DNA of 64,000 nucleotides from Bacteroidales bacterium. Lineage in GTDB: Bacteria; Bacteroidota; Bacteroidia; Bacteroidales; UBA932. Location of the stretch: contig JAZUGR010000031.1 in assembly GCA_045641345.1 (NCBI GenBank), positions 1,789-65,788 on the forward strand, read 5' to 3'. How positions within the stretch are numbered: the first letter of the stretch is position 1; each line of letters starts with the position of its first letter. Shown piece by piece: positions 1 to 64,000 of the stretch. The notes under the pieces were generated by a model. The model saw only the letters and a program-made list of their open reading frames with translations. It was not told the origin of the DNA and ran no database searches. The position numbers and the translations under genes are program-made.

Positions 1-1271
1 ACTCTGAAGGCAAGGTGCACAAAATATGCCAGATAGATGGACTGACAACCTATGGCAGGGGCGGAAATATAGTATGCGGCAAAGAACAATACCGCCGAAA
101 TGCATACGCTGTTGCGAAGGTCGACCGAAGCGGTGGCCCCTACGAATATGCCGTCCCAGGTAAATGCCACACAGCTCAGAAGCGGCATCAGCAGCAGCCA
201 GAACAGATAGGGTTCGCACCCGGCGAGCACCTGGGGATCGTTGGTCACCAGGCGGAGCATCGGACGGGGGAACACGGCATACGCCACGGTGGAGAGAACC
301 GTTATCACGGCCACCCAGAAGAAGACTATGCGGACGGTGCGGCGGAGCATCGGAGCGTTCTTCTCTCCGATAAACCTGCCCGAGAGGGCTTCGCCCGCGA
401 AGGCGAACCCGTCGAGGAAGTATGAATACAGCATGAACATCTTCATCATCACGGAGGCCACGGCAAGATTCACGTCACCGTAGCGGGCCGCGAAGACCGT
501 GAAGAATACATATAGTATGTTAAGACTGAAGGCTCTCACGAACAAGTCCCCGTTGACCTTGAAGAATTCCTTTATGTACCGCCACTTTATGCTTCTCGAA
601 ACGGATATCAGGCGGATGTGCCGGCGATAGACGGCCAGAAGCAGCACGGCGGCCACCATAAGCCCCGTCCATTGGGCCACGAGGGTGCCGAAAGCCACGC
701 CGCGGATGCCGAGCCCGGTGTGGAAGGTGAGCCACCATCCGGCAAGCATATTGACAATATTGACCCATATGTCGACAATCATTGCCAGCACGGTGTTCTG
801 CATGCCGATGAACCACCCCTTGAACACAAAGAGCCACAGGGTTGCCGGAACGGCCCATATCCGGATGAAGAAATATTCCCTGGCTATCGCGGCCACTGCC
901 GGAGAGCACCCCACAACCCTGAGGGCCACCTCAACGTAGAAACTCTGTATCAGCAGGCATATCAGGGCCGCCCCCAATGCGGTGACCGAGCCTCTTGCAA
1001 ACGTATCGGCCGCCGCCTCGTCGTCCTTTCTGCCGAAGGCCTGCGCCGTAAGGCCCCCCGTACCCATACGGAGAAATCCCATGTTCCAGTAAAGGAAGTC
1101 GAACAGCAGGGTCCCTATTGCAATGCCGCCCATCGACACGGCATCGCCTATGTGCCCGGCTATGGCCAGATCGACGATACCCACCAGAGGCACGGTGATG
1201 TTGGCCAGGATGCTGGGGCCCGCCAGGGAGAGAACGTGCCGGTTGAGGCTGCCTTTTATTGCATCAGCCAT
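1..1271 (-). CDS. MATE family efflux transporter, C-terminus cut by window edge
   Basis: Absent from the ORF track because there is no stop in the window. Manual reverse translation from ATG 1271-1269 gives an uninterrupted 423-codon frame (MADAIKGSLNRHVLSLAGPSILANITVPLVGIVDLAIAGHIGD...GGLTAQAFGRKD...). It has the multi-TM hydrophobic pattern typical of MATE/DinF-like pumps. The + strand ORFs here are fragmented and R/G/P-rich, i.e. antisense artefacts. Confidence 0.8.
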   Translation of the reverse strand, partial: MADAIKGSLNRHVLSLAGPSILANITVPLVGIVDLAIAGHIGDAVSMGGIAIGTLLFDFLYWNMGFLRMGTGGLTAQAFGRKDDEAAADTFARGSVTALGAALICLLIQSFYVEVALRVVGCSPAVAAIAREYFFIRIWAVPATLWLFVFKGWFIGMQNTVLAMIVDIWVNIVNMLAGWWLTFHTGLGIRGVAFGTLVAQWTGLMVAAVLLLAVYRRHIRLISVSRSIKWRYIKEFFKVNGDLFVRAFSLNILYVFFTVFAARYGDVNLAVASVMMKMFMLYSYFLDGFAFAGEALSGRFIGEKNAPMLRRTVRIVFFWVAVITVLSTVAYAVFPRPMLRLVTNDPQVLAGCEPYLFWLLLMPLLSCVAFTWDGIFVGATASVDLRNSVCISAVLFFAAYYISAPAIGCQSIYLAYFVHLAFR

Positions 1272-1273
1272 AA

Positions 1274-2215
1274 CTACCTGTATTTTGAATCCTCCTCGAG
1301 CATTCCCAGATATGAGTTGTAGCGCTCCGGGGATATGACACCCTCCTCCACCGCCTGCTTTACCGCGCATCCCGGTTCATGGGTGTGGGTGCAGGGCTTG
1401 AAGCGGCACTGCGGCATTACCTTCAGCATCTCGGGAAACCAGGTGCTCAGTTCCTCGTTCGGGAGGTCCACTATGCCGAAGCCCCGGAGGCCGGGAGTGT
1501 CTATCACGAAGCCGCCTCCGGCAAGGGGGTGCATTTCATAGAAGGTGGTGGTATGCTTTCCCTGCAGGTGGGATAGGGATATTTCGGCCGTTCGCAGCTC
1601 AAGTGAAGGATCCAGCGCCTTTATGAGCGAGCTCTTGCCCACTCCAGAGGGGCCGGAGAACAGGGAGATCCCTTCGCGGCACAGACTCCGCAGGGCGTCG
1701 ATTCCCTCGCCGGTGCGTGCCGAAGTTTCCATCATTTCGTATCCGGCCTTGCCGTAGATGGACTCGAAGGCATCACGCGCCTCCGAGATGGAAGGATCTT
1801 CGATATCTGTCTTGTTGATCACTATCGTGACCGGTACGCCATAGGCCCGGCAGGTTACCAGAAAGCGGTCGATGAACTCCGGCTTGACCTGCGGGAAAGC
1901 CACCGTGACCACAAGCAGCGCCCTGTCGAGGTTGGCTGCGATTATGTGGTTTTCGCGGGAGAGATTGGTTGAGCGGCGCACCACGCAATTGGCCCGCGGC
2001 AGGATTTCGTCGATGGTGGCGATGCTCTCTGAAGAGGCGCCCTCCAGGCTGTAATGCACCCTGTCGCCCACAGCCACCGGATTGGTGGAGGCAGAGCCGG
2101 AGAGCCGTACCCTGCCGCGGATCACGGCCGGGAACGGGTCCCACTCGGGAAGAGCCGAAAGCAGATAATGGCTCCCCGTATGCTTTACAACTGTGGCTTC
2201 GCCGCTCTGTTTCAT
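1274..2215 (-). CDS. rsgA: Ribosome small-subunit-dependent GTPase A
   Basis: 313 aa. P-loop GPSGVGKSSLI and C-terminal zinc knuckle CRFKPCTHTHEPGCAV, characteristic of RsgA/YjeQ. Confidence 0.9.
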   Translation of the reverse strand: MKQSGEATVVKHTGSHYLLSALPEWDPFPAVIRGRVRLSGSASTNPVAVGDRVHYSLEGASSESIATIDEILPRANCVVRRSTNLSRENHIIAANLDRALLVVTVAFPQVKPEFIDRFLVTCRAYGVPVTIVINKTDIEDPSISEARDAFESIYGKAGYEMMETSARTGEGIDALRSLCREGISLFSGPSGVGKSSLIKALDPSLELRTAEISLSHLQGKHTTTFYEMHPLAGGGFVIDTPGLRGFGIVDLPNEELSTWFPEMLKVMPQCRFKPCTHTHEPGCAVKQAVEEGVISPERYNSYLGMLEEDSKYR

Positions 2216-2285
2216 TGCGATGGCAAAGATAGCGAAATTTAACGGAGGGTTTTGCGGCCGCCTGCAGGAAAAATTAAAAAAAGAC

Positions 2286-2293
2286 TATCTTTG
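2286..2293 (+). promoter_or_regulatory. Candidate Bacteroidetes sigma-A -7 box
   Basis: TATCTTTG matches TAnnTTTG and lies 19 nt upstream of ATG 2313. Confidence 0.4.
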
Positions 2294-2312
2294 CAGTCCT
2301 AAAATCTGTTTT

Positions 2313-3287
2313 ATGTTCCAGCAGGAGTTAATCAATGAGATTGTGGAAAAGGGGTTGATGTCGTTGGATTGGACAATGCAGCCCCAGAGCCTCTACGAGC
2401 CGGTGGAGTATATGCTGAGCATCGGCGGCAAGCATATCCGCCCGAAGCTGTGCCTCACATCCTACAATCTTTTCAGCGACAATATTCCGCAGAATGTGAT
2501 ATGGCCCGCACTCGCTCTCGAGGTGTTCCATCAGTTCACCCTGCTTCACGACGACATAATGGACCGTTCCGACACCCGAAGAGGCCACCCTACGGTACAT
2601 TGCAAGTGGGATGAAAACACCGCAATCCTCTCCGGCGACGTAATGTCGATCATGGCCTACAAATATCTTTCCCAGGGTCCGGCCGACAAGCTTCCGGCTC
2701 TGCTCCGTCTTTTCAACGACATGGCGGCCGACATTTGCGAAGGGCAGCAGAAAGACATGGACTTCGAGAAACTGCCGTTTATCACGATGGCCGACTATAT
2801 CGATATGATAAGCCTCAAGACGGGCGCCCTGATTGCCTCAAGCGCCTGTATGGGAGCATTGCTCGCAGGGCAGGACGAGGCCACCTGCAAGGCCTTGTAT
2901 GATTTCGGGATGAACGTCGGAATAGCCTTCCAGATAACCGACGACTACCTCGACACCTTCGGAGATGCCAGAATCTTCGGCAAGCCGATAGGGGGTGACA
3001 TAGTCAACGGCAAGAAGACCTGGCTGCTGGTCGAAACCCTGCACCGCAGCGTGTCGGAGGCGCAGAAGGCCAATCTCGAGGCCATAATGTCGATGACCGG
3101 GAATGAAGAGAAGATAGAGGCGATGACGGCTCTCTACACCGACCTCGGAGTGAAAGACGATGCCGAAAAGGCGATAACCAGATATTACGACAGCGCGATG
3201 GAAGCCCTTGACAGGGCCCACCTCACCGACGAGGGCCGGGAGAGGCTCGCCGATTTTGCCGGAGCATTGGCCCACCGTGAAAAATAA
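2313..3287 (+). CDS. Polyprenyl diphosphate synthase (trans-isoprenyl diphosphate synthase family)
   Basis: Track ORF 2193..3287 trimmed to ATG 2313 (MFQQELINEIV) because the -7 box lies inside the longer ORF. Two Asp-rich motifs are present: LLHDDIMD and ITDDYLD. Confidence 0.85.
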   Translation: MFQQELINEIVEKGLMSLDWTMQPQSLYEPVEYMLSIGGKHIRPKLCLTSYNLFSDNIPQNVIWPALALEVFHQFTLLHDDIMDRSDTRRGHPTVHCKWDENTAILSGDVMSIMAYKYLSQGPADKLPALLRLFNDMAADICEGQQKDMDFEKLPFITMADYIDMISLKTGALIASSACMGALLAGQDEATCKALYDFGMNVGIAFQITDDYLDTFGDARIFGKPIGGDIVNGKKTWLLVETLHRSVSEAQKANLEAIMSMTGNEEKIEAMTALYTDLGVKDDAEKAITRYYDSAMEALDRAHLTDEGRERLADFAGALAHREK

Positions 3288-4512
3288 TCTTGAGATAATG
3301 GCCCCGGCGGGCAACTTCGAGTGCCTGCAAGCCGCCATACAGGGCGGTGCCGATGCCGTATATTTCGGAGTGGGCAAACTCAACATGCGGAGTCATTCGG
3401 CAAACAACTTCGCCGTGGAAGACCTTCCCCAGGTGTGCCGGATATGCCGCGAGGCTGGAATCAAGTCGTATCTCACCCTCAACATAGTATTGTACGACGA
3501 AGACCTGGAGCCGATGCGCCAGGTAGTCCTCGCCGCCAAGCAGGCCGGCATAACGGCCATCATCGCCTCGGATATGGCGGCCATTTCCTTCTGCCGGCAG
3601 CAGGGCGTGGAAGTGCATATCTCCACCCAATTGAGCATATCCAACCTCGAAAGCCTGCGGTTCTACTCGCAGTGGGCCGACGTGATAGTGCTGGCAAGGG
3701 AACTGAATCTCAATCAGGTCAGGGAAATCAGCCGTGCCATACGCGAAGAGGGCATCAAGGGGCCCTCGGGCAACCTTCTCCAGATAGAGATGTTCTGCCA
3801 CGGAGCCCTCTGCATGGCCATTTCGGGCAAGTGCTACCTTTCGCTCCACGAGTACAATGCCTCGGCAAACCGGGGCAGCTGCTATCAGCTATGCCGGCGG
3901 GGATATGAGGTCACAGACCTCGAAACCGGTATGCAGCTGAACATCGACAACAAATACATAATGTCGCCCAAGGACCTATGCACCATAGAGTTCATCGACA
4001 AAATCGTGGATGCCGGGGTTACAGTATTCAAGATAGAGGGGCGCGCCCGCTCCAGCGAATATGTCAAGACCGTCACACGCGCTTATCGTGACGCGGCGGA
4101 TGCCGTACTTGAGGGGACCTTCTCGAGCGAATTGGCTGCCGGACTCAAGGAGAAACTCGCCACCGTATTCAACCGCGGATTCTGGGACGGATACTATCAG
4201 GGAGCCCGGCTTGGGCAGTGGAGCGATGCCTACGGCAACAAGGCCACGCGGACCAAGACCTATCTGGGCAAGGTGACCAACTGGTTCAGCAAACTTCAGG
4301 TTGCCGAAATCACAATGGAGACAGGGTCTTTCAAGATTGGCGACACGCTCATAATATCGGGCCCGACCACCGGAGTTGCAGAAACCGCAATAACGGAAAT
4401 ACGGCTCGACAGCGGAGTGGTGGAAAAAGCGCAGAAAGGCGATGTGTGCAGCATTCCGATCCCCTCTTCGGGCAAGGTGCGCAAGGGCGACAAGGTATTT
4501 CTCTTCGCCTGA
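3277..4512 (+). CDS. Peptidase U32 family protein (collagenase-like)
   Basis: GTG 3277 gives (M)KNNLEIMAPAGNFE, matching the usual U32 N-terminus (xxELLAPAGN). The alternative start is ATG 3298. U32 signature-like block EMFCHGALCMAISGKCYLS. The track start at 3208 is a read-through extension into the upstream gene. Confidence 0.85.
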   Translation: MKNNLEIMAPAGNFECLQAAIQGGADAVYFGVGKLNMRSHSANNFAVEDLPQVCRICREAGIKSYLTLNIVLYDEDLEPMRQVVLAAKQAGITAIIASDMAAISFCRQQGVEVHISTQLSISNLESLRFYSQWADVIVLARELNLNQVREISRAIREEGIKGPSGNLLQIEMFCHGALCMAISGKCYLSLHEYNASANRGSCYQLCRRGYEVTDLETGMQLNIDNKYIMSPKDLCTIEFIDKIVDAGVTVFKIEGRARSSEYVKTVTRAYRDAADAVLEGTFSSELAAGLKEKLATVFNRGFWDGYYQGARLGQWSDAYGNKATRTKTYLGKVTNWFSKLQVAEITMETGSFKIGDTLIISGPTTGVAETAITEIRLDSGVVEKAQKGDVCSIPIPSSGKVRKGDKVFLFA

Positions 4513-4514
4513 TT

Positions 4515-6362
4515 CTAATTCACCTTTATCACTCTTACCAGGGTTTCCTTGCGTATCACCCGGCCGGAAGCCGAGCCGTTACGCAGTTCCACCTCAGCCC
4601 TGACGGTATGCCTGCCGCCCGTGAGGATAACGGAGTGGACTTCGTTGTCAAGCTGCCTGCCGTCGAAATACCATACCGTAAACGGATACGAATTGACTCC
4701 GGAGATTCTCAAATCCAGCACGTCACCTGCCTTGTAGCCATCCTTGCTGATGTCTATTACCGGAAAGTCGAATGCGCTCACCTCGTCGACGATTGCTTCC
4801 GATTTGCGGTTGAGATAATATGGGTCAGCCTTGATGGGTGTCCATTTGCCTCCTTCCTCCCTGTAGCAGCACACAAGCTTGTCGCCGAGGACAACTTCTG
4901 ATGTAATCCTGCACTCCAACGTCATAGGACTCGTATAATAGCACCCCGATGCAAGGGTGGTGAACCGCGTGGAATCATAAACTTCCTTGATTTCTCCGTT
5001 GCCATCGACAAGGGCTGGAGCATATTTCAGGCGGGCAGACCCCATATCTGTTCCGGGCACGATACCGATATTGTCGTTGTAGATGTCGCCGGCCGAGGCG
5101 GTGACCGTGTTGCCGCGGGCTATCTTGCCGGTGACGGAAAAGCCACCCTTCCCGGTCTGGTTGATATACGTTATTTTTATTACCGGGTGCCCTCCGGCAT
5201 AGGGTCGGATTCCGACGGTGGCATTCTGCCGGTAGTTGAAGTAGAAGTCCTCGCCGGGTTCAAGGGCATGTAGGCGGAAAAACCCGTTGTCCTTTCCCGA
5301 CCAGCCCCAGTTTATATGGAAGTACTCATTCGTGCCATAGCCGTCGATTACGAATTCGTGCCCGCCATTTTCGCTCGAGCCCGAATAGCACAGGGGACGG
5401 CCGCCGTCGATTTCGGAGCGGAGCATATCGGCCCATTCTTTGTATTTCATCGCATCCCGGTCGATACAGACCGCCGTGGAGTCATACGACATATATTTTA
5501 CCAGAAGCGGGGCGACATCCTCACAGAAGGCGCCCGTACCGGCACTTTCGTCTTCAACGCCGTTATAGGAAGAGCGCAGCATCACGCCCAGGTCGAACAG
5601 GAGCGAGGATACGGCATCGGCTTCCTCCTGTGAAGGCGAAATTCCGTAATAGCTGTCGCGCATCGCCGACCAGTTGTAAACCGCCGAAAGGGTGTGTCCT
5701 TCCTGGGTGCGCCGGTTCCCCATATCGGTCCTGTATTCATAGTCGGGCAGTGTCCCGCTTGCCCCCTTGGGCCATTGATGGAATTTCATTATTTCACCCA
5801 TCGCGGTGGCCACACAGCCTGTCACCGACTGCTGCCCGTCAACTTCGGGGCACTTGTCGTTGAACGGCGCCCCCTGATCCCACCTCGGCGTCTTGAGATT
5901 CTTCAATACGATATAATCCTCTCCTGATTCGCCTCTCGAAGTGACACTCTCCCAAAGCCGTGCTACGGCCTCGACGGCCTTGATTCCGTTGCGGCGGATA
6001 TATTCCATCTGATCGGCGTAACCCTTGAACCATCCTCTGACATTCGACGGCATATCTTCACACGAGAAAGAGCCCTCGTCGGAAAAGCCCAGGACGGGAG
6101 CGGCCGCGTCATCGCCGGAAATCACCACGAATCCCCCGCCATCGATGTTGAATACGTAAAACGGAGGCTGCGAAGAAGACCTTGTGGAAGAATCGGTGCC
6201 GTCCCATACAAGAGAGACCTTGCCGCCTCCCCTGGTACCGGATGACGAAAATGCCGAGGCGGCCCTGCGCGCCGTTTCTTCCGACACATTGAGGGCAAGG
6301 GCACAGACTGCCTGCAGCAGCAGGGCAACCAGAAGCGTTGTCTTTTTCATAAGGCCGTTCAT
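4515..6362 (-). CDS. Peptidase C10 (streptopain/SpeB-like) cysteine protease with N-terminal pro-domain and about 200-aa C-terminal beta-rich extension
   Basis: Signal peptide MKKTTLLVALLLQAVCALA. Pro-domain block PPFYVFNIDGGGFVVISGDDAAAPVLGFS. Catalytic Cys context QSVTGCVATAMGEIMKF and His context GGHEFVIDGYG. The start overlaps the upstream stop (ATGA); the alternative start is ATG 6350. Confidence 0.8.
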   Translation of the reverse strand: MNGLMKKTTLLVALLLQAVCALALNVSEETARRAASAFSSSGTRGGGKVSLVWDGTDSSTRSSSQPPFYVFNIDGGGFVVISGDDAAAPVLGFSDEGSFSCEDMPSNVRGWFKGYADQMEYIRRNGIKAVEAVARLWESVTSRGESGEDYIVLKNLKTPRWDQGAPFNDKCPEVDGQQSVTGCVATAMGEIMKFHQWPKGASGTLPDYEYRTDMGNRRTQEGHTLSAVYNWSAMRDSYYGISPSQEEADAVSSLLFDLGVMLRSSYNGVEDESAGTGAFCEDVAPLLVKYMSYDSTAVCIDRDAMKYKEWADMLRSEIDGGRPLCYSGSSENGGHEFVIDGYGTNEYFHINWGWSGKDNGFFRLHALEPGEDFYFNYRQNATVGIRPYAGGHPVIKITYINQTGKGGFSVTGKIARGNTVTASAGDIYNDNIGIVPGTDMGSARLKYAPALVDGNGEIKEVYDSTRFTTLASGCYYTSPMTLECRITSEVVLGDKLVCCYREEGGKWTPIKADPYYLNRKSEAIVDEVSAFDFPVIDISKDGYKAGDVLDLRISGVNSYPFTVWYFDGRQLDNEVHSVILTGGRHTVRAEVELRNGSASGRVIRKETLVRVIKVN

Positions 6363-6817
6363 TTGACCACCACTATGTATCCGATTTTATGGTCGGCGTC
6401 CACTATCCAGCATCTGTCGGACGAAACCTTGATGCAGGTTCCGTTCCCTTCGCCGGAAGATGGTATCTTGGAAGTCCCCGCACAAACCGTTCTGATGGTG
6501 CAGTTGTCCCCCTCCTCAAGGGCCGAGGTGACACCGACGCGGAAAGCCTTTCCGGCATCCATATCGGTAACTCCGCAATAATCCATTCCGGATAATGAAT
6601 AATACGAGTATTGGTTCCTGCCTTCGCTGTATGCCACTATGGGCTGAACGCTCGTACCCGACATATCGTACGCTCCGGGAGCAGTCATCTCCTTCAGCTG
6701 GTCCTCGACCGGAGGTTCCTCGGGGCCGGGGTCGACGGATGAAGCACAACCGAACGGCGCCAAGCTGCAGAGCACCGCCACCAGGGCGTGAATCAAACGT
6801 TTTCTTCCTGCATCCAT
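6359..6817 (-). CDS. Small lipoprotein of unknown function (candidate protease inhibitor)
   Basis: 152 aa. The n-region RKR, hydrophobic core and lipobox APFGC give a SPII lipoprotein signal. The mature part is beta-rich with 5 further Cys. It overlaps the S41 gene by 25 nt and the C10 gene by 4 nt. Confidence 0.6.
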   Translation of the reverse strand: MDAGRKRLIHALVAVLCSLAPFGCASSVDPGPEEPPVEDQLKEMTAPGAYDMSGTSVQPIVAYSEGRNQYSYYSLSGMDYCGVTDMDAGKAFRVGVTSALEEGDNCTIRTVCAGTSKIPSSGEGNGTCIKVSSDRCWIVDADHKIGYIVVVK

Positions 6818-8424
6818 TTGTCGAGAGCCTTGTCCATCTGAGTGTCGCGGCGCAGCATTATTATGCTGGCTGCGGGGGTGTAATGATATTTGATGACTAT
6901 GTTTTCTTCGATAAGGTTGACCAGCTCGTCCTTTTTCATACGGAGCATCGTTTTCTTGTCAACCTTGATCTTCGCTTCAAGAGCCTCTATCTCCGCCTTG
7001 TACTCGTCAAAAAGGTAATCCTTGCGGGCGGCTTTCTTCAGGTCGTCAAGCACGGCCTCCGCACCGCTGCGGGCATCGAAATCCTGTGCGGCGGCATACT
7101 CCACGAAGTCTTCGAATTCGGCATCGGAAAGATGGAATTCCTCCGGAGCGGGGATGGATTTGTGCTTTTTATAATATTCAATCGAATAGTCCCCTATTAT
7201 TCCGGCATAGACCATAGCGATTACAGGACGGCTGTAGACGTGCGCATCGCTCTCTATGTCGGGGGTTATTCCGCCTCCGTCATACACGGTACGTCCCTTT
7301 GCCGTCTTGAACTGATGCCTCAACGAATCCGGAACATATCCCACACTGCCGTCTTCGTTGCGGTGGCTGTAATCTATGGCCTGAACGCAACGCCCGCTGG
7401 GAGTGTAATACTTGCCTGTGGTTACCTTGACCTTGCCGTCGTAGGGCACCGGAAGGACCGACTGTATGAGACCCTTGCCGAATGTGCGCTTGCCGGCGAT
7501 GGTTGCCCTGTCGAGATCCTGAAGGGCCCCCGAAAAGATTTCAGAAGCCGAGGCGCTTGCGCTGTTGACCATAACCAGAATGGGGATTGAAGTGTCCACC
7601 GGCTCGGCGTGAGTGTAGTACTGCTTGTTCATCTGGGGACTGCGGCCGCGTGACGACATCACCAGAGTGCCCTTGGGCACAAACAGCGAAACCATATTCA
7701 CGGCCTCGTCCATAATGCCGCCTCCGTTGTCGCGGAGGTCGATGACAAGCCTCTTCATACCCCGCTCCTTCAACGAGAGGAATGCCGCCTTGAACTCTTC
7801 GGCCACCTTGTCGGTAAATCCGTTGACGGCAATATAGCCGATGGAATCCCTGATAATTCCTGCATATTCGACGCTCGGCACGTGGATGCGCTCCCTGACA
7901 GGAGAGATTTCAACCGTATCGCGGCTCCTCCCTTTGCATACCTTGAACACCACTTTGGTGTCGGGCTGGCCCTTCATCCGCGAAGAAGCCGAATCGGAGG
8001 TTTCGCCTATCACCGACTTGCCGTCGATGGCCCATATCTCATCGCCGGGCTCAAGCCCGTATTTCACGGCGGGGGTGTTGGCATAGGGCTCGTAGATTAT
8101 CACAGGCCCGTCCACTTTCTTGCGGATCATCGCTCCTATACCGCCATAATTGCCGGTGGTCATCAACTCGAAGCCTTCCTCCTCCGACTCCCTGATATAG
8201 TTGGTATAGGGGTCAAGCGTGGCAAGCATCGCGTCGATACCCTCCGGAATGATTTTGTCAAAATCGACGGTATCCACATAGAGGGCCGCCACATTACGCA
8301 ACACGGCGTGCTGGATGTCCAGATTCTTAGCCAGATTGAAGTTGTTGGACTGGGCGGCCGCTCCGATGCCGGAGAGGAGTACAAACGGGGCGATGAGCCC
8401 TTTCAACAAAATATTCTTCGTCAT
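6793..8424 (-). CDS. S41 family C-terminal processing peptidase
   Basis: 543 aa with a signal peptide. PDZ-like GLEPGDEIWAIDGKSV, plus the S41 blocks DLRDNGGG, NSASASASEIFSGALQD and GKRTFGKG. Confidence 0.9.
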   Translation of the reverse strand: MTKNILLKGLIAPFVLLSGIGAAAQSNNFNLAKNLDIQHAVLRNVAALYVDTVDFDKIIPEGIDAMLATLDPYTNYIRESEEEGFELMTTGNYGGIGAMIRKKVDGPVIIYEPYANTPAVKYGLEPGDEIWAIDGKSVIGETSDSASSRMKGQPDTKVVFKVCKGRSRDTVEISPVRERIHVPSVEYAGIIRDSIGYIAVNGFTDKVAEEFKAAFLSLKERGMKRLVIDLRDNGGGIMDEAVNMVSLFVPKGTLVMSSRGRSPQMNKQYYTHAEPVDTSIPILVMVNSASASASEIFSGALQDLDRATIAGKRTFGKGLIQSVLPVPYDGKVKVTTGKYYTPSGRCVQAIDYSHRNEDGSVGYVPDSLRHQFKTAKGRTVYDGGGITPDIESDAHVYSRPVIAMVYAGIIGDYSIEYYKKHKSIPAPEEFHLSDAEFEDFVEYAAAQDFDARSGAEAVLDDLKKAARKDYLFDEYKAEIEALEAKIKVDKKTMLRMKKDELVNLIEENIVIKYHYTPAASIIMLRRDTQMDKALDKWMQEENV

Positions 8425-8444
8425 TTCCTTCGTATAATAACCTA

Positions 8445-8452
8445 CAAATTTA
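8445..8452 (-). promoter_or_regulatory. Candidate -7 box for the S41/lipoprotein/C10 operon
   Basis: The minus strand reads TAAATTTG, 20 nt upstream of ATG 8424. Confidence 0.4.
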
Positions 8453-8472
8453 CATATTTCTGCGAATTGTCC

Positions 8473-8480
8473 TATCTTTG
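8473..8480 (+). promoter_or_regulatory. Candidate -7 box for rdgB-recO
   Basis: TATCTTTG, 35 nt upstream of ATG 8516. Confidence 0.4.
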
Positions 8481-8515
8481 GGCAAAATCCGGACCATTCA
8501 CGACAGGTTCATACC

Positions 8516-9109
8516 ATGGAGATAATTTTTGCATCCGCCAACAGGCACAAGATAGAGGAAGCCCGCGAAATCCTCGGCCCTTCCTTCACCATAATCAGCC
8601 CGGCAGACCTCGGATTCCGGGGAGATATTCCGGAAACCCACGAAACCATTCGCGAAAATTCCGAAGAAAAGGCGAGGTTCGTCTGGAATCTTTTCCACAA
8701 ACCCTGCTTCGCCGACGACACGGGGCTGGAGGTGGATGCCCTCGGGGGCGAGCCGGGAGTCTATTCGGCCCGTTACGCAGGAGAGCCGAAAGACCCCGCA
8801 CGCAACGTGGCGAAACTCCTCTCCAGAATGAAGGATGTCCCCGACGGGAAACGCTCCGCCAGATTCCGCTGCGTGGTAACGTATATCGACCCGCAGGGGC
8901 GACTTACGGCATTCAACGGCATCTGCGAGGGGAGGATAAACCACGCTCCGGTCATCGAGGGGGGCTTCGGATATGACCCCGTGTTCATCCCGGAGGGTTT
9001 CAGCGTAACAATGTCGGAAATGACGATGGAGGAGAAAAACGCCATCTCCCACAGGGGGAAGGCAATGGATGCACTTGTATGCCACTTGTCTCAAAATCGA
9101 GAGCGATAG
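8516..9109 (+). CDS. rdgB: Non-canonical purine NTP pyrophosphatase (RdgB/HAM1 family)
   Basis: 197 aa. N-terminus MEIIFASANRHKIEEAREIL and the blocks FADDTGLEVDALGGEPGVYSARY and GFGYDPVF are typical of RdgB. Confidence 0.9.
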   Translation: MEIIFASANRHKIEEAREILGPSFTIISPADLGFRGDIPETHETIRENSEEKARFVWNLFHKPCFADDTGLEVDALGGEPGVYSARYAGEPKDPARNVAKLLSRMKDVPDGKRSARFRCVVTYIDPQGRLTAFNGICEGRINHAPVIEGGFGYDPVFIPEGFSVTMSEMTMEEKNAISHRGKAMDALVCHLSQNRER

Positions 9110-9816
9110 TGCTCCATACCACCCGTCAGGGCGACAACGCCCTGGTCGTAAACGTCCTTGACGAAAATCTCGGGCGCTGTTCCCTGTTCCTGCGCGGAGT
9201 GGGCAGAAAAAGCGGAAGGACAACGGCGGCATTCCACAGCCTCAACGTCCTTGACATCGTCACCGTCACCATCCCGCAGAGCAGCATGCCATTGCTCAAG
9301 GAGTTCACCCCGGTCCTCCCCCTCGACTCCCTGCGGAGCGACATCCGCAAAAGTTCGATTGCCATCTTTATCTGCGAAGTCCTTTTCAGGGTCCTGCGAA
9401 GCGGCGACGGGGATGAGAGTCTGCTGGGCTTCCTTCAGGATTGTGCGGTGGAGTTGAACGGAGCCCGTGGGAATACGGCCAACTTCCACCTCTGGTGGCT
9501 TGCGGCCTTCTGCTGCAGGATGGGATTCAGACCCGAAGACAATTATTCGCCGAGCGCCGCCCCGCTGTTCGACATTGCCTCAGCCCGGTTTGTCCGCAAT
9601 GCGGCCGGCGGGGGGAATCCCGGTATCTTTCCTCCGGAAGATTCAATCCTCCTGCACCGGATGCTGACATCCACTCTCGAGGAGGCGCTCGAAATCCCGC
9701 TCCCCTCTGCCGGAAGGCAATCTTTTGCAAGGCACCTTCTGGCATTTCTCTCGCACCATCTGGGGCAGAGCCTCAACATCCGTTCGCTCGACGTGCTTCA
9801 CGCCGTATTCAACTGA
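9079..9816 (+). CDS. recO: DNA repair protein RecO
   Basis: 245 aa. The OB-fold N-terminus SKSRAIVLHTTRQGDNALVVNVLDENLGRCSLF is RecO-like. It overlaps rdgB by 31 nt. Confidence 0.85.
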   Translation: MPLVSKSRAIVLHTTRQGDNALVVNVLDENLGRCSLFLRGVGRKSGRTTAAFHSLNVLDIVTVTIPQSSMPLLKEFTPVLPLDSLRSDIRKSSIAIFICEVLFRVLRSGDGDESLLGFLQDCAVELNGARGNTANFHLWWLAAFCCRMGFRPEDNYSPSAAPLFDIASARFVRNAAGGGNPGIFPPEDSILLHRMLTSTLEEALEIPLPSAGRQSFARHLLAFLSHHLGQSLNIRSLDVLHAVFN

Positions 9817-9830
9817 AAAGCCGCAAAGCT

Positions 9831-12800
9831 TCACGCGAACCACTTGTCGGCAGGCTTGAGCACTATCTTGTGGGGGATGCCCATCGAATCCAGGGCATCA
9901 AGCAGTTCGTATGACGGGGAAACCAGATACTTCTTCGAGAACATGGTCACCGTATCGGGCTCGCTTTCGTAGGAGTATTTGACATCGACAAACACCCTGG
10001 CCTTGCCTTTGTGCGACTTGAGAATTTTCAGAAGCTGCTTGCGGAACGCCTCGTCGCTCCTGCCAAGGGGAAACGCGATATGCACCTCCGACACATATTC
10101 GTCCCTGGTGTTGGCAAGCAGAGCCATATTCTGAATCTTGACGGCATACACTTCGGGGGCACCGTCGGCATCCTCCTTCCTGCGATATTTCAGGGAAGTG
10201 CTGCACCTTATCAGCACTGGGGTATGCAGGGTGGTGTATTTCATGAAATTTTCGTAATCCTTCCCATAGAGGCGGAACGTATAGCTGCCCGTATAGTCCT
10301 CTATGGTAAACGAAATCATAGGCTTGCCGGTGGATCTGGTATAACCGCTCTCGCTCTGGACCACAAGACCAGCCACGGTGAATATTTTGTTCTGTACCGA
10401 CCTGTCGCTGTCGAGAAGCGATTCCACCTCGTTCAGACGGGCCAGCGTGGCGTTGGTGAAGTTGTCCATCTCGAACTTGAACCTGTCGAGAGGGTGGCTG
10501 GAGATATACATCCCCACAAGGTCCTTTTCCCTCTTGAGCATTTCGATTTCATCGTACTCTTCGGCAACGGGAATCTCCGGACGGACGGGCTTGAGTTCCT
10601 CCACCGCACCGAAAAGATTCGAAGACCCCGAGATGCTGTCGTTCTGGAACTGATAGGCGTAGTGAAGCAGGCTGTCGAGGAACTGTCCGTCCTTGCCGGA
10701 AGGGAGGAAGAATGCCGCACGGGAAACACCGCAGCAACTGTCGAACGCCCCGGAATAAATCAGGTTCTCCATCATCTTGCGGTTGACTACCCTCACAGGC
10801 ACCCTTTCCACGAAATCGAACACGTCGCGGAACGGCCCGCCCTTGGCGCGCTCTTTGGTCAACTCTTCGATGACGTTCGTACCCACGCCCTTTATTCCCG
10901 CCATACCGAAGCGGATATTGCCTTCGGCGTTAACCGTAAAGGCCGTGTCGCTTTCGTTTATGTCGGGGCTGAGCACCTTTATCCCGCTGCGGCGGCAATC
11001 GTCCATCAACTTGACAATCTCGTCCATGTTGCCGAGATTGCAGCTCAGGTTGGCGGCGAGGAACTCCGCCGGATAATGACATTTAAGCCATCCGGTCTGA
11101 TAACTTACCCAGGCATAGCAGGTGGCGTGCGACTTGTTGAACGCATACTGGGCGAACTTCTCCCAGTCCTTCCATATCTTGTCGAGCTTCTTTTCGGGAT
11201 GGCCGTTGGCCTGCCCGCCCTCCATAAACTTGTCCTTCAAAGAGTTCAGAATATCTATCTGCTTCTTTCCCATTGCCTTGCGAAGCTTGTCGGCCTCGCC
11301 TTTGGTAAAGCCCGCAAGTTTCTGCGAAAGAAGCATCACCTGCTCCTGATAGACGGTGACGCCGTATGTATCCTGAAGGAATTCCTCCATTTCGGGGAGG
11401 TCGTATTCTATCTGCTTGAGCCCCTGCTTGCGGTCCACGAAGTCGGGGATGTAGTCCATAGGCCCCGGGCGGTAGAGGGCGTTCATCGCAATCAGGTCCT
11501 CGAACCGGGTGGGATGCAGCTTCTGAAGCCAGGTCTTCATTCCGGGCGATTCGAACTGGAACACGGCGGTCGTATCGCCGCGCCCATACAGCTCATAGGT
11601 CGGACCGTCATCTATCGGAATCGCTTCGATGTCGATGTCGACACCCTTCGTTTTCTTTATCAGATCAAGCGTGGCGTGAATTATCGAAAGGGTGTTGAGC
11701 CCGAGAAAGTCCATCTTGAGCATCCCCACGTCTTCGATGTAGTGACCGTCGTACTGTGACGTCCACACGTCTTCACCCGAATTGGGGTCCTTGGAGAGGC
11801 AGATGGGAATATAATCCATCAGATTGCCACGGCCTATGATGGTGGCACAGGCATGCTGCCCCACCTGACGCACACTACCCTCCAGCTGCCCGGCATACTT
11901 CAGGACCTCACGGTTGATTTCGGTGCCGTTTTCCAGCTCGTTCTTGAAATCCGGAACAAGACGGTAACAGTTGCCGAGCGTGATTTTCACGTCCCTGTCC
12001 TCCATCCCCTTCTGGAATGTCTTTTTGACGGATATCTTCTGCCCCTCATTCTGCGGATCATCGACCTCCACATCCTTGACAAACGACTTGAAGCCGGGTT
12101 TGAGAGTATCCAGCTTGGGGTTGAAGGGATATTCGGCTTCCACCCTTTCGCTAAGATGTTCGGGCACCATTTTGGTGAGCCTGGTGGATTCGTCTATCGT
12201 GACGTGGCTTATGCGTGCCACGTCCTTTATGGAACTTTTGGCTGCCAGCGTGCCGAAGGTTATGACGCGTGAAACGTGGTCCTTGCCATATTTCTTCTCC
12301 ACATAATCGTGGGCAGCGGCCAGATTCTCGAAGTCCACGTCGATATCGGGCATACTTATGCGGTCGGGGTTGAGAAAGCGCTCGAACAGGAGATTGTATT
12401 TGAGCGGGTCGAGATTCGTAATCTTAAGGCAATATGCAACCACAGCCCCGGCAGCACTGCCTCGGCCCGGCCCGACGAGATACCCCTGCGAGCGCATAGC
12501 CGCAATGTAGTCCTGCACTATCAGGAAATAGTCGGGGAATCCCATTCTGGAAATGGTCTTGAGCTCGAAATCGATTCTTTCGGCCTGCTCCACGCTGAGC
12601 TGCTGACCATATCTCTCCTTTGCACCCAGGTAGGTGAGGTGGCACAGATATGCCACGCTCCGGCAGAACTCGTCACCGCGATAGTTCCCCTTCTTGTCGT
12701 TGCGTCCGGCATCGATCACGTCCTTGTACTTTTCAAGCTGGGCCGGCATATCTGCCATAAAGGCGGGATCTATCTCGAAACGGGGCAGTACCGGGTCGCG

Positions 12801-13703
12801 GTCGATCTTGTAAACCTCCACCTTGGAGGCAATCTCGAGCGTATTTGCCACAACCTCGGGATGGTCGGGGAAAAGCGAAAGCATCTCATCTTCGCTCTTG
12901 AGGTATTCCTGCTGGGTATAGTAGAGACGGTCGGGATCGTCGATGTCGGCATTTGTTGTGAGGCATATCAGACGGTCGTGAGAGGGACCGTCCTCCTTTT
13001 CGACGAAATGAACGTCGTTGGTGGCCACCACCTTCACGCCGAACTTCTCGGAAAGGCGGAATATCTCTCCGTTAACCCCGGTCTGCTGCTGCCATACTTC
13101 GTTGATCTCCGCCATCACTTTGTCGGGAAGACCCTGGCGCTCCGTTTTATGGAGCATCACTTCGAAGTAGTAGTCATCTCCGAAAAGCTCCTTGTGCCAC
13201 TTCACCGCGGCCTCGACCTCCGCCATATCGCCCGCCATAATCTTCTTGGGAATCTCTCCCGCAAGGCAGGCGGAACAGCAGATGAGGTTTTCGTGGTACC
13301 TGGCCACCACATCGTGCGACACCCTCGGCTTGTCGTAGTACTTGCCCTCGATATGCCCCGTGGAGACGATTTTCATCAGATTCCTGTAGCCATCGTAATT
13401 CTTGGCCAGAAGGGTGAGGTGGTAATAGCCCCTGTGCTCCTTGTCCTTGAGGGTGTGGTCGTATTTGGAGACATATATCTCACATCCTATTATGGGCTTG
13501 ACTATCGGAGCCCCGGAAGCGTCGAGATTCTTTTTGTCATAGGCATACTTGAAAAACTCCTTTACGCCATACATATTGCCGTGGTCGGTTATGGCCAGGG
13601 CAGGCATTCCGAGCTCACGTGCGCGCTCGAACAGCTTCTTGATGGATGAAAGTCCGTCAAGAATGGAATACTGGGTGTGGACGTGGAGGTGTACGAACGC
13701 CAT
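9831..13703 (-). CDS. dnaE: DNA polymerase III subunit alpha
   Basis: 1290 aa. PHP domain start FVHLHVHTQYSILDG, polymerase core, and OB-fold near the C-terminus. Confidence 0.97.
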   Translation of the reverse strand: MAFVHLHVHTQYSILDGLSSIKKLFERARELGMPALAITDHGNMYGVKEFFKYAYDKKNLDASGAPIVKPIIGCEIYVSKYDHTLKDKEHRGYYHLTLLAKNYDGYRNLMKIVSTGHIEGKYYDKPRVSHDVVARYHENLICCSACLAGEIPKKIMAGDMAEVEAAVKWHKELFGDDYYFEVMLHKTERQGLPDKVMAEINEVWQQQTGVNGEIFRLSEKFGVKVVATNDVHFVEKEDGPSHDRLICLTTNADIDDPDRLYYTQQEYLKSEDEMLSLFPDHPEVVANTLEIASKVEVYKIDRDPVLPRFEIDPAFMADMPAQLEKYKDVIDAGRNDKKGNYRGDEFCRSVAYLCHLTYLGAKERYGQQLSVEQAERIDFELKTISRMGFPDYFLIVQDYIAAMRSQGYLVGPGRGSAAGAVVAYCLKITNLDPLKYNLLFERFLNPDRISMPDIDVDFENLAAAHDYVEKKYGKDHVSRVITFGTLAAKSSIKDVARISHVTIDESTRLTKMVPEHLSERVEAEYPFNPKLDTLKPGFKSFVKDVEVDDPQNEGQKISVKKTFQKGMEDRDVKITLGNCYRLVPDFKNELENGTEINREVLKYAGQLEGSVRQVGQHACATIIGRGNLMDYIPICLSKDPNSGEDVWTSQYDGHYIEDVGMLKMDFLGLNTLSIIHATLDLIKKTKGVDIDIEAIPIDDGPTYELYGRGDTTAVFQFESPGMKTWLQKLHPTRFEDLIAMNALYRPGPMDYIPDFVDRKQGLKQIEYDLPEMEEFLQDTYGVTVYQEQVMLLSQKLAGFTKGEADKLRKAMGKKQIDILNSLKDKFMEGGQANGHPEKKLDKIWKDWEKFAQYAFNKSHATCYAWVSYQTGWLKCHYPAEFLAANLSCNLGNMDEIVKLMDDCRRSGIKVLSPDINESDTAFTVNAEGNIRFGMAGIKGVGTNVIEELTKERAKGGPFRDVFDFVERVPVRVVNRKMMENLIYSGAFDSCCGVSRAAFFLPSGKDGQFLDSLLHYAYQFQNDSISGSSNLFGAVEELKPVRPEIPVAEEYDEIEMLKREKDLVGMYISSHPLDRFKFEMDNFTNATLARLNEVESLLDSDRSVQNKIFTVAGLVVQSESGYTRSTGKPMISFTIEDYTGSYTFRLYGKDYENFMKYTTLHTPVLIRCSTSLKYRRKEDADGAPEVYAVKIQNMALLANTRDEYVSEVHIAFPLGRSDEAFRKQLLKILKSHKGKARVFVDVKYSYESEPDTVTMFSKKYLVSPSYELLDALDSMGIPHKIVLKPADKWFA

Positions 13704-13704
13704 A

Positions 13705-15228
13705 TCAGTGCTTTATCAGAGATTTTCCCGTCATCGCCGCAGGCCGGGGTATGCCCATCAGTTCGAGGATGGTGGGTGCAATATCGCAGAGGCGTCCGTC
13801 TTCGAGAGCCTTTACGTCATCGTCCACTACTATGAACTGTACCTTGTTGAGGGAGTGGGCCGTATTGGGAGTTCCGTCTTCGTTCACGGCGTGGTCGGCA
13901 TTGCCGTGGTCGGCGGTGATGATAACGGAATAGCCCGCTTTCCGCGCCTCGCGCACAAGCTCACCTGTTGCGGAATCGATATATTTCACAGCCTTGACTA
14001 TGGCGTCATACACTCCGGTATGGCCCACCATATCGCCGTTGGCGAAATTGAGTATTATCAAATCGTGCCTGCCCGTTGCGATATCTGCCGCAAGGGCCTC
14101 CTTTACCTGTGGCGCGCTCATTTCGGGCTGCAGGTCGTAGGTTGCAACCTTGGGGGAGTTTATCAGAATGCGGTCTTCATTCCCGAAGGGAGCCTCGCGC
14201 CCTCCGTTGAAGAAGAAAGTGACGTGTGCGTATTTTTCGGTCTCGGCAATGCGGAGCTGGGTGCGCCCGGCCTTCGAGACAACCTCTCCAAGCGTTTCCT
14301 GTACGTTCTCCTTGGGGAAGAGGATATGCAGCCCCTTGAATGAGTCGTCGTAGGGGGTAAGGCAGCAGTAATAGAGAGGGATGGTGTGCATCCCCTCCCC
14401 GGGCATATCCTGCTGCGTGAGAGCGGCGGTTATCTCGCGGGCCCTGTCGTTGCGGAAGTTGAAGAAGATTACGGCATCTCCCTCCTCTATGCGTGCCAGA
14501 GGTGCTCCGGATGCATCCGTGATGCATACAGGCTTGATGAATTCATCCGTCACCCCTGCGTCGTATGATGCCTGGATGGCCTCGACGGCGGAGGTGAATT
14601 CCGCACCCTTGCCGCTGACCATCAGGTCGTATCCCTCTCTCACCCTCTCCCATCTCTTGTCGCGGTCCATCGTGTAGAAGCGGCCGCAGAGGGATGCAAT
14701 CTTTCCGGTGGTTGCAGCCATCCTCTCCTCGAGTTCTTCAATGAAACCCTTTCCGCTCCTGGGGTCGGTGTCACGCCCGTCCATAAGACAGTGCACGAAG
14801 ACATCCTTCAGCCCCGCCTTCTTCGCTTCTGCGAGGAATTCGTAGAGATGGTTGAGGGAGCTGTGCACCCCGCCGTGGGAGCAGAGACCTATGAAGTGGA
14901 GCTTCTTCCCGCTCCGGGCCACATAGTCGTATGCCGCCCTTATCTCCTTGTTCTCAAGAAATGCGTGGGCCCGGCAGGCCTTGTTTATCTTCACGAGGTC
15001 CTGATATACCACGCGGCCTCCGCCGATGTTGAGGTGGCCCACCTCGGAGTTGCCCATCTGCCCGTCGGGAAGACCCACATCCTCTCCGCAGGCAGAAAGA
15101 TGTGAATGGGGATATGCGGCGCGCAATGCGTCTATTTCGGGTTGTCCGGCCGTATAAATGGCATTGGAACTGTCGGCAGCCCCCTCGCCCCAGCCGTCCA
15201 GAATCATAAGCAGGACCTTCTTGTTCAT
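13705..15228 (-). CDS. gpmI: 2,3-bisphosphoglycerate-independent phosphoglycerate mutase
   Basis: 507 aa. [20 protein letters not shown] and the ADHGNA metal-site blocks. Only 1 nt separates it from the dnaE start. Confidence 0.95.
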
Positions 15229-15272
15229 AACATGGCAAATTTACTAAAAATTCCGTCAGCCCCTGACAATTG

Positions 15273-17015
15273 TCAGTTCTTTCCCAGATTCGGTGTGGTC
15301 ATTGATTTGCGGGCATTGAAATAATCGAGGAACACCGGCTGGAGAATATCCGTGCGCTCCTTTCTTGGATTGCTTACCACTTCCATCGTACCGTCACGTT
15401 CCACTACCATCGTCCTACGCTCCTTACTGTCATATTTGTCCCATCCCGGATTGCCCGTCTTTGCGAATCGGATGAAAGCCTTGCTCCATGATTCGCACAG
15501 GTTTTTCAGTTCCGGATTGAAAGTGGGATGAGTCTGGTTGTTGAACGCATAGATAACGTCAGAAGCGTGGCAGGAGCCGATAAACGGACATTGGCTCTTT
15601 ACGGCATATACGTAATGCGGCACACCGAAATAGTACATGTATGTATTGTTCCCGTTCCCCGAATGAAGGTCTGCCGTACAGATCGATCCCTGGCGGAAGA
15701 ACATTTCTGAAAGCAGGTCCGTCTTCCTCCAGATCTTCGGGTCGGGTTCGTAGGCAAACACTTCATCCATGTCACCCGGGCATTTCGCGATATATTCCTC
15801 CACTGCCTCCTTCACGCTCCCTCCACAGGTTCCCATATTGGTAATGGCAAGGTCGCAATACGCATTCCAATAGCCCAGATTCTCATCCGGATACTTGCTT
15901 TTATATTGGGGATTCATGATAGGAACGTTCATTTCAAGGAAAGTGAAATAGTTCATTTCGTCAAAGTCGGTGCCCACCATCAAGTCGACACCAGCGCCGG
16001 CGCCATTCTTCAGAGCTTCGAACGGATTGGGAAGAACGGCATCCGGACCGTCATCATAGACAGGGAATGATACCAGTGCGCCGAGAGTCCCACCCGAGAG
16101 CATGCCTCCATATGCGACCGGAGCCTCCAACGCATTCATCAGTTCCTCCTTTGTAAGTCCCTTGAGTCCGGCGAGGTCTGTTTTGCCGGTGACTTCCATC
16201 AGGCGTTTTGCCATATTGAGCGCCTTCCCGTCGTCCGTACTGTTGACGGCGGCAATGCGCGGGACGGTAAGGCTGCTTTCACCCGACATCATTATGGCCC
16301 GTTTGAACAAACCCTTCGAGCCCGGCATAACCATATGGCAGGCTACGCTGCCGCCACCGGCCGACTCTCCGAATATGGTTATGTCGTCCGGGTTGCCTCC
16401 GAACCGTGCGATGTTGCGCTTCACCCACTTCAAGGCCATCTGCTGGTCGAGAATGCCGAGAAGCCCCGCATTCTTGTATTCGTCGGTATAGCCAGGAACG
16501 TTGTCAAGGGGCATGAAACCCATTATCCCCACACGGTAATTTGTCGTCACCACAATGATGTCGGGGTCGGAGGCGGCAAGATATTGCCCGTCATACATCG
16601 GATCTACGGTACCGCCAAGAGCAAAAGCCCCTCCGTGGATATAGAACATCACCGTCTTCTTTGCGGACGGATCGAAATTCTTCGTCCAGATATTCAGGGT
16701 AAGACAATCTTCGTCCTTATCCTTGGAAGAAGCCGCCGGCTCGCTTCCGGAAGCATCCCCTGCCTGAATGGCAACATGCCCGAATTCCTTGCAGATTATT
16801 TCAGCATCCGACTCGGGCGCCTCAACCGGGTCTTTCCACCGATATTCGCCCACCGGAGGCACGGCAAACGGTATCCCCTTGAATATTGCCATATCACCTT
16901 CGGTGTATCCCACCATCCTGCCGTTGTGGCAGGCAATGGTCAGGGAATTGTCGTTCTTCACGCAGCCGGTCAACAATGCCATTGCGGCCGAAAACCATAA
17001 AATAATCTTTTTCAT
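15273..17015 (-). CDS. Type-B carboxylesterase/lipase family protein, exported lipoprotein
   Basis: Start taken at ATG 17015 (MKKIILWFSAAMALLTGC, lipobox); the track start is 17027. Nucleophile elbow ITIFGESAGGGS and the YRVGIMGF block of the type-B carboxylesterase family. Confidence 0.85.
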   Translation of the reverse strand: MKKIILWFSAAMALLTGCVKNDNSLTIACHNGRMVGYTEGDMAIFKGIPFAVPPVGEYRWKDPVEAPESDAEIICKEFGHVAIQAGDASGSEPAASSKDKDEDCLTLNIWTKNFDPSAKKTVMFYIHGGAFALGGTVDPMYDGQYLAASDPDIIVVTTNYRVGIMGFMPLDNVPGYTDEYKNAGLLGILDQQMALKWVKRNIARFGGNPDDITIFGESAGGGSVACHMVMPGSKGLFKRAIMMSGESSLTVPRIAAVNSTDDGKALNMAKRLMEVTGKTDLAGLKGLTKEELMNALEAPVAYGGMLSGGTLGALVSFPVYDDGPDAVLPNPFEALKNGAGAGVDLMVGTDFDEMNYFTFLEMNVPIMNPQYKSKYPDENLGYWNAYCDLAITNMGTCGGSVKEAVEEYIAKCPGDMDEVFAYEPDPKIWRKTDLLSEMFFRQGSICTADLHSGNGNNTYMYYFGVPHYVYAVKSQCPFIGSCHASDVIYAFNNQTHPTFNPELKNLCESWSKAFIRFAKTGNPGWDKYDSKERRTMVVERDGTMEVVSNPRKERTDILQPVFLDYFNARKSMTTPNLGKN

Positions 17016-17054
17016 ATCCGTTGTCATTAATTATTGCAAGTCTGTCTTCGCAGG

Positions 17055-17062
17055 CAAAACTA
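17055..17062 (-). promoter_or_regulatory. Candidate -7 box for the carboxylesterase gene
   Basis: The minus strand reads TAGTTTTG, 39 nt upstream of ATG 17015. Confidence 0.4.
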
Positions 17063-17158
17063 CTTCACCTTCCGCAGATTCGCAACATCCGAAAATCCGA
17101 TAAAGTTTTGCCGTTGGCCGGCGAAGTGCCATCTGCGAGTGCAAAAACACCCCGAAAC

Positions 17159-18946
17159 TCACCTCTCATAAACCTTCCTTCCTTCGAACCAGGTGGAAAC
17201 GACCCGAGTGGTGCGGATCTCAGTCACGGGGCATGTGAGCACGTCCTTGTCGGCAAGAACAAAGTCCGCGTATTTACCCACCTCTATGCTTCCGCGCTCC
17301 TTCTCGGCATGCATCTGGTATGCTCCATTGATGGTCAGTGCCTTAAGCGCCTGCTCACGGGTGATGAGCTCATCTTTCCAGAATTCCGGGGAAAGTTGGC
17401 CGGGATGCAGAATGCTGGGCGACTGTCCGCTGACTGCAATCTCCATTATTCCGAACGGGTCCTTGGGAGAACCTGCCGTGGCAGGATAATCACAATGGGA
17501 AGTCATCATCACCCCGTGATTGAAATAAGACCTCATCGGATAGGCCTTGCCTTTCAAGTTGAGCGGTACAATGTCATTCAGGGCATCCACAACCTCCTTG
17601 TCCATTGCGTGCCAAAGCAAGCCGCTTACAACCACGATGTCGTTTTCGGCGATAGCCTTGAAATCCTCTTCAGGCACATTGCGTGCATGGACTATCGTAT
17701 TGCGAGCCTCCTTGTTGTCGGAGGCGATGAAGGCGTTCAAAGCACGGTGCACCGCTCCGTCACCCATAGCGTGAATGTGCATCGTCATCCGTTTCGAATT
17801 TGCATAACCGGTAATCTCCGCCACTTCATTTTCCTCCCAGTTTGATATCCCATAACCGAACTCCTTGCGCTGATAAGGCTGCGTAGTGAGCCCCGTTCCG
17901 CCTTCAACCGTGCCGTCAATGAAAATCTTCACATAGTTGGCGTTGATGTGGCCGCCGCTGTATTTCCTCGTATCTACGGCCGCGTCTATTTCATCCCTGA
18001 AATCCTCGCAGGAGCTTTCGAATTCATATGGCAGACCGAGCAGTATGTCGAGCTGACCATTGTCGTCCATTGCCCTTGCAGCCTCGTAGAATACATTTGT
18101 GCCGTAATAATTGGCCCAACCGTCCATATAGGAGACGAAACCGTATGAATGAAGTGTATCCTGTGATTTTCTGACAGCATCCATCGCCAGCGTTACCGGG
18201 AGCAGATCATTGAAGTTGATGCCTTTTTTACGGATGTACGTGCTGGCCTGCTCCTTGAGAAGACCGTTCGGCTTCCCAGTCCCGCTGTCCATACAGATTT
18301 CTCCACCGCGGATATCGCCGGCCTTCTTGAGAACGGTGCCGTCCGCTTTCATAATGCCTGCATTTACAAGGCAAAGAGTGTTGGCAAGGCCTTTGTGCCC
18401 CTCGGAATCGCTCACAAAAAGAGCGATGTCAGGGCAGATTTCATCCAGATCCTCCCGACTGGGCATTCCCTCATCCAGAAAGCTCTGATACAGCCACCCG
18501 AAACCATAGATACTGGATTTCCCGGCAGCCTCGGCCTGATTGTAACAGTCTTTTATGGCTTTTTTGAAATCCGCCACAGTGGTTTTGAAATCGATGTCCG
18601 GGCCTCCCATAAGGTCAAGTCCGTTCTTCATCAGATAATGCGCATGGCCTTCGTAGCATCCGGGAATCACGATACCTTCAGTATGGTGGATGGTCTTCAT
18701 ATCTTCAGTGATATATTTTGCCGCCCCGGCTTTCGAACCCACGTATATGAACCTGCCATCCTTTACGACAAATGCTTCCGCAATCGAGCAAGCCTCATCC
18801 GCAGTGAAGATTTTACCATAAACCGCAAAGTTCCTGCCGGTGAGAGAATCAGAATGTTCCGATTTGTCACAGGCAGCAAAAATAAAGATGCCGATGGATG
18901 CAATTGCACCGGCGATAAGCGTAAAAATATTTTTGATTGTTTTCAT
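17159..18946 (-). CDS. Metal-dependent amidohydrolase (YtcJ-like / Amidohydro_3 type), exported
   Basis: Start trimmed to ATG 18946 (MKTIKNIFTLIAGAIASIGIFIFAAC). HxH metal motif in PGCYEGHAHYL, a later HIHAMGD block, and a C-terminal ADFVLADKD block typical of this superfamily. Confidence 0.8.
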   Translation of the reverse strand: MKTIKNIFTLIAGAIASIGIFIFAACDKSEHSDSLTGRNFAVYGKIFTADEACSIAEAFVVKDGRFIYVGSKAGAAKYITEDMKTIHHTEGIVIPGCYEGHAHYLMKNGLDLMGGPDIDFKTTVADFKKAIKDCYNQAEAAGKSSIYGFGWLYQSFLDEGMPSREDLDEICPDIALFVSDSEGHKGLANTLCLVNAGIMKADGTVLKKAGDIRGGEICMDSGTGKPNGLLKEQASTYIRKKGINFNDLLPVTLAMDAVRKSQDTLHSYGFVSYMDGWANYYGTNVFYEAARAMDDNGQLDILLGLPYEFESSCEDFRDEIDAAVDTRKYSGGHINANYVKIFIDGTVEGGTGLTTQPYQRKEFGYGISNWEENEVAEITGYANSKRMTMHIHAMGDGAVHRALNAFIASDNKEARNTIVHARNVPEEDFKAIAENDIVVVSGLLWHAMDKEVVDALNDIVPLNLKGKAYPMRSYFNHGVMMTSHCDYPATAGSPKDPFGIMEIAVSGQSPSILHPGQLSPEFWKDELITREQALKALTINGAYQMHAEKERGSIEVGKYADFVLADKDVLTCPVTEIRTTRVVSTWFEGRKVYER

Positions 18947-19018
18947 TTTTGTGGAGCATCCCTTAAGGGTGCAAATGTACAAAAATTAGCAGCTTTCCGG
19001 AATTCCGGCAAATATTCT

Positions 19019-19026
19019 TATTTTTG
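19019..19026 (+). promoter_or_regulatory. Candidate -7 box for rnr
   Basis: TATTTTTG, 23 nt upstream of ATG 19050. Confidence 0.4.
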
Positions 19027-19049
19027 CATATCAAGGCAAAAGATTGGAT

Positions 19050-21074
19050 ATGTCCAGAGGTAGCAGAAACAGTTCGCGGAAGGGGAGCCGTCCGCAAAAA
19101 AAGCGCAGTCACGGCGGAAAGAAAGCCCGCTCGGTGATGACGGTCGACGGAGTCGTGACGATGAACCGCGACGGCCTTGGCTTCGTAACCACAAAGGAGT
19201 TCGACGAAAGCGTCATGGTGAGGGTCAACCGTATGCGCGGCGCCCTCAACGGCGACAAGGTAAAGGTGGGCGTCTATGCCCGGAAGACCCCTTCGGGCAG
19301 GATTGAGGGTGAGATTGTGAGCGTCACGGAGCGCTCCGCCAAGCCCCATATCGGCACTCTGGCCGTACGCGGCAACAAGATGTGGTGCATAATGGAGAGC
19401 CGCACGATGCCCTACGACATACGCATACAGCTCGCCGGGCCCGAAGACCTCCCCACCATAGGCGGGATCAAGGCCGAGGACGGAGTGAAAATCGCCACTC
19501 TGGTGACGGAATGGCCCAGAGGGGTCCCGGAGCCCCTGGGGCGCATAGTGGACGTGCTGGGCAAGCCCGGCGAGAACGATACCGAAATGCACTCCATCCT
19601 GGCGGAATATAATCTCCCCTACAGATTCGAAAAAAGTGTGGAGGATGCCGCCGAAGGCATCTCCGAAAAGATAACGGCAAAGGAGATTGCCTCGCGCCGC
19701 GATTTCCGCAAGGTGACCACCTTCACCATCGACCCGGCAGACGCCAAGGACTTCGACGATGCCATCTCGTACAGAAAACTTGATAACGGGCACATCGAAG
19801 CCGGAGTCCACATCGCCGACGTGACCCATTACGTAAAAGAGGGCGACATCGTGGACAAAGAGGCCTTTTTCCGCGGAACCTCGGTATATCTGGTCGACCG
19901 CACCATCCCGATGCTCCCCGAAAAACTCTGCAACAAGCTCTGCTCCCTCCGCCCGGGAGAGGACAAACTCTGTTTCTCCGCCGTGTTCGAAATGGACGGA
20001 GAGGGCAAGGTGTATGACAGCTGGTTCGGCCGCACGGTGATATGCTCCGACCGGAGGTTCGACTACGAGCAGGCCCAGCAGATAATAAAGGGGGAGGACG
20101 GGCCCCTTGCGGCAGAAATCCGCGAATTGCATCTGATAGCATCCAAACTGAGGGCTGAACGCTTCAAGAAGGGGGCTATCAACTTCGACAGGCCGGAGAT
20201 GAAGGTCATCGTCGACGAGGCCGGAAAACCCATAGACGTGGTGCAGAAGTTCGAGATGGAGAGCAACTGGCTCATCGAGGAATTCATGTTGCTGGCCAAC
20301 CGTCAGGTGGCATCCTTCGTGGCTAAGAAATGCAAGGCCAAGGACCCCACCTTCGTCTATCGTATCCACGACAATCCCAATCCCGAGAAAATCGAGGAGC
20401 TGCGCAAGTTCGCCCGCAACTTCAAATACGAGATGGGCGATACCGGCAATCCCAAGAAAATAGCCGGGAGCCTCAACTCCCTTATGTCGAAATCCAAGGG
20501 CACTCCCGAGGAGGGGCCGCTCAAGATGATGGCGCTCAGGGCTATGGCCCGCGCCTGCTATTCCACCGACAACATCGGCCACTATGGCCTGGCCTTCGAC
20601 TACTACTGCCACTTCACCTCCCCCATCCGCCGCTATCCCGATATGATGGTGCACCGCCTTCTGGCAAAATATATGGCCGGCGAGGCCTCGCAGAACAAAC
20701 AGCATTTCGAAGAGTGCTGCGAGTATGCCTCCCAGAGGGAACAGCTCGCCACTGAAGCCGAGAGAGCCAGCGTCAAGTACAAAATGGTGGAGTATATGCA
20801 GGACAAGGTCGGGCAGGAGTTCGAGGGCACGATTTCAGGTCTTACCGAATGGGGTATCTACGTGGAGATAGAGCCCACCAAGATTGAAGGGATGATACCC
20901 ATCAGGGATATGGAGGACGACTACCTTGAGTTCGATCCGGAAAACTACCGCACCGTGAGCAAGGCCACCAAACACGTTTACAATCTGGGCGACAAGGTTC
21001 GCGTAAAGGTGATGCGCGCCTCCCTCGAACAGAAACTGCTGGATTTTCAGTTAATAAAAAGTATTAATGAATAA
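19050..21074 (+). CDS. rnr: Ribonuclease R
   Basis: The track start at 19044 is TTG; the first ATG is 19050. Basic N-terminus, RNB catalytic domain (FTIDPADAKDFDDAIS, HYGLAFDYYCHFTSPIRRYPD) and a C-terminal S1 domain (EFEGTISGLTEWGIYVEI). Confidence 0.95.
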   Translation: MSRGSRNSSRKGSRPQKKRSHGGKKARSVMTVDGVVTMNRDGLGFVTTKEFDESVMVRVNRMRGALNGDKVKVGVYARKTPSGRIEGEIVSVTERSAKPHIGTLAVRGNKMWCIMESRTMPYDIRIQLAGPEDLPTIGGIKAEDGVKIATLVTEWPRGVPEPLGRIVDVLGKPGENDTEMHSILAEYNLPYRFEKSVEDAAEGISEKITAKEIASRRDFRKVTTFTIDPADAKDFDDAISYRKLDNGHIEAGVHIADVTHYVKEGDIVDKEAFFRGTSVYLVDRTIPMLPEKLCNKLCSLRPGEDKLCFSAVFEMDGEGKVYDSWFGRTVICSDRRFDYEQAQQIIKGEDGPLAAEIRELHLIASKLRAERFKKGAINFDRPEMKVIVDEAGKPIDVVQKFEMESNWLIEEFMLLANRQVASFVAKKCKAKDPTFVYRIHDNPNPEKIEELRKFARNFKYEMGDTGNPKKIAGSLNSLMSKSKGTPEEGPLKMMALRAMARACYSTDNIGHYGLAFDYYCHFTSPIRRYPDMMVHRLLAKYMAGEASQNKQHFEECCEYASQREQLATEAERASVKYKMVEYMQDKVGQEFEGTISGLTEWGIYVEIEPTKIEGMIPIRDMEDDYLEFDPENYRTVSKATKHVYNLGDKVRVKVMRASLEQKLLDFQLIKSINE

Positions 21075-21080
21075 GATTAA

Positions 21081-21196
21081 CGCGAAGTAGGAATCTTTTT
21101 TCAAAGGGCCGTCCGCCCACGGACTTAGTGGGAGAGGCCCAAGCTTGCTTGGGAGGGCTCGTCACTGGCCCGTGAAAAAAGGATTCTTCGAAGCGT
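21081..21196 (+). ncRNA. Candidate structured RNA (three-way junction), class unknown
   Basis: P1: 21091-21110 pairs with 21167-21186 (gaatcttttttc..gggcc / ggccc..gaaaaaaggattc), with extensions 21081-86 / 21187-95. P2: hairpin 21111-21124 (gtccg-ccca-cggac). P3: 21127-21166, with apical cccaag-cttg-cttggg. There are 0, 2 and 0 nt at the junction. It lies in the 155-nt spacer between rnr and a radical-SAM gene. Confidence 0.35.
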
Positions 21197-21229
21197 CAAT
21201 CAAAAAAACTTAATATTTATACACATACG

Positions 21230-21985
21230 ATGCTAAGAGAAGAAGTGGTTTTCGGACCGATACATTCACGCAGACTCGGTTCATCACTGGGAATAAACCT
21301 GCTTCCCGAGAAGGGGAAGATATGCAACTTTGACTGCATCTACTGCGAATGCGGCTGGAACAGCGACGGACGCGGCGACACCGTGCTCCCCACGGCAGAC
21401 AGGGTGCGCACGGCTCTGGAGAGCAAGCTGAAGGAATTGGCCGCCAAAAGAACCGCCATCGACTCCATCACCTTCAGCGGCGACGGCGAGCCAACCATCA
21501 ATCCGGAATTCCCGCAGATAATAGACGACACCCTCGCCCTGCGCGACAGATACGTTCCCAAGGCCAAAGTCTCCGTACTTTCCAATGCCACCCGCGTGCA
21601 TATCCCCGGGATTTTCGCTGCGTTGCGCAAGGTTGACAATCCCATACTCAAGATTGACGCACCTACCAACGTCCTTGCCGCAAAAATCAACAATCCCGCT
21701 CCGGGGTATGATATCGCCAGGGTTGTCGAGGCCCTTAAAAAGTTCAAGGGCGATTTCATCCTGCAGACAATGTTTCTCAAAACAACGGATTTCGACTCGT
21801 CATCCCCCGAAGTGCTCCACGGCTGGATGGATATAGTGCGCACCCTCCGACCCCGCAGGATAATGGTATATACGGTCGATCGCCCCACCCCCGGAGAGGG
21901 TATCGAAAAATTCACTGCCGAACAGATGCTCTCTTTGGTTGAGCCCCTCATTGGAGAGGGCTTCGACATCATGATCTGCGGATAA
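21230..21985 (+). CDS. Radical SAM protein, function unknown
   Basis: 251 aa. CxxxCxxC cluster motif CNFDCIYCECGW near the N-terminus and an FSGDGEPT SAM-binding-type block. Confidence 0.85.
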   Translation: MLREEVVFGPIHSRRLGSSLGINLLPEKGKICNFDCIYCECGWNSDGRGDTVLPTADRVRTALESKLKELAAKRTAIDSITFSGDGEPTINPEFPQIIDDTLALRDRYVPKAKVSVLSNATRVHIPGIFAALRKVDNPILKIDAPTNVLAAKINNPAPGYDIARVVEALKKFKGDFILQTMFLKTTDFDSSSPEVLHGWMDIVRTLRPRRIMVYTVDRPTPGEGIEKFTAEQMLSLVEPLIGEGFDIMICG

Positions 21986-22078
21986 GGGCAAACCGCTTCC
22001 GACGGCGACGCAGGGGCGAATGTTGATAAATTGTTTACAGAATAACTCTCCGACCGACCGTTATGAGAGCAAAGCGTC

Positions 22079-22086
22079 TAATTTTG
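22079..22086 (+). promoter_or_regulatory. Candidate -7 box for nrdDG
   Basis: TAATTTTG, 25 nt upstream of ATG 22112. Confidence 0.35.
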
Positions 22087-22111
22087 TCTACCCAAACCTT
22101 AACCATCCATA

Positions 22112-24214
22112 ATGGAAAACGCAAACTTATTCATCATCAAGAGAGATGGCAAACGCGTGCCGTTCGACATCGACAAAATCAAGAATGCCATCCGCAAGGC
22201 CTTTCTGGCCACCGGAAGCTATGCTTCGGAAGATATCATAACCAGCGTCCTGAGCCGTGTGAGCATAAAGCAGGACATGTCGGTTGAGGATATCCAGAAC
22301 CAGGTGGAACTCTCCCTGATGGTGGAGAAATATTACAGCGTTGCCAAAAGCTATATGCTGTACCGCCAGGCCCATACCGAAGACAGGGACGTGCGCGACA
22401 GGCTCAACTTCCTTATGGATTATTGCTCGGCCACGAATGCGGCCACCGGCAGCAAGTACGACGCTAACGCCAACATAGAAAAGAAGAATATCGCCACCTT
22501 GATAGGCGAGCTTCCCAAGCAGAGCTTCATCCGCCTCAACCGCAGGATGCTGACCGACCGCATCAAGGAGATGTACGGCCGCGAACTGGCCGACAGGTAT
22601 CTCGACCTGCTTGGCAAGCATTTCATCTACAAGAACGACGAAACCTCACTGGCAAACTACTGCGCCAGCATAACGATGTATCCCTGGCTTCTGCAGGGTA
22701 CGCTTCCCGTAGGGGGCAACTCCACCGCACCCACCAACCTCAAGGCATTCTGCGGCGGCTTTGCAAACCTTGTCTTCATCGTTTCGAGTATGCTCAGCGG
22801 AGCCTGCGCAACACCGGAGTTCCTTATGTATATGAACTATTTCATCGGGCGCGAATATGGTCAGGACTACTGGAAGCACGCCGACGAAATAGTGGATCTT
22901 TCAAAGAAGCAGCGTACCATCGACAAGGTGATAACCGACTGCTTCGAACAGATAGTATATACCATCAACCAGCCCACCGGAGCCCGCAACTTCCAGGCAG
23001 TGTTCTGGAACATATCATATTACGACAGATATTATTTCGAGAGCATCTTCGGCGAGTTCCGCTTCCCCGACGGAAGCAGGCCCGACTGGGATTCCCTCAA
23101 CTGGCTCCAGAAGCGGTTCATGGTCTGGTTCAACAAGGAGCGCACCAAAACAATCCTCACTTTCCCCGTGGAGACGATGGCCCTCCTTTCCGAGAACGGC
23201 GACGCCAAGGACGCGGAATATGCCGACTGGACAGCCAAGATGTATGCCGAGGGGCACTCGTTCTTCACCTATATGAGCGAAAATGCCGATTCTCTGGCAA
23301 GCTGCTGCCGTCTGCGCAACGAGATACAGGACAACGGTTTCAGCTACACCCTCGGAGCCGGCGGAGTCTCCACCGGAAGCAAGAGCGTGCTCACCATCAA
23401 CCTCAACCGCTGTGTCCAGTATGCAGTGCGTGAAGGCATCCCCTATCTTAAATACATAGGAGAGGTGGTGGAGTTGATGCACAAGGTGCAGACAGCATAC
23501 AACGAGAACCTCAAAGCCCTTGGCAGCAAGGGGATGCTTCCCCTTTTCGATTCAGGGTTCATCAATCTCAACCGCCAGTATCTCACCATCGGCGTAAACG
23601 GCCTCGTTGAGGCTGCCGAATTCCTCGGAATCAAAATCAACGACAACCCCGAATACGTCAAATTCGTTCAGGACATCCTGGGTCTCATCGAAGCCTGCAA
23701 CAAAAAGTTCCGCACCAAGGACCTGATGTTCAACTGCGAAATGATTCCCGCCGAAAACGTGGGCGTAAAGCACGCCAAGTGGGACAAGGAAGACGGATAT
23801 GTGGTTCCCCGCGACTGCTACAACAGCTACTTCTATGTGGTTGAAGACGACTCCCTCAACATCCTCGACAAATTCCGTCTGCACGGGCGCAAGTACATCG
23901 AGCACCTGACCGGCGGAAGCGCCCTCCATATGAATCTCGAGGAGCATCTGAGCCAGGAGCAGTACCGGCAGCTGCTGAGAGTTGCGGCGAAGGAGGGGTG
24001 CAACTACTTTACGTTCAACATCCCCAACACGATCTGCAACGATTGCGGGCACATCGACAAGCGGTACCTCGGCGAATGCCCCAAGTGCCACAGTAAGAAC
24101 GTGGACTACGCAACACGAATCATCGGCTATATGAAACGCATCAGCTGCTTCTCGATGCCAAGGCAGAAAGAGGCGGCAAAGCGCTATTACGCCAAGTCGT
24201 CATCCCTCAAATAA
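22112..24214 (+). CDS. nrdD: Anaerobic ribonucleoside-triphosphate reductase (class III)
   Basis: 700 aa. N-terminal ATP-cone (IIKRDGKRVPFDIDKIKNAIRKAF), Zn site CNDCGH...CPKC, and a C-terminal glycyl-radical motif RIIGYMKR. Confidence 0.95.
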   Translation: MENANLFIIKRDGKRVPFDIDKIKNAIRKAFLATGSYASEDIITSVLSRVSIKQDMSVEDIQNQVELSLMVEKYYSVAKSYMLYRQAHTEDRDVRDRLNFLMDYCSATNAATGSKYDANANIEKKNIATLIGELPKQSFIRLNRRMLTDRIKEMYGRELADRYLDLLGKHFIYKNDETSLANYCASITMYPWLLQGTLPVGGNSTAPTNLKAFCGGFANLVFIVSSMLSGACATPEFLMYMNYFIGREYGQDYWKHADEIVDLSKKQRTIDKVITDCFEQIVYTINQPTGARNFQAVFWNISYYDRYYFESIFGEFRFPDGSRPDWDSLNWLQKRFMVWFNKERTKTILTFPVETMALLSENGDAKDAEYADWTAKMYAEGHSFFTYMSENADSLASCCRLRNEIQDNGFSYTLGAGGVSTGSKSVLTINLNRCVQYAVREGIPYLKYIGEVVELMHKVQTAYNENLKALGSKGMLPLFDSGFINLNRQYLTIGVNGLVEAAEFLGIKINDNPEYVKFVQDILGLIEACNKKFRTKDLMFNCEMIPAENVGVKHAKWDKEDGYVVPRDCYNSYFYVVEDDSLNILDKFRLHGRKYIEHLTGGSALHMNLEEHLSQEQYRQLLRVAAKEGCNYFTFNIPNTICNDCGHIDKRYLGECPKCHSKNVDYATRIIGYMKRISCFSMPRQKEAAKRYYAKSSSLK

Positions 24215-24696
24215 TGCTGAAATACCACAATTTCGACATTGTTTTCCAGGAAATCCCCGACGAAACCACGCTGGCCGTAAACATTACCGGCTGCCCGTTC
24301 AGGTGCAAAGGTTGTCACAGCCCACATCTGAGGGAAGACACAGGAGAGCCTCTCACAAAGGAGGCTCTGCTTGCCATATACGACAACTACAGCTCCGGGG
24401 TGACCTGCATAGCCCTTATGGGCGGGGATGCGGCGCCAGAAGAGATAAACGACCTCGCCGGATTCGTCAAGAACGGAATGGGACTCAAGAGTGCCTGGTA
24501 TTCGGGAGCCGAAAAACTTTCCGGACTGATTGACACCAGAAATTTCAACTTCATCAAGATAGGCCCCTATATGGAAGAATACGGGGGACTCAAAAGCACG
24601 GACACCAACCAAAGGCTTTATTCTGTGTCCGACGACGGCTCACTGGTTGACATCACAGCCAGGATACGGACCGTCCACAAGCATTTCGACCGTTAG
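24214..24696 (+). CDS. nrdG: Anaerobic ribonucleotide reductase activating protein
   Basis: 160 aa. Radical-SAM motif GCPFRCKGCHSPHL. Its start shares 1 nt with the nrdD stop (TAATG). Confidence 0.9.
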   Translation: MLKYHNFDIVFQEIPDETTLAVNITGCPFRCKGCHSPHLREDTGEPLTKEALLAIYDNYSSGVTCIALMGGDAAPEEINDLAGFVKNGMGLKSAWYSGAEKLSGLIDTRNFNFIKIGPYMEEYGGLKSTDTNQRLYSVSDDGSLVDITARIRTVHKHFDR

Positions 24697-25043
24697 TTTT
24701 CCGGCTCGGATGCAGGAGCGGCGGGAAGAGTTGCTGCAGGGAACTCCGGCTGTGAGGGAACCTGCTCGGTCTGCTCCAGACTCTCCTTGAGGCTCGAATG
24801 CTTGATGGTTTTGTCGGGAATTACGAAAGTGGCCACAACGCTGAGAACTATTATCACAGCGGCAAGGCCCCACGTGAGCTTTTCAAGAAAATCGGCAGTC
24901 TGACGCACACCGAAAGTCTGATTGCCGGATGCAAAATTGGCTGCGAGCCCGCCTCCCTTGGAGTTCTGGACAAGAACCACGAGAGTGAGCAATATGCTTG
25001 CAATGATTATGATAACCGAAATTGTGATATACGCTGCTTGCAT
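24693..25043 (-). CDS. secG: Preprotein translocase subunit SecG
   Basis: 116 aa. Two TM segments flank the NSKGGGLAANFASG loop typical of SecG, followed by a Pro/Glu-rich tail. Its stop codon overlaps the nrdG stop codon on the opposite strand. Confidence 0.85.
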   Translation of the reverse strand: MQAAYITISVIIIIASILLTLVVLVQNSKGGGLAANFASGNQTFGVRQTADFLEKLTWGLAAVIIVLSVVATFVIPDKTIKHSSLKESLEQTEQVPSQPEFPAATLPAAPASEPEN

Positions 25044-25046
25044 GAT

Positions 25047-25622
25047 TTATTGTTTTGAATTCTTCGCCTCTTCTATAAGGCTTGCAAAGTAAGTGTTTTT
25101 TTCGGGATATAGCAAAATAAGTTTTTCGTATACCTCTATCGCCTTGTCATATAGCTGCTGGTCAAAATAGATGCGGGCCAGGGTTTCGGTGCACGGGGGG
25201 TCGATCTGTATCTGACCTGCAACGCTTCCCGAAGAGGGCTTGAAATCAAACGCACCGAGGGCCGATGCAATCGGGTTGTACTGGAGCGCCGTCACGTCGA
25301 AAGCATTGCCCGACCTTTCCAGTTCGTTGAAATCCTCCTTGCCGAAATAATCGCCGCCGACCACATAATATACCGGAGAACCGCCCGAAAGCCCGGGGGT
25401 TCCGTCTTTCACGGATGAGCCTGACGGGACCCTGCCGGTGAGACTGTCAAGCATCTGATGACGGGAAATGAAAAAGATTCCGGCAGCGGATGCCGCATCG
25501 TTCAAAGCCTCCGCCCCGAGGTCACGATGGCGGCGGACATATTCCTTGCGCGCGACGGTGAACCACGGAAAATCGTCGAGAATCCGCTCCAGATCCTGAA
25601 TTGTGAGGGTTGATACGTCCAT
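25047..25622 (-). CDS. Hypothetical protein with C-terminal TPR-like repeat
   Basis: 191 aa with coding-like composition. TPR-like LARIYFDQQLYDKAIEVYEKLILLYPEKNTYF. No further recognisable motif. Confidence 0.6.
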   Translation of the reverse strand: MDVSTLTIQDLERILDDFPWFTVARKEYVRRHRDLGAEALNDAASAAGIFFISRHQMLDSLTGRVPSGSSVKDGTPGLSGGSPVYYVVGGDYFGKEDFNELERSGNAFDVTALQYNPIASALGAFDFKPSSGSVAGQIQIDPPCTETLARIYFDQQLYDKAIEVYEKLILLYPEKNTYFASLIEEAKNSKQ

Positions 25623-25623
25623 A

Positions 25624-26130
25624 TTACCAGTTGGCTACGGTGGCGTTGAAGATATCTTCGACAAGCTTTTCGACTATCGTTTCACAAAGGGCCCCTTCAA
25701 CGGCATCGAGTGAGTTTTCTGAATTATAATCTTCGTAAGCGGCGAAATTCTTTTCGAAATTGTCTTCAGGATGCTTCTCGTTGACAAATTTCACCTTTAC
25801 GGTAACCGTGAGCCTGCTCATCGCCGCATATTCCTCGGCCGTGACAGCCGTGGCCGAAACCTGATACGACTCAATCGTGGCTGCGACATACAGGTCGCCC
25901 CTGTCGTCCACCTGCTCCAGACTGGTGAGCTTCTTGTATTTCTCGCACATCGCCTCGAACAGGTTGTTGGCAAGCGTAGGATTGACCTTCATCGACTTGT
26001 TGACAACCGGCTCGATACATATCGTCTTGACGTCGGACTGGATTGAAGTGCCGCTGAAAGAGTAGATTCCGCATCCCGCAACGAGGAGGGCGGCAAAGGC
26101 CGCAATCAGTATCACCCGCATTTTCATCAT
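25624..26130 (-). CDS. lptE: LPS-assembly lipoprotein LptE-like
   Basis: Track ORF 25624..26361 trimmed to ATG 26130 ([27 protein letters not shown]), giving a lipobox followed by the YSFSG block seen in Bacteroidetes LptE. The longer N-terminal extension is P/R/G-rich junk that overlaps the upstream gene. Confidence 0.6.
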   Translation of the reverse strand: MMKMRVILIAAFAALLVAGCGIYSFSGTSIQSDVKTICIEPVVNKSMKVNPTLANNLFEAMCEKYKKLTSLEQVDDRGDLYVAATIESYQVSATAVTAEEYAAMSRLTVTVKVKFVNEKHPEDNFEKNFAAYEDYNSENSLDAVEGALCETIVEKLVEDIFNATVANW

Positions 26131-27299
26131 AATCCCATATCCTTTATTTTGCGGTACAACGTACGCTCCGATATCCCGAGCTCGTCGGCAGCCTTCTTGC
26201 GGTTGCCCGCATTCCTCTCGAGGGCGCGGCGGATGAGGTCCGAATTCGATTTCTGAATCGAGCAGGATTTCTCCTCCTCGAGGTCTTCGCGGATCATCTC
26301 CTCCTCCTGGCGGATAAGTGACTTGACATCCTCGGGGTTTATGATTATCTGCTGGGTGCATGAGGCGGGAATCTGCCCGGTCGAGGGGGTGTCAAGACGC
26401 GACTTTATCTGGTCAACCTCCTGCCTGAGGTTGAAAAGCACCTTGAATATCAGATCGCGGTCGGCACGGTAATCCACGTTGGGCATCCCGTCCGAGGCGA
26501 GGATCGGAATCCCCGGCGCATCTTCAGGCAGATACTTCCGCAGGGTCGGAGCGGGTATCATCCTGTTCTCCTCGAGTATGGAAATCTGCTCCGCAACGCT
26601 CTTGAGCTGGCGGATGTTGCCCGGCCATCTGTACGACTCCAACGCCTGCACGGCGTCGGGCAGCAGCTTTACGGCAGGCATGGCATAGGTGTCGGCGAAA
26701 TCTCCGGCAAACTTTCTGAACAGAAGATGGATGTCACCCTTTCTTTCGCGCAGCGGAGGAATGGAGATGTTGACTGTGCAGAGGCGGAAGAAAAGATCCT
26801 CGCGGAACCTGCCCGATGCAATCAGAGTGCGGAGATTGACGTTGGTGGCGGCAATCACGCGCACGTCGGTTTTCTGAACCTTCGAAGACCCCACCTTCAT
26901 GAACTCCCCGCTCTGCAGGACGCGAAGCAGGCGGACCTGGGTGGAGACGGGCAGTTCGGCCACCTCATCGAGGAACAGGGTGCCGCCGTCGGCCTCCTCG
27001 AAATATCCCTTGCGGGTTTCGGTGGCTCCGGTGAAGGAACCCTTTTCATGCCCGAACAGCTCCGAGTCGATGGTTCCCTCGGGAATCGCTCCGCAGTTGA
27101 CAGCCATGTATTTCTGGTGTTTCCTGGGGCTGAAGGCGTGGATTATCTGAGGGACGACCTCCTTGCCCACGCCGCTCTCACCGGTCACCAGCACCGACAC
27201 GTCGGCCCTGGCCACCTTCACAGCCACTTCAAGCGCATGCTCAAGGGCTTCGTCGCGGCCAACTATCCCGAAACGGTCTTTTATCTGCTCCAATTCCAT
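26127..27299 (-). CDS. Sigma-54-dependent transcriptional activator (AAA+ domain plus Fis-type HTH, no N-terminal sensory domain)
   Basis: 390 aa. Walker A GESGVGKE appears by residue 47, followed by the GSFTGA loop, Walker B LFLDEV and a C-terminal [20 protein letters not shown]. The stop overlaps the lptE start (ATGATGA). Confidence 0.9.
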
Positions 27300-27365
27300 A
27301 ACCGCAAAGTTAATAAATTTTATCTCCGCACTGAGAATCTGTTTTGTTTTGTCCCCGAAATACCA

Positions 27366-27373
27366 TATTTTTG
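27366..27373 (+). promoter_or_regulatory. Candidate -7 box (with upstream TTTG, 19-nt spacing) for lipoprotein gene 27400
   Basis: TATTTTTG lies 26 nt upstream of ATG 27400. A TTTG ends 19 nt upstream of the TA, consistent with -33/-7 spacing. Confidence 0.45.
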
Positions 27374-27399
27374 CCCTTTGGACAATTACATTTCATCTT

Positions 27400-29046
27400 A
27401 TGAAAAGATATTTCTCTTATTGTATGCTTCTTGCCGCCACGATGGTTGCGGCTGTAGCATGTGACAGTCCGGCCAAGATGGCCGAGGCGGCCGACAAGGT
27501 TTCCATCAAGTGCAACCCCGAAATCCTCGAAGTAGTGGCAGGCGAAATCAACGCCGACGTCACGGTGGACTTCCCCGCTGATTATTTTGCCCAGAAGGCG
27601 ATTCTGGAAGTGACTCCGGTGATCGTCTATGATGGCGGCGAGTCTGTCGGAAAGACTTTCGTTTACGAAGGCGGCAAGGTTAACGACAATTACAAGGTCG
27701 TTTACAAGACTCTCGGTGCAACCTACACCGAAAAAGTGAACTTCAAATACGAAAAAGGCATGGAGAAGTGCCAGCTCGTATTGCGCGCCGTAGTTAAGGC
27801 AAAAGGCAAGAAATACGTGTTCCCCGCCGACATCAAGGTTGCCGATGGTGCCATCACCACCTATATGCTCATCGACAAGAAGGGCTCCTACGACCTGAAG
27901 GATGACGGCTATCAGGAAATCATCCCCGAAACCAGGGAAGCCCAGATCCTCTACCTGATCAACAGCGCCGACGTACGTTCTTCGCAGATCAACAGCGCCG
28001 ACGTAAAGGCTTACAAGGATGAACTCAAGGCACTCGAGAGCGATGCACGCCGTCAGGTCAAGGGCACTGAAATCGTTGCCTACGCATCTCCCGACGGAGG
28101 CGAAGCTCTCAACAACACGCTTTCTGCAAACCGCGAGAAATCGGCAGCCAAGGCTTTCGACAAGGCCACCAAAAAGCTCAACGCCGGAGATGTTGCAACC
28201 CGCAGCATCGGTGAAGACTGGGAGGGTTTCCAGGAACTCGTCGGCAATTCTAACATCGAAGACAAGGACCTGATCATCCGCGTTCTTTCGATGTACAGCG
28301 ACCCCAACGTACGCGAACGCGAAATCAAGAACATGTCGTCGGTTTACAGCACCCTCGCACAGAATGTTCTTCCCCAGCTCCGCCGCGCACGCTTCATCAC
28401 TTCGGTCGAGTACACCAACTACACGGCTGAAGAGCTTCAGGATCTTGTCGAGAGCAACATCGACGTGCTCGACGAAGCTGCTCTTCTCCACGTTGCGACA
28501 CTCGTTGGCGACAAGGACAAGAAAATGATGATTTACGACAAGGCCATCGCAAAATACGGCAGTGAAACGGCCAAATACAATGCAGCTGCAACCTGCCTTG
28601 ACAACGACGACGTTGCAGGTGCCGGAAAGTATCTCGCATCGGCAAAGAGCGACTGCAAATGCGTCAAGAACCTCAACGGTGTCATAGCAATGCGCGAAGG
28701 GAACTACGACGCTGCCGCCAAGCTCTTCACAGAGGCCGGCGAGGCCGGCACAGAGAATCTTGCCGTTCTTGACGTCCTCGGCGGCAAGTATGCCGATGCC
28801 GATGCCAAGATGAAAGGCAAGACAGGTTACAACAAAGCTGTCATCGACCTCCTCAACGGCAAGGAAGGCAGCGTTGCAAAAGATCTCAACGACTGCACCT
28901 GCCCCGGATCGTCTTACCTGAAAGCCATTGTTGCAGCCCGCACCGGTAACGCAGATGAGGCAAAGGCTATGATCGAAAAGGCTTCGCAGTGCAGCGAACT
29001 TGCTGCAAGGGCGGAGAAAGACATCGAATTCGCCAAGGTAAAATAA
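27400..29046 (+). CDS. Lipoprotein of unknown function with TPR-like C-terminal half
   Basis: Track ORF 27163..29046 trimmed to ATG 27400 (MKRYFSYCMLLAATMVAAVAC, lipobox). 548 aa with helical repeat-like C-terminal sequence. Confidence 0.65.
   Translation: MKRYFSYCMLLAATMVAAVACDSPAKMAEAADKVSIKCNPEILEVVAGEINADVTVDFPADYFAQKAILEVTPVIVYDGGESVGKTFVYEGGKVNDNYKVVYKTLGATYTEKVNFKYEKGMEKCQLVLRAVVKAKGKKYVFPADIKVADGAITTYMLIDKKGSYDLKDDGYQEIIPETREAQILYLINSADVRSSQINSADVKAYKDELKALESDARRQVKGTEIVAYASPDGGEALNNTLSANREKSAAKAFDKATKKLNAGDVATRSIGEDWEGFQELVGNSNIEDKDLIIRVLSMYSDPNVREREIKNMSSVYSTLAQNVLPQLRRARFITSVEYTNYTAEELQDLVESNIDVLDEAALLHVATLVGDKDKKMMIYDKAIAKYGSETAKYNAAATCLDNDDVAGAGKYLASAKSDCKCVKNLNGVIAMREGNYDAAAKLFTEAGEAGTENLAVLDVLGGKYADADAKMKGKTGYNKAVIDLLNGKEGSVAKDLNDCTCPGSSYLKAIVAARTGNADEAKAMIEKASQCSELAARAEKDIEFAKVK
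27958..28005 (+). repeat. 18-nt perfect direct repeat with 30-nt period, in frame
   Basis: atcaacagcgccgacgta occurs at 27958-27975 and again at 27988-28005, encoding INSADV twice (INSADVRSSQINSADVKAY). Confidence 0.9.
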
Positions 29047-29070
29047 TCACGGTTTACGATACAACACAAC

Positions 29071-29100
29071 GGAAAGGGAGGCCTGATGACCTCCCTTTCC
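29071..29100. terminator. Bidirectional hairpin terminator between lipoprotein gene (+) and lepA (-)
   Basis: Perfect 11-bp stem ggaaagggagg / cctccctttcc with an 8-nt loop, followed by gttt. Confidence 0.6.
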
Positions 29101-29122
29101 GTTTGCCCTGTCTTCAGCGACG

Positions 29123-30910
29123 TCAGTCTATTTTGAGCACTGCCATGAATGCGCTCTGCGGGACCTCGACCTGTCCGATCTGACGCATGCGCTTCTTGCC
29201 CTGTTTCTGCTTTTCGAGGAGCTTTCTCTTACGGGATATGTCGCCGCCGTAACACTTGGCCGTAACGTCCTTCCTGACCTGACGGACCGTTTCCCTGGCG
29301 ATTATCTTGGCCCCGATGGCAGCCTGAATGGCAACGTCGAACTGCTGCCTGGGTATGAGTTCCTTGAGCTTTTCGCATATCTTGCGGCCGAAGTCATAGG
29401 CGTGGTCCTGATGGATGAGCGTGGAGAGGGCGTCGGCCGGCTCGCCGTTGAGCAGAATGTCCAGCTTGACCAGCTTTGCCGGCTTGAAACCGGTAACGTG
29501 ATAGTCGAACGAAGCGTATCCTCTCGATATGGATTTAAGCTTGTCGTAGAAATCAAAGACTATCTCGGAGAGGGGCATTTCATAATTGAGCTCCACCCTC
29601 TCGGCAGTGAGGTAGTGCTCGCTCCTGAGCACCCCGCGCTTGTCGAGGCACAGTTTCATTATGGGGCCGTAGAATTCCGATTTGGATATGATCTGGGCTG
29701 CAATGTACGGCTCTTCTATGTGCTCTATCAGAGTGGGGGCCGGCAGCCCCGAAGGGTTGTGTACGTCAAGGCACTCTCCCTGTGTGGTATATACCTTGTA
29801 CGACACGTTGGGCACGGTGGTGACCACATCCATGTTGAACTCCCGGAACAAACGCTCCTGCACTATTTCGAGATGGAGCAGGCCCAGGAACCCGCAACGG
29901 AATCCGAAGCCGAGGGCCAGCGAGCTTTCCGGTTCGAAAACAAGCGAGGCGTCGTTCAGCTGGAACTTTTCGAGAGAGGAGCGCAGATCTTCGTACTCAT
30001 CGGCTGTAACCGGAAACATTCCGGCATAGAGCATCGGCTTCACGTCTTCGAATCCCGAAATGGCCTCGCTGCACGGATTGTCGATATGGGTTATGGTATC
30101 CCCCACCTTGACCTCCACCGCAGTCTTGATTCCGGAAATGATATACCCGACAGATCCGCAGGGTATCTCCTTGCGCGGGCAGAGTTTCATCTGTATCGCC
30201 CCTACCTCCTCGGCCACGTATTCTTTGCCCGTATTGACGAACTTGACCTTGTCGCCGGCCTTGATGCTGCCGCTGACGACCTTGAAATACGCGATTATCC
30301 CCCGGAAGGAGTTGAACACCGAATCGAAGATAAGGGCCTGAAGCGGGGCGTCGGGGGAACCCTTGGGCGCAGGTATCCGATCGACTATGGCATCAAGGAT
30401 GGCCACCACCCCCTCTCCGGTGCGGGCCGAGGCAAGAAGGACCTCTTCGCTCTTGCACCCGATAAGGTCAACCACCTGGTCTCTGACGACGTCCACCATT
30501 GCGGTATCCATATCTATCTTGTTCAGGACAGGTATTATTTCAAGGTCGTGGTCGATGGCCAGATAGAGATTCGATATGGTCTGGGCCTGAATGCCCTGCG
30601 TGGCATCCACCACAAGCAGCGCCCCTTCACAGGAGGCGATTGCCCGCGACACTTCGTATGAAAAGTCGACATGGCCCGGGGTATCTATCAGATTGAGGAC
30701 AAAGGTCTCCCCACCGCGCTTGTATTCCATCTGGATGGGGTGGCTCTTGATGGTTATCCCCTTTTCCTTTTCGAGGTCCATCGAGTCGAGCACCTGGTTC
30801 TCCATCTCTCTCTGCTGAAGCGTACCGGTCAGCTCGAGCATACGATCGGCCAGTGTGCTTTTGCCATGATCGATATGTGCTATTATGCAAAAATTTCTGA
30901 TGTTTTCCAT
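29123..30910 (-). CDS. lepA: Translation elongation factor 4
   Basis: 595 aa. G1 [18 protein letters not shown] and NKID, plus the LepA-specific C-terminal domain. Confidence 0.97.
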
Positions 30911-30929
30911 TCCGGCGTTTTGAATCTGA

Positions 30930-30937
30930 CAAAGATA
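30930..30937 (-). promoter_or_regulatory. Candidate -7 box for lepA
   Basis: The minus strand reads TATCTTTG, 19 nt upstream of ATG 30910. Confidence 0.45.
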
Positions 30938-30942
30938 ATCAT

Positions 30943-30950
30943 TATATTTG
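30943..30950 (+). promoter_or_regulatory. Candidate -7 box for the transketolase operon
   Basis: TATATTTG, 21 nt upstream of ATG 30972. Confidence 0.45.
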
Positions 30951-30971
30951 TTTCCGCTTTAAACCTTTTTT

Positions 30972-31817
30972 ATGACATCCGATTATTCTCTGGAACAGAT
31001 TTCAACTCAGGTACGCAGGGACATAATACGTATGGTCACCGCTGCCGCATCGGGGCATCCGGGCGGATCGATGAGCAGCGCAGACATATTGACGTTCCTT
31101 TTCTTCAAGGAGATGAATGCCTCTCCCGAGTCTTGGAGCCGATGCGGCAAGGATTCCGACATGTTCTTCCTTTCGGCAGGGCATCTGACCCCGGTGTTTT
31201 ACAGCGTTCTGGCCAGGCGCGGCTATTTCCCCTCAAGTGAGCTGGCCACTTTCCGTCAGTACGGCTCGCGCCTTCAGGGCCACCCCTCGGTAGCCAAAAG
31301 GCTGCCGGGTGTCAACCAGGCGGCCGGCTCGCTCGGCCAGGGTCTCTCCGTAGCCGTAGGTGCAGCCGTTGGCAAACGCATGGCAGGAGACCCCAACCGC
31401 GTATTCGTCCTTCTCGGTGACGGCGAGTGCGAAGAGGGTCAGGTGTGGGAAGCCGCAATGGTGGCAGCCCACTGGAAAGTGGACAATCTGGTGGCCATTA
31501 CCGACTGGAACCACAAGCAGATCGACGGCGATACCGAAGACGTTGCAGGCCTCGGTGACCTTCAGGCCAAATGGGAAGCCTTCGGATGGAACGTTGTCGT
31601 AGCTCACGGCCATGACTTCCCCAGTATCGAAAAGGGCTTTGCCACCGCCCGTGAATCAAAGGGAAAAGGGCGCCCGGTGATGATCCTGTTCCATACCGAA
31701 ATGGGGCACGGGGTCGATTTCATGGCAGGAACCCACAAATGGCACGGCAAGAATCCTTCACAGGAGCAATGCGACGAAGCCCTGAAGCAGCTTCAGGAAA
31801 CAATGGGAGACTTTTAA
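30972..31817 (+). CDS. Transketolase, N-terminal (TPP-binding) subunit
   Basis: 281 aa. GHPGGS block and GDGECEEGQVWEA TPP-binding motif. This is the split-transketolase arrangement. Confidence 0.9.
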   Translation: MTSDYSLEQISTQVRRDIIRMVTAAASGHPGGSMSSADILTFLFFKEMNASPESWSRCGKDSDMFFLSAGHLTPVFYSVLARRGYFPSSELATFRQYGSRLQGHPSVAKRLPGVNQAAGSLGQGLSVAVGAAVGKRMAGDPNRVFVLLGDGECEEGQVWEAAMVAAHWKVDNLVAITDWNHKQIDGDTEDVAGLGDLQAKWEAFGWNVVVAHGHDFPSIEKGFATARESKGKGRPVMILFHTEMGHGVDFMAGTHKWHGKNPSQEQCDEALKQLQETMGDF

Positions 31818-31828
31818 CCCGACTTGCG

Positions 31829-32776
31829 ATGAAAGAATATATAAATACCGGTGACAAGGATACCCGCTCAGGGTTTGGAGACGCGCTGACCGAATTGGGA
31901 CGCACAAATCCCAAGGTGGTTGCACTGACCGCCGACCTCAAGGGGTCGCTCAAGATGGACGATTTCGCCGCCGAGAATCCCGACCGTTTCTTCGACGTGG
32001 GAATCGCCGAAGCCAATATGATCGGTATGGCGGCCGGTCTGGCCGTAACAGGGTACGTCCCGTTTGTCGGGACCTTTGCCAATTTCGCCACCTCCAGGGT
32101 CTACGACCAAATACGGCAGTCCGTCTGCTACTCGCGCACCAATGTCAAGATAGCGGCATCTCACTGCGGAATCACCCTCGGAGAAGACGGTGCCACACAC
32201 CAGTGTCTCGAGGATATAGGCATGATGAGGATGCTCCCCTCGATGGTGGTCCTTTCGCCCTGTGATTATAATCAGACTAAGGCGGCCACAATCGCCGCGG
32301 CAGCCTGGAACGGACCTGTATATCTCCGCTTCGGCCGCCCAAAGGTGCCCAATTTCACCCCTGCCGGCGAGCCTTTCGCGATAGGCAAGGCCCTGCAGCT
32401 TGCCGAAGGTGACGGAATCACAATCCTTGCAACAGGACATATGGTGTGGGAGGCGGTTGCAGCCACGCGCGAACTCGAAGCGGAAGGCATCGGGGTTGAC
32501 CTGTTCAACATCGCCACAATCAAACCTCTTGACGAAGACGCGATTCTCTCGTCTGTCAGAAAGACCGGCAAGGTCGTATGTGCCGAGGAGCATATGCTTT
32601 TCGGCGGATTGTCAGAGCTCGTTTCGGGTCTGTTGCTGCGCAACGACATCCCCGCAAAGATGCGCGCCGTCGCAATCGACGACGTTTTCGGGCAGAGCGG
32701 AACCCCGTCAAGGCTTATGACCGCATACGGGCTCAACGGCGCACATATAGCCGCAGCGGCAAAATCGCTGCTGTAA
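31829..32776 (+). CDS. Transketolase, C-terminal (pyrimidine-binding) subunit
   Basis: Track ORF 31739..32776 trimmed to ATG 31829 (MKEYINTGDKDTRSGFGDAL). GIAEANMIGMAAGLA block. 315 aa. Confidence 0.9.
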   Translation: MKEYINTGDKDTRSGFGDALTELGRTNPKVVALTADLKGSLKMDDFAAENPDRFFDVGIAEANMIGMAAGLAVTGYVPFVGTFANFATSRVYDQIRQSVCYSRTNVKIAASHCGITLGEDGATHQCLEDIGMMRMLPSMVVLSPCDYNQTKAATIAAAAWNGPVYLRFGRPKVPNFTPAGEPFAIGKALQLAEGDGITILATGHMVWEAVAATRELEAEGIGVDLFNIATIKPLDEDAILSSVRKTGKVVCAEEHMLFGGLSELVSGLLLRNDIPAKMRAVAIDDVFGQSGTPSRLMTAYGLNGAHIAAAAKSLL

Positions 32777-32788
32777 TACGACTCCCCG

Positions 32789-33331
32789 ATGGAAGACAGC
32801 GAGATACTTGCACTCTTCAGGGAGGGGGAACGCAACCGGGCATTCAATGTCATCGTGCGTACATATTCCGAACGCCTCTACTGGCATCTGCGCTCGATAG
32901 TGCAGATTCACGAGGATGCCGACGACCTGCTGCAGAACACGTGGGTCAGGGTTTGGAATGCCCTCGACACGTTCCGCGGGGATTCCGGACTTTATACCTG
33001 GCTCTACAGGATCGCCACCAACGAGGCAATATCCTTTCTCAGGAAGCAGAAAATCACGACGGCACTGCGACTTTCCGACCCCTCGTCAGTCATCGCGGCC
33101 AAGCTGGCGGCTGATGAAGAGTTCAACGGAGACGATCTGCAGGTGGCTCTTCAGAAAGCAATTGCAAAGCTTCCTCCCAAACAGAAAGCGGTCTTTTCAA
33201 TGAGATATTTCGGAGACCTCAAATACGAAGAAATCTCCGAAATACTCGACGTTTCCGTGAACTCTCTGAAAACCTCCTACCATTTCGCCAGCGAAAAGGT
33301 GAAGGAATACATCAAAAAATATATGGATTGA
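32789..33331 (+). CDS. ECF-type RNA polymerase sigma-70 factor
   Basis: 180 aa. Region 2 (LLQNTWVRVWNALDTFRGDSGLYTWLYRIATNEAISFLR) and region 4 (VFSMRYFGDLKYEEISEILDVSVNSLKTSY). Confidence 0.9.
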   Translation: MEDSEILALFREGERNRAFNVIVRTYSERLYWHLRSIVQIHEDADDLLQNTWVRVWNALDTFRGDSGLYTWLYRIATNEAISFLRKQKITTALRLSDPSSVIAAKLAADEEFNGDDLQVALQKAIAKLPPKQKAVFSMRYFGDLKYEEISEILDVSVNSLKTSYHFASEKVKEYIKKYMD

Positions 33332-33369
33332 TTTTTAACTTTCAATAAATACTGTTGTCTAATAAGGCG

Positions 33370-33759
33370 ATGAACGAAAAGAAGGACATACTTGAGCAAC
33401 TCAGGAATTCGCAAAGCGGGTTCTCCGTGCCGGAAGGATATTTCGACACTATTGAAGACAGGGTGCGGGAGAAAATTTCCAACCCCCGGGCAGCGCATCC
33501 CGTATGGGCTGTGGCCAAACCGGCCCTCCTGCTCTCGTGTATGTTCGTCCTTATCCTTGCAATAGGATACGGGACGATGACCATAACGGGGACCTCCTCG
33601 TCCGGGGAGACCGGTAAATTGGCCGAAGACGGCGCCGAAGTGGTCATGGAGCAGGATTTCAGCCATCTGGAAGATGACGAAATTATCGATTATCTTGCCG
33701 AGAACCTTTCCTTTTCAGACATCGAAACGTTTATCGCCGAAGAACAAACCAACCTATAA
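33370..33759 (+). CDS. Putative single-pass anti-sigma factor
   Basis: The track start at 33355 is TTG; the first ATG is 33370 (MNEKKDILEQL). One TM segment, PALLLSCMFVLILAIGYG. The call rests on position directly after the ECF sigma gene. Confidence 0.5.
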   Translation: MNEKKDILEQLRNSQSGFSVPEGYFDTIEDRVREKISNPRAAHPVWAVAKPALLLSCMFVLILAIGYGTMTITGTSSSGETGKLAEDGAEVVMEQDFSHLEDDEIIDYLAENLSFSDIETFIAEEQTNL

Positions 33760-33771
33760 ACACACAGTATC

Positions 33772-34296
33772 ATGAAAAGAATTCTTACTCTCGCAATCTG
33801 TTTCCTGCTCATTTCCGCAGGATGTTTTGCACAGGAAAAAGCAGCTGGGAAAAAGCACAACGGTGAACGCGCAATGGCCGAAAAAATAGGCTTCATCACC
33901 CAGAAACTCCAGCTTACCCCCGAAGAGGCCCAGGCCTTCTGGCCGGTTTACAACCAGTATGCCGCCGCTGCCAAGGAAGCCGGCAAGGCAACGCGCCAGG
34001 CCCGCAAGGCCCTCAGACAGCAGGAAGGTGAGCCGGAAATAACCGAAAAGGAAATGGTAAAGAGGATTGACGCCTATCTCGACGCCGTCAAGGCCGAAAG
34101 TTCCGTACTCGAAAAGTACAACAAGCAGTTCCTCAAGGTGCTTCCCGCCGAAAAGGTCGGAAAGCTTTACATCGCCGAAGTTCAGTATTCCAAGAAGATG
34201 CTCGGCAATCTGGCCAAGCGCGGCAGCCACAAGAACACGGGAATGAAAGGCGAAGGCGCGAAACACTGCCAGAAACCCTGCCCCGATTGCAAATAA
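33772..34296 (+). CDS. Periplasmic Spy/CpxP-like (LTxxQ-type) protein
   Basis: 174 aa with a signal peptide. Helical K/A/E-rich sequence containing LQLTPEEAQAFWPVYNQY. It is the third member of the common Bacteroidetes sigma / anti-sigma / periplasmic-protein trio. Confidence 0.45.
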   Translation: MKRILTLAICFLLISAGCFAQEKAAGKKHNGERAMAEKIGFITQKLQLTPEEAQAFWPVYNQYAAAAKEAGKATRQARKALRQQEGEPEITEKEMVKRIDAYLDAVKAESSVLEKYNKQFLKVLPAEKVGKLYIAEVQYSKKMLGNLAKRGSHKNTGMKGEGAKHCQKPCPDCK

Positions 34297-34316
34297 GGCC
34301 TAACACCGTCAACAAC

Positions 34317-34346
34317 AAAGCCGGACTCCGCAAGGAATCCGGCTTT
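34317..34346. terminator. Bidirectional hairpin terminator
   Basis: aaagccgga-c-tcc-gcaa-gga-a-tccggcttt forms a 9+3 bp stem with a GCAA tetraloop. It lies between convergent genes (stops at 34296 and 34366). Confidence 0.6.
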
Positions 34347-34365
34347 GCCGTTTATTAACAAGGAA

Positions 34366-36639
34366 TCACTTTTCCCAACCACCGGTTGTGTAGTCAAGTT
34401 CCTGAGTGTCCGAGCTGGCCGCTCCATCGGTTCCGTCAGGATTGATGAGGCTGTAGCAGATGGTATAGGGGATGCCGTTGAGCACCGCGGTCTTGCCGGA
34501 ATACTTGAAATATTCTCCATCAGGACTGTATGTGGCCTTTTTGGCGGTGACCGTTGTGGCGCACATCACGCTGACATACCACACGCCCGGCTCAAGTTTT
34601 CTGGTGCGGAAATTCTTGTTGCTCCCGGAATTGCAGAGCACATATTCCGAATCGCTGATCCAGGCCAGAGCGCCCTTTCTCATAGCGAGGTACAGATCCA
34701 CACCCGGAACGCTGCAGGTAAGATTCAGCTTGACGCCGTTGTCTGTATCGGGGACTTCTATCTTGAAATGATGGTACTGGCGGTCGCCTATCGCGGTGTA
34801 TGCGGGGTCGGCGTCACTTGTTTTCCTATTCATTACACGAGCCTCGCCGGCGACAAGTTCACCCTTGACCTCGACATCGCCCGGATAATCCGAAGCATAG
34901 CGCAGGAACGATGCCATCAGGTCGCGGCGTTCACCGCTGGTCACGCCTTCGGGGTGGGAGCCGCAATCCACGATTCTACCGGTAGCGGCATCTTTCTTGT
35001 AGCTCCAGACGCAGGTCTTGTTGTGCATCGCCGAAGTGTCGCATTTGTATTTGTGATCCTCCGGATGGTCCTTGCCCTGATCCTCCTTGGGGAAATGGTA
35101 TACCGCCAGGACTTCGGTCCCTTCGGGAGCGCGGCAGGCACCCTCGTCCAGCATATACGGACCGCCGTTGTGACGGACACCGTTTACCATCATATCCCCT
35201 CCGAAATCATAATATTTCAGCAGCGGGCTACCCTCGACCAACCTTACCCTGTGTTCCACATCCTCAAGCGTACTGCCCTTTTCAACACCGTTTTCATCCA
35301 GCCATTTGTCCTTTACATAGGCGGTATAGCCCGGCCATATGTGGAGGAAATTCACGTTCGTGGCAGGAGTGGTCGAAGTGGAGGAAGCCCTGGCGATGCA
35401 GGTCAGGAATGCACCCGCACAGGTGCCTACATAGGTGCCTCCATGGGCTACGAAATCGTTGTAGCGGGAACGGCCCGTCGCTTCGAGTGAAGCTCCGTGA
35501 TTGGTTGACTTGCCACCGTTCATATACACGCAGCGGAAGCGTGGCTCCCCGTCGGGATAGAGCAAAATGCCGTTCTCGTCGGTTTCCGTACCCTGTATCA
35601 GCCCTCTCTGGACAATCGTATCGGTTGCATTGAGTTTGCCGGGTTCCGACCCGCTGTGGGCATTGGAGGCGAAATACTCCCACTGCCATCCGATATAATC
35701 CGCCGCAGGCAGCGTTTTGCGGGAAGTGAGGTGGATTCCACCATCCATAAAGAGATCCTTGTAATATCCTCTGGCAATGACATTGGCTGATTCGGAATTT
35801 TCCGTAACCGTGATTTCGGGCATCTCCAGCACAGAGGAGCGTACCATAGTGTTGTCTGAAACCGTTTGCAGGAAAGAGTATGCCGCACCGTTTTTGTCGT
35901 ACACGGTAATTGAAAATCCGTGGCCGAATACGCCGGCAGGGACGGCTACATAGAAACATTGTGCCTTGGAAGTAAGGGTTACGGGGCTTTCAAGATTGAG
36001 GACAATGGTGTTTCCGCCATCTGTAATCTCGACTTGAGGGTTGGTCATATCGAGGCCGACAAAGCAGTTGCCCCACATCCGGCAGCCCATCAGATCGTGC
36101 ACCGCAAGTTTCGATATTGTGGCCGTGCCCTTCAGGGCCAGCTTCAGCACACCGCCCAGATTGCGGAAATACAGAGTGCCCGACGCCGAGTTCATGGATG
36201 CCACGGACGGGAATGCGCCGCAAACCATATTGCCCAAGCCACCTTTCTGCTCGGCAGGGGTCGGGAAGAAAATCCTGTCACCGGCAAGGGTTATGTTTTC
36301 GTCGTACGGGTAAACGGCATAATATGGAGCCGTACCTTTCGCCGTACCGGTAAAGGTGGCCGCCGAACTGCCTGCACCGGAGGTGAGGGTGAACTTGGCC
36401 ACCTCACCATCGCTGCTCACCAGGGCAAACGAGTCCCCCGAGCTCCACACCACCGACTTGCCGTCACCGCCAATCTGGGTCCTGCCGATGGACGGCGTTT
36501 CGATCACGGCCTCTATGGCATCCTTGCCATATATTACAGCGCCTTCCGTATCCGTGGCGCTCCCTTCGTTGACCTTTGCGCAGGAAACGGAAAAAATGCA
36601 ACCTGCGACAAACGAATAAAACAATATTGCCTTTTTCAT
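34366..36639 (-). CDS. Exported class-I glutamine-amidotransferase-like (Cys-His-Glu) hydrolase with N-terminal Ig-like surface module and C-terminal PPC domain (long paralog)
   Basis: Track ORF trimmed to ATG 36639 (MKKAILFYSFVAGCIFSVSCAK, lipobox). The N-terminal ~300 aa is beta-rich (VWSSGDSFALV...YYAVYPYD). The core has the nucleophile elbow GGTYVGTCAGAF and CGSHPEGVTSGER (HPE of the GATase1 triad). The C-terminal GDRQYHHFKIEV...GVDLYLAMRKG...GVWYVSVMC is PPC-like. The CDS is certain; the function is tentative. Confidence 0.6.
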   Translation of the reverse strand: MKKAILFYSFVAGCIFSVSCAKVNEGSATDTEGAVIYGKDAIEAVIETPSIGRTQIGGDGKSVVWSSGDSFALVSSDGEVAKFTLTSGAGSSAATFTGTAKGTAPYYAVYPYDENITLAGDRIFFPTPAEQKGGLGNMVCGAFPSVASMNSASGTLYFRNLGGVLKLALKGTATISKLAVHDLMGCRMWGNCFVGLDMTNPQVEITDGGNTIVLNLESPVTLTSKAQCFYVAVPAGVFGHGFSITVYDKNGAAYSFLQTVSDNTMVRSSVLEMPEITVTENSESANVIARGYYKDLFMDGGIHLTSRKTLPAADYIGWQWEYFASNAHSGSEPGKLNATDTIVQRGLIQGTETDENGILLYPDGEPRFRCVYMNGGKSTNHGASLEATGRSRYNDFVAHGGTYVGTCAGAFLTCIARASSTSTTPATNVNFLHIWPGYTAYVKDKWLDENGVEKGSTLEDVEHRVRLVEGSPLLKYYDFGGDMMVNGVRHNGGPYMLDEGACRAPEGTEVLAVYHFPKEDQGKDHPEDHKYKCDTSAMHNKTCVWSYKKDAATGRIVDCGSHPEGVTSGERRDLMASFLRYASDYPGDVEVKGELVAGEARVMNRKTSDADPAYTAIGDRQYHHFKIEVPDTDNGVKLNLTCSVPGVDLYLAMRKGALAWISDSEYVLCNSGSNKNFRTRKLEPGVWYVSVMCATTVTAKKATYSPDGEYFKYSGKTAVLNGIPYTICYSLINPDGTDGAASSDTQELDYTTGGWEK

Positions 36640-36685
36640 AAATCTTAAAACATCCCGGCCCTGACCTGCCGGCTCGGGTAACCGG

Positions 36686-36693
36686 CAAAGATA
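36686..36693 (-). promoter_or_regulatory. Candidate -7 box for gene 34366..36639
   Basis: The minus strand reads TATCTTTG, 46 nt upstream of ATG 36639. Confidence 0.4.
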
Positions 36694-36705
36694 AAAATTA
36701 TTTCC

Positions 36706-36713
36706 TAATTTTG
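36706..36713 (+). promoter_or_regulatory. Candidate -7 box for genes 36737..39627
   Basis: TAATTTTG, 23 nt upstream of ATG 36737 and 12 nt from the divergent box. Confidence 0.4.
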
Positions 36714-36736
36714 CCGTATCGGTATATTCCTGCAAG

Positions 36737-38260
36737 ATGAAACGGATCCTTTTCTTCGCCTTTATTCTATTCTTCTGCCAGACGGCCTATTGCACCGAAG
36801 AAACAAGTTTCGCGTCTGAAATCGACAAGTGTGCCGCCAAAGTCCGCAATGACTGGAATATCCCGGGATTCAGCCTCACGGTAATGCACGAAGGGAAGAC
36901 AGTCCTCTCCAAGGGATATGGCGTAAAGACCAAGGGGGGATCCGCTCCGGTTGACGGGGCCACCGTGTATCAGATCGGATCTGTATCCAAGTCCTTCACC
37001 GCCGCCCTGATGGCCATGATGGTGGACGAAGGCAAAGTGAGGTGGGACGACCGCGTCAAGGACATTCTGCCGGATTTCGAGCTTTACGACAAGGCCGTGG
37101 AGAACGACCTCCGCGTATCCGATATAATGACACACCGGATGGGATTCCGCAGCCAGGCTCTCACATATGCTCCCAATGTCGGATACGACACCGACGACGT
37201 TTACCGGATGCTGTCACTCCTCAAACCGGAATATCCTTTCCGCGACGGGATGCACTACAACAATATGACGTTCATAATCGCTCAGAAAATCATAGAAAAG
37301 GTGAGCGGCCTTTCGTGGGAGGATAACCTCAACTGCCGCATTTTCGCACCTCTGGGTATGGGGTCCGCCTCCTGTGGAGGACCCGGATTCGAATCGGCGG
37401 AGAATGTGGCATCCCCCCACAACATGTATTCGGTAAAGGACTCCATCCGATGCTCGCCAATCAGGGGCGAGGGGCGCGCCCTCCACTGGCTTTCGGTGGT
37501 GGGACCCGCCGGTGGCATCAACTGCAGCTCGAAAGACCTTGCCAGATGGGCGCAGTTCCATCTTGATGACGGAGTGGCGGCAGGTCGCCGCCTGATATCC
37601 TCCAACCAGATGGGATACCTCCACAGCGGAGTGGCAATTTCGGCCATAACAGACGAAAAAATAACAATCTACGGCCATTGCTGGTACATCGAACAGACCG
37701 AAAGCTGTCGCATATACTATCACACCGGCACCACCTGGGGGCAGGCGGCGCTGTGTGTCTGGGTCCCCTCGCTGAACCTGAGCTTTGCAATGCTTTTTGG
37801 CTCGGACGTGCCGTCCAATCCGCGCTTCGCCCTGATGAGGAGCATCGTCGACATTTACAGCGGGGCGCCGAAGAGGGACTACAGCAAGGAAGAAAAAAAC
37901 AAATGGCTGCACCGCAGGGGCGGCTCCTCCGGAAAATCAGGATTCACGTACCAGTACGGTTCCGCGGTACATCCCGCGAAGGACATTTGCGGAAAATACA
38001 CCAAGGAAGCCCCTTTCGGGGATGCTGAAATCTCCACAAAGAACGGCAGACTCTACATAACGATAGGGAGATATGGCTGGCGACATCCCCTGTCGCACCT
38101 GAAGGGCAACACATATTTCTTCTATTCCGACGGACACCGCTTCCCGGTCCGTTTCAAATTCTCTGCCGGAGGCGGTGCCGAAGGATTTGAACTCGACTGG
38201 GGCTACGGAGAGAAATTCGGACCATGGAAAAGGAAAAATTTGTTACCTTCGGCTCCGTAA
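36737..38260 (+). CDS. Exported serine hydrolase, beta-lactamase fold (peptidase S12 / class C-related) with extra C-terminal domain
   Basis: 507 aa with a signal peptide. SxxK = SVSKSF, YxN = YNN (GMHYNNMTF), HTG = YYHTGTTWG. The C-terminal ~110 aa is a beta domain (GRLYITIGRYGW...FELDWGYGEKFGPWKR). Confidence 0.8.
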   Translation: MKRILFFAFILFFCQTAYCTEETSFASEIDKCAAKVRNDWNIPGFSLTVMHEGKTVLSKGYGVKTKGGSAPVDGATVYQIGSVSKSFTAALMAMMVDEGKVRWDDRVKDILPDFELYDKAVENDLRVSDIMTHRMGFRSQALTYAPNVGYDTDDVYRMLSLLKPEYPFRDGMHYNNMTFIIAQKIIEKVSGLSWEDNLNCRIFAPLGMGSASCGGPGFESAENVASPHNMYSVKDSIRCSPIRGEGRALHWLSVVGPAGGINCSSKDLARWAQFHLDDGVAAGRRLISSNQMGYLHSGVAISAITDEKITIYGHCWYIEQTESCRIYYHTGTTWGQAALCVWVPSLNLSFAMLFGSDVPSNPRFALMRSIVDIYSGAPKRDYSKEEKNKWLHRRGGSSGKSGFTYQYGSAVHPAKDICGKYTKEAPFGDAEISTKNGRLYITIGRYGWRHPLSHLKGNTYFFYSDGHRFPVRFKFSAGGGAEGFELDWGYGEKFGPWKRKNLLPSAP

Positions 38261-38283
38261 ATGATTTGTAAAAACTTTCGATA

Positions 38284-39627
38284 ATGAAAAAACCGATCGC
38301 TCTCGCTTTTGCCGCTGTTGTGGCCCTCCTTATGCAGGATTCCGCTTCGGCGCAGTATTACAAGGACCTTTTCATGGACGGTGGCATCAATATCACCTCC
38401 CGCAAGGACCTTCCCGCCGCCCGCTATCTGGGCATCTCGTGGGAAGCCTATTATTCGGCCGACACCAAGAACCTTTCAATGAAGGACACCGTCGAACAGA
38501 CCGAAAAAATGGTAACTTCCCCCGTGGATTACAACGGCTGCCTGCTCTACCCCGACGGAGCGCCCCGTTTCCGCGTACTTTATGAAAATGGAGGAAAGGC
38601 CGGCAAGCACGGACAGTCACTTACCGAAACCGGTCGGAAGCATATCCGCGACTTCGTCGCTGCCGGCGGCAGCTACATAGGAACCTGCGCAGGCGCATTC
38701 GTGTCGTCGATTGCCGACACCAAGTACAGTTCCAAGCTCGGAAAGTGCATATCGGCCGACAACGACAGGGTCCGTGAGGAATATTTCGCCATCTATCCTG
38801 CCAAGACCCTCTCGACCTGCAAGCTCACAAAGGACCATTGGAAGAGAACCGTTACTACCGGAATGAAAGTGGAGCCCGGATGCCCCCTGCTGAAATATTA
38901 CGATTTCGGCGGTGATATGTATATCGACAGCGTACGCCACAACGGAGGATGCTTCATCACCACCGATCCGATGCATTTCGCCCCGGGCACGGAAATCCTC
39001 CTGCGTTACGACTTCGACAAGGACGACGTCCGCAAGAAAGAGGGGATCTTCCCCATCTCGGGCCATATCAGCACCTGGGCCTATAAGGCAGACGAAAAGA
39101 GCGGACGCATAGTGGACTGCGGCTCGCATCCCGAAGGTGTGACCTCGGGTGAGCGGCTGCAGTTGTTCGCATCCTTCATCCTGTATGCTATGGACGGCAA
39201 CGGCACCCCTTCGGTCAAAGGTGAGCTCGAAAAAGGCCTTGTGCGCGAGATGGACAAGAAAACCGAAGACGCCGACCCCGCATTCACAAGAATCGGCGAC
39301 AGGCAGTATCACCACTTCATCGTCAATATCCCCGAAGGTGCAAAGGATATCACGGTGACCCTCAAGAGCGACAGCAAGGACGTTGACCTCAACCTTATGA
39401 TGAAAAAAGGAGACTTTGCATTCAGGAACGTATCGACTTATAACGACGTGACTCTCGGCGGCAGCAAGAAACTCAAATTCGACACCATCGAAGCCGGGAC
39501 CTGGTACATAGCTGTGGAATGCGCCACAACCGTCACCGAAGTTCCCACCGATTACGGCGTGAAGTACATCGGCAACCTCGAGGTGCTCAACGGAATCCCC
39601 TATTCCATCAAGGTGGACTGGAAATAG
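38284..39627 (+). CDS. Exported class-I glutamine-amidotransferase-like (Cys-His-Glu) hydrolase with C-terminal PPC domain (short paralog)
   Basis: 447 aa. SPI signal ending ASAQ. YYKDLFMDGGINITSRK, GGSYIGTCAGAF and GRIVDCGSHPEGVTSGER (18 consecutive residues identical to the long paralog). PPC-like GDRQYHHFIVNI...DVDLNLMMKKG...GTWYIAVECA. It starts 23 nt after the preceding gene. Confidence 0.6.
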   Translation: MKKPIALAFAAVVALLMQDSASAQYYKDLFMDGGINITSRKDLPAARYLGISWEAYYSADTKNLSMKDTVEQTEKMVTSPVDYNGCLLYPDGAPRFRVLYENGGKAGKHGQSLTETGRKHIRDFVAAGGSYIGTCAGAFVSSIADTKYSSKLGKCISADNDRVREEYFAIYPAKTLSTCKLTKDHWKRTVTTGMKVEPGCPLLKYYDFGGDMYIDSVRHNGGCFITTDPMHFAPGTEILLRYDFDKDDVRKKEGIFPISGHISTWAYKADEKSGRIVDCGSHPEGVTSGERLQLFASFILYAMDGNGTPSVKGELEKGLVREMDKKTEDADPAFTRIGDRQYHHFIVNIPEGAKDITVTLKSDSKDVDLNLMMKKGDFAFRNVSTYNDVTLGGSKKLKFDTIEAGTWYIAVECATTVTEVPTDYGVKYIGNLEVLNGIPYSIKVDWK

Positions 39628-39646
39628 GCAACCTCCCGGAAAACGG

Positions 39647-39684
39647 ACAAGCGGAGAATCCTCCTGGACTCTCCGCTTGTTTTG
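39647..39684. terminator. Bidirectional rho-independent terminator
   Basis: Perfect 11-bp stem acaagcggaga / tctccgcttgt with a 12-nt loop, followed by tttt. It lies between convergent stops at 39627 and 39703. Confidence 0.65.
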
Positions 39685-39702
39685 CACCTGTCTGGTGAAT
39701 AT

Positions 39703-40911
39703 TTATTTTTCTTTGAGATACTGGTCGTAGAGGAGATTTACAGTCAGATAGTAAATCTTGTAAACCTCGTTTATCTTGTCGAGCTTGGTGCTCGAAGCGA
39801 TACAAACGAACCCCCAGTCCTCGTCAGGGCAGAAGAACATACAGCTCTTGAGACCCTGTGCGCTGCCCGTATGCCCCTTGAGCGTCTTGCCTTCGATGAA
39901 ACGGGTCTCGGTGCGGGTTGTAAGGCAGTATAGCGTTCCTTCATCGGCCGGAGTGACAGGGGTCAGAAGCTTCTTGACGCCTTTTTCGGAGAGAATTCTG
40001 GTGCCGTTGGGAGCCACACCGCCATCACGCAGGGTCATCATCCATTTTGCAAGATTGGGGGCGGAGATCTTCATACCGCCGGTAGGAGACCAGCCGCAGC
40101 CGTCTTCTCCAATCACATAAGTTCCAGCCGCAACTTTCTTTTCGCCGCGGGTCTTGTGCTCGTATGCAGTCTTGGATTTGATGAGCGAATTGCTCTTCTT
40201 GTCGTAATTGTAAAGAGACACGAACTTGCTGTTGTCGAGGGTGTCGACGTTATATCCGGCCTCTTTCTCGGAAAGACCCATCGGACGAAGGATGTGGTTG
40301 AGCACATAATTATCGAAACGCTCACCTGAAACCTTCTCGATTATCACGCCGATTGTGTTGATGGCGCGGTTGCAATATTTGTAGCCCTGCCCCGGAGGAT
40401 ACGGCAGATATGCCTTCTCCTTGATGGTTTTGATATCGGTCTTGCTCTCGTCGATGTATGTGAGGTCGCGGTACATCGCTGCGCCGCCGCCATCCCTCAT
40501 ACTTGAGGTGTGCGAGAGGAGCATCTTTACCGTTATGGGAATATCCGGATAGCGCGGGTTGCGGACATTCATTCCGAGAATGTCGTTGACATCGTCGTCA
40601 AGCGAGATTTTTCCGGCCTCGACAAGCTGCATTATGGAAACACCCGAGAACGACTTGGAAATCGAGGCGATACGGAAGATGTCGTTGATATCCAACGGTA
40701 TCTCCTTCTCAGCATCCTTGTAGCCGAAAGCGTTCTGATAGATGACGTTGTCACCCTTGACCATAACTACGGCAAGACCGTTGGTCATACATTCCTCCAT
40801 ATATCCCTTGATTTTATCTTCAATCTGGGATTGTGAGAGCTTCTGGGCATCGGCATCGGCTCCGCAAAACAGGAGTGCTGCAAATGCGATTAAAAAGAGA
40901 TGTTTTTTCAT
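39703..40911 (-). CDS. Exported serine hydrolase, beta-lactamase fold (peptidase S12-like)
   Basis: Start trimmed to ATG 40911 (MKKHLFLIAFAALLFCGADADAQ). SxxK = SISKSF, YxN = YCN (YKYCNRAIN), HTG = LKGHTGSAQG. Confidence 0.8.
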   Translation of the reverse strand: MKKHLFLIAFAALLFCGADADAQKLSQSQIEDKIKGYMEECMTNGLAVVMVKGDNVIYQNAFGYKDAEKEIPLDINDIFRIASISKSFSGVSIMQLVEAGKISLDDDVNDILGMNVRNPRYPDIPITVKMLLSHTSSMRDGGGAAMYRDLTYIDESKTDIKTIKEKAYLPYPPGQGYKYCNRAINTIGVIIEKVSGERFDNYVLNHILRPMGLSEKEAGYNVDTLDNSKFVSLYNYDKKSNSLIKSKTAYEHKTRGEKKVAAGTYVIGEDGCGWSPTGGMKISAPNLAKWMMTLRDGGVAPNGTRILSEKGVKKLLTPVTPADEGTLYCLTTRTETRFIEGKTLKGHTGSAQGLKSCMFFCPDEDWGFVCIASSTKLDKINEVYKIYYLTVNLLYDQYLKEK

Positions 40912-40924
40912 ATTCGGTAATAAT

Positions 40925-42505
40925 TTAGTTCCGTTTGTCATTTCTTCTCAGCACGTGACCGGCAAGGGCGCCGGTGTAATTGTCGTCTTCAACCGACACG
41001 ACTCCGTTTACAATCACATCCTTGAATCCGGTGCACATCAGACCCGGCTCGGAATAGGTTGCGTTTGCACGGAGTTCTTCCGGCTTGAATACCAGAATGT
41101 CGGCAAACGCCCCCTTGCGGAGCACGCCACGATCTGTCAGACGGTATGTTTCGGCCACAAGGCTTGTGCTCTTGCGTATCATTTCGGCAAGTGATATGAC
41201 CTGCTTTTCAAGAACGTACTTCTGAATCTTTTCGGCGTATGTTCCGGCTGCGCGGGGATGAGAGCCGAACGTACCGTCGGTACAGGTCATCACCCACGGT
41301 TTTTTCATATAATTTACAAGATCCTCCTCGTTGGCCACGAACGTATTGACATACGGCTTGTCATCCGCACAGAGTTTCACCACGGCATCCACGGGGTTCA
41401 AATTCAATTTTTCGGCAGCCTCGGCAAGTGTCATTCCCGAGCAGTCGCCTGCATCCTTGTTGATGAAGATGGTTTCAGCACCGCCTCTCTCATATATCAT
41501 ATCAGGAATTTCGGCCTTGATTCTGGCGAGCGTTGCGGAATCCTTGAACCTTTCGCGCAGCCCCTGCACACCTCCGTCGCGGGCCCACGACGGGGTCAGG
41601 GCCGACGACATCCTCAGCCCGGAGGCAAGATACGGGTACTGGTCGGCGGTGACCTTGAGCCCCTCGGCCTGATATTTCTCTATTATGTTGATAATGCTGT
41701 CGGAGCGGTGCCACACACTCTTGCCAAGACACTTGATATGTGAGATGTTGACCTGCACACCGGCCTGGCGGCCTATTTCAAGAGCTTCCACTATCGAATT
41801 GTAGAGGCCTATGCCATCCTTGTTCTCATTGCGGACGTGGGTTGTATAGATACCTCCTTCCCCTGCCATGGAACGGCAGAGTTCCACCACTTCGCGGCCG
41901 TCGGAAAAACATCCCGGCACATAATAGAGACCCGACGACAACCCGAGGCTTCCCTCCTGCATCTCCTTTGCAAGAAGTGCCTTCATCGCAGCGATTTCCT
42001 CATCGGTTGCAAATCGGTTTTCATCTCCCATAACCTGATGGCGGATGGTGTTATGCCCGGTGAAGCTGGCCACGTTGGGCCCTATGCCCTGCTGCCGGAG
42101 GGTCGCAAAAAACTCTCCGATAGGATAGTGGCTCCCGCCGCACTGCCCTGGAATCATTGACGTAACCCCCATCCTCAAATATGATTCACACGCTTTTTCC
42201 TCAAGCAGTACGTTTTCCTGATGGTTATGAGGGTCTATGAACCCGGGACATACCACATATCCCGTGGCATCGATCGTCTTGTGTGCCCTGCATTTCGATG
42301 CGATATCGGCCCGCGCCTCTCCCATATACACAATCCTCTCGCCTACAACGGCAATATCCGCCACCTGCGGAGAATCGTTGACCCCGTCGTATACGGTTCC
42401 ACCCACGATAAGGATATCGGCCTGCGACGGAATCCCGTTGCAGGAATGGGTGACGGCAGATGCCAAGGCCAGAACCGTCAGAAATAAAATTGTCTTTTTC
42501 ATCAT
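40925..42505 (-). CDS. D-aminoacylase family amidohydrolase (N-acyl-D-amino-acid deacylase-like), exported
   Basis: 526 aa with signal peptide MMKKTILFLTVLALASAVTHSC. N-terminal ADILIVGGTVYDG beta-sandwich start, metal motif PGFIDPHNH, and the ISHIKC and DQYPY blocks typical of D-aminoacylases. Confidence 0.75.
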   Translation of the reverse strand: MMKKTILFLTVLALASAVTHSCNGIPSQADILIVGGTVYDGVNDSPQVADIAVVGERIVYMGEARADIASKCRAHKTIDATGYVVCPGFIDPHNHQENVLLEEKACESYLRMGVTSMIPGQCGGSHYPIGEFFATLRQQGIGPNVASFTGHNTIRHQVMGDENRFATDEEIAAMKALLAKEMQEGSLGLSSGLYYVPGCFSDGREVVELCRSMAGEGGIYTTHVRNENKDGIGLYNSIVEALEIGRQAGVQVNISHIKCLGKSVWHRSDSIINIIEKYQAEGLKVTADQYPYLASGLRMSSALTPSWARDGGVQGLRERFKDSATLARIKAEIPDMIYERGGAETIFINKDAGDCSGMTLAEAAEKLNLNPVDAVVKLCADDKPYVNTFVANEEDLVNYMKKPWVMTCTDGTFGSHPRAAGTYAEKIQKYVLEKQVISLAEMIRKSTSLVAETYRLTDRGVLRKGAFADILVFKPEELRANATYSEPGLMCTGFKDVIVNGVVSVEDDNYTGALAGHVLRRNDKRN

Positions 42506-44052
42506 TGAACTCTTGTTATCTTTTTGAGAATTTCTGTCATATTAACCTTCCCAGCAACGACGTCACGCAACCCGGCAATCGGAATCCTTTCCTGCTCCAT
42601 CGTATCTCTGTAACGGATTGTTACGCAGTTGTCGTTCAAGGTGTCGTGGTCGACGGTTATGCAGAACGGGGTGCCGATCGCATCCTGCCGGCGGTACCGC
42701 TTGCCTATGGAATCCTTTTCATCGTACTGGCAGTTGAATTCGAACCTCAGGCTGTCGAGGATTTCGCGCGCCTTTTCGGGCAGACCGTCCTTCTTGACAA
42801 GAGGAAGGATTGCCAGTTTGACAGGTGCGATGCAGGCGGGCAGGTGCAGTACGGCGCGGGTTTCTCCACCATCGAGCGCCTCCTCCTCGTAGCACGACGA
42901 CAATATCGAAAGGAACATACGGTCAAGACCGATGGAAGTCTCGATGACATAGGGGGTGTAGTTTTCGTTGGTTTCCGGGTCGAAATATTGGATTTTGCGG
43001 CCGCTGAACTTCTGATGCTGCCCCAGGTCGAAATCGGTACGCGAGTGTATTCCCTCCAGTTCCTTGAATCCGAACGGGAACTCGAACTCTATGTCGGTGG
43101 CTGCATTCGCATAGTGCGCAAGTTTCTCGTGGTCGTGGAATCTGTATTTTTCATCGCCCAGGCCGAGGGCCTTGTGCCACGAGAGGCGCGTCTGCTTCCA
43201 CGCATTGAACCATTTCATCTCATCGCCGGGACGCACGAAGAACTGCATCTCCATCTGCTCGAACTCGCGCATACGGAAGATGAACTGGCGCGCCACTATC
43301 TCATTGCGAAAGGCCTTGCCGATCTGCGCGATGCCGAACGGAATCTTCATACGGCCGGTCTTCTGCACGTTCAGGAAATTGACGAAGATACCCTGCGCCG
43401 TTTCGGGCCTCAGGTATATCGTTCCGACGCCACCGTCGACATTGCCCAACTGAGTGCTGAACATAAGGTTGAACTGGCGCACCTCCGTCCAGTTCTTAGT
43501 GCCGGAAATCGGACAAGCTATCTCGCAGTCGATGATTATCTTCCGGAGTTCCTCGAGGTCGTTCCTGCCCAGGGCGTCAGTCATTCTGGCATGGACTTCG
43601 TCATATTTCGCCCTGCTGCGGAGAACGTTGGGGTTGGTGGCAAGGAACTGCTCCTCGTTGAAAGCGTCGCCGAATCTCTTGCGGCCCTTTTCAACCTCTT
43701 TCAGGATTTTATCTTCGATTTTTGCCAGGTAGTCCTCGATCAGCACGTCGGCACGATAGCGTTTCTTGGAATCCTTGTTGTCGATAAGGGGATCGTTGAA
43801 CGCCCCTACGTGCCCCGAAGCCTCCCAGATGCGCGGATGCATGAAGATTGCAGAGTCAATCCCCACTATGTTGTCGTGGAGATGGACCATCGACTCCCAC
43901 CAGTATTTCTTGATGTTGTTCTTCATTTCAACGCCCATCTGGCCATAGTCATACACGGCGCTCAAGCCGTCGTATATTTCGCTCGAAGGGAATATGAATC
44001 CATACTCCTTGGCATGGGCGACCAGATTCTTGAATGTTTCTTCCTGTGTCAT
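42502..44052 (-). CDS. glyQS: Glycine--tRNA ligase (homodimeric type)
   Basis: 516 aa. Class II motifs including IGKAFRNEIVARQFIFRMREFEQME and TSIGLDR. The stop overlaps the start of the downstream D-aminoacylase gene (ATGA). Confidence 0.95.
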   Translation of the reverse strand: MTQEETFKNLVAHAKEYGFIFPSSEIYDGLSAVYDYGQMGVEMKNNIKKYWWESMVHLHDNIVGIDSAIFMHPRIWEASGHVGAFNDPLIDNKDSKKRYRADVLIEDYLAKIEDKILKEVEKGRKRFGDAFNEEQFLATNPNVLRSRAKYDEVHARMTDALGRNDLEELRKIIIDCEIACPISGTKNWTEVRQFNLMFSTQLGNVDGGVGTIYLRPETAQGIFVNFLNVQKTGRMKIPFGIAQIGKAFRNEIVARQFIFRMREFEQMEMQFFVRPGDEMKWFNAWKQTRLSWHKALGLGDEKYRFHDHEKLAHYANAATDIEFEFPFGFKELEGIHSRTDFDLGQHQKFSGRKIQYFDPETNENYTPYVIETSIGLDRMFLSILSSCYEEEALDGGETRAVLHLPACIAPVKLAILPLVKKDGLPEKAREILDSLRFEFNCQYDEKDSIGKRYRRQDAIGTPFCITVDHDTLNDNCVTIRYRDTMEQERIPIAGLRDVVAGKVNMTEILKKITRVQ

Positions 44053-44074
44053 ATTGCAATTCGTTCGTTATTGT

Positions 44075-44380
44075 TCAAAACATATTGAGCGCCACCCTGG
44101 CCTCGTCGCTCATCCTGTCGGGAGTCCACGCGGGCTCGAAAACGAGGTCGACGTTTACGCCGCCTACACCGGCAACGGACATGACGGCATTATAGACCTG
44201 CATCACCACCTCGTCGGCAATCGGGCAGTTGGGTGCGGTGAGTGTCATCTTTATGCCGACCTTGGCATCTTCGCCTATCTGAATGTCGTATACCAGTCCA
44301 AGCTCGTATATATCCACCGGAATCTCCGGATCGAACACCGTCTTGAGTGCGGCTACTATGTCATCCCTGCTTGGCTTCAT
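44075..44380 (-). CDS. sufT: DUF59/SufT-like Fe-S cluster assembly protein
   Basis: 101 aa. VFDPEIPVDIYELGLVY and TLTAPNCPIAD blocks. Confidence 0.8.
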   Translation of the reverse strand: MKPSRDDIVAALKTVFDPEIPVDIYELGLVYDIQIGEDAKVGIKMTLTAPNCPIADEVVMQVYNAVMSVAGVGGVNVDLVFEPAWTPDRMSDEARVALNMF

Positions 44381-44789
44381 ATCCGAGAGCGTATAATTTT
44401 ATCTGTTTTATCATTGCTGCGAGGCCTCCGGCGCGGGTGGGGGACAGGTTTTCCTTCAAGCCTATCCTTTCGATGAAAGAAAAATCAGAAGCGGCCACGT
44501 CGGCAGGCGTCTGCCCGTCGTAAACCCTTATCAATAAAGAAATTATCCCTTTGGTTATTATTGCGTCACTATCAGCCCTGAACCGCAGGAGGCCGTCTTC
44601 CAGACGGCACGACAGCCATACTCTCGACTGGCATCCGGAAATCAGGTTGGCCTCAACCCTGTCGGCCTCGTCGATCATGGGCAGCGACTTGCCGAGATCG
44701 ATTATGTATTCGTACTTGTCGAGCCACTCGTCAAATACCGAAAATTCCTCAACGATCTCCGCCGAAATATCTTCAATGCTCTTTGCCAT
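44361..44789 (-). CDS. sufE: Cysteine desulfuration protein SufE
   Basis: 142 aa. Active-site context ISGCQSRVWL. Confidence 0.85.
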   Translation of the reverse strand: MAKSIEDISAEIVEEFSVFDEWLDKYEYIIDLGKSLPMIDEADRVEANLISGCQSRVWLSCRLEDGLLRFRADSDAIITKGIISLLIRVYDGQTPADVAASDFSFIERIGLKENLSPTRAGGLAAMIKQIKLYALGYEAKQG

Positions 44790-44798
44790 TTCAACTTG

Positions 44799-46034
44799 TC
44801 ATCTCAACATCGCGACAACCCTTTCAAGGTTGCCGATGAAGCAGTCTATTTCATCTTTCGTATTGTACGGGAGGAGGGAGGCGCGGAGCATCCCCACTTC
44901 CGAGAATTTGGTTATCAACGGTTCGGCGCACATCAGCCCTGAACGGACCGCTATGCCGGTTTTGTCGAGAATCTGTGCCATATCCGACGGATGGGCGCCT
45001 TCGACGGTAAACGAAAAGACGGGTACCTTGTCGGCGATATCCCCCGTGTTTCCATATAAGTGCAGGCCGTTCACCTTCAGAAGACGCTCCATCATATATT
45101 CCGTCATTTCGCGGTCAGCTTCCTGAACGGAAGGGTCATCCCGGAGGGCGCCGGCAAATTCCAGTGCCGGAGCCAGAGATGCCTGGCCGGCAAAATTCGG
45201 AGTACCGGCTTCATATTTGAGAGGCAATTCGGCATAGGTGGTTCTACCGAAGGAAACACTCTCCACCATATCGCCCCCGCCCATATACGGCGGCATCTCC
45301 TCCAGCAGCGACCTGCGGCCGTAAAGGACCCCGGTTCCGCAGGGAGCATATATCTTGTGGCCGGAAAAAACATAGAAGTCACAATCAAGGTCGGTTACGT
45401 CCACCCGGGTGTGAACCACGCCCTGAGCGCCATCCACGGCCACCGGAATCCCTTTTGAATGGGCTATGGAGACCATTTCCTTGACAGGATTGATGATGCC
45501 GAGAACATTGGAGACCTGCGTGATGGAGACGATTTTCACCCTGTTGTCCAGGAGTTTTTCATATTCCTTTATGGATATCCTGCCGCATTCATCCACCGGA
45601 AGCACGGAGAGTGACGCGCCGATGCTCTGGCAGACCATCTGCCACGGAACGATGTTGGAATGGTGCTCGGCCTCGGTGATCAGGACCTTGTCGCCAGGAG
45701 CGAGATATCTCCTGCCGAAGCAGGATGCCAGCAGGTTGAACGAAGCCGTTGCACCGGAAGTGAAGATCACGGCGCCTTTGGAAGTGTCGACGTTGAGGTA
45801 TTTCTCCACTGCGCTGCGGCCCTGCTCGTAGAGAGCCGTCGCATCCTGGCTCAATTTATGTACGGCCCTGTGTATGTTCGCATTGGAATGCACATATGTT
45901 TCGTTCTGGAAATCGAGGACCTTCTGCGGCCGCTGCGAAGTCGCGGCGTTGTCGAAATATATGAGCCGCTTGCCGTACACCCTTTCGGAAAGGGCCGGGA
46001 ATTGCGAGCGGATATGTTCTTGGATTGTATTCAT
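44799..46034 (-). CDS. sufS: Cysteine desulfurase (class V aminotransferase, SufS type)
   Basis: Trimmed to ATG 46034 (MNTIQEHIRSQFPAL). YFDNAATSQ, PLP lysine SGHKIY, and catalytic Cys RSGLMCAEP. Confidence 0.9.
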   Translation of the reverse strand: MNTIQEHIRSQFPALSERVYGKRLIYFDNAATSQRPQKVLDFQNETYVHSNANIHRAVHKLSQDATALYEQGRSAVEKYLNVDTSKGAVIFTSGATASFNLLASCFGRRYLAPGDKVLITEAEHHSNIVPWQMVCQSIGASLSVLPVDECGRISIKEYEKLLDNRVKIVSITQVSNVLGIINPVKEMVSIAHSKGIPVAVDGAQGVVHTRVDVTDLDCDFYVFSGHKIYAPCGTGVLYGRRSLLEEMPPYMGGGDMVESVSFGRTTYAELPLKYEAGTPNFAGQASLAPALEFAGALRDDPSVQEADREMTEYMMERLLKVNGLHLYGNTGDIADKVPVFSFTVEGAHPSDMAQILDKTGIAVRSGLMCAEPLITKFSEVGMLRASLLPYNTKDEIDCFIGNLERVVAMLR

Positions 46035-46105
46035 ACTGACTTGCGAAGTTAGCAATTTTTGACAAGAAAATGGGTCTGTCCTGCCAACCGACACAAAACA
46101 ATTTT

Positions 46106-46113
46106 TAATTTTG
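46106..46113 (+). promoter_or_regulatory. Candidate -7 box for ruvA
   Basis: TAATTTTG, 16 nt upstream of ATG 46130 (22 nt upstream of ATG 46136). Confidence 0.4.
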
Positions 46114-46129
46114 TGCAAACAATGGATTA

Positions 46130-46726
46130 TTGAATATGTTCGATTACATCAAAGGTAAACTGGTTGAATTGAACCCTGCCGAAGCCGTTGTCGAAACGGG
46201 CGGATTCGGATACAGGATTTCCATCTCTCTGGGCACGTTTACAAAACTGCAGAACGACGGGTCGGAAAGCGTAAAACTTTATCTCTACCACTTCCTGAGG
46301 GAAGACGAAGAGGGTTTCTATGGCTTCTGGGGCAAGGAGGAGCGAGCTCTGTTCCTGCTTCTTATTTCGGTCAGCGGGGTCGGGGCCTCCACCGCACGCA
46401 CCATACTGTCGTCAATGTCGGCCGAAGAGCTGGCCTCCGTAATCTCCGCACAGGACGTAAACAGGCTCAAGAGCGTCAAGGGCATCGGGCTCAAGACGGC
46501 TCAGCGGTTGATTCTGGAGCTCAAGGACAAGGTGGGCACGGCGGCAGCGGGCGCGGCAGACACAGCGGCGGGAGCAGCAGACCCCATCCGCAGCGAAGCG
46601 TCGAGCGCCCTGATTCTTCTCGGATTTGCGCGTCCTGCGGTTGAAAGGGCCATCGATGCCGTCCTGCGGGAGAATCCGTCGTGCAGCATAGAGGATCTCA
46701 TCAAAAAATCACTTAAGATTTTATAG
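46130..46726 (+). CDS. ruvA: Holliday junction branch migration complex subunit RuvA
   Basis: 198 aa. (MN)MFDYIKGKL start, HhH motifs (VSGVGASTARTILS, VKGIGLKTAQRLILELKDK). The alternative start is ATG 46136. Confidence 0.9.
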   Translation: MNMFDYIKGKLVELNPAEAVVETGGFGYRISISLGTFTKLQNDGSESVKLYLYHFLREDEEGFYGFWGKEERALFLLLISVSGVGASTARTILSSMSAEELASVISAQDVNRLKSVKGIGLKTAQRLILELKDKVGTAAAGAADTAAGAADPIRSEASSALILLGFARPAVERAIDAVLRENPSCSIEDLIKKSLKIL

Positions 46727-46740
46727 TCGGAATTATTTTG

Positions 46741-46748
46741 TATTTTTG
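46741..46748 (+). promoter_or_regulatory. Candidate -7 box for gcvH
   Basis: TATTTTTG, 29 nt upstream of ATG 46778. Confidence 0.4.
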
Positions 46749-46777
46749 CGCCTATAATTGTTTAAAAACAGACTACC

Positions 46778-47152
46778 ATGAACATTCCTGAAGGACTGAA
46801 GTACACCAATGACCACGAGTGGATCAAAATCGAAGGCGACAGCGCAACCGTAGGTATCACCGATTTTGCACAGAGCGAGCTTGGAGACATTGTTTTCGTT
46901 GACTGCCAGACAAAAGGCGAAACCCTTGGCAAGGGTGAGGTATTTGGAACCATCGAGGCGGTCAAAACCGTGGCCGACGCCCTCATGCCGGTAAGCGGAG
47001 AGGTTGTTGATGTGAACATCGACCTTGAGAGCGCTCCCGAACTGGTAAACAACGATCCATACGGAAAGGGCTGGATGATCAAAATCAAGATTTCTAACGC
47101 TGCCGAAACAGCAGACCTCCTTTCTGCCGAGCAATACAAGGCTTTGGTATAA
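46778..47152 (+). CDS. gcvH: Glycine cleavage system protein H
   Basis: 124 aa. YTNDHEWI block and lipoyl-lysine context IEAVKTVAD. Confidence 0.92.
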
Positions 47153-47164
47153 CGTTTCTCTGCA

Positions 47165-48940
47165 ATGGAATGCCTGAGAACGTTCGACTACCTTGAGAAT
47201 CTCCGCCAATTCGCCCCGAAAGACGACATTCTCGCGAGAAAAGTTCAAGGCAGGTGGATAAGGTATAGCATTGACCAGTACATTGAATATTCCACTCTCA
47301 CGGCCTATGCGCTGTTGTCTTTGGGATATACAGAAGGTACCAAGATAATCTCGCTCTGCAACAACAGGCCGGAATGGAACTTCCTGGATATGGGATCCGC
47401 TCTGGCCCATATGATTCATATCCCGATTTACAGCACATTGAGTGCGGAGGAATACCTCTTCATATTCAACCATTCAGATGCAGAGGTCATTGTTGTAGGG
47501 AACAGGAACTTCTATAAGAAGATTGCGCCGGTGATCGAACAGATGGATCGCCAGGTGAAGGTCATCATGATGGATGATTCCGATGAAATTCTCTGTTTTT
47601 CAAAGCTTTACGAGATTGGGCGGCAAAATGCGGACAAATTCAGGCCAATCATTGAGAACAACAAGAAATCCATCAGCCCCGATGATATAGTCAGCATCAT
47701 CTATACTTCCGGGACAACCGGTACCCCAAAGGGAGTGATGCTGTCTCATCGGAACTTTACGTTCGACACACACGCTCACGCCGTAAGGCAAACCCGGAAC
47801 AGCTCTCACAAAATGCTGAGCTTCCTTCCCCTATGCCACGTGTACGAACGTACGATGAACTACGAGTATCAGGAACTCGGTATCAGCATCTACTACGCAG
47901 AGGGCCTTGCAACCATTGCAACCGATCTGGCCGACTGCAAGGCCGACGGATTCTGCTCCGTCCCCAGAGTCCTCGATATGATGTATGGCAAACTTGATGC
48001 TGCCGGCAAAAAGCTTGGAGGCATCAAGCGCCTGATATATCTTATGGCGTGGCATTTTGCCAATAATTACGACAACGAAAACAATGGGTGTTTCTACCTT
48101 TGGAGGCAGAAGGTTTACGACCGTCTCGTGTATAAAAAATGGCGGGACAATCTCGGTGGGAAAGAAATGCTGATAGTTTCGGGAGGCTCATCAATCCAGG
48201 CCAAGATTGTCAAGACATTCAACGCGGCCAAACTCCATATCTTCGAAGGGTACGGAATGACCGAAGCCTCGCCCGTCATTGCCGTAAACAGCCCGGCGGA
48301 GGGCATCAATGTAATCGGAACCGTCGGGAAACCGATAGGGGGCACCGAAATCAAATTCGGTGACGATGGAGAAATTCTGGTCAGAGGCCCCCACGTGATG
48401 CACGGTTATTACAAGAATCCCGAAGCAACCGCCGAGGCTATCGACGAAGACGGGTGGTTGCATACCGGCGACATCGGAAGTTTCGTAAAAGACGGCTGTC
48501 TCAAAATCACAGACAGAAAGAAGGAGATATTCAAGCTGTCTTCCGGCAAATACATAACCCCTCAAGCCATCGAGACATCTCTGAAAGAGGCCAAGTATAT
48601 TGACAACTGCATCGTTGTCGGAGAAAACCAAAAGCTTGCAGCGGCAATAATCGTTCCTGACAAGGAAGCTTTGGTAGGCTATGCCAAACGGCACCATCTG
48701 GCATATAAGGACATCGATGACCTGATTGGCAGCGACCAGGTCTATCGTCGCATAAAGCGCGAAATCGAGGCTGTCAACAGCAAGTTGGCACCGTACGAAA
48801 ACATCAAGAAATTCAGACTGGTGAATGACGAGTGGTCCGTAGCCAACGGCCTGCTCTCACAGACACTCAAACTCAAGCGCAAGAACCTTATTGCAAAATA
48901 CAAGAATCTGATCGACGAGATTTTTCAGACCGCACAATAA
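47165..48940 (+). CDS. Long-chain-fatty-acid--CoA ligase (AMP-forming acyl-CoA synthetase family)
   Basis: 591 aa. AMP-binding motif IIYTSGTTGTPKGVMLSHRN, plus the EGYGMTE, GWLHTGDIG and DRKKEIFKLS blocks. Confidence 0.88.
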   Translation: MECLRTFDYLENLRQFAPKDDILARKVQGRWIRYSIDQYIEYSTLTAYALLSLGYTEGTKIISLCNNRPEWNFLDMGSALAHMIHIPIYSTLSAEEYLFIFNHSDAEVIVVGNRNFYKKIAPVIEQMDRQVKVIMMDDSDEILCFSKLYEIGRQNADKFRPIIENNKKSISPDDIVSIIYTSGTTGTPKGVMLSHRNFTFDTHAHAVRQTRNSSHKMLSFLPLCHVYERTMNYEYQELGISIYYAEGLATIATDLADCKADGFCSVPRVLDMMYGKLDAAGKKLGGIKRLIYLMAWHFANNYDNENNGCFYLWRQKVYDRLVYKKWRDNLGGKEMLIVSGGSSIQAKIVKTFNAAKLHIFEGYGMTEASPVIAVNSPAEGINVIGTVGKPIGGTEIKFGDDGEILVRGPHVMHGYYKNPEATAEAIDEDGWLHTGDIGSFVKDGCLKITDRKKEIFKLSSGKYITPQAIETSLKEAKYIDNCIVVGENQKLAAAIIVPDKEALVGYAKRHHLAYKDIDDLIGSDQVYRRIKREIEAVNSKLAPYENIKKFRLVNDEWSVANGLLSQTLKLKRKNLIAKYKNLIDEIFQTAQ

Positions 48941-48944
48941 CCGG

Positions 48945-48962
48945 ATGTTCCACGTGGAACAT
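48945..48962. repeat. Perfect 18-nt palindrome ATGTTCCACGTGGAACAT (copy 1)
   Basis: It fills the 21-nt spacer between convergent stops (TAA 48938-40 and TGA 48962-64 on the minus strand). An identical 18-mer recurs at 49312-49329. Confidence 0.95.
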
Positions 48963-50905
48963 CATCTCCCAAAATAGACCAGCAGAACGGATATGTCGGC
49001 AGGAGACACCCCTGAAATGCGCGAAGCTTGAGCAATGGTTGCCGGCCTGTACCTGTCCAGTTTTATTCGGCACTCCATAGAGAGGGCCGAAATTTTTTTA
49101 AAGTCAAAGCCCTCTGGAATCCTCAAGTTTTCAAGGCGGACTATCTTCTCGGCCGCCCTGTTCTCGCGCTCTATATACCCCTTGTACTTGATGGCGGTTT
49201 CTGCGGCGGCTATCACCTCTTTCCACAAGTCATCGTTTCCGAAACAATCACCATCCCCGGGCTCGGCGACCGACATCAGCTCGTTGCGTACGGAAGCGGT
49301 TTCCTCTTCGAATGTTCCACGTGGAACATTCTTCAAAATATCGGAAAAAGAGGTGTTGGGCCGGAGGAGAATATCAGAAAACCTTCTGGGCTCTGTCAGC
49401 GGCGAAGACCCCGTTTGCTCAAGATATCCGTTAATATCACGGGCTGTCAGAGGGCAATTGTCTGCAAAATCCACACAGGCTTCGACAGCCGCATACTTTC
49501 TTTGGGTAAATCGCAGCCTGTAATCCGATGCCAAGCCTATTGAATGGGATTTCTCAGTAAGCCTGGCGTCGGCATTATCCTGTCGGAGAAGGATGCGATA
49601 CTCGGCACGGGAAGTGAACATCCTATAAGGTTCGTCAACACCCTTTGTCACCAGATCGTCTATGAGAACCCCGATATAGGCCTCATCACGGCGCAAAACG
49701 AAAGGTTCCTTGCCCCTGCATTTGTTGTGAGCGTTGATTCCGGCCATCAAACCCTGTGCGGCAGCCTCTTCATAACCGGTGGTCCCGTTTATCTGCCCGG
49801 CCATGAAAAGACCCTGTATTATCTTTGACTCCAGACTGGCGAACAGTTGCGTTGGATTGAAGAAATCGTATTCGACCGCGTATGCCGGCCTGAATACGAC
49901 GGCATTTTCAAATCCCTTGATTTTTCGCAGAGCCGCCAATTGGATGTCAAGCGGGAGAGATGACGAGAAGCCTTGAAGATAGTATTCGTTGGTGTTCCAC
50001 CCTTCAGGCTCAAGAAAGAGCTGGTGCGAATCCTTTCCGGCAAAGGTCTTCAGTTTGTCTTCGATTGATGGACAATACCTCGGTCCGATTCCTGTGATTG
50101 CGCCTGTAAAGAGAGGCGAATCTTTGAACCCGCCCTCAAGAATGGAATGAACCCCGCTGTTTGTATGGGCGATATAACAAACTTTTTGCTTGGCAGCCGA
50201 CTTTATCGCAGAGCCGCAGGGAAGGTATGAGAATTTTTCCGGATCGACATCCCCTTCCTGCACCTGAAGGACGGACGTGTCTATCGAGCGGATGTCTATT
50301 CTCGGAGGTGTTCCCGTTTTCATCCGGCCGGACTCGCAGCCGAAAGAGGCGAGTTGCTCCGTCAAACCTTTTGAAGATAGCTCGCCGATTCTTCCACCCT
50401 CCGCCGTCTGGTGACCGATGAACAACCGTCCGTTCAAGAACGTTCCGGCAGTCAGAATCACCGTTTGAGATTCAAATTCCGCCCCCATTGATACGCGCAC
50501 GCCGCAAATATGCGATTCTCGCACAATCAACTCCGTCACAAAATCCTGCCAAATATCTAAGTTACATGTGTTTTCGAGTATATTTCGCCATGTGAGAGAA
50601 AATTTGATTTTATCACATTGCGCTCTTGGGCTCCACATGGCTGGGCCTTTCGATCTGTTAAGCATCCTGAATTGTATGGTCGATGCGTCCGTAACCAGGC
50701 CCATATATCCGCCAAGGGCATCTATTTCTCTGACTATCTGACCTTTTGCTATTCCCCCAACAGCAGGATTGCACGACATCTGTGCCATCTTGTTCATATC
50801 CATGGTTATCAGAAGAACCTTGGATCCGAGTTTTGCGGCAGCAGCGGCAGCCTCACAACCCGCATGCCCGGCACCGACGACAATTACATCATAGAGAGCT
50901 GTCAT
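48962..50905 (-). CDS. mnmG: tRNA uridine 5-carboxymethylaminomethyl modification enzyme MnmG
   Basis: 647 aa. FAD motif VIVVGAGHAGCEAA, plus the GTTGYEEAAAQG and C-terminal ISGVSPADISVLLVY blocks. Confidence 0.95.
   Translation of the reverse strand: MTALYDVIVVGAGHAGCEAAAAAAKLGSKVLLITMDMNKMAQMSCNPAVGGIAKGQIVREIDALGGYMGLVTDASTIQFRMLNRSKGPAMWSPRAQCDKIKFSLTWRNILENTCNLDIWQDFVTELIVRESHICGVRVSMGAEFESQTVILTAGTFLNGRLFIGHQTAEGGRIGELSSKGLTEQLASFGCESGRMKTGTPPRIDIRSIDTSVLQVQEGDVDPEKFSYLPCGSAIKSAAKQKVCYIAHTNSGVHSILEGGFKDSPLFTGAITGIGPRYCPSIEDKLKTFAGKDSHQLFLEPEGWNTNEYYLQGFSSSLPLDIQLAALRKIKGFENAVVFRPAYAVEYDFFNPTQLFASLESKIIQGLFMAGQINGTTGYEEAAAQGLMAGINAHNKCRGKEPFVLRRDEAYIGVLIDDLVTKGVDEPYRMFTSRAEYRILLRQDNADARLTEKSHSIGLASDYRLRFTQRKYAAVEACVDFADNCPLTARDINGYLEQTGSSPLTEPRRFSDILLRPNTSFSDILKNVPRGTFEEETASVRNELMSVAEPGDGDCFGNDDLWKEVIAAAETAIKYKGYIERENRAAEKIVRLENLRIPEGFDFKKISALSMECRIKLDRYRPATIAQASRISGVSPADISVLLVYFGR
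49310..49331. repeat. Perfect 22-nt palindrome GAATGTTCCACGTGGAACATTC (copy 2, inside mnmG)
   Basis: It contains the same 18-mer as 48945-48962 and encodes NVPRGTF of MnmG on the minus strand. Confidence 0.95.
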
Positions 50906-51347
50906 CCTTCAAACGAAAATATAGGTCCAGGGCCGAGTTTTCCTGCTGCCTCATCTGCTGCGACAATTTTTTGCTGGTATCGTCATACCCTATCAGATGA
51001 AGCAGTCCGTGAACTATCACACGGTGCAGCTCACGTTCCATCCCTTCGCCATATTCTTTTGCATTGGCCCGGACGGTATCGATGCTTATGAAGATATCTC
51101 CGGAAACGTTTTCCTTTCCGAAAGCCGACAGGTAGTCTTCCGAGCTGTCAAAAGTAATGATGTCGGTGTAATAGTCGTGTCCCAGAAAGCGTTTGTTTAT
51201 GTCGAGCAGATAGCTGTCGCTGCAAAAAATATAGTTCAATTCTCCGACAGTACGGCTGTTTTCAGAAGCTATCCGTTTCAACCATTTGGCAATCAAACGT
51301 TTGTTTTTCAGCTTAAAAGAGGTCTCTTCAACGAAATAATGAATCAT
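50889..51347 (-). CDS. ybeY: rRNA maturation endoribonuclease YbeY
   Basis: 152 aa. Zinc motif HGLLHLIGYDD. Overlaps the mnmG start by 17 nt. Confidence 0.9.
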   Translation of the reverse strand: MIHYFVEETSFKLKNKRLIAKWLKRIASENSRTVGELNYIFCSDSYLLDINKRFLGHDYYTDIITFDSSEDYLSAFGKENVSGDIFISIDTVRANAKEYGEGMERELHRVIVHGLLHLIGYDDTSKKLSQQMRQQENSALDLYFRLKDDSSL

Positions 51348-51424
51348 AGCCCTGCAAAAGTACTAAATAGTGTATGACATTGGAAAGTTTTCAACAAAAT
51401 ATTGTGGAAAACAAATTTTCTTCA

Positions 51425-51432
51425 TAATTTTG
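51425..51432 (+). promoter_or_regulatory. Candidate -7 box for the tonB-family gene
   Basis: TAATTTTG, 38 nt upstream of ATG 51471. Confidence 0.4.
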
Positions 51433-51470
51433 TAGGGTATATAAGTATAGGGCAAAAAATACTCTAATAT

Positions 51471-52163
51471 ATGGAAATCAAAAAATCCCCTAAAGCGGAT
51501 CTCGAGAACAAAAAACTGTTGTTCCGTGAAGTCGGCCTTGTTGCAGTTCTGGCCATTGTTCTCCTCGCTTTTGAATGGTCAACCTCTGAAAAACAAGAAC
51601 TTGTAGAACTTACAGCCCAGGCTGTGGAAGTCGAGGATGAGATTGTAATCAATACTCAGGAGCAGCAGGAGCTTCCTCCCGAGATGCCTAAGATTCCCGT
51701 TCTGTCCGATGTGATCGACATCGTCGATGATGATATCGATATCAAAGACGACCTTATCGTCAACCTGGAAGACAACAAAAATATGGGTGTCGCCATCATC
51801 GACTATGTGGCAGAGGTCGCTGAAGAGGTTGTAGAGGAAGAAGCTATCCCCTTCGCTTTGGTGGAGGAGAAACCCTCGTTCCAGGGTGGGGATGCAAACA
51901 CTTTTTCAAAGTGGGTCATGAGCAGGATAGTCTATCCTGAAATTGCCAAGGAAAACGGCGTTCAGGGTCGTGTTACACTCCAGTTCACCGTAAAGACCGA
52001 CGGAACAGTAAGTGACGTGAAGGTACTTCGTGGAGTTGACCCTTCTCTTGACAAGGAGGCCGTTCGCGTAGTTGCAAGCAGCCCCAAGTGGAAACCCGGC
52101 AAGCAGAGGGAAAGATCGGTTCCCGTAACCTACACCTTCCCCGTTATTTTCCAGTTGAGGTAA
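51471..52163 (+). CDS. Energy transducer TonB family protein
   Basis: 230 aa. N-terminal TM anchor, acidic/Pro linker and a TonB C-terminal domain (PSFQGGD...YPEIAKENGVQGRVTLQFTV...GTVSDVKVLRGVDPSLDKEA). Confidence 0.85.
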   Translation: MEIKKSPKADLENKKLLFREVGLVAVLAIVLLAFEWSTSEKQELVELTAQAVEVEDEIVINTQEQQELPPEMPKIPVLSDVIDIVDDDIDIKDDLIVNLEDNKNMGVAIIDYVAEVAEEVVEEEAIPFALVEEKPSFQGGDANTFSKWVMSRIVYPEIAKENGVQGRVTLQFTVKTDGTVSDVKVLRGVDPSLDKEAVRVVASSPKWKPGKQRERSVPVTYTFPVIFQLR

Positions 52164-52166
52164 ATC

Positions 52167-53297
52167 CTATTCCAATATAGGTTTCTTCATAAGCTCTACC
52201 ACCTCAGGGATCGGTAGAGCTTTTACTTTATAGCCCCTGTATCCCTCCATATCTTCGGCCGCGAACAGTGAGTTCCACAAAGCCTCTTCGGTTGCTTCCA
52301 AAGCTGCTTCAAACAAAGGTGACATCGACTTGTTGTGCAAGAGTGTGGGGAAGTAATATGGAGTGTCCTCATCGATGAGATTGTCGTGATAGACGGATAC
52401 TGCAACACAGTAATCACCGCTGCCGTTGGTGGCAAACGAGCCGGTTTTGGCAAGACCCATGAAGACGCGCTTTGCCAGACGGTTCAAACCTCTGGCATCA
52501 AGAGGAGCGTCAGTAAGAAGAACCATCATACAGGAACCGTCAGGTTGTTCATCCTTTTCCTTGAGAACCTTGTTCTTGTAAGTATAATGGTTCATTAGTT
52601 TGCCTACGGGAGCTCCGTTGATTTCAAGGATTCCGCTGTAATTTGTCTGAACGAGAACGCCTACTGTATATCCGCCGAGAGACTCCGGAAGCACCCTGGA
52701 TGACGTTCCTATCCCACCCTTGAAATCAAAGCAAAGTGTCCCAGTGCCTGCACCTACACAACCCTCTTCGACAGGACCTCCCTTTGCTGAATATATTGCT
52801 TTCAAAACATCCTTCTGTGTAACCCTGCGTGCTGCTATATCGTTGAGTTGACTGTCGTTTGTCTCCCCTACAAAAGAATTTACGGAACGTATATTGTTTC
52901 TCCCGTTCTGTTCGAGTGTATATGTAATGATTCCCTCTATTGCCTGTGCAACTGAAAAGGTATTGGTAAGTACAATAGGTGTTTCGATGTTTCCAAGTTC
53001 TTCGACCTGAGTATAACCTGCCATTTTTCCGTACCCGTTTCCGACAAAGACTGCGGCAGGACATTTTTTCTTGTATAAATTACCATCATGCGGTATTATC
53101 GCAGTAACTCCTGTTCTTATATCCGTTCCTTCCTTTATTGTAACGTGACCTACCTTTACTCCGCTTACATCCGTTATAGCGTTATAACGGCCTGTCTCAA
53201 ATATGCCCGGGCAAATTCCGTAATCACGGAGCCTTCCTTTTGAAAAACACAATGTGACAGAGAGAAGAATCAAACTGAAGGATAATAATTTTTTCAT
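52167..53297 (-). CDS. P1 family peptidase (S58, DmpA/BapA-like aminopeptidase), exported
   Basis: Trimmed to ATG 53297 (MKKLLSFSLILLSVTLCFS). VGAGTGTLCFDFKGGIGTSS and MMVLLTDAPLDARGLNRLAKR blocks as in the DmpA/S58 family. Confidence 0.7.
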   Translation of the reverse strand: MKKLLSFSLILLSVTLCFSKGRLRDYGICPGIFETGRYNAITDVSGVKVGHVTIKEGTDIRTGVTAIIPHDGNLYKKKCPAAVFVGNGYGKMAGYTQVEELGNIETPIVLTNTFSVAQAIEGIITYTLEQNGRNNIRSVNSFVGETNDSQLNDIAARRVTQKDVLKAIYSAKGGPVEEGCVGAGTGTLCFDFKGGIGTSSRVLPESLGGYTVGVLVQTNYSGILEINGAPVGKLMNHYTYKNKVLKEKDEQPDGSCMMVLLTDAPLDARGLNRLAKRVFMGLAKTGSFATNGSGDYCVAVSVYHDNLIDEDTPYYFPTLLHNKSMSPLFEAALEATEEALWNSLFAAEDMEGYRGYKVKALPIPEVVELMKKPILE

Positions 53298-53322
53298 GGA
53301 AATATAACTGTTGAGACAAATA

Positions 53323-53330
53323 CAAAGATA
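53323..53330 (-). promoter_or_regulatory. Candidate -7 box for the S58 peptidase gene
   Basis: The minus strand reads TATCTTTG, 25 nt upstream of ATG 53297. Confidence 0.4.
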
Positions 53331-53335
53331 GTTTC

Positions 53336-53343
53336 TAATTTTG
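53336..53343 (+). promoter_or_regulatory. Candidate -7 box for hflX
   Basis: TAATTTTG, 70 nt upstream of ATG 53414. Confidence 0.35.
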
Positions 53344-53413
53344 TAAAAAATAGTCACGGATTATTTTTTAGTATAAAAATTGAAGTCAATCATTTCAAAA
53401 CAGATCTAAGCAT

Positions 53414-54544
53414 ATGGCGGATATAAAGGAAAAAGTTCCGGACACCGCAGTATTTGTATCAGTAATTACAGACAATCAAAATGACGTTCAGGTAAATGAA
53501 TATCTGGATGAATTGATTTTTTTGGCACAGACTGCAGGGATAGACGGTTCAAAGAAATTCGTACAACACCTTGAACATCCGAATGCAAGAAGTTATGTAG
53601 GTCCGGGTAAGTTGTTGGAGATAATAGATTACGCAAAAAACAACAATATAGGTTATATAATATTCGATGATGAATTGACACCATCTCAAATGCGTAATAT
53701 AAACAAGGATTCAGGATGTGAGATTGTTGACCGGACAGGATTGATACTGAATATCTTTGCCCAACGTGCAAAAACGGCCTATGCAAAAACACAGGTTGAA
53801 TTGGCACAGTATCAATATCTTCTACCAAGACTTACCGGTATGTGGACACATCTTGAAAGACAGAGGGGCGGTCTTAATATGAGAGGTCCCGGTGAAAGCC
53901 AGTTGGAAACCGATAGGAGAATAATACTCAATAAAATCAAGAAATTGAAGGAGCATCTTGCCAAAATTGACAGACAGATGATTTCCCAAAGAGGAAATAG
54001 AAATTCAATAAAGAGGGTGGCGCTGGTAGGATATACCAATGTAGGTAAAAGCACTCTTATGAATTTACTGGCTAAAAGTGATGTATTTGCCGAAAATAAA
54101 TTATTTGCAACACTTGATACAACGGTAAGGAAGGTTGTTGTTAACAATAAACCGTTTCTGTTAAGTGATACAGTCGGGTTTATAAGAAAACTACCGACAC
54201 AACTTATAGAATCATTCAAGAGTACGTTGGATGAAGTCAGGGAATCCGATCTTCTGATTCATGTCGTGGATATCTCCCACCCTCAATTCATGGATCAGAT
54301 AAAAGTTGTTGAAAAGACACTTGATGACATAGGAGCTTCCGGTAAGAAATTATTCACCGTATTCAATAAAATAGATTCATATCATTATAAGGAATATGAT
54401 GAGGTTTCCCAGACGGAAAAGACCGTCGAAAATCATACGCTCGAAGAATTCAAGGAATATTGGAAAACGCCTGCAGTATTCATATCCGCAAAAAACAATA
54501 TGAACATAGATGTTCTTAAGAATAAAATAGAAGAATATATTTAA
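53414..54544 (+). CDS. hflX: GTPase HflX
   Basis: 376 aa. HflX N-domain (IFDDELTPSQMRNI, LAQYQYLLPRL), G1 GYTNVGKSTLMN, G3 DTVGF and G4 NKID. It is markedly AT-rich compared with its neighbours. Confidence 0.92.
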   Translation: MADIKEKVPDTAVFVSVITDNQNDVQVNEYLDELIFLAQTAGIDGSKKFVQHLEHPNARSYVGPGKLLEIIDYAKNNNIGYIIFDDELTPSQMRNINKDSGCEIVDRTGLILNIFAQRAKTAYAKTQVELAQYQYLLPRLTGMWTHLERQRGGLNMRGPGESQLETDRRIILNKIKKLKEHLAKIDRQMISQRGNRNSIKRVALVGYTNVGKSTLMNLLAKSDVFAENKLFATLDTTVRKVVVNNKPFLLSDTVGFIRKLPTQLIESFKSTLDEVRESDLLIHVVDISHPQFMDQIKVVEKTLDDIGASGKKLFTVFNKIDSYHYKEYDEVSQTEKTVENHTLEEFKEYWKTPAVFISAKNNMNIDVLKNKIEEYI

Positions 54545-54590
54545 AACAACTTATCCTTATTTATTGGATTGTTAAATTGTTTATAACAAT

Positions 54591-54627
54591 AAAAATGGCC
54601 GCACAATATATCTGTACGGCTATTTTT
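54591..54627. terminator. Bidirectional terminator (A-tract / hairpin / T-tract)
   Basis: aaaaatggccgcac...gtacggctattttt. The GC core gccgcac/gtacggc has one mismatch, and the flanking A5T / AT5 arms can extend the stem. It lies between convergent hflX and the hydrolase gene. Confidence 0.45.
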
Positions 54628-54746
54628 ATATAATTTAAAAGTTATTATCAGTGTTGATAAATAATCGGATAATCCTGTTTTATTATTGTTTTTTAATTTT
54701 AAGGAACAGATGAACCAGTGTTTTATTATAATGATTCAACATATTT

Positions 54747-55574
54747 TCAACAAAGAAATCCACACACCTGTTGATAGCATTCATCTTCATTTTCTATAAA
54801 TGAATTATGCCCCGTTTGCGGCAGTGTTATGAATTTGACCGAAGGAAAATCCTTTTTCATTTTTTCAAGGGTTTCCATAGGAATGAACGGATCGGAATCA
54901 CCCGAGATATGAAGAATGGGAATTTTCTGAGATTTCATCAATTCCTGTGTATCATTTCTTGATTGCATTCCCTTGATGGATGCTATTATTCCTTCGGGAA
55001 AATGGGTTTCACAAAGTTCCATCGTCTCCCTTATCTTGTCGTCAAATTTACGCAGGTTGTCGGGATGATACATCTTGGGTATTGAAATATACGCCAATGT
55101 TTCAAGTTTTCCGTTTTTTATCGCCTCTATCTCCCTTTTTCTGTCGGCGGCTTTTTCCTCCTTGTCCTTATACGGGGTTGAGTTGAATATTATAAGCTTT
55201 TCAAAAGTTTCGGGATATAGGATACAACAGTTCTGTGCAATGAATCCGCCCATTGAATGACCACCTATGCAGGCTTTTTCAATTCCACTTTTGTCAAGGA
55301 TTCCCTTTACAACCCTTGCGCAGAACTCCATTGAATTGACAGATTCTCCATTACTGTCTGCAGGACAGTAATCGGTCAGTCCGTGACCCGGGAGATCGAG
55401 TATTATCACACGGTATCTGTCCTTTAGACGGGAAGCGAACTCATACCATATATACATTGTTTCAAGGTATCCGTGGAGAAGTATGAGTGTCTTCTTTCCG
55501 TCTTCACGGGAATCATTGTCCAGAGTGTCGAAAAGATGTACCGTAATTCCTTCGGAAGTTGTGAAATACTCCAT
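54747..55574 (-). CDS. Alpha/beta-fold hydrolase
   Basis: 275 aa. LILLHGY oxyanion region, nucleophile elbow GGHSMGG, and a C-terminal GHNSF His block. No signal peptide. AT-rich. Confidence 0.85.
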   Translation of the reverse strand: MEYFTTSEGITVHLFDTLDNDSREDGKKTLILLHGYLETMYIWYEFASRLKDRYRVIILDLPGHGLTDYCPADSNGESVNSMEFCARVVKGILDKSGIEKACIGGHSMGGFIAQNCCILYPETFEKLIIFNSTPYKDKEEKAADRKREIEAIKNGKLETLAYISIPKMYHPDNLRKFDDKIRETMELCETHFPEGIIASIKGMQSRNDTQELMKSQKIPILHISGDSDPFIPMETLEKMKKDFPSVKFITLPQTGHNSFIENEDECYQQVCGFLC

Positions 55575-55599
55575 AAGTTGAAATGATTATACTTACAGG

Positions 55600-55607
55600 C
55601 AAAGATA
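55600..55607 (-). promoter_or_regulatory. Candidate -7 box for the alpha/beta hydrolase gene
   Basis: The minus strand reads TATCTTTG, 25 nt upstream of ATG 55574. Confidence 0.4.
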
Positions 55608-55668
55608 TAAAAATTGTATTTATCCACGTTTTTTAGGAAATTTGTATCCTGTTAGGAAATATAATGTT

Positions 55669-56694
55669 ATGGACAATACATCAGTATTCAATCCAAGAGA
55701 GGAGTCGGGTTTGAGGGAAAATGATTTCGACGGGAAGATAAGGCCTAGGGAGTTTTCAGAATTCGCCGGGCAGGAAAAGATACTGGAGAATCTGAAGATA
55801 TTCGTCAAGGCGGCCCAGTTGAGGGGTGAATCACTCGATCATGTATTGTTTCACGGCCCTCCGGGTCTTGGCAAGACCACGCTGGCCAGTATAGTGGCAA
55901 ACGAGCTGGGCGTCAATATGAAAGTCACTTCGGGGCCGGTTCTTGACAAACCAGGGGATCTTGCAGGGCTTCTTACTTCGCTCGAAGAGGGAGACGTCCT
56001 TTTTATAGATGAAATACACCGGCTTTCCCCTATCGTCGAAGAATACCTCTATTCGGCGATGGAGGATTTCAAGATAGATATAATGATTGACAAGGGCCCC
56101 GGTGCGCGCAGCGTTCAGATTTCACTCAATCCGTTCACTCTGATCGGAGCCACTACACGCAGCGGCCTGCTCACGTCACCTTTGCGTGCCAGGTTCGGAA
56201 TACAGTGCCATCTTGAATATTACGACGCTTCGGTATTGTTCAAGATAGTGAAACGTTCGGCAGGAATACTGAACATCGACATTGAGGATGAAGCGGCTAT
56301 GGAAGTGGCCCTCAGGAGCCGCGGCACTCCGCGTATAGCAAACTCGCTGATACGCCGCGTAAGGGACTTTGCACAGGTGAAAGGCTCCGGAGCCATAGAT
56401 TTGGAAATCACCAAAATAGCGCTCGATGCCCTTAATATAGACAAGAGAGGTCTTGATTCCGTTGACAACAAGATACTGCTTACCATCATTGAAAAATTCA
56501 AGGGAGGGCCGGTAGGACTGGGAACTTTGGCAACAGCCATAAGCGAGGATCCGGGTACCCTCGAGGAGGTTTATGAACCATTCCTGATAAAGGAAGGCTT
56601 CATTACGAGGACACCCAGAGGCCGTGTCGCCACACCCCTTGCATGCAAGCACCTTGGAATAAGCAACTGTAATCACGACGATTCTTTGTTCTGA
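55669..56694 (+). CDS. ruvB: Holliday junction branch migration DNA helicase RuvB
   Basis: The track start at 55642 is TTG; the first ATG is 55669 ([12 protein letters not shown]). Walker [12 protein letters not shown], Walker [11 protein letters not shown], and [16 protein letters not shown]. Confidence 0.95.
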
Positions 56695-59600
56695 TGTTTC
56701 CAGATTCCCTTGTAAAGACGCCTGCTCTCGATTTCTTCACCAATTCGGCCAAAGCTGTGTTCATAGCCTCGGCCGTGAATTCCATTTCGTCACCATCGTT
56801 GCATCTGGTGGTGGCAGACAGTAAGAAAACAGCGTTCTTCATCACGAGCGACCTCTATAACTTCTTTACCGAGGACACGGTTTTCTATTTTCCGGAATCT
56901 TCCGACAGGAGCGAGTTCAAATCAGCATCGTCAAAGGTGCAGCGTACCGCCGCCCTGGCTGCGATAGCGTCTTTCGGCACATCATCCGAATTTGATATCG
57001 ACAAGGCATTTGCGGCCGCTACAACCGATTTTGCAAAGGTTGCACATAACGGGGACAGCGGGTCCATAATACTTGTAACGTATCCCGAAGCGGTTCGGGA
57101 GAAAGTTCTTGCCCTGGCAAAGACAAGGGAAAGCATACTCCGTTTCAAAAAGGGGGAGAAACTTACCCACGATTTCGTCGTCGAACTTCTGTTCGAACAT
57201 AAATTCTCGCGTGCCGACTTTGTGTCGAGGCCGGGAGAATTCGCCGTCAGAGGGAGTATAATAGACGTTTTTTCCTATTCTGACAACAACCCGTACAGGG
57301 TTGATTTCTTTGGCGATGAGGTTGAGTCAATCCGCAAGTTCGACGTCAACACCCAGCTTTCCATAGAGGAATACGACAGTGTCGACATATTTCCGGACAT
57401 CTATGAAAATTTCTCCGGAAACGATTATGTGGACCTTGGCGAGATTCTTCCCGCGGGTTCCGTGTTATGGGACCTGACCGGAAACGGTTTTGAATCCGGA
57501 GAAGGGGACGTCATTCCCCAGCCCACGTTCAACAAAAACTTCGAAATCCTGGCAAGGGACCTCGAAAGCAAGGCGGAGGACGGGTACAGGATATCCATAA
57601 TATGTCCCAACGATGCGCAAGCCCTCAGGCTGGAACAGATTCTGCGCGACATCGGGTCAAGGGCGCATCCGACCTTCATCAAGGCGTCCCTTCACGAGGG
57701 CTATGTCAACAAGGCTGAAAAATTCTGCTATTATACGGACCACCAGATATTCGAGAGATACCACAAAATCAAGGTCCGCCGGCAGGTTGAGCACAGCGAG
57801 AAGCTTACCATCGCCGACCTGAGTTCATTCCAGGTGGGGGATTATGTGGTCCATATAGACCATGGCGTGGGGCGCTACGGAGGGCTTGTCAAGACTAACA
57901 TAGGAGGGAAGATACAGGAGGCCGTAAAGCTTGAATATAAGGACAACGACGTAATATTCGTCTCAATCCACGGGTTGCACAGAATCTCCAAGTTCAAGTC
58001 GCGCGACGGCGAGCCGCCAAGGATATACAAATTGGGATCCAAGGCGTGGGACACCCTCAAGAACACCACCAAGAGCAAGGTGAAGGACATTGCCGAAAAC
58101 CTCATCAAACTCTATTCGGAGCGGCAGCAGACAAGGGGGTTCGCATTCTCCCCCGACACATATATGCAGAAGGAGCTTGAATCATCCTTCCTGTATGAAG
58201 ACACCCCCGACCAGCAGAAGGCGACCATTGCCATAAAGGAGGATATGGAAAGCATCCATCCGATGGACCGCCTCATCTGCGGTGACGTCGGATTCGGCAA
58301 GACCGAACTCGCCATTCGCGCCGCCTTCAAGGCAGCTTGTGACGGCAAGCAGGTTGCAGTGCTGGTCCCAACCACAATCCTTGCCCTGCAGCATTTCAGA
58401 ACATTCTCCTCGAGGCTCAAGGGATTTCCGGTAACGATAGATTATCTGAGCAGGCTGCGCTCTGCCAAGGAAATAAAGGAGCTGCAGGAAAAGTTGGCTT
58501 CCGGAGGCGTCGATATTGTGATAGGCACGCACAGGCTTCTGAACAAGACCGTGAAATTCAAGGATCTCGGGCTCCTGATCATAGACGAGGAACAGAAATT
58601 CGGCGTGACGTCGAAGGAGCGCCTCAGGGAGCTCAGGGCAAATATCGATACACTCACCCTTACGGCCACCCCGATTCCCAGAACGCTGCAGTTCTCCCTT
58701 CTCGGCGCGCGCGACCTGTCCATCATCAACACCCCGCCGCCGAACAGGCTGCCGGTAGCCACCGAGGTCATAAATTTTCAGGAAGACCTCATTGCCGACA
58801 TCATCAACCACGAGCTGGAGCGCGGCGGACAGGTATTCTTTGTCCACAATCGGATTGAAGATATCCTGTCAGTACAGGAAATCCTTCACAGGGTGGTCCC
58901 CGAAGCCGAAATATGTGTGGCCCACGGGCAGATGGAACCCGATATGCTGGAAAGGAAGATACTGGCGTTCATCAATGGGGAATACGACATTCTCCTTTCG
59001 ACGTCGATAATGGAAAACGGAATCGACATCCCCAATGCCAACACGATAATAATCAATCAGGCGCACCGTTTCGGCCTTTCCGACCTGCATCAGCTGCGGG
59101 GCCGGGTGGGGCGGAGCAACGCCAAGGCATACTGCTACCTCGTGGTGCCTCCGATGGACAGCATTACCGACGACGCGCGGCGCCGCATAAGGGCGATAGA
59201 GGCATTTTCAGACCTCGGAAGCGGATTCAACATAGCAATGCAGGACCTCGACATAAGGGGGGCCGGCAACCTGCTTGGGGCGGAACAAAGCGGTTTCATA
59301 GCCGAAATGGGATTTGAAACATATATGCGTATTCTCAACGAGGCGATGGCGGAACTGCCCGACAGCCTCAAGCCGGGAGACAGGAAGATATTCATCAACT
59401 CGACCGATACCCAGGTGGAGACGGACATGGAAATTCTTATTCCCGATGAATACGTGAATGTCCCGTACGAAAAAATAAGGCTCTACAAGGAGCTTGACAC
59501 CCTGAACAAGGAACAGGACATAGAACGCTTCCTCAAGGAGATGGAAGACCGCTTCGGTCCGGTTCCCGAGCCCGTCATCGAACTTGTCAACGTGGTGAGG

Positions 59601-59864
59601 CTCAGGGCTGCGGCACAAAAGATAGGCATAGAAAGGGTTGTGTTGAAAAAAGGTATGATGCTGGCATACTTCATCAACAACCAGATGTCGCCTTTTTATC
59701 AGGGGGAGATATTCGCCACGGTTCTCGAGAATCTTCAGAAGTACGGCCGCAGGTATACCCTGATAGAAAATGCCGGGAAACTGTATATAAAAACAGAGTG
59801 TGTCACGACCGTTGGAAGAGCCGTTAAGCTGCTCACCAACCTTTTTGAGGGGCACGACATTTGA
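56694..59864 (+). CDS. mfd: Transcription-repair coupling factor
   Basis: 1056 aa. CarD-like GDYVVHIDHGVGRY, helicase motifs GDVGFGKTE, DEEQKFG and LTATPIPRTL, plus a TRG region. The start shares 1 nt with the ruvB stop (TGATG). Confidence 0.95.
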   Translation: MFPDSLVKTPALDFFTNSAKAVFIASAVNSISSPSLHLVVADSKKTAFFITSDLYNFFTEDTVFYFPESSDRSEFKSASSKVQRTAALAAIASFGTSSEFDIDKAFAAATTDFAKVAHNGDSGSIILVTYPEAVREKVLALAKTRESILRFKKGEKLTHDFVVELLFEHKFSRADFVSRPGEFAVRGSIIDVFSYSDNNPYRVDFFGDEVESIRKFDVNTQLSIEEYDSVDIFPDIYENFSGNDYVDLGEILPAGSVLWDLTGNGFESGEGDVIPQPTFNKNFEILARDLESKAEDGYRISIICPNDAQALRLEQILRDIGSRAHPTFIKASLHEGYVNKAEKFCYYTDHQIFERYHKIKVRRQVEHSEKLTIADLSSFQVGDYVVHIDHGVGRYGGLVKTNIGGKIQEAVKLEYKDNDVIFVSIHGLHRISKFKSRDGEPPRIYKLGSKAWDTLKNTTKSKVKDIAENLIKLYSERQQTRGFAFSPDTYMQKELESSFLYEDTPDQQKATIAIKEDMESIHPMDRLICGDVGFGKTELAIRAAFKAACDGKQVAVLVPTTILALQHFRTFSSRLKGFPVTIDYLSRLRSAKEIKELQEKLASGGVDIVIGTHRLLNKTVKFKDLGLLIIDEEQKFGVTSKERLRELRANIDTLTLTATPIPRTLQFSLLGARDLSIINTPPPNRLPVATEVINFQEDLIADIINHELERGGQVFFVHNRIEDILSVQEILHRVVPEAEICVAHGQMEPDMLERKILAFINGEYDILLSTSIMENGIDIPNANTIIINQAHRFGLSDLHQLRGRVGRSNAKAYCYLVVPPMDSITDDARRRIRAIEAFSDLGSGFNIAMQDLDIRGAGNLLGAEQSGFIAEMGFETYMRILNEAMAELPDSLKPGDRKIFINSTDTQVETDMEILIPDEYVNVPYEKIRLYKELDTLNKEQDIERFLKEMEDRFGPVPEPVIELVNVVRLRAAAQKIGIERVVLKKGMMLAYFINNQMSPFYQGEIFATVLENLQKYGRRYTLIENAGKLYIKTECVTTVGRAVKLLTNLFEGHDI

Positions 59865-59915
59865 TTTGCACCAACCGTCTAAAATTACCATCTTTGCAAT
59901 TTGTAACCGGCAGAT

Positions 59916-61250
59916 ATGGGGTACTTGAAACATAGCTTTCTTACAGCGGCTCTGATTGCCTTCTTTTCCGTCGCGTCGATGGCTCAGGATCATTCCGGGG
60001 CCAATACGGGGTTCACTCCGTATTCGATGTTCGGACTCGGGCAGCTGGCTCCCCAGGGCACGAGTTACAACCACGTCAAGGGCGGCATCGGAATAGGCGA
60101 CCGCAACGTCAGGTTTATAAATCTCATCAATCCGGCAGCGGTCACAGCGAGGGAATCAAAATCGTTCATGATGGATTTCGGCATGCGCGGAAACTGTATG
60201 CTCCTTGAGGCGAATGCCTCCTCTGCGGCATTCGCACAGGGAGACGACAGGCTGAAGTCGGCTAACAATACCTTCAACATGAACCACATAGTGATGTCGT
60301 TCCCGATTACCAACACATCGGCGTTCAAGGTGGGGATAATGCCTTACAGCAGCACCGGATATTATTTTACTGCCGAAGAGACTTCAGACGACCTCACGTC
60401 CAGCATTGGCGACATCCGTTATACCCGCTTTGGTTCGGGAGGTATATACCAGGTCTTCCTCGGGGCCGGGATAACGTTTTTCAAAAGGTTCAGCGTGGGC
60501 ATAGACGGCTACTACTATTTCGGCAACATAAATCACGCCACCAACGCCGACTTCCGCAATACCGGCTCCACCTACCGCGCCATAAGCACAGGCTGGTATT
60601 ATTCGATGAGCGGTTTCGGCGGCAAGGTCGGCCTGCAGTATGAACAGCCCCTGAAATCGGGCAGGAGCCTGACAGTGGGAGCGACGTTCCTGATCCCCAC
60701 GAGGCTCGGCGGCGAAGTGACCCGCTATTCTTTCGGAGAGCTCTCCTCTTCCACCGATACGGTCCATTACAAAACGACGGAGTTCAGGGGATATGACATC
60801 CCGTTGGAGTGGGGGGTCGGCGTCACATACAAGTCGAACGACAAATTGACGGTGGGATTCGACTACAAGCAGCAGAAATGGAGCCATACGGCGTTCCTTC
60901 CCACCCCGGGTGTGGATTTCTCTCCCGCCGATATGCGGTCGTTCCGTCTGGGAGCGGAGTGGACCCCGAGCAGATATGACGTGCGGCACTATATGAAAAC
61001 GCTCACATACCACGCCGGTGCGTATTACGAAAATTCATATATTTCGCTCAATTCCCATCAAATCAATTCGATGGGATTCACACTCGGCGTAACTTTCCCG
61101 ATATTCAGATATTACAACTCGATAACCTTCGGAGTCGATCTGGGCCAGAACGGAACGCTGACGGACAGCCTGATAAGGGAGCGGTATATCAAGTTCACCC
61201 TGTCGTTCAGTTTCCACGACATCTGGTTCATCAAGCAATTGTATGAATAA
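59916..61250 (+). CDS. Putative outer-membrane beta-barrel protein, function unknown
   Basis: 444 aa. Signal peptide ending SMAQ. Alternating aromatic/Gly-rich strands throughout (YYFGNINH, GWYYSMSGFGGKVGLQYE). No family-specific motif recognised. Confidence 0.5.
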   Translation: MGYLKHSFLTAALIAFFSVASMAQDHSGANTGFTPYSMFGLGQLAPQGTSYNHVKGGIGIGDRNVRFINLINPAAVTARESKSFMMDFGMRGNCMLLEANASSAAFAQGDDRLKSANNTFNMNHIVMSFPITNTSAFKVGIMPYSSTGYYFTAEETSDDLTSSIGDIRYTRFGSGGIYQVFLGAGITFFKRFSVGIDGYYYFGNINHATNADFRNTGSTYRAISTGWYYSMSGFGGKVGLQYEQPLKSGRSLTVGATFLIPTRLGGEVTRYSFGELSSSTDTVHYKTTEFRGYDIPLEWGVGVTYKSNDKLTVGFDYKQQKWSHTAFLPTPGVDFSPADMRSFRLGAEWTPSRYDVRHYMKTLTYHAGAYYENSYISLNSHQINSMGFTLGVTFPIFRYYNSITFGVDLGQNGTLTDSLIRERYIKFTLSFSFHDIWFIKQLYE

Positions 61251-61257
61251 AAATGAT

Positions 61258-61265
61258 TAGTTTTG
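61258..61265 (+). promoter_or_regulatory. Candidate -7 box
   Basis: TAGTTTTG, 36 nt upstream of ATG 61302. Confidence 0.35.
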
Positions 61266-61301
61266 CACGATTTTTGAAGAGAACAAAATAAACCAACAGT
61301 G

Positions 61302-62609
61302 ATGAAGAAGTTAGCATTAGTTATTCTCGCAACGGTTCTGGGCGTTTCTGCATCAGCTCAGGGCAAGTATGGCAAGGACAGCGCGGAATGCATCAAGTAC
61401 CTTTCCTATTATTCGGAATATGTAAAGCAGAACAATCTTGTCGAGGCTGCGCCTTTCTGGAGAACGGCGATGTCGCTCTGCCCTCCCACGGCGAATCAGA
61501 ACCTCCTCATCAACGGACAGAAAATCCTGCGTCGCGAAGTTGTCAACGAAAAGGACCCATCGCGTCGCCAGCAGCTTATAGATTCCCTGTTGTGGCTCAA
61601 CGATATCCGCGCCGAGTACTATCCGAAGTATTTCAACAAGGCGCTTGACAACAAGGCGATAGATATCATAAACTTCTACAAGGGTGACAAGCAGGCCGGA
61701 TACGGGATGCTCGACGGGATTGTCAGCAAGATCGGCGGTGATTGCTCCCCCGCAGTCTATGTCAACTACCTCCAATATGCGGTTGACCTCTACAAGGAGC
61801 AGAAAATGTCGGCCGATGACGTACTGGCATGCTATACCCGCATAGCCGGATACCTCGACGGCAGCAAGCGTGCCGACGTGGCATCGGCCAGGAGCGGCGT
61901 GGAGCAGGTGTTCATCGACAGCGGCGTGGCTTCGTGCGACAATCTGGTGGCGCTCTACACCCCCCGCTACGAATCCGCGGCCTCCGACAAGGCTCTCCTT
62001 ACCAATATGGTGACGATGCTTTCCAAATCAGAGTGTTTCGATACCGAAATATATCTCAAGGCCGTCGAGTCGCTTTATGCCGTTGACCCTTCGGCAAAGT
62101 CGGCATATTTCCTGTACAAGCTCTATTCGTCGCGCGACAAGAACGAATCGGCCGCAAAGGCCCTTTCGGAGGCCATAGGAATGCTCGACAGAACAAAGGC
62201 CGAGGATATCGCCACGATTGCCGATTACAGCATGGAGCTTGCAACGTTCTACTTCAAGAAGCTCGGTCACGGGGCAAAGGCTGTCGAACTGGCCAAGACG
62301 GTTCCGGACATGAACCCCGCCCTCACAGGCAAGGCGTATCTCCTTATCGGAACCGTTTGGGGCTCGCAGAAATGCTCCGGCAACGAGGTTGAGGCCCGCG
62401 CTCCGTTCTGGGTGGCCGTTGACTATATGAACAAGGCCAAGGCTGCCGACGAGTCGCTGAGCGAAGAGGCCAACAATCTGATTGCCCAGTATCGCAAGTA
62501 TTTCCCTCAGCAGGCCGACGCTTTTATGTATGACGTGATTGACGGCAATTCATATACGGTGTCCTGCAACGGGCTGCGTGAATCCACTGTTGTCCGCACC
62601 AACAAGTAA
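61302..62609 (+). CDS. Exported helical-repeat (TPR-like) protein, function unknown
   Basis: The track start at 61299 is GTG; ATG is at 61302 (MKKLALVILATVLGVSASAQ). 435 aa, helix-rich. The stop overlaps the lptC-like start (TAATG). Confidence 0.6.
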   Translation: MKKLALVILATVLGVSASAQGKYGKDSAECIKYLSYYSEYVKQNNLVEAAPFWRTAMSLCPPTANQNLLINGQKILRREVVNEKDPSRRQQLIDSLLWLNDIRAEYYPKYFNKALDNKAIDIINFYKGDKQAGYGMLDGIVSKIGGDCSPAVYVNYLQYAVDLYKEQKMSADDVLACYTRIAGYLDGSKRADVASARSGVEQVFIDSGVASCDNLVALYTPRYESAASDKALLTNMVTMLSKSECFDTEIYLKAVESLYAVDPSAKSAYFLYKLYSSRDKNESAAKALSEAIGMLDRTKAEDIATIADYSMELATFYFKKLGHGAKAVELAKTVPDMNPALTGKAYLLIGTVWGSQKCSGNEVEARAPFWVAVDYMNKAKAADESLSEEANNLIAQYRKYFPQQADAFMYDVIDGNSYTVSCNGLRESTVVRTNK

Positions 62610-63274
62610 TGATTTCAGGACTACGGAAATCCATTTCTTGCATTATAGCCGCTTCCGCGGCTATAATGCTTTCTGCATCCTGCAGGCAGGAAGTGGAGGC
62701 GAATCCGTTTGACATGGAGAAAATTCCGTCGCAGACGGTGGAGGATATGGCGGTCGTCCAGTCCGAAAACGGCGCGGTCAAGATGCGTATGACGGCGCCG
62801 CTCCTCCAGCATTTCAGCTATGTCAAAGACGGGCGGGCTCAGGAATACGACTATTATCCCGAGGGGATATCGGTGAAGGCATATACCGCCGACGGCGCGT
62901 TGGAGACCACCATCACCGCCGATGAGGCAAAGCACATAACCACGAGAGGTTCCGAGACATGGATGGCTTACGGCAATGTGGTGGTGACCAATCTCATCAA
63001 GGAGGAAAAGATGGAATCCGATACGATGTATTGGGATCAGGACAAGAAAAAGATATATACGAACTGCTACGTAAGGATAACCTCCCACAACGGAATGATG
63101 CAGGGGTACGGAATGGAATCCGACGAAAGGGCCCGCAATTCCGAAATACTCAAACCGTTCGACTCCTACTCCAGGATAAGTGATTCGACCGACGTATATG
63201 TCGACTCCCTGAATTTCATCGGCCCCAAAAAGAAACCTTTTGCAAGAAAAGATTCCGTACTAACGGATTTTTAA
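62609..63274 (+). CDS. lptC: LptC-like LPS export periplasmic protein
   Basis: 221 aa. N-terminal anchor/lipobox (MLSASC) and a beta-rich OstA-like pattern (ENGAVKMRMTAP...VVVTNLIKEEKMESDTMYWDQDKKKIYTN). It sits just upstream of ppiD, as in many Bacteroidetes. Confidence 0.55.
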   Translation: MISGLRKSISCIIAASAAIMLSASCRQEVEANPFDMEKIPSQTVEDMAVVQSENGAVKMRMTAPLLQHFSYVKDGRAQEYDYYPEGISVKAYTADGALETTITADEAKHITTRGSETWMAYGNVVVTNLIKEEKMESDTMYWDQDKKKIYTNCYVRITSHNGMMQGYGMESDERARNSEILKPFDSYSRISDSTDVYVDSLNFIGPKKKPFARKDSVLTDF

Positions 63275-63315
63275 TTACTTTTGCAAACTTATCGAAACTA
63301 TTAAATTACAACAAT

Positions 63316-64000
63316 ATGGCGGTATTAGAGAAAATCCGTGTAAAATTCGGGATTTTAATCACAGTTCTTGTTGCCCTGGCACTCCTTTCATTCATCATCG
63401 ACCCCAGCACTCTGCAGAGCGCTGCCCAGATGTTCTCTTCTGAAAACAAGGTGGGAGAAATGAACGGAAAGAACATTTCCTACAGGGACTTCTACGAAGA
63501 AGTCGATCACTATACAAAGCTTACCGAAATGCTCGGGCAGAGAGCCGGTGACGAGCAGGCCCAGGCTTCCATCCGCGACCTTGCCTGGCAGTCGCTGTTC
63601 GATGAGAACGTATTCCTCCCCAAGATAGAAAAGGCCGGCATATTTGTCTCCCAGCAGGAGATGCAGGATCTCACACAGGGCGAAACCATCTCTCCGATAC
63701 TTCTTCAGCAGAGGATGTTCCTCGACGAGAACGGCAATTTCGACCGCTCCGCACTTCTGAATTTCGTGCAGTCGGTCGATACCGACCCTTCGGGGCAGAG
63801 CGCCATGTTCTGGGATTTTCTCGAGAGTTCCATCTACAAAGCCCGCATTTATGACAAGTACACCACGCTTCTGATGGCCTCGACGCTTCAGAATCCCGTC
63901 GAGAAGGCCCGTGTCATTGCCAACAACAACGTCACGTACGACATCGATTATATCACCGTCCCCGTTGACTTCGCTCCCGACAGCACAATTTCGGTTTCGG
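63316..64000 (+). CDS. ppiD: Periplasmic chaperone/peptidyl-prolyl isomerase PpiD-like, 3'-truncated by window edge
   Basis: Absent from the ORF track because there is no stop in the window. Manual translation from ATG 63316 gives MAVLEKIRVKFGILITVLVALALLSFIIDP...GKNISYRDFYEEV... with no stop through 64000. The N-terminal anchor plus SurA_N-like region is typical of PpiD. Confidence 0.8.
   Translation, partial: MAVLEKIRVKFGILITVLVALALLSFIIDPSTLQSAAQMFSSENKVGEMNGKNISYRDFYEEVDHYTKLTEMLGQRAGDEQAQASIRDLAWQSLFDENVFLPKIEKAGIFVSQQEMQDLTQGETISPILLQQRMFLDENGNFDRSALLNFVQSVDTDPSGQSAMFWDFLESSIYKARIYDKYTTLLMASTLQNPVEKARVIANNNVTYDIDYITVPVDFAPDSTISVS

Follow-up and report, generated by a model that had tools for sequence, protein, structure and literature searches.

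What joint task, if any, do five adjacent genes for exported hydrolases serve in a Bacteroidales genome? A preliminary description, made from the sequence, had reported such a block in the window (the whole stretch of DNA analysed, 64,000 nucleotides). We recovered the five ORFs at the positions and on the strands it gave, and the family motifs it quoted are present in the translations:

Gene A, 34366..36639, minus strand: 757 aa, probable lipoprotein in three parts.
Gene B, 36737..38260, plus strand: 507 aa, exported S12 serine hydrolase with SVSK/YNN/HTG.
Gene C, 38284..39627, plus strand: 447 aa, exported, class-I GATase-like, with a PPC-like C-terminal domain.
Gene D, 39703..40911, minus strand: 402 aa, exported S12 serine hydrolase with SISK/YCN/HTG.
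Gene E, 40925..42505, minus strand: 526 aa, exported D-aminoacylase-family metallo-amidohydrolase, possibly a lipoprotein, with GFIDPHNH.
glyS, 42502..44052, minus strand: ORF for glycyl-tRNA synthetase (GlyRS), upstream of E and overlapping it; outside the system.

All five proteins begin with a signal-peptide-like N-terminus, in which an M-K-K/R start precedes a hydrophobic core (MKKAILF... in gene A, whose start lies at 36639), and maximum 10-residue Kyte-Doolittle scores are 2.1-3.2 for A-E versus <=1.45 for the cytoplasmic neighbours. Cleavage-like sites were seen between ASA and Q in C and between ADA and Q in D, and possible lipobox cysteines in A (VAGC, SVSC) and E (THSC); the choice between SPI and SPII was made by eye. 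Neither the block nor the rest of the 64-kb window holds SusC/SusD genes, and the window contains no muramidase, MurNAc-L-Ala amidase or transporter genes. Other peptidases encoded in the window belong to families U32, C10, S41 and S58.

The block is organized as three transcription units, with two intervening elements:

A/B divergent intergenic region, 36686..36713, no strand assigned: two TAnnTTTG matches.
Bidirectional intrinsic terminator hairpin, 39647..39684, no strand assigned: between convergent C and D, with a U-run on both strands.

The start codon of E overlaps the glyS stop (ATGA) and D starts 13 nt past the E stop; glyS transcription appears to read through into E-D via this overlap, so that glyS, the housekeeping anchor of the locus, probably supplies E-D transcription. 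Genes B and C, the latter starting 23 nt past the former, are probably co-transcribed. TAnnTTTG is the Bacteroidetes -7 promoter motif; of the two matches, TAATTTTG (36706-36713, plus strand) precedes B by 24 nt and TATCTTTG (reverse complement of 36686-36693) precedes A by ~47 nt, and from motif and position these may be the promoters of B and A. The hairpin between C and D folds as RNA at -33.1 kcal/mol (z -6.1) on the plus strand and -33.5 kcal/mol (z -4.7) on the minus strand, and 0 of 200 shuffles were equally stable.

We then asked what the enzymes are, and the family assignments made earlier held up for all five in Pfam and PDB matches. Genes A and C are indeed paralogues, the C-terminal 450 aa of A being 46% identical to C. 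In the product of gene A, a ~290-aa N-terminal domain is followed by a Cys-His-Glu domain resembling class-I GATases and by a beta-sandwich like that of PPC; AF2 modelling (pLDDT 77) and Foldseek give the N-terminal domain a Bacteroides type-V-pilin or ‘cell adhesion protein’-like fold (best PDB matches BF1858 3t2l, 4k4k and 3ufi; TM ~0.45, E 3e-7). In the AF2 model of C (pLDDT 89, pTM 0.88), Foldseek likens the N-terminal domain to HisH (1kxj) and GatD (9sq9), with TM to target ~0.6, and the C-terminal domain to the collagenase PPC/CBD (5sv5, 1nqj). Both proteins exceed the gathering cut-off of the Pfam profile BPL_N (A 27.1 and C 35.3 bits; cut-off 24.2) in matches that are local, around the nucleophile elbow only, and both score under the PPC cut-off of 25.9 (17.9 and 25.2 bits). 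The Pfam profile of gamma-glutamyl hydrolase, Peptidase_C26, does not match the A/C family even at E<=10. Of 117 relatives, 116 retain the triad, which is Cys135-His282-Glu284 in C; its loss from homologues had been named beforehand as grounds for rejecting the preliminary description. Homologues of C are numerous (1479 90%-identity clusters; 268 50%-identity clusters at E<=1e-30), and A-type proteins are present in loci L001-5, L007, L008, L010 and L079. Laminin_G_3 ConA-like lectin domains occur in many multidomain members of the family, and a dockerin in one. The A/C family has no characterized enzyme, so that fold is the only guide to a possible substrate.

Genes B and D match the Pfam Beta-lactamase family PF00144 (180 and 159 bits). 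An AmpC-type identity, which would have counted against the preliminary description, was ruled out by scores far under the cut-off of the NCBIfam class C beta-lactamase model (79 and 54 bits; cut-off 415) and by HTG replacing KTG. The best NCBIfam match of D is AmpH, a DD-carboxypeptidase/endopeptidase (71 bits; cut-off 266). Top PDB matches are esterase IS11 (7spn, 6.5e-27) for B, with Pab87 (2qmi) also among the best, and Pab87 (2e-23), alkaline D-peptidase (4y7p) and R61 DD-peptidase (1cef) for D; among the closest solved relatives of the pair, the characterized enzymes Pab87, alkaline D-peptidase and R61 use D-amino-acid peptides as substrates, a hint at specificity. ClbP is also among the PDB matches of B/D. 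Gene B has a DUF3471/lipocalin-like C-terminal extension, with DUF3471 at 23 bits, below the Pfam cut-off. Against a D-peptide reading, the S12 family includes esterases, among them the best PDB match of B.

Gene E matches Amidohydro_3 and Amidohydro_1 in Pfam, and in the PDB D-aminoacylase (1rjp, 1.7e-62), N-acyl-D-Glu deacylase (3gip, 2.3e-53) and the carbohydrate de-N-acetylase OngB (9kb1, 7.8e-52), a sugar-acid de-N-acetylase that also belongs to the D-aminoacylase family (PMC12017989). Every metal and catalytic position (HxH, Cys, His, His, Asp) aligns with these PDB relatives, and the translation contains the YPY motif described in PMC12149444. Against the NCBIfam model PRK09061, E scores 186 bits (cut-off 340).

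Does the set recur? In a second organism (L079; GlyRS 84% identical), the same five genes stand as glyS-E-D/C-B/A, at 78% (E), 84% (D), 79% (C), 68% (B) and 51-59% (A) identity. Expanded versions read glyS-E-D-D'/SusD-SusC/SusC-SusD-C-C'/B/A-A'-A''/C69 on the single contig of L078 and L005, and glyS-E-C45/D-C''/SusC-SusD/C in L082; L028 has glyS/D-C-B, without E and A. In L028, L078, L079 and L082, glyS is 84-90% identical and in the same position. Orthologues of E directly follow glyS in L078, L079 and L082, and D orthologues (67-84% identical) directly follow E in L078 and L079. In L081 the E orthologue adjoins an NlpC/P60 gene with an M23 peptidase near, and in L083 E stands alone. In L001-5, L007-10, L028 and L079, no more than ~1.5 kb separates the B orthologue (50-68% identical) from C-family genes; this spacing to the closest C orthologue was found in nine of the ten best genome loci, the tenth contig ending at the gene. 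Across relatives, E, A and B are each absent from some, C45-like, C69 or M14 genes are added in other versions, and tandem arrays reach five paralogues. The block is therefore co-conserved as a set of recurring parts and not as a fixed five-gene unit. The earlier statement that it is not a PUL and lacks SusC/SusD is correct locally, but the orthologous loci of the expanded relatives carry one or two SusC/SusD pairs.

Gene fusions tie the parts together further. Four proteins of other Bacteroidota (P0151-3 and P0180, ~876 aa) are E-like in their N-terminal half and D-like in their C-terminal half, which is the order of the genes, with halves 44% (E) and 42% (D, measured against P0153) identical to the window's proteins. 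Such a Rosetta-stone arrangement supports a functional link of E and D. These fusion genes follow SusC-SusD-SusC-SusD in L084, where a BT_3987-like_N lipoprotein gene precedes the fusion, and an M14 peptidase in L085; a single fusion (P0329) joins M14 to an A/C-family protein.

Across 76 genome loci of the A/C family (486 genome matches in all), 163 genes immediately neighbour a run of A/C-family genes; 35 of these are peptidase/amidase genes (S12, C45-like, C69, M14, FGase-like and D-aminoacylase), as are 13 of the 694 other genes (OR 14, p 5e-17). The corresponding counts for SusC/SusD genes are 18 of 163 and 33 of 694 (OR 2.5, p 0.005). Related MAGs contribute non-independent loci, which inflates these p-values. 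Recurrent neighbours are SusC/SusD, ECF-sigma/FecR and other peptidases, and Na+-dependent SNF-type transporter genes flank the family in L018 and L019. Some versions have GH97 or GH3 genes at their flanks (GH97 in 3 loci only); neighbour clustering returned no CAZyme recurring beside the family, nor any L-peptidase of the types classic for Bacteroidales (S9 DPPs, M13, S8). In 44 of the 76 loci the A/C-family gene has no peptidase or Sus gene directly beside it, and in only 1 of the 76 does E adjoin an A/C-family gene.

Given the recurrence, the fusions and the neighbour enrichment, the reading that fits best makes the block a compact member, lacking SusC/SusD, of a modular family of amidohydrolase loci associated with Sus genes. 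In this view, loci of the family, found in uncultured rumen and gut Bacteroidales, pair exported amidohydrolases with Sus-like outer-membrane import, usually with SusC/SusD genes nearby. It is likely that the block is a functionally linked, nutrient-type module; action on D-/gamma-linked peptides is a more tentative proposal. The full explanation, a SusC/SusD-less locus scavenging D-amino-acid or gamma-linked amide nutrients, we place at a probability of roughly 0.5. The locus would digest small amide-linked nutrients poorly handled by ordinary L-peptidases, most likely D-amino-acid peptides and/or gamma-glutamyl-type (side-chain) amides such as those of bacterial cell-wall debris. We infer substrate class, order of steps and cellular location as follows. 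A, tethered by its pilin-like domain, would probably sit at the surface and C would be soluble; class-I GATase chemistry is gamma-glutamyl-thioester chemistry, and the triad of A and C may act on an amide of the gamma-glutamyl type, cutting it by way of a thioester intermediate. B and D would trim D-residues off peptide ends, and E would hydrolyse the remaining N-acyl-D-amino acids or L-Xaa-D-Xaa dipeptides. The muropeptide or D-/gamma-bond substrate put forward earlier is likewise a conjecture, for a block lacking a muramidase and a MurNAc-L-Ala amidase, and the dispensability of E (absent from L028, alone in L083) counts against the nutrient and D-peptide reading, as do the failure of Peptidase_C26 to match, the membership of OngB in the D-aminoacylase family and the 44 loci where the A/C-family gene adjoins neither peptidase nor Sus genes.

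Part of the evidence would also suit general peptide nutrition, in which common L-peptides are cut, or Gln/Asn peptides deamidated for ammonia, with no D- or gamma-link involved. Broad-specificity C69 dipeptidases, M14 carboxypeptidases and C45-like genes with SusC/SusD are frequent neighbours, SNF-type transporters flank two loci, U32, C10, S41 and S58 peptidases lie elsewhere in the window, and a GATase-type triad could act merely as a glutaminase. We consider this unlikely, because the characterized enzymes closest to B/D and E among solved structures show D-stereospecificity, the E-D fusion joins two D-specific families, and S9, M13 and S8 enzymes are not recurrent neighbours. Less probable still is maintenance of the cell's own envelope, with E, D and perhaps B remodelling or recycling periplasmic peptidoglycan beside unrelated A and C. 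The tight glyS-E-D packing in the window, L078, L079 and L082, the AmpH match of D and the NlpC/P60 and M23 neighbours in L081 agree with it, and because E-D seem co-transcribed with glyS, a constitutive housekeeping role suits better than an induced nutrient system. AmpH, however, scores far under its cut-off, E-D fusions within SusC/SusD loci and beside M14 are typical of nutrient acquisition, L028 lacks E, and losses, expansions and five-paralogue arrays among close relatives are unlike core envelope functions.

A decorated glycan or glycopeptide, de-N-acylated or de-esterified in place of free peptides, is an improbable target: peptidase families are the dominant recurrent partners and CAZymes are not recurrent, even though E is as close to OngB as to N-acyl-D-Glu deacylase, lectin domains and a dockerin occur in the A/C family, GH97/GH3 genes and the BT_3987-like_N lipoprotein accompany some loci, and S12 contains esterases such as IS11. 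Export of all five proteins, and the resistance and prodrug peptidases within S12 (ClbP among the matches), would fit inactivation of competitors' D-amino-acid antimicrobial peptides or beta-lactams, as by D-stereospecific resistance peptidases. Such a defensive role seems very improbable, given the low class C beta-lactamase scores and HTG where KTG is expected, a SusC/SusD importer and dipeptidase association that suits catabolism, and no linked efflux or sensor genes. Chance juxtaposition of unrelated exported hydrolase genes draws on the three transcription units of mixed orientation, the differing composition among relatives and the direct adjacency of a peptidase or Sus gene in only 32 of 76 loci; already disfavoured, it is hardly credible beside the same five genes in L079, expanded versions at the same site in L078 with L005 and in L082, the E-D and M14-A/C fusions and the 14-fold odds ratio.

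The block looks like a trimmed nutrient-scavenging locus, built around a cysteine-enzyme family, A/C, without characterized members. The preliminary description knew of no described locus with this composition, which is only partly right. In the archaeon Pyrococcus, the gene for the S12 D-peptidase Pab87 has a D-aminoacylase and a dipeptide transporter in its neighbourhood, and a role in processing D-peptides that come from bacterial debris was proposed (PMC2651629). The NlpC/P60 gene beside the E orthologue in L081 is a further hint at specificity. By analogy with the archaeal precedent, D-amino-acid or gamma-linked peptides are plausible targets.

All five adjacent ORFs of the preliminary description were recovered at exactly its coordinates and strands, and Pfam agreed with its family calls for each of them:

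34366-36639, minus strand: A, 757-aa ORF, BPL_N (glutamine-amidotransferase-like fold) with a weak PPC match
36737-38260, plus strand: B, 507-aa ORF, Beta-lactamase (PF00144) with a weak DUF3471 tail
38284-39627, plus strand: C, 447-aa ORF, BPL_N with a weak PPC match
39703-40911, minus strand: D, 402-aa ORF, Beta-lactamase (PF00144)
40925-42505, minus strand: E, 526-aa ORF, Amidohydro_3 and Amidohydro_1

On inspection, each N-terminus opens with M-K-K/R and continues into a highly hydrophobic segment, with maximal 10-residue hydropathies of 2.1-3.2 compared with at most 1.45 in the cytoplasmic proteins GlyRS, SufS, RuvA, LepA and transketolase. C and D carry putative cleavage-like sites (A-x-A before Q), and cysteines of A and E are placed as in a lipobox.

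The block is more than one operon. A and B diverge across a 97-bp spacer in which we read one putative TAnnTTTG-type Bacteroidetes -7 box towards each gene; a sigma-70 promoter scan, a type uninformative for Bacteroidetes, returned 6 matches against 8 expected. B and C are 23 nt apart, and a strong bidirectional hairpin terminator (39647-39684; -33 kcal/mol; z -6.1 and -4.7) separates the convergent genes C and D. On the other side, the ATG of E overlaps the stop codon of the glycyl-tRNA synthetase gene glyS (ATGA, window 42502-42505) and D follows E after 13 nt, so E-D probably ride on glyS transcription. The overlap apparently ties translation of the exported amidohydrolase E to that of a housekeeping tRNA synthetase. 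The tight glyS-E junction also occurs in three relatives (for example L078 9998-10001 and L082 9996-10001; L numbers denote loci from genome and metagenome collections). HPPK (folK) precedes glyS in L078 and L082 and is not at that position in the window.

No SusC/SusD was found in the whole 64-kb window, nor a local regulator or transporter for A-E. We considered the following trio (32789-34296), which directly adjoins A, as a locus regulator:

32789-33331: ECF sigma factor
33355-33759: small putative anti-sigma protein, no Pfam match
33772-34296: exported 174-aa protein, no Pfam match

We did not adopt it: the trio runs convergently to A, and neither in L079 nor elsewhere among the relatives is it linked to the block. 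It resembles an envelope-stress trio, and L066 encodes a homologue of the 174-aa protein at ~10 kb from a gene of the A/C family (the family of A and C).

Housekeeping genes (DnaE, Mfd, NrdD and others) and several further peptidases account for the large ORFs of the window; this region of the genome is peptidase-rich overall. Three peptidase genes cluster at 3208-8424, and a second exported-hydrolase-looking run occupies the minus strand at 15273-20705:

3208-4512: U32 peptidase
4515-6362: C10 streptopain-like peptidase with an I69 inhibitor-like prodomain
6793-8424: S41 peptidase with PDZ
15273-17027, minus strand: carboxylesterase (COesterase), 318 bits
17159-18982, minus strand: Amidohydro_3 protein, 607 aa
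18963-20705, minus strand: 580-aa ORF, no Pfam match

A peptidase S58 (DmpA-family) gene lies at 52167-53357 (381 bits); this family is known for D-Ala-amide/ester and beta-peptide hydrolysis. Around it, at 52-56 kb, GC falls from ~0.53 to 0.38-0.42, a drop that may mark an island or a recent acquisition.

Clustering of the A-E genes is real. Scanning a genome collection with the A/C alignment gave 486 confirmed matches, and the best 76 of these loci were all from Bacteroidota MAGs, almost all of them Bacteroidales from rumen, gut or digesters. Conservation of the neighbourhood, which the preliminary description had proposed as a check, was borne out: the five-gene block recurs in L079 and takes expanded forms in L078+L005 and L082.

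Gene order of the block in the window and in relatives (primes mark additional copies).
Window: glyS-E-D, C-B, A; no SusC/SusD
L079: glyS-E-D, C-B, A; identities 78, 84, 79, 68 and 51-59%; GlyRS 84%
L078+L005 (one contig): glyS-E-D-D', SusD-SusC, SusC-SusD-C-C', B, A-A'-A'', C69; same Suf/RuvA/GcvH/GidA synteny
L082: glyS-E-C45-like, D-C'', SusC-SusD, C; locus ends after C
L028: glyS, D-C-B; without E and without A; two GH97 genes and C69 nearby

In rumen MAGs (L001-L004 and L007-L010), B orthologues (51-58% identity) lie within ~1.5 kb of the closest C orthologues, and beside them are A-type proteins, additional S12 genes and pairs of SusC/SusD. The earlier view that the block lacks SusC/SusD and is no canonical PUL therefore stands for the window and fails for relatives, since an adjacent pair is present in L001-5, L010, L078, L082 and L084, a locus with an E-D fusion. 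Four protein clusters of ~876 aa are such fusions, with an E-like N-terminal half (44% identity) and a D-like C-terminal half (42%) in the order of the separate genes, and contain YKYCN and GHTGS motifs. One fusion gene directly follows SusC-SusD-SusC-SusD and a BT_3987-like lipoprotein gene; another directly follows the gene for an 830-aa M14 peptidase. The evidence supports a functional link among the exported amidohydrolases A-E as a modular set, most versions of which are wired to Sus-type import, and we regard the window as a minimal form of this locus family, without local transporter or regulator.

E orthologues are not always linked to the block: L083 holds E alone, and L081 has E beside an NlpC/P60 gene. 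In the latter (10001-12540) the E orthologue (59% identity) is convergent with an NlpC/P60 + SH3 gene, with M20 and M23 peptidase genes less than 9 kb away; NlpC/P60 is a family of gamma-D-Glu-diamino-acid endopeptidases. Scanning metagenomes with E as the single query returned one irrelevant locus, L077. GH97 genes adjoin B-C-D or A genes at L028 4075-8217 (two in tandem) and L001 18293-20341. The GH3 gene beside A in L079 was considered as a NagZ-type link to peptidoglycan and rejected as BglX-like, scoring 217 bits with a glucosidase model against 33 bits with NagZ.

B and D share 24% identity and belong to the S12 family, at 180 and 159 bits for PF00144 (cut-off 27) and with the motifs SVSK/YNN/HTG (B) and SISK/YCN/HTG (D). 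Ordinary AmpC-type enzymes at B and D, the finding that the preliminary description said would refute it, did not emerge: NCBIfam bla_class_C gave 79 bits (B) and 54.5 bits (D) against a cut-off of 415, the third motif is HTG and not KTG, and both also score far below the AmpH cut-off. Their nearest solved relatives are esterase IS11, the D-peptide-specific Pab87, alkaline D-peptidase and the R61 DD-peptidase, with IS11 the top PDB match of B, and Pab87 the best solved relative of D and the second-best of B. By similarity to Pab87, alkaline D-peptidase and R61 only, B and D are candidate D-stereospecific peptidases.

E aligns end to end with D-aminoacylase 1rjp (1.7e-62). Its predicted ligands HxH, Cys, His, His and Asp are all in place (H-N-H, GQCGGS, THVRNE, ISHIKC, CTDG), as is YPY (DQYPY), a motif noted for the N-acyl-D-amino-acid deacylase family (PMC12149444), placing E by its residues in the D-aminoacylase family. 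With 185.7 bits against a cut-off of 340 for NCBIfam PRK09061, E falls outside that subfamily and thus forms a divergent branch.

Members of the A/C family combine a GATase-like domain with a PPC-like one. BPL_N (PF09825) was matched by all 16 aligned members, at 35.3 bits for C and 27.1 for A against a gathering cut-off of 24.2, and the match is local (profile positions 57-96 in C and 53-123 in A, of 283). PPC (PF04151) was matched by 15 of the 16 (best 2.4e-10), C scoring 25.2 bits, just below the 25.9-bit cut-off. A sequence search for solved structures related to C or to the N-terminal domain of A gave nothing meaningful. In Foldseek, the AF2 model of C (pLDDT 89) placed its N-terminal domain on the class-I GATases HisH (1kxj) and GatD (9sq9/6fqb) with probability 1.00 and a TM to target of 0.4-0.6, so that A/C are predicted to have the flavodoxin-like alpha/beta fold and nucleophile elbow of that superfamily. 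The C-terminal domain resembles collagenase PPC/CBD beta-sandwiches (5sv5, 1nqj; TM to target 0.6-0.7).

The putative catalytic residues are strongly conserved. C135, in a GTCAG elbow, and H282-Pro-E284 (S-H-P-E) are invariant in 16/16 aligned sequences. The predicted Cys-His-Glu triad, whose retention in A/C homologues the preliminary description had singled out, is kept in 116 of 117 A/C-family ORFs from 77 loci, the exception being a fragment. A second motif in the PPC-like domain, GDxQYHHF (residues 339-345 of C, window ~39298-39318; D339/H343/H344), is no less conserved than the triad (D 117/117, H 117/117, H 115/117). Ordinary PPC domains are not known to carry it, and its role may lie in metal binding or in the active site itself. 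None of the 16 members matched Peptidase_C26 (MEROPS C26 gamma-glutamyl hydrolase) at E<=10, and some gave weak sub-threshold Pfam matches to S51, GATase_3, SNO and DJ-1/PfpI. A role as a true glutamine amidotransferase donating ammonia to a synthase was rejected: the proteins have signal peptides and no synthase domain, their other domains being only PPC-like or pilin-like.

The pilin-like domain is an extra N-terminal one of ~290 residues in A, whose AF2 model, made from a reduced alignment (pLDDT 77), is similar to type-V-pilin-like 'cell adhesion' lipoproteins of Bacteroides (TM ~0.45), a predicted likeness compatible with surface display. A homologue search with this domain gave 5 matches only. 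The A/C family as a whole comprises at least 268 clusters at 50% identity (E<=1e-30; a 1.84-billion-protein representative library), many of them multidomain. The named matches seen were all from Bacteroidota, nearly all Bacteroidales MAGs, annotated at source only as 'hypothetical', 'BPL-N domain-containing' or 'glutamine amidotransferase-like uncharacterized protein'. Eight long members were scanned (P0329, 1280 aa; P0264, 1001 aa; P0371, P0355, P0309, P0287, P0316 and P0336). Lectin domains of the ConA-like Laminin_G_3 type were present in seven, together with a dockerin in one case, whereas the remaining one was an M14-A/C-PPC-PEGA fusion; most of the set show such a lectin domain or a beta-helix. 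Head-to-tail arrays of five A/C paralogues, with 40-58% identity to C, occupy L012 4667-11266, L067 4814-11341 and L005 8695-19297, and suggest rapid diversification of substrate range.

For a view of the wider family, ORFs were called crudely in 76 loci and clustered all-against-all, and recurrent clusters were annotated. SusC and SusD recurred near A/C genes in 26 loci, C45-like Ntn hydrolases in 10, C69 dipeptidases in 7, and large M14 carboxypeptidases and FGase-like amidohydrolases in 5 each; S12 hydrolases and ECF-sigma/FecR pairs were also recurrent. The order sigma-FecR-SusC-SusD-C45-(FGase)-A/C-M14 repeats in L038, L046, L023 and L027; subtyping of the M14 neighbours gave no PDB or NCBIfam match. 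We compared immediate neighbours of A/C gene runs with other genes in the same +/-10 kb. Peptidase/amidase genes made up 35 of 163 immediate neighbours against 13 of 694 others (OR 14, p 5e-17), and SusC/SusD 18 of 163 against 33 of 694 (OR 2.5, p 0.005), both among phylogenetically related loci. Neither class was directly adjacent in 44 of the 76 loci. One lineage (L025, L051, L054, L055, L064 and L065; ~8000-11500) has an A/C gene directly downstream of butyrate/acetate-kinase-family and phosphotransacylase genes and followed by a ~1500-aa ORF without Pfam match or an MG2 (alpha-2-macroglobulin-like) gene, a setting that differs from the Sus/peptidase one.

Some D-aminoacylase-family enzymes reportedly also hydrolyse L-Xaa-D-Xaa dipeptides (a finding attributed to Cummings et al. 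2009), and E would by this activity finish what B and D start. GATase-triad chemistry typically goes via a gamma-glutamyl-thioester. That chemistry, the D-stereospecificity of enzymes related to B, D and E, and the Pab87 precedent (PMC2651629) point, at somewhat below even odds, to D-amino-acid and/or gamma-linked peptides as the target. Ordinary peptide nutrition, in which the recurrent peptidases would serve common peptides, is the less likely reading; it would leave a useful, if unsurprising, picture of peptidase genes that recur as a module. Neither a muramidase nor a MurNAc-L-Ala amidase was found linked to the block, which counts against whole peptidoglycan as the substrate; maintenance of the cell's own envelope we consider distinctly unlikely. 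E is as similar to the sugar-acid de-N-acetylase OngB as to N-acyl-D-Glu deacylase, and the multidomain A/C forms hint at polymeric or glycoconjugate targets; de-N-acylation of glycoconjugates nevertheless seems improbable, and a role in defence more improbable still.

Bacterial necromass is a large rumen and gut nitrogen pool, rich in D-Ala, D-Glu, diaminopimelate and gamma-linked peptides; to our knowledge, its recycling by the dominant uncultured Bacteroidales is poorly known. We tentatively propose (probability about 0.3) that A/C are a new family of exported cysteine amidases or peptidases, with a GATase fold and an obligatory PPC-like domain, and the signature of unrecognised Sus-linked 'amide/peptide utilisation loci' through which Bacteroidales of the rumen and gut would gain D-amino-acid and gamma-linked peptides of dead bacteria, peptidoglycan stem peptides among them. 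Were necromass recycling the role of this locus family, the Sus paradigm would extend from glycans to unusual peptides, a sizeable orphan family now annotated just 'BPL-N domain-containing' or 'hypothetical' would gain a function, and the A/C family, S12, D-aminoacylase, C45-like, C69, M14 and SusC/SusD genes would form a set to track in metatranscriptomes.

Full-text literature yielded no description of the A/C family or of an A-E-type locus. The claim that no such locus had been described thus holds in part: the A/C family appears undescribed, as does the part it plays as the core that recurs in Sus loci of peptidase type, whereas the Sus-like architecture and the E/D pairing, as near Pab87, are of known kinds. 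A/C share their fold, elbow Cys and H-P-E motif with class I GATase-fold hydrolases (HisH, GatD; C26; PfpI C56; peptidase E and cyanophycinase S51) and differ in being exported, without a synthase partner, and fused to a PPC-like domain with the invariant second motif. E resembles D-aminoacylases over its full length, in ligand positions and in YPY, but has a signal peptide or possible lipobox; characterised enzymes of that family are, as far as is known, cytoplasmic.

Another close known system is the neighbourhood of Pab87, a CubicO S12 enzyme of Pyrococcus abyssi that degrades D-amino-acid peptides and whose gene lies near those of a D-aminoacylase and a dipeptide transporter, proposed by its authors to process environmental D-peptides from bacterial debris (PMC2651629). 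Both loci pair an S12 enzyme with a D-aminoacylase gene, and B, like Pab87, has a putative C-terminal lipocalin-type extension, its weak DUF3471 match. However, Pab87 acts in the archaeal cytoplasm as a self-compartmentalising octamer supplied by an ABC transporter, whereas A-E are all exported; its identity to D and B is low (E-values 2e-23 and 6e-16), and its neighbourhood has no counterpart of the A/C family.

Close in architecture are the Sus-like PULs of Bacteroidota, including the peptide-importing RagAB of Porphyromonas gingivalis. In relatives, one or two pairs of SusC/SusD stand in the locus of the A-E orthologues, with the same arrangement of surface lipoproteins, exported enzymes and TonB-dependent importer as in these PULs, and the wider A/C family occurs with ECF-sigma/FecR regulators. 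For the SusD-like proteins of L078 and L082, uncharacterised SusD structures gave better matches than RagB, to which similarity is weak (5e-6); the comparison carries no information on substrate. The window form departs from these PULs in having no SusC/SusD, regulator or transporter, and the enzymes of the A-E locus are amidohydrolases and peptidases instead of CAZymes.
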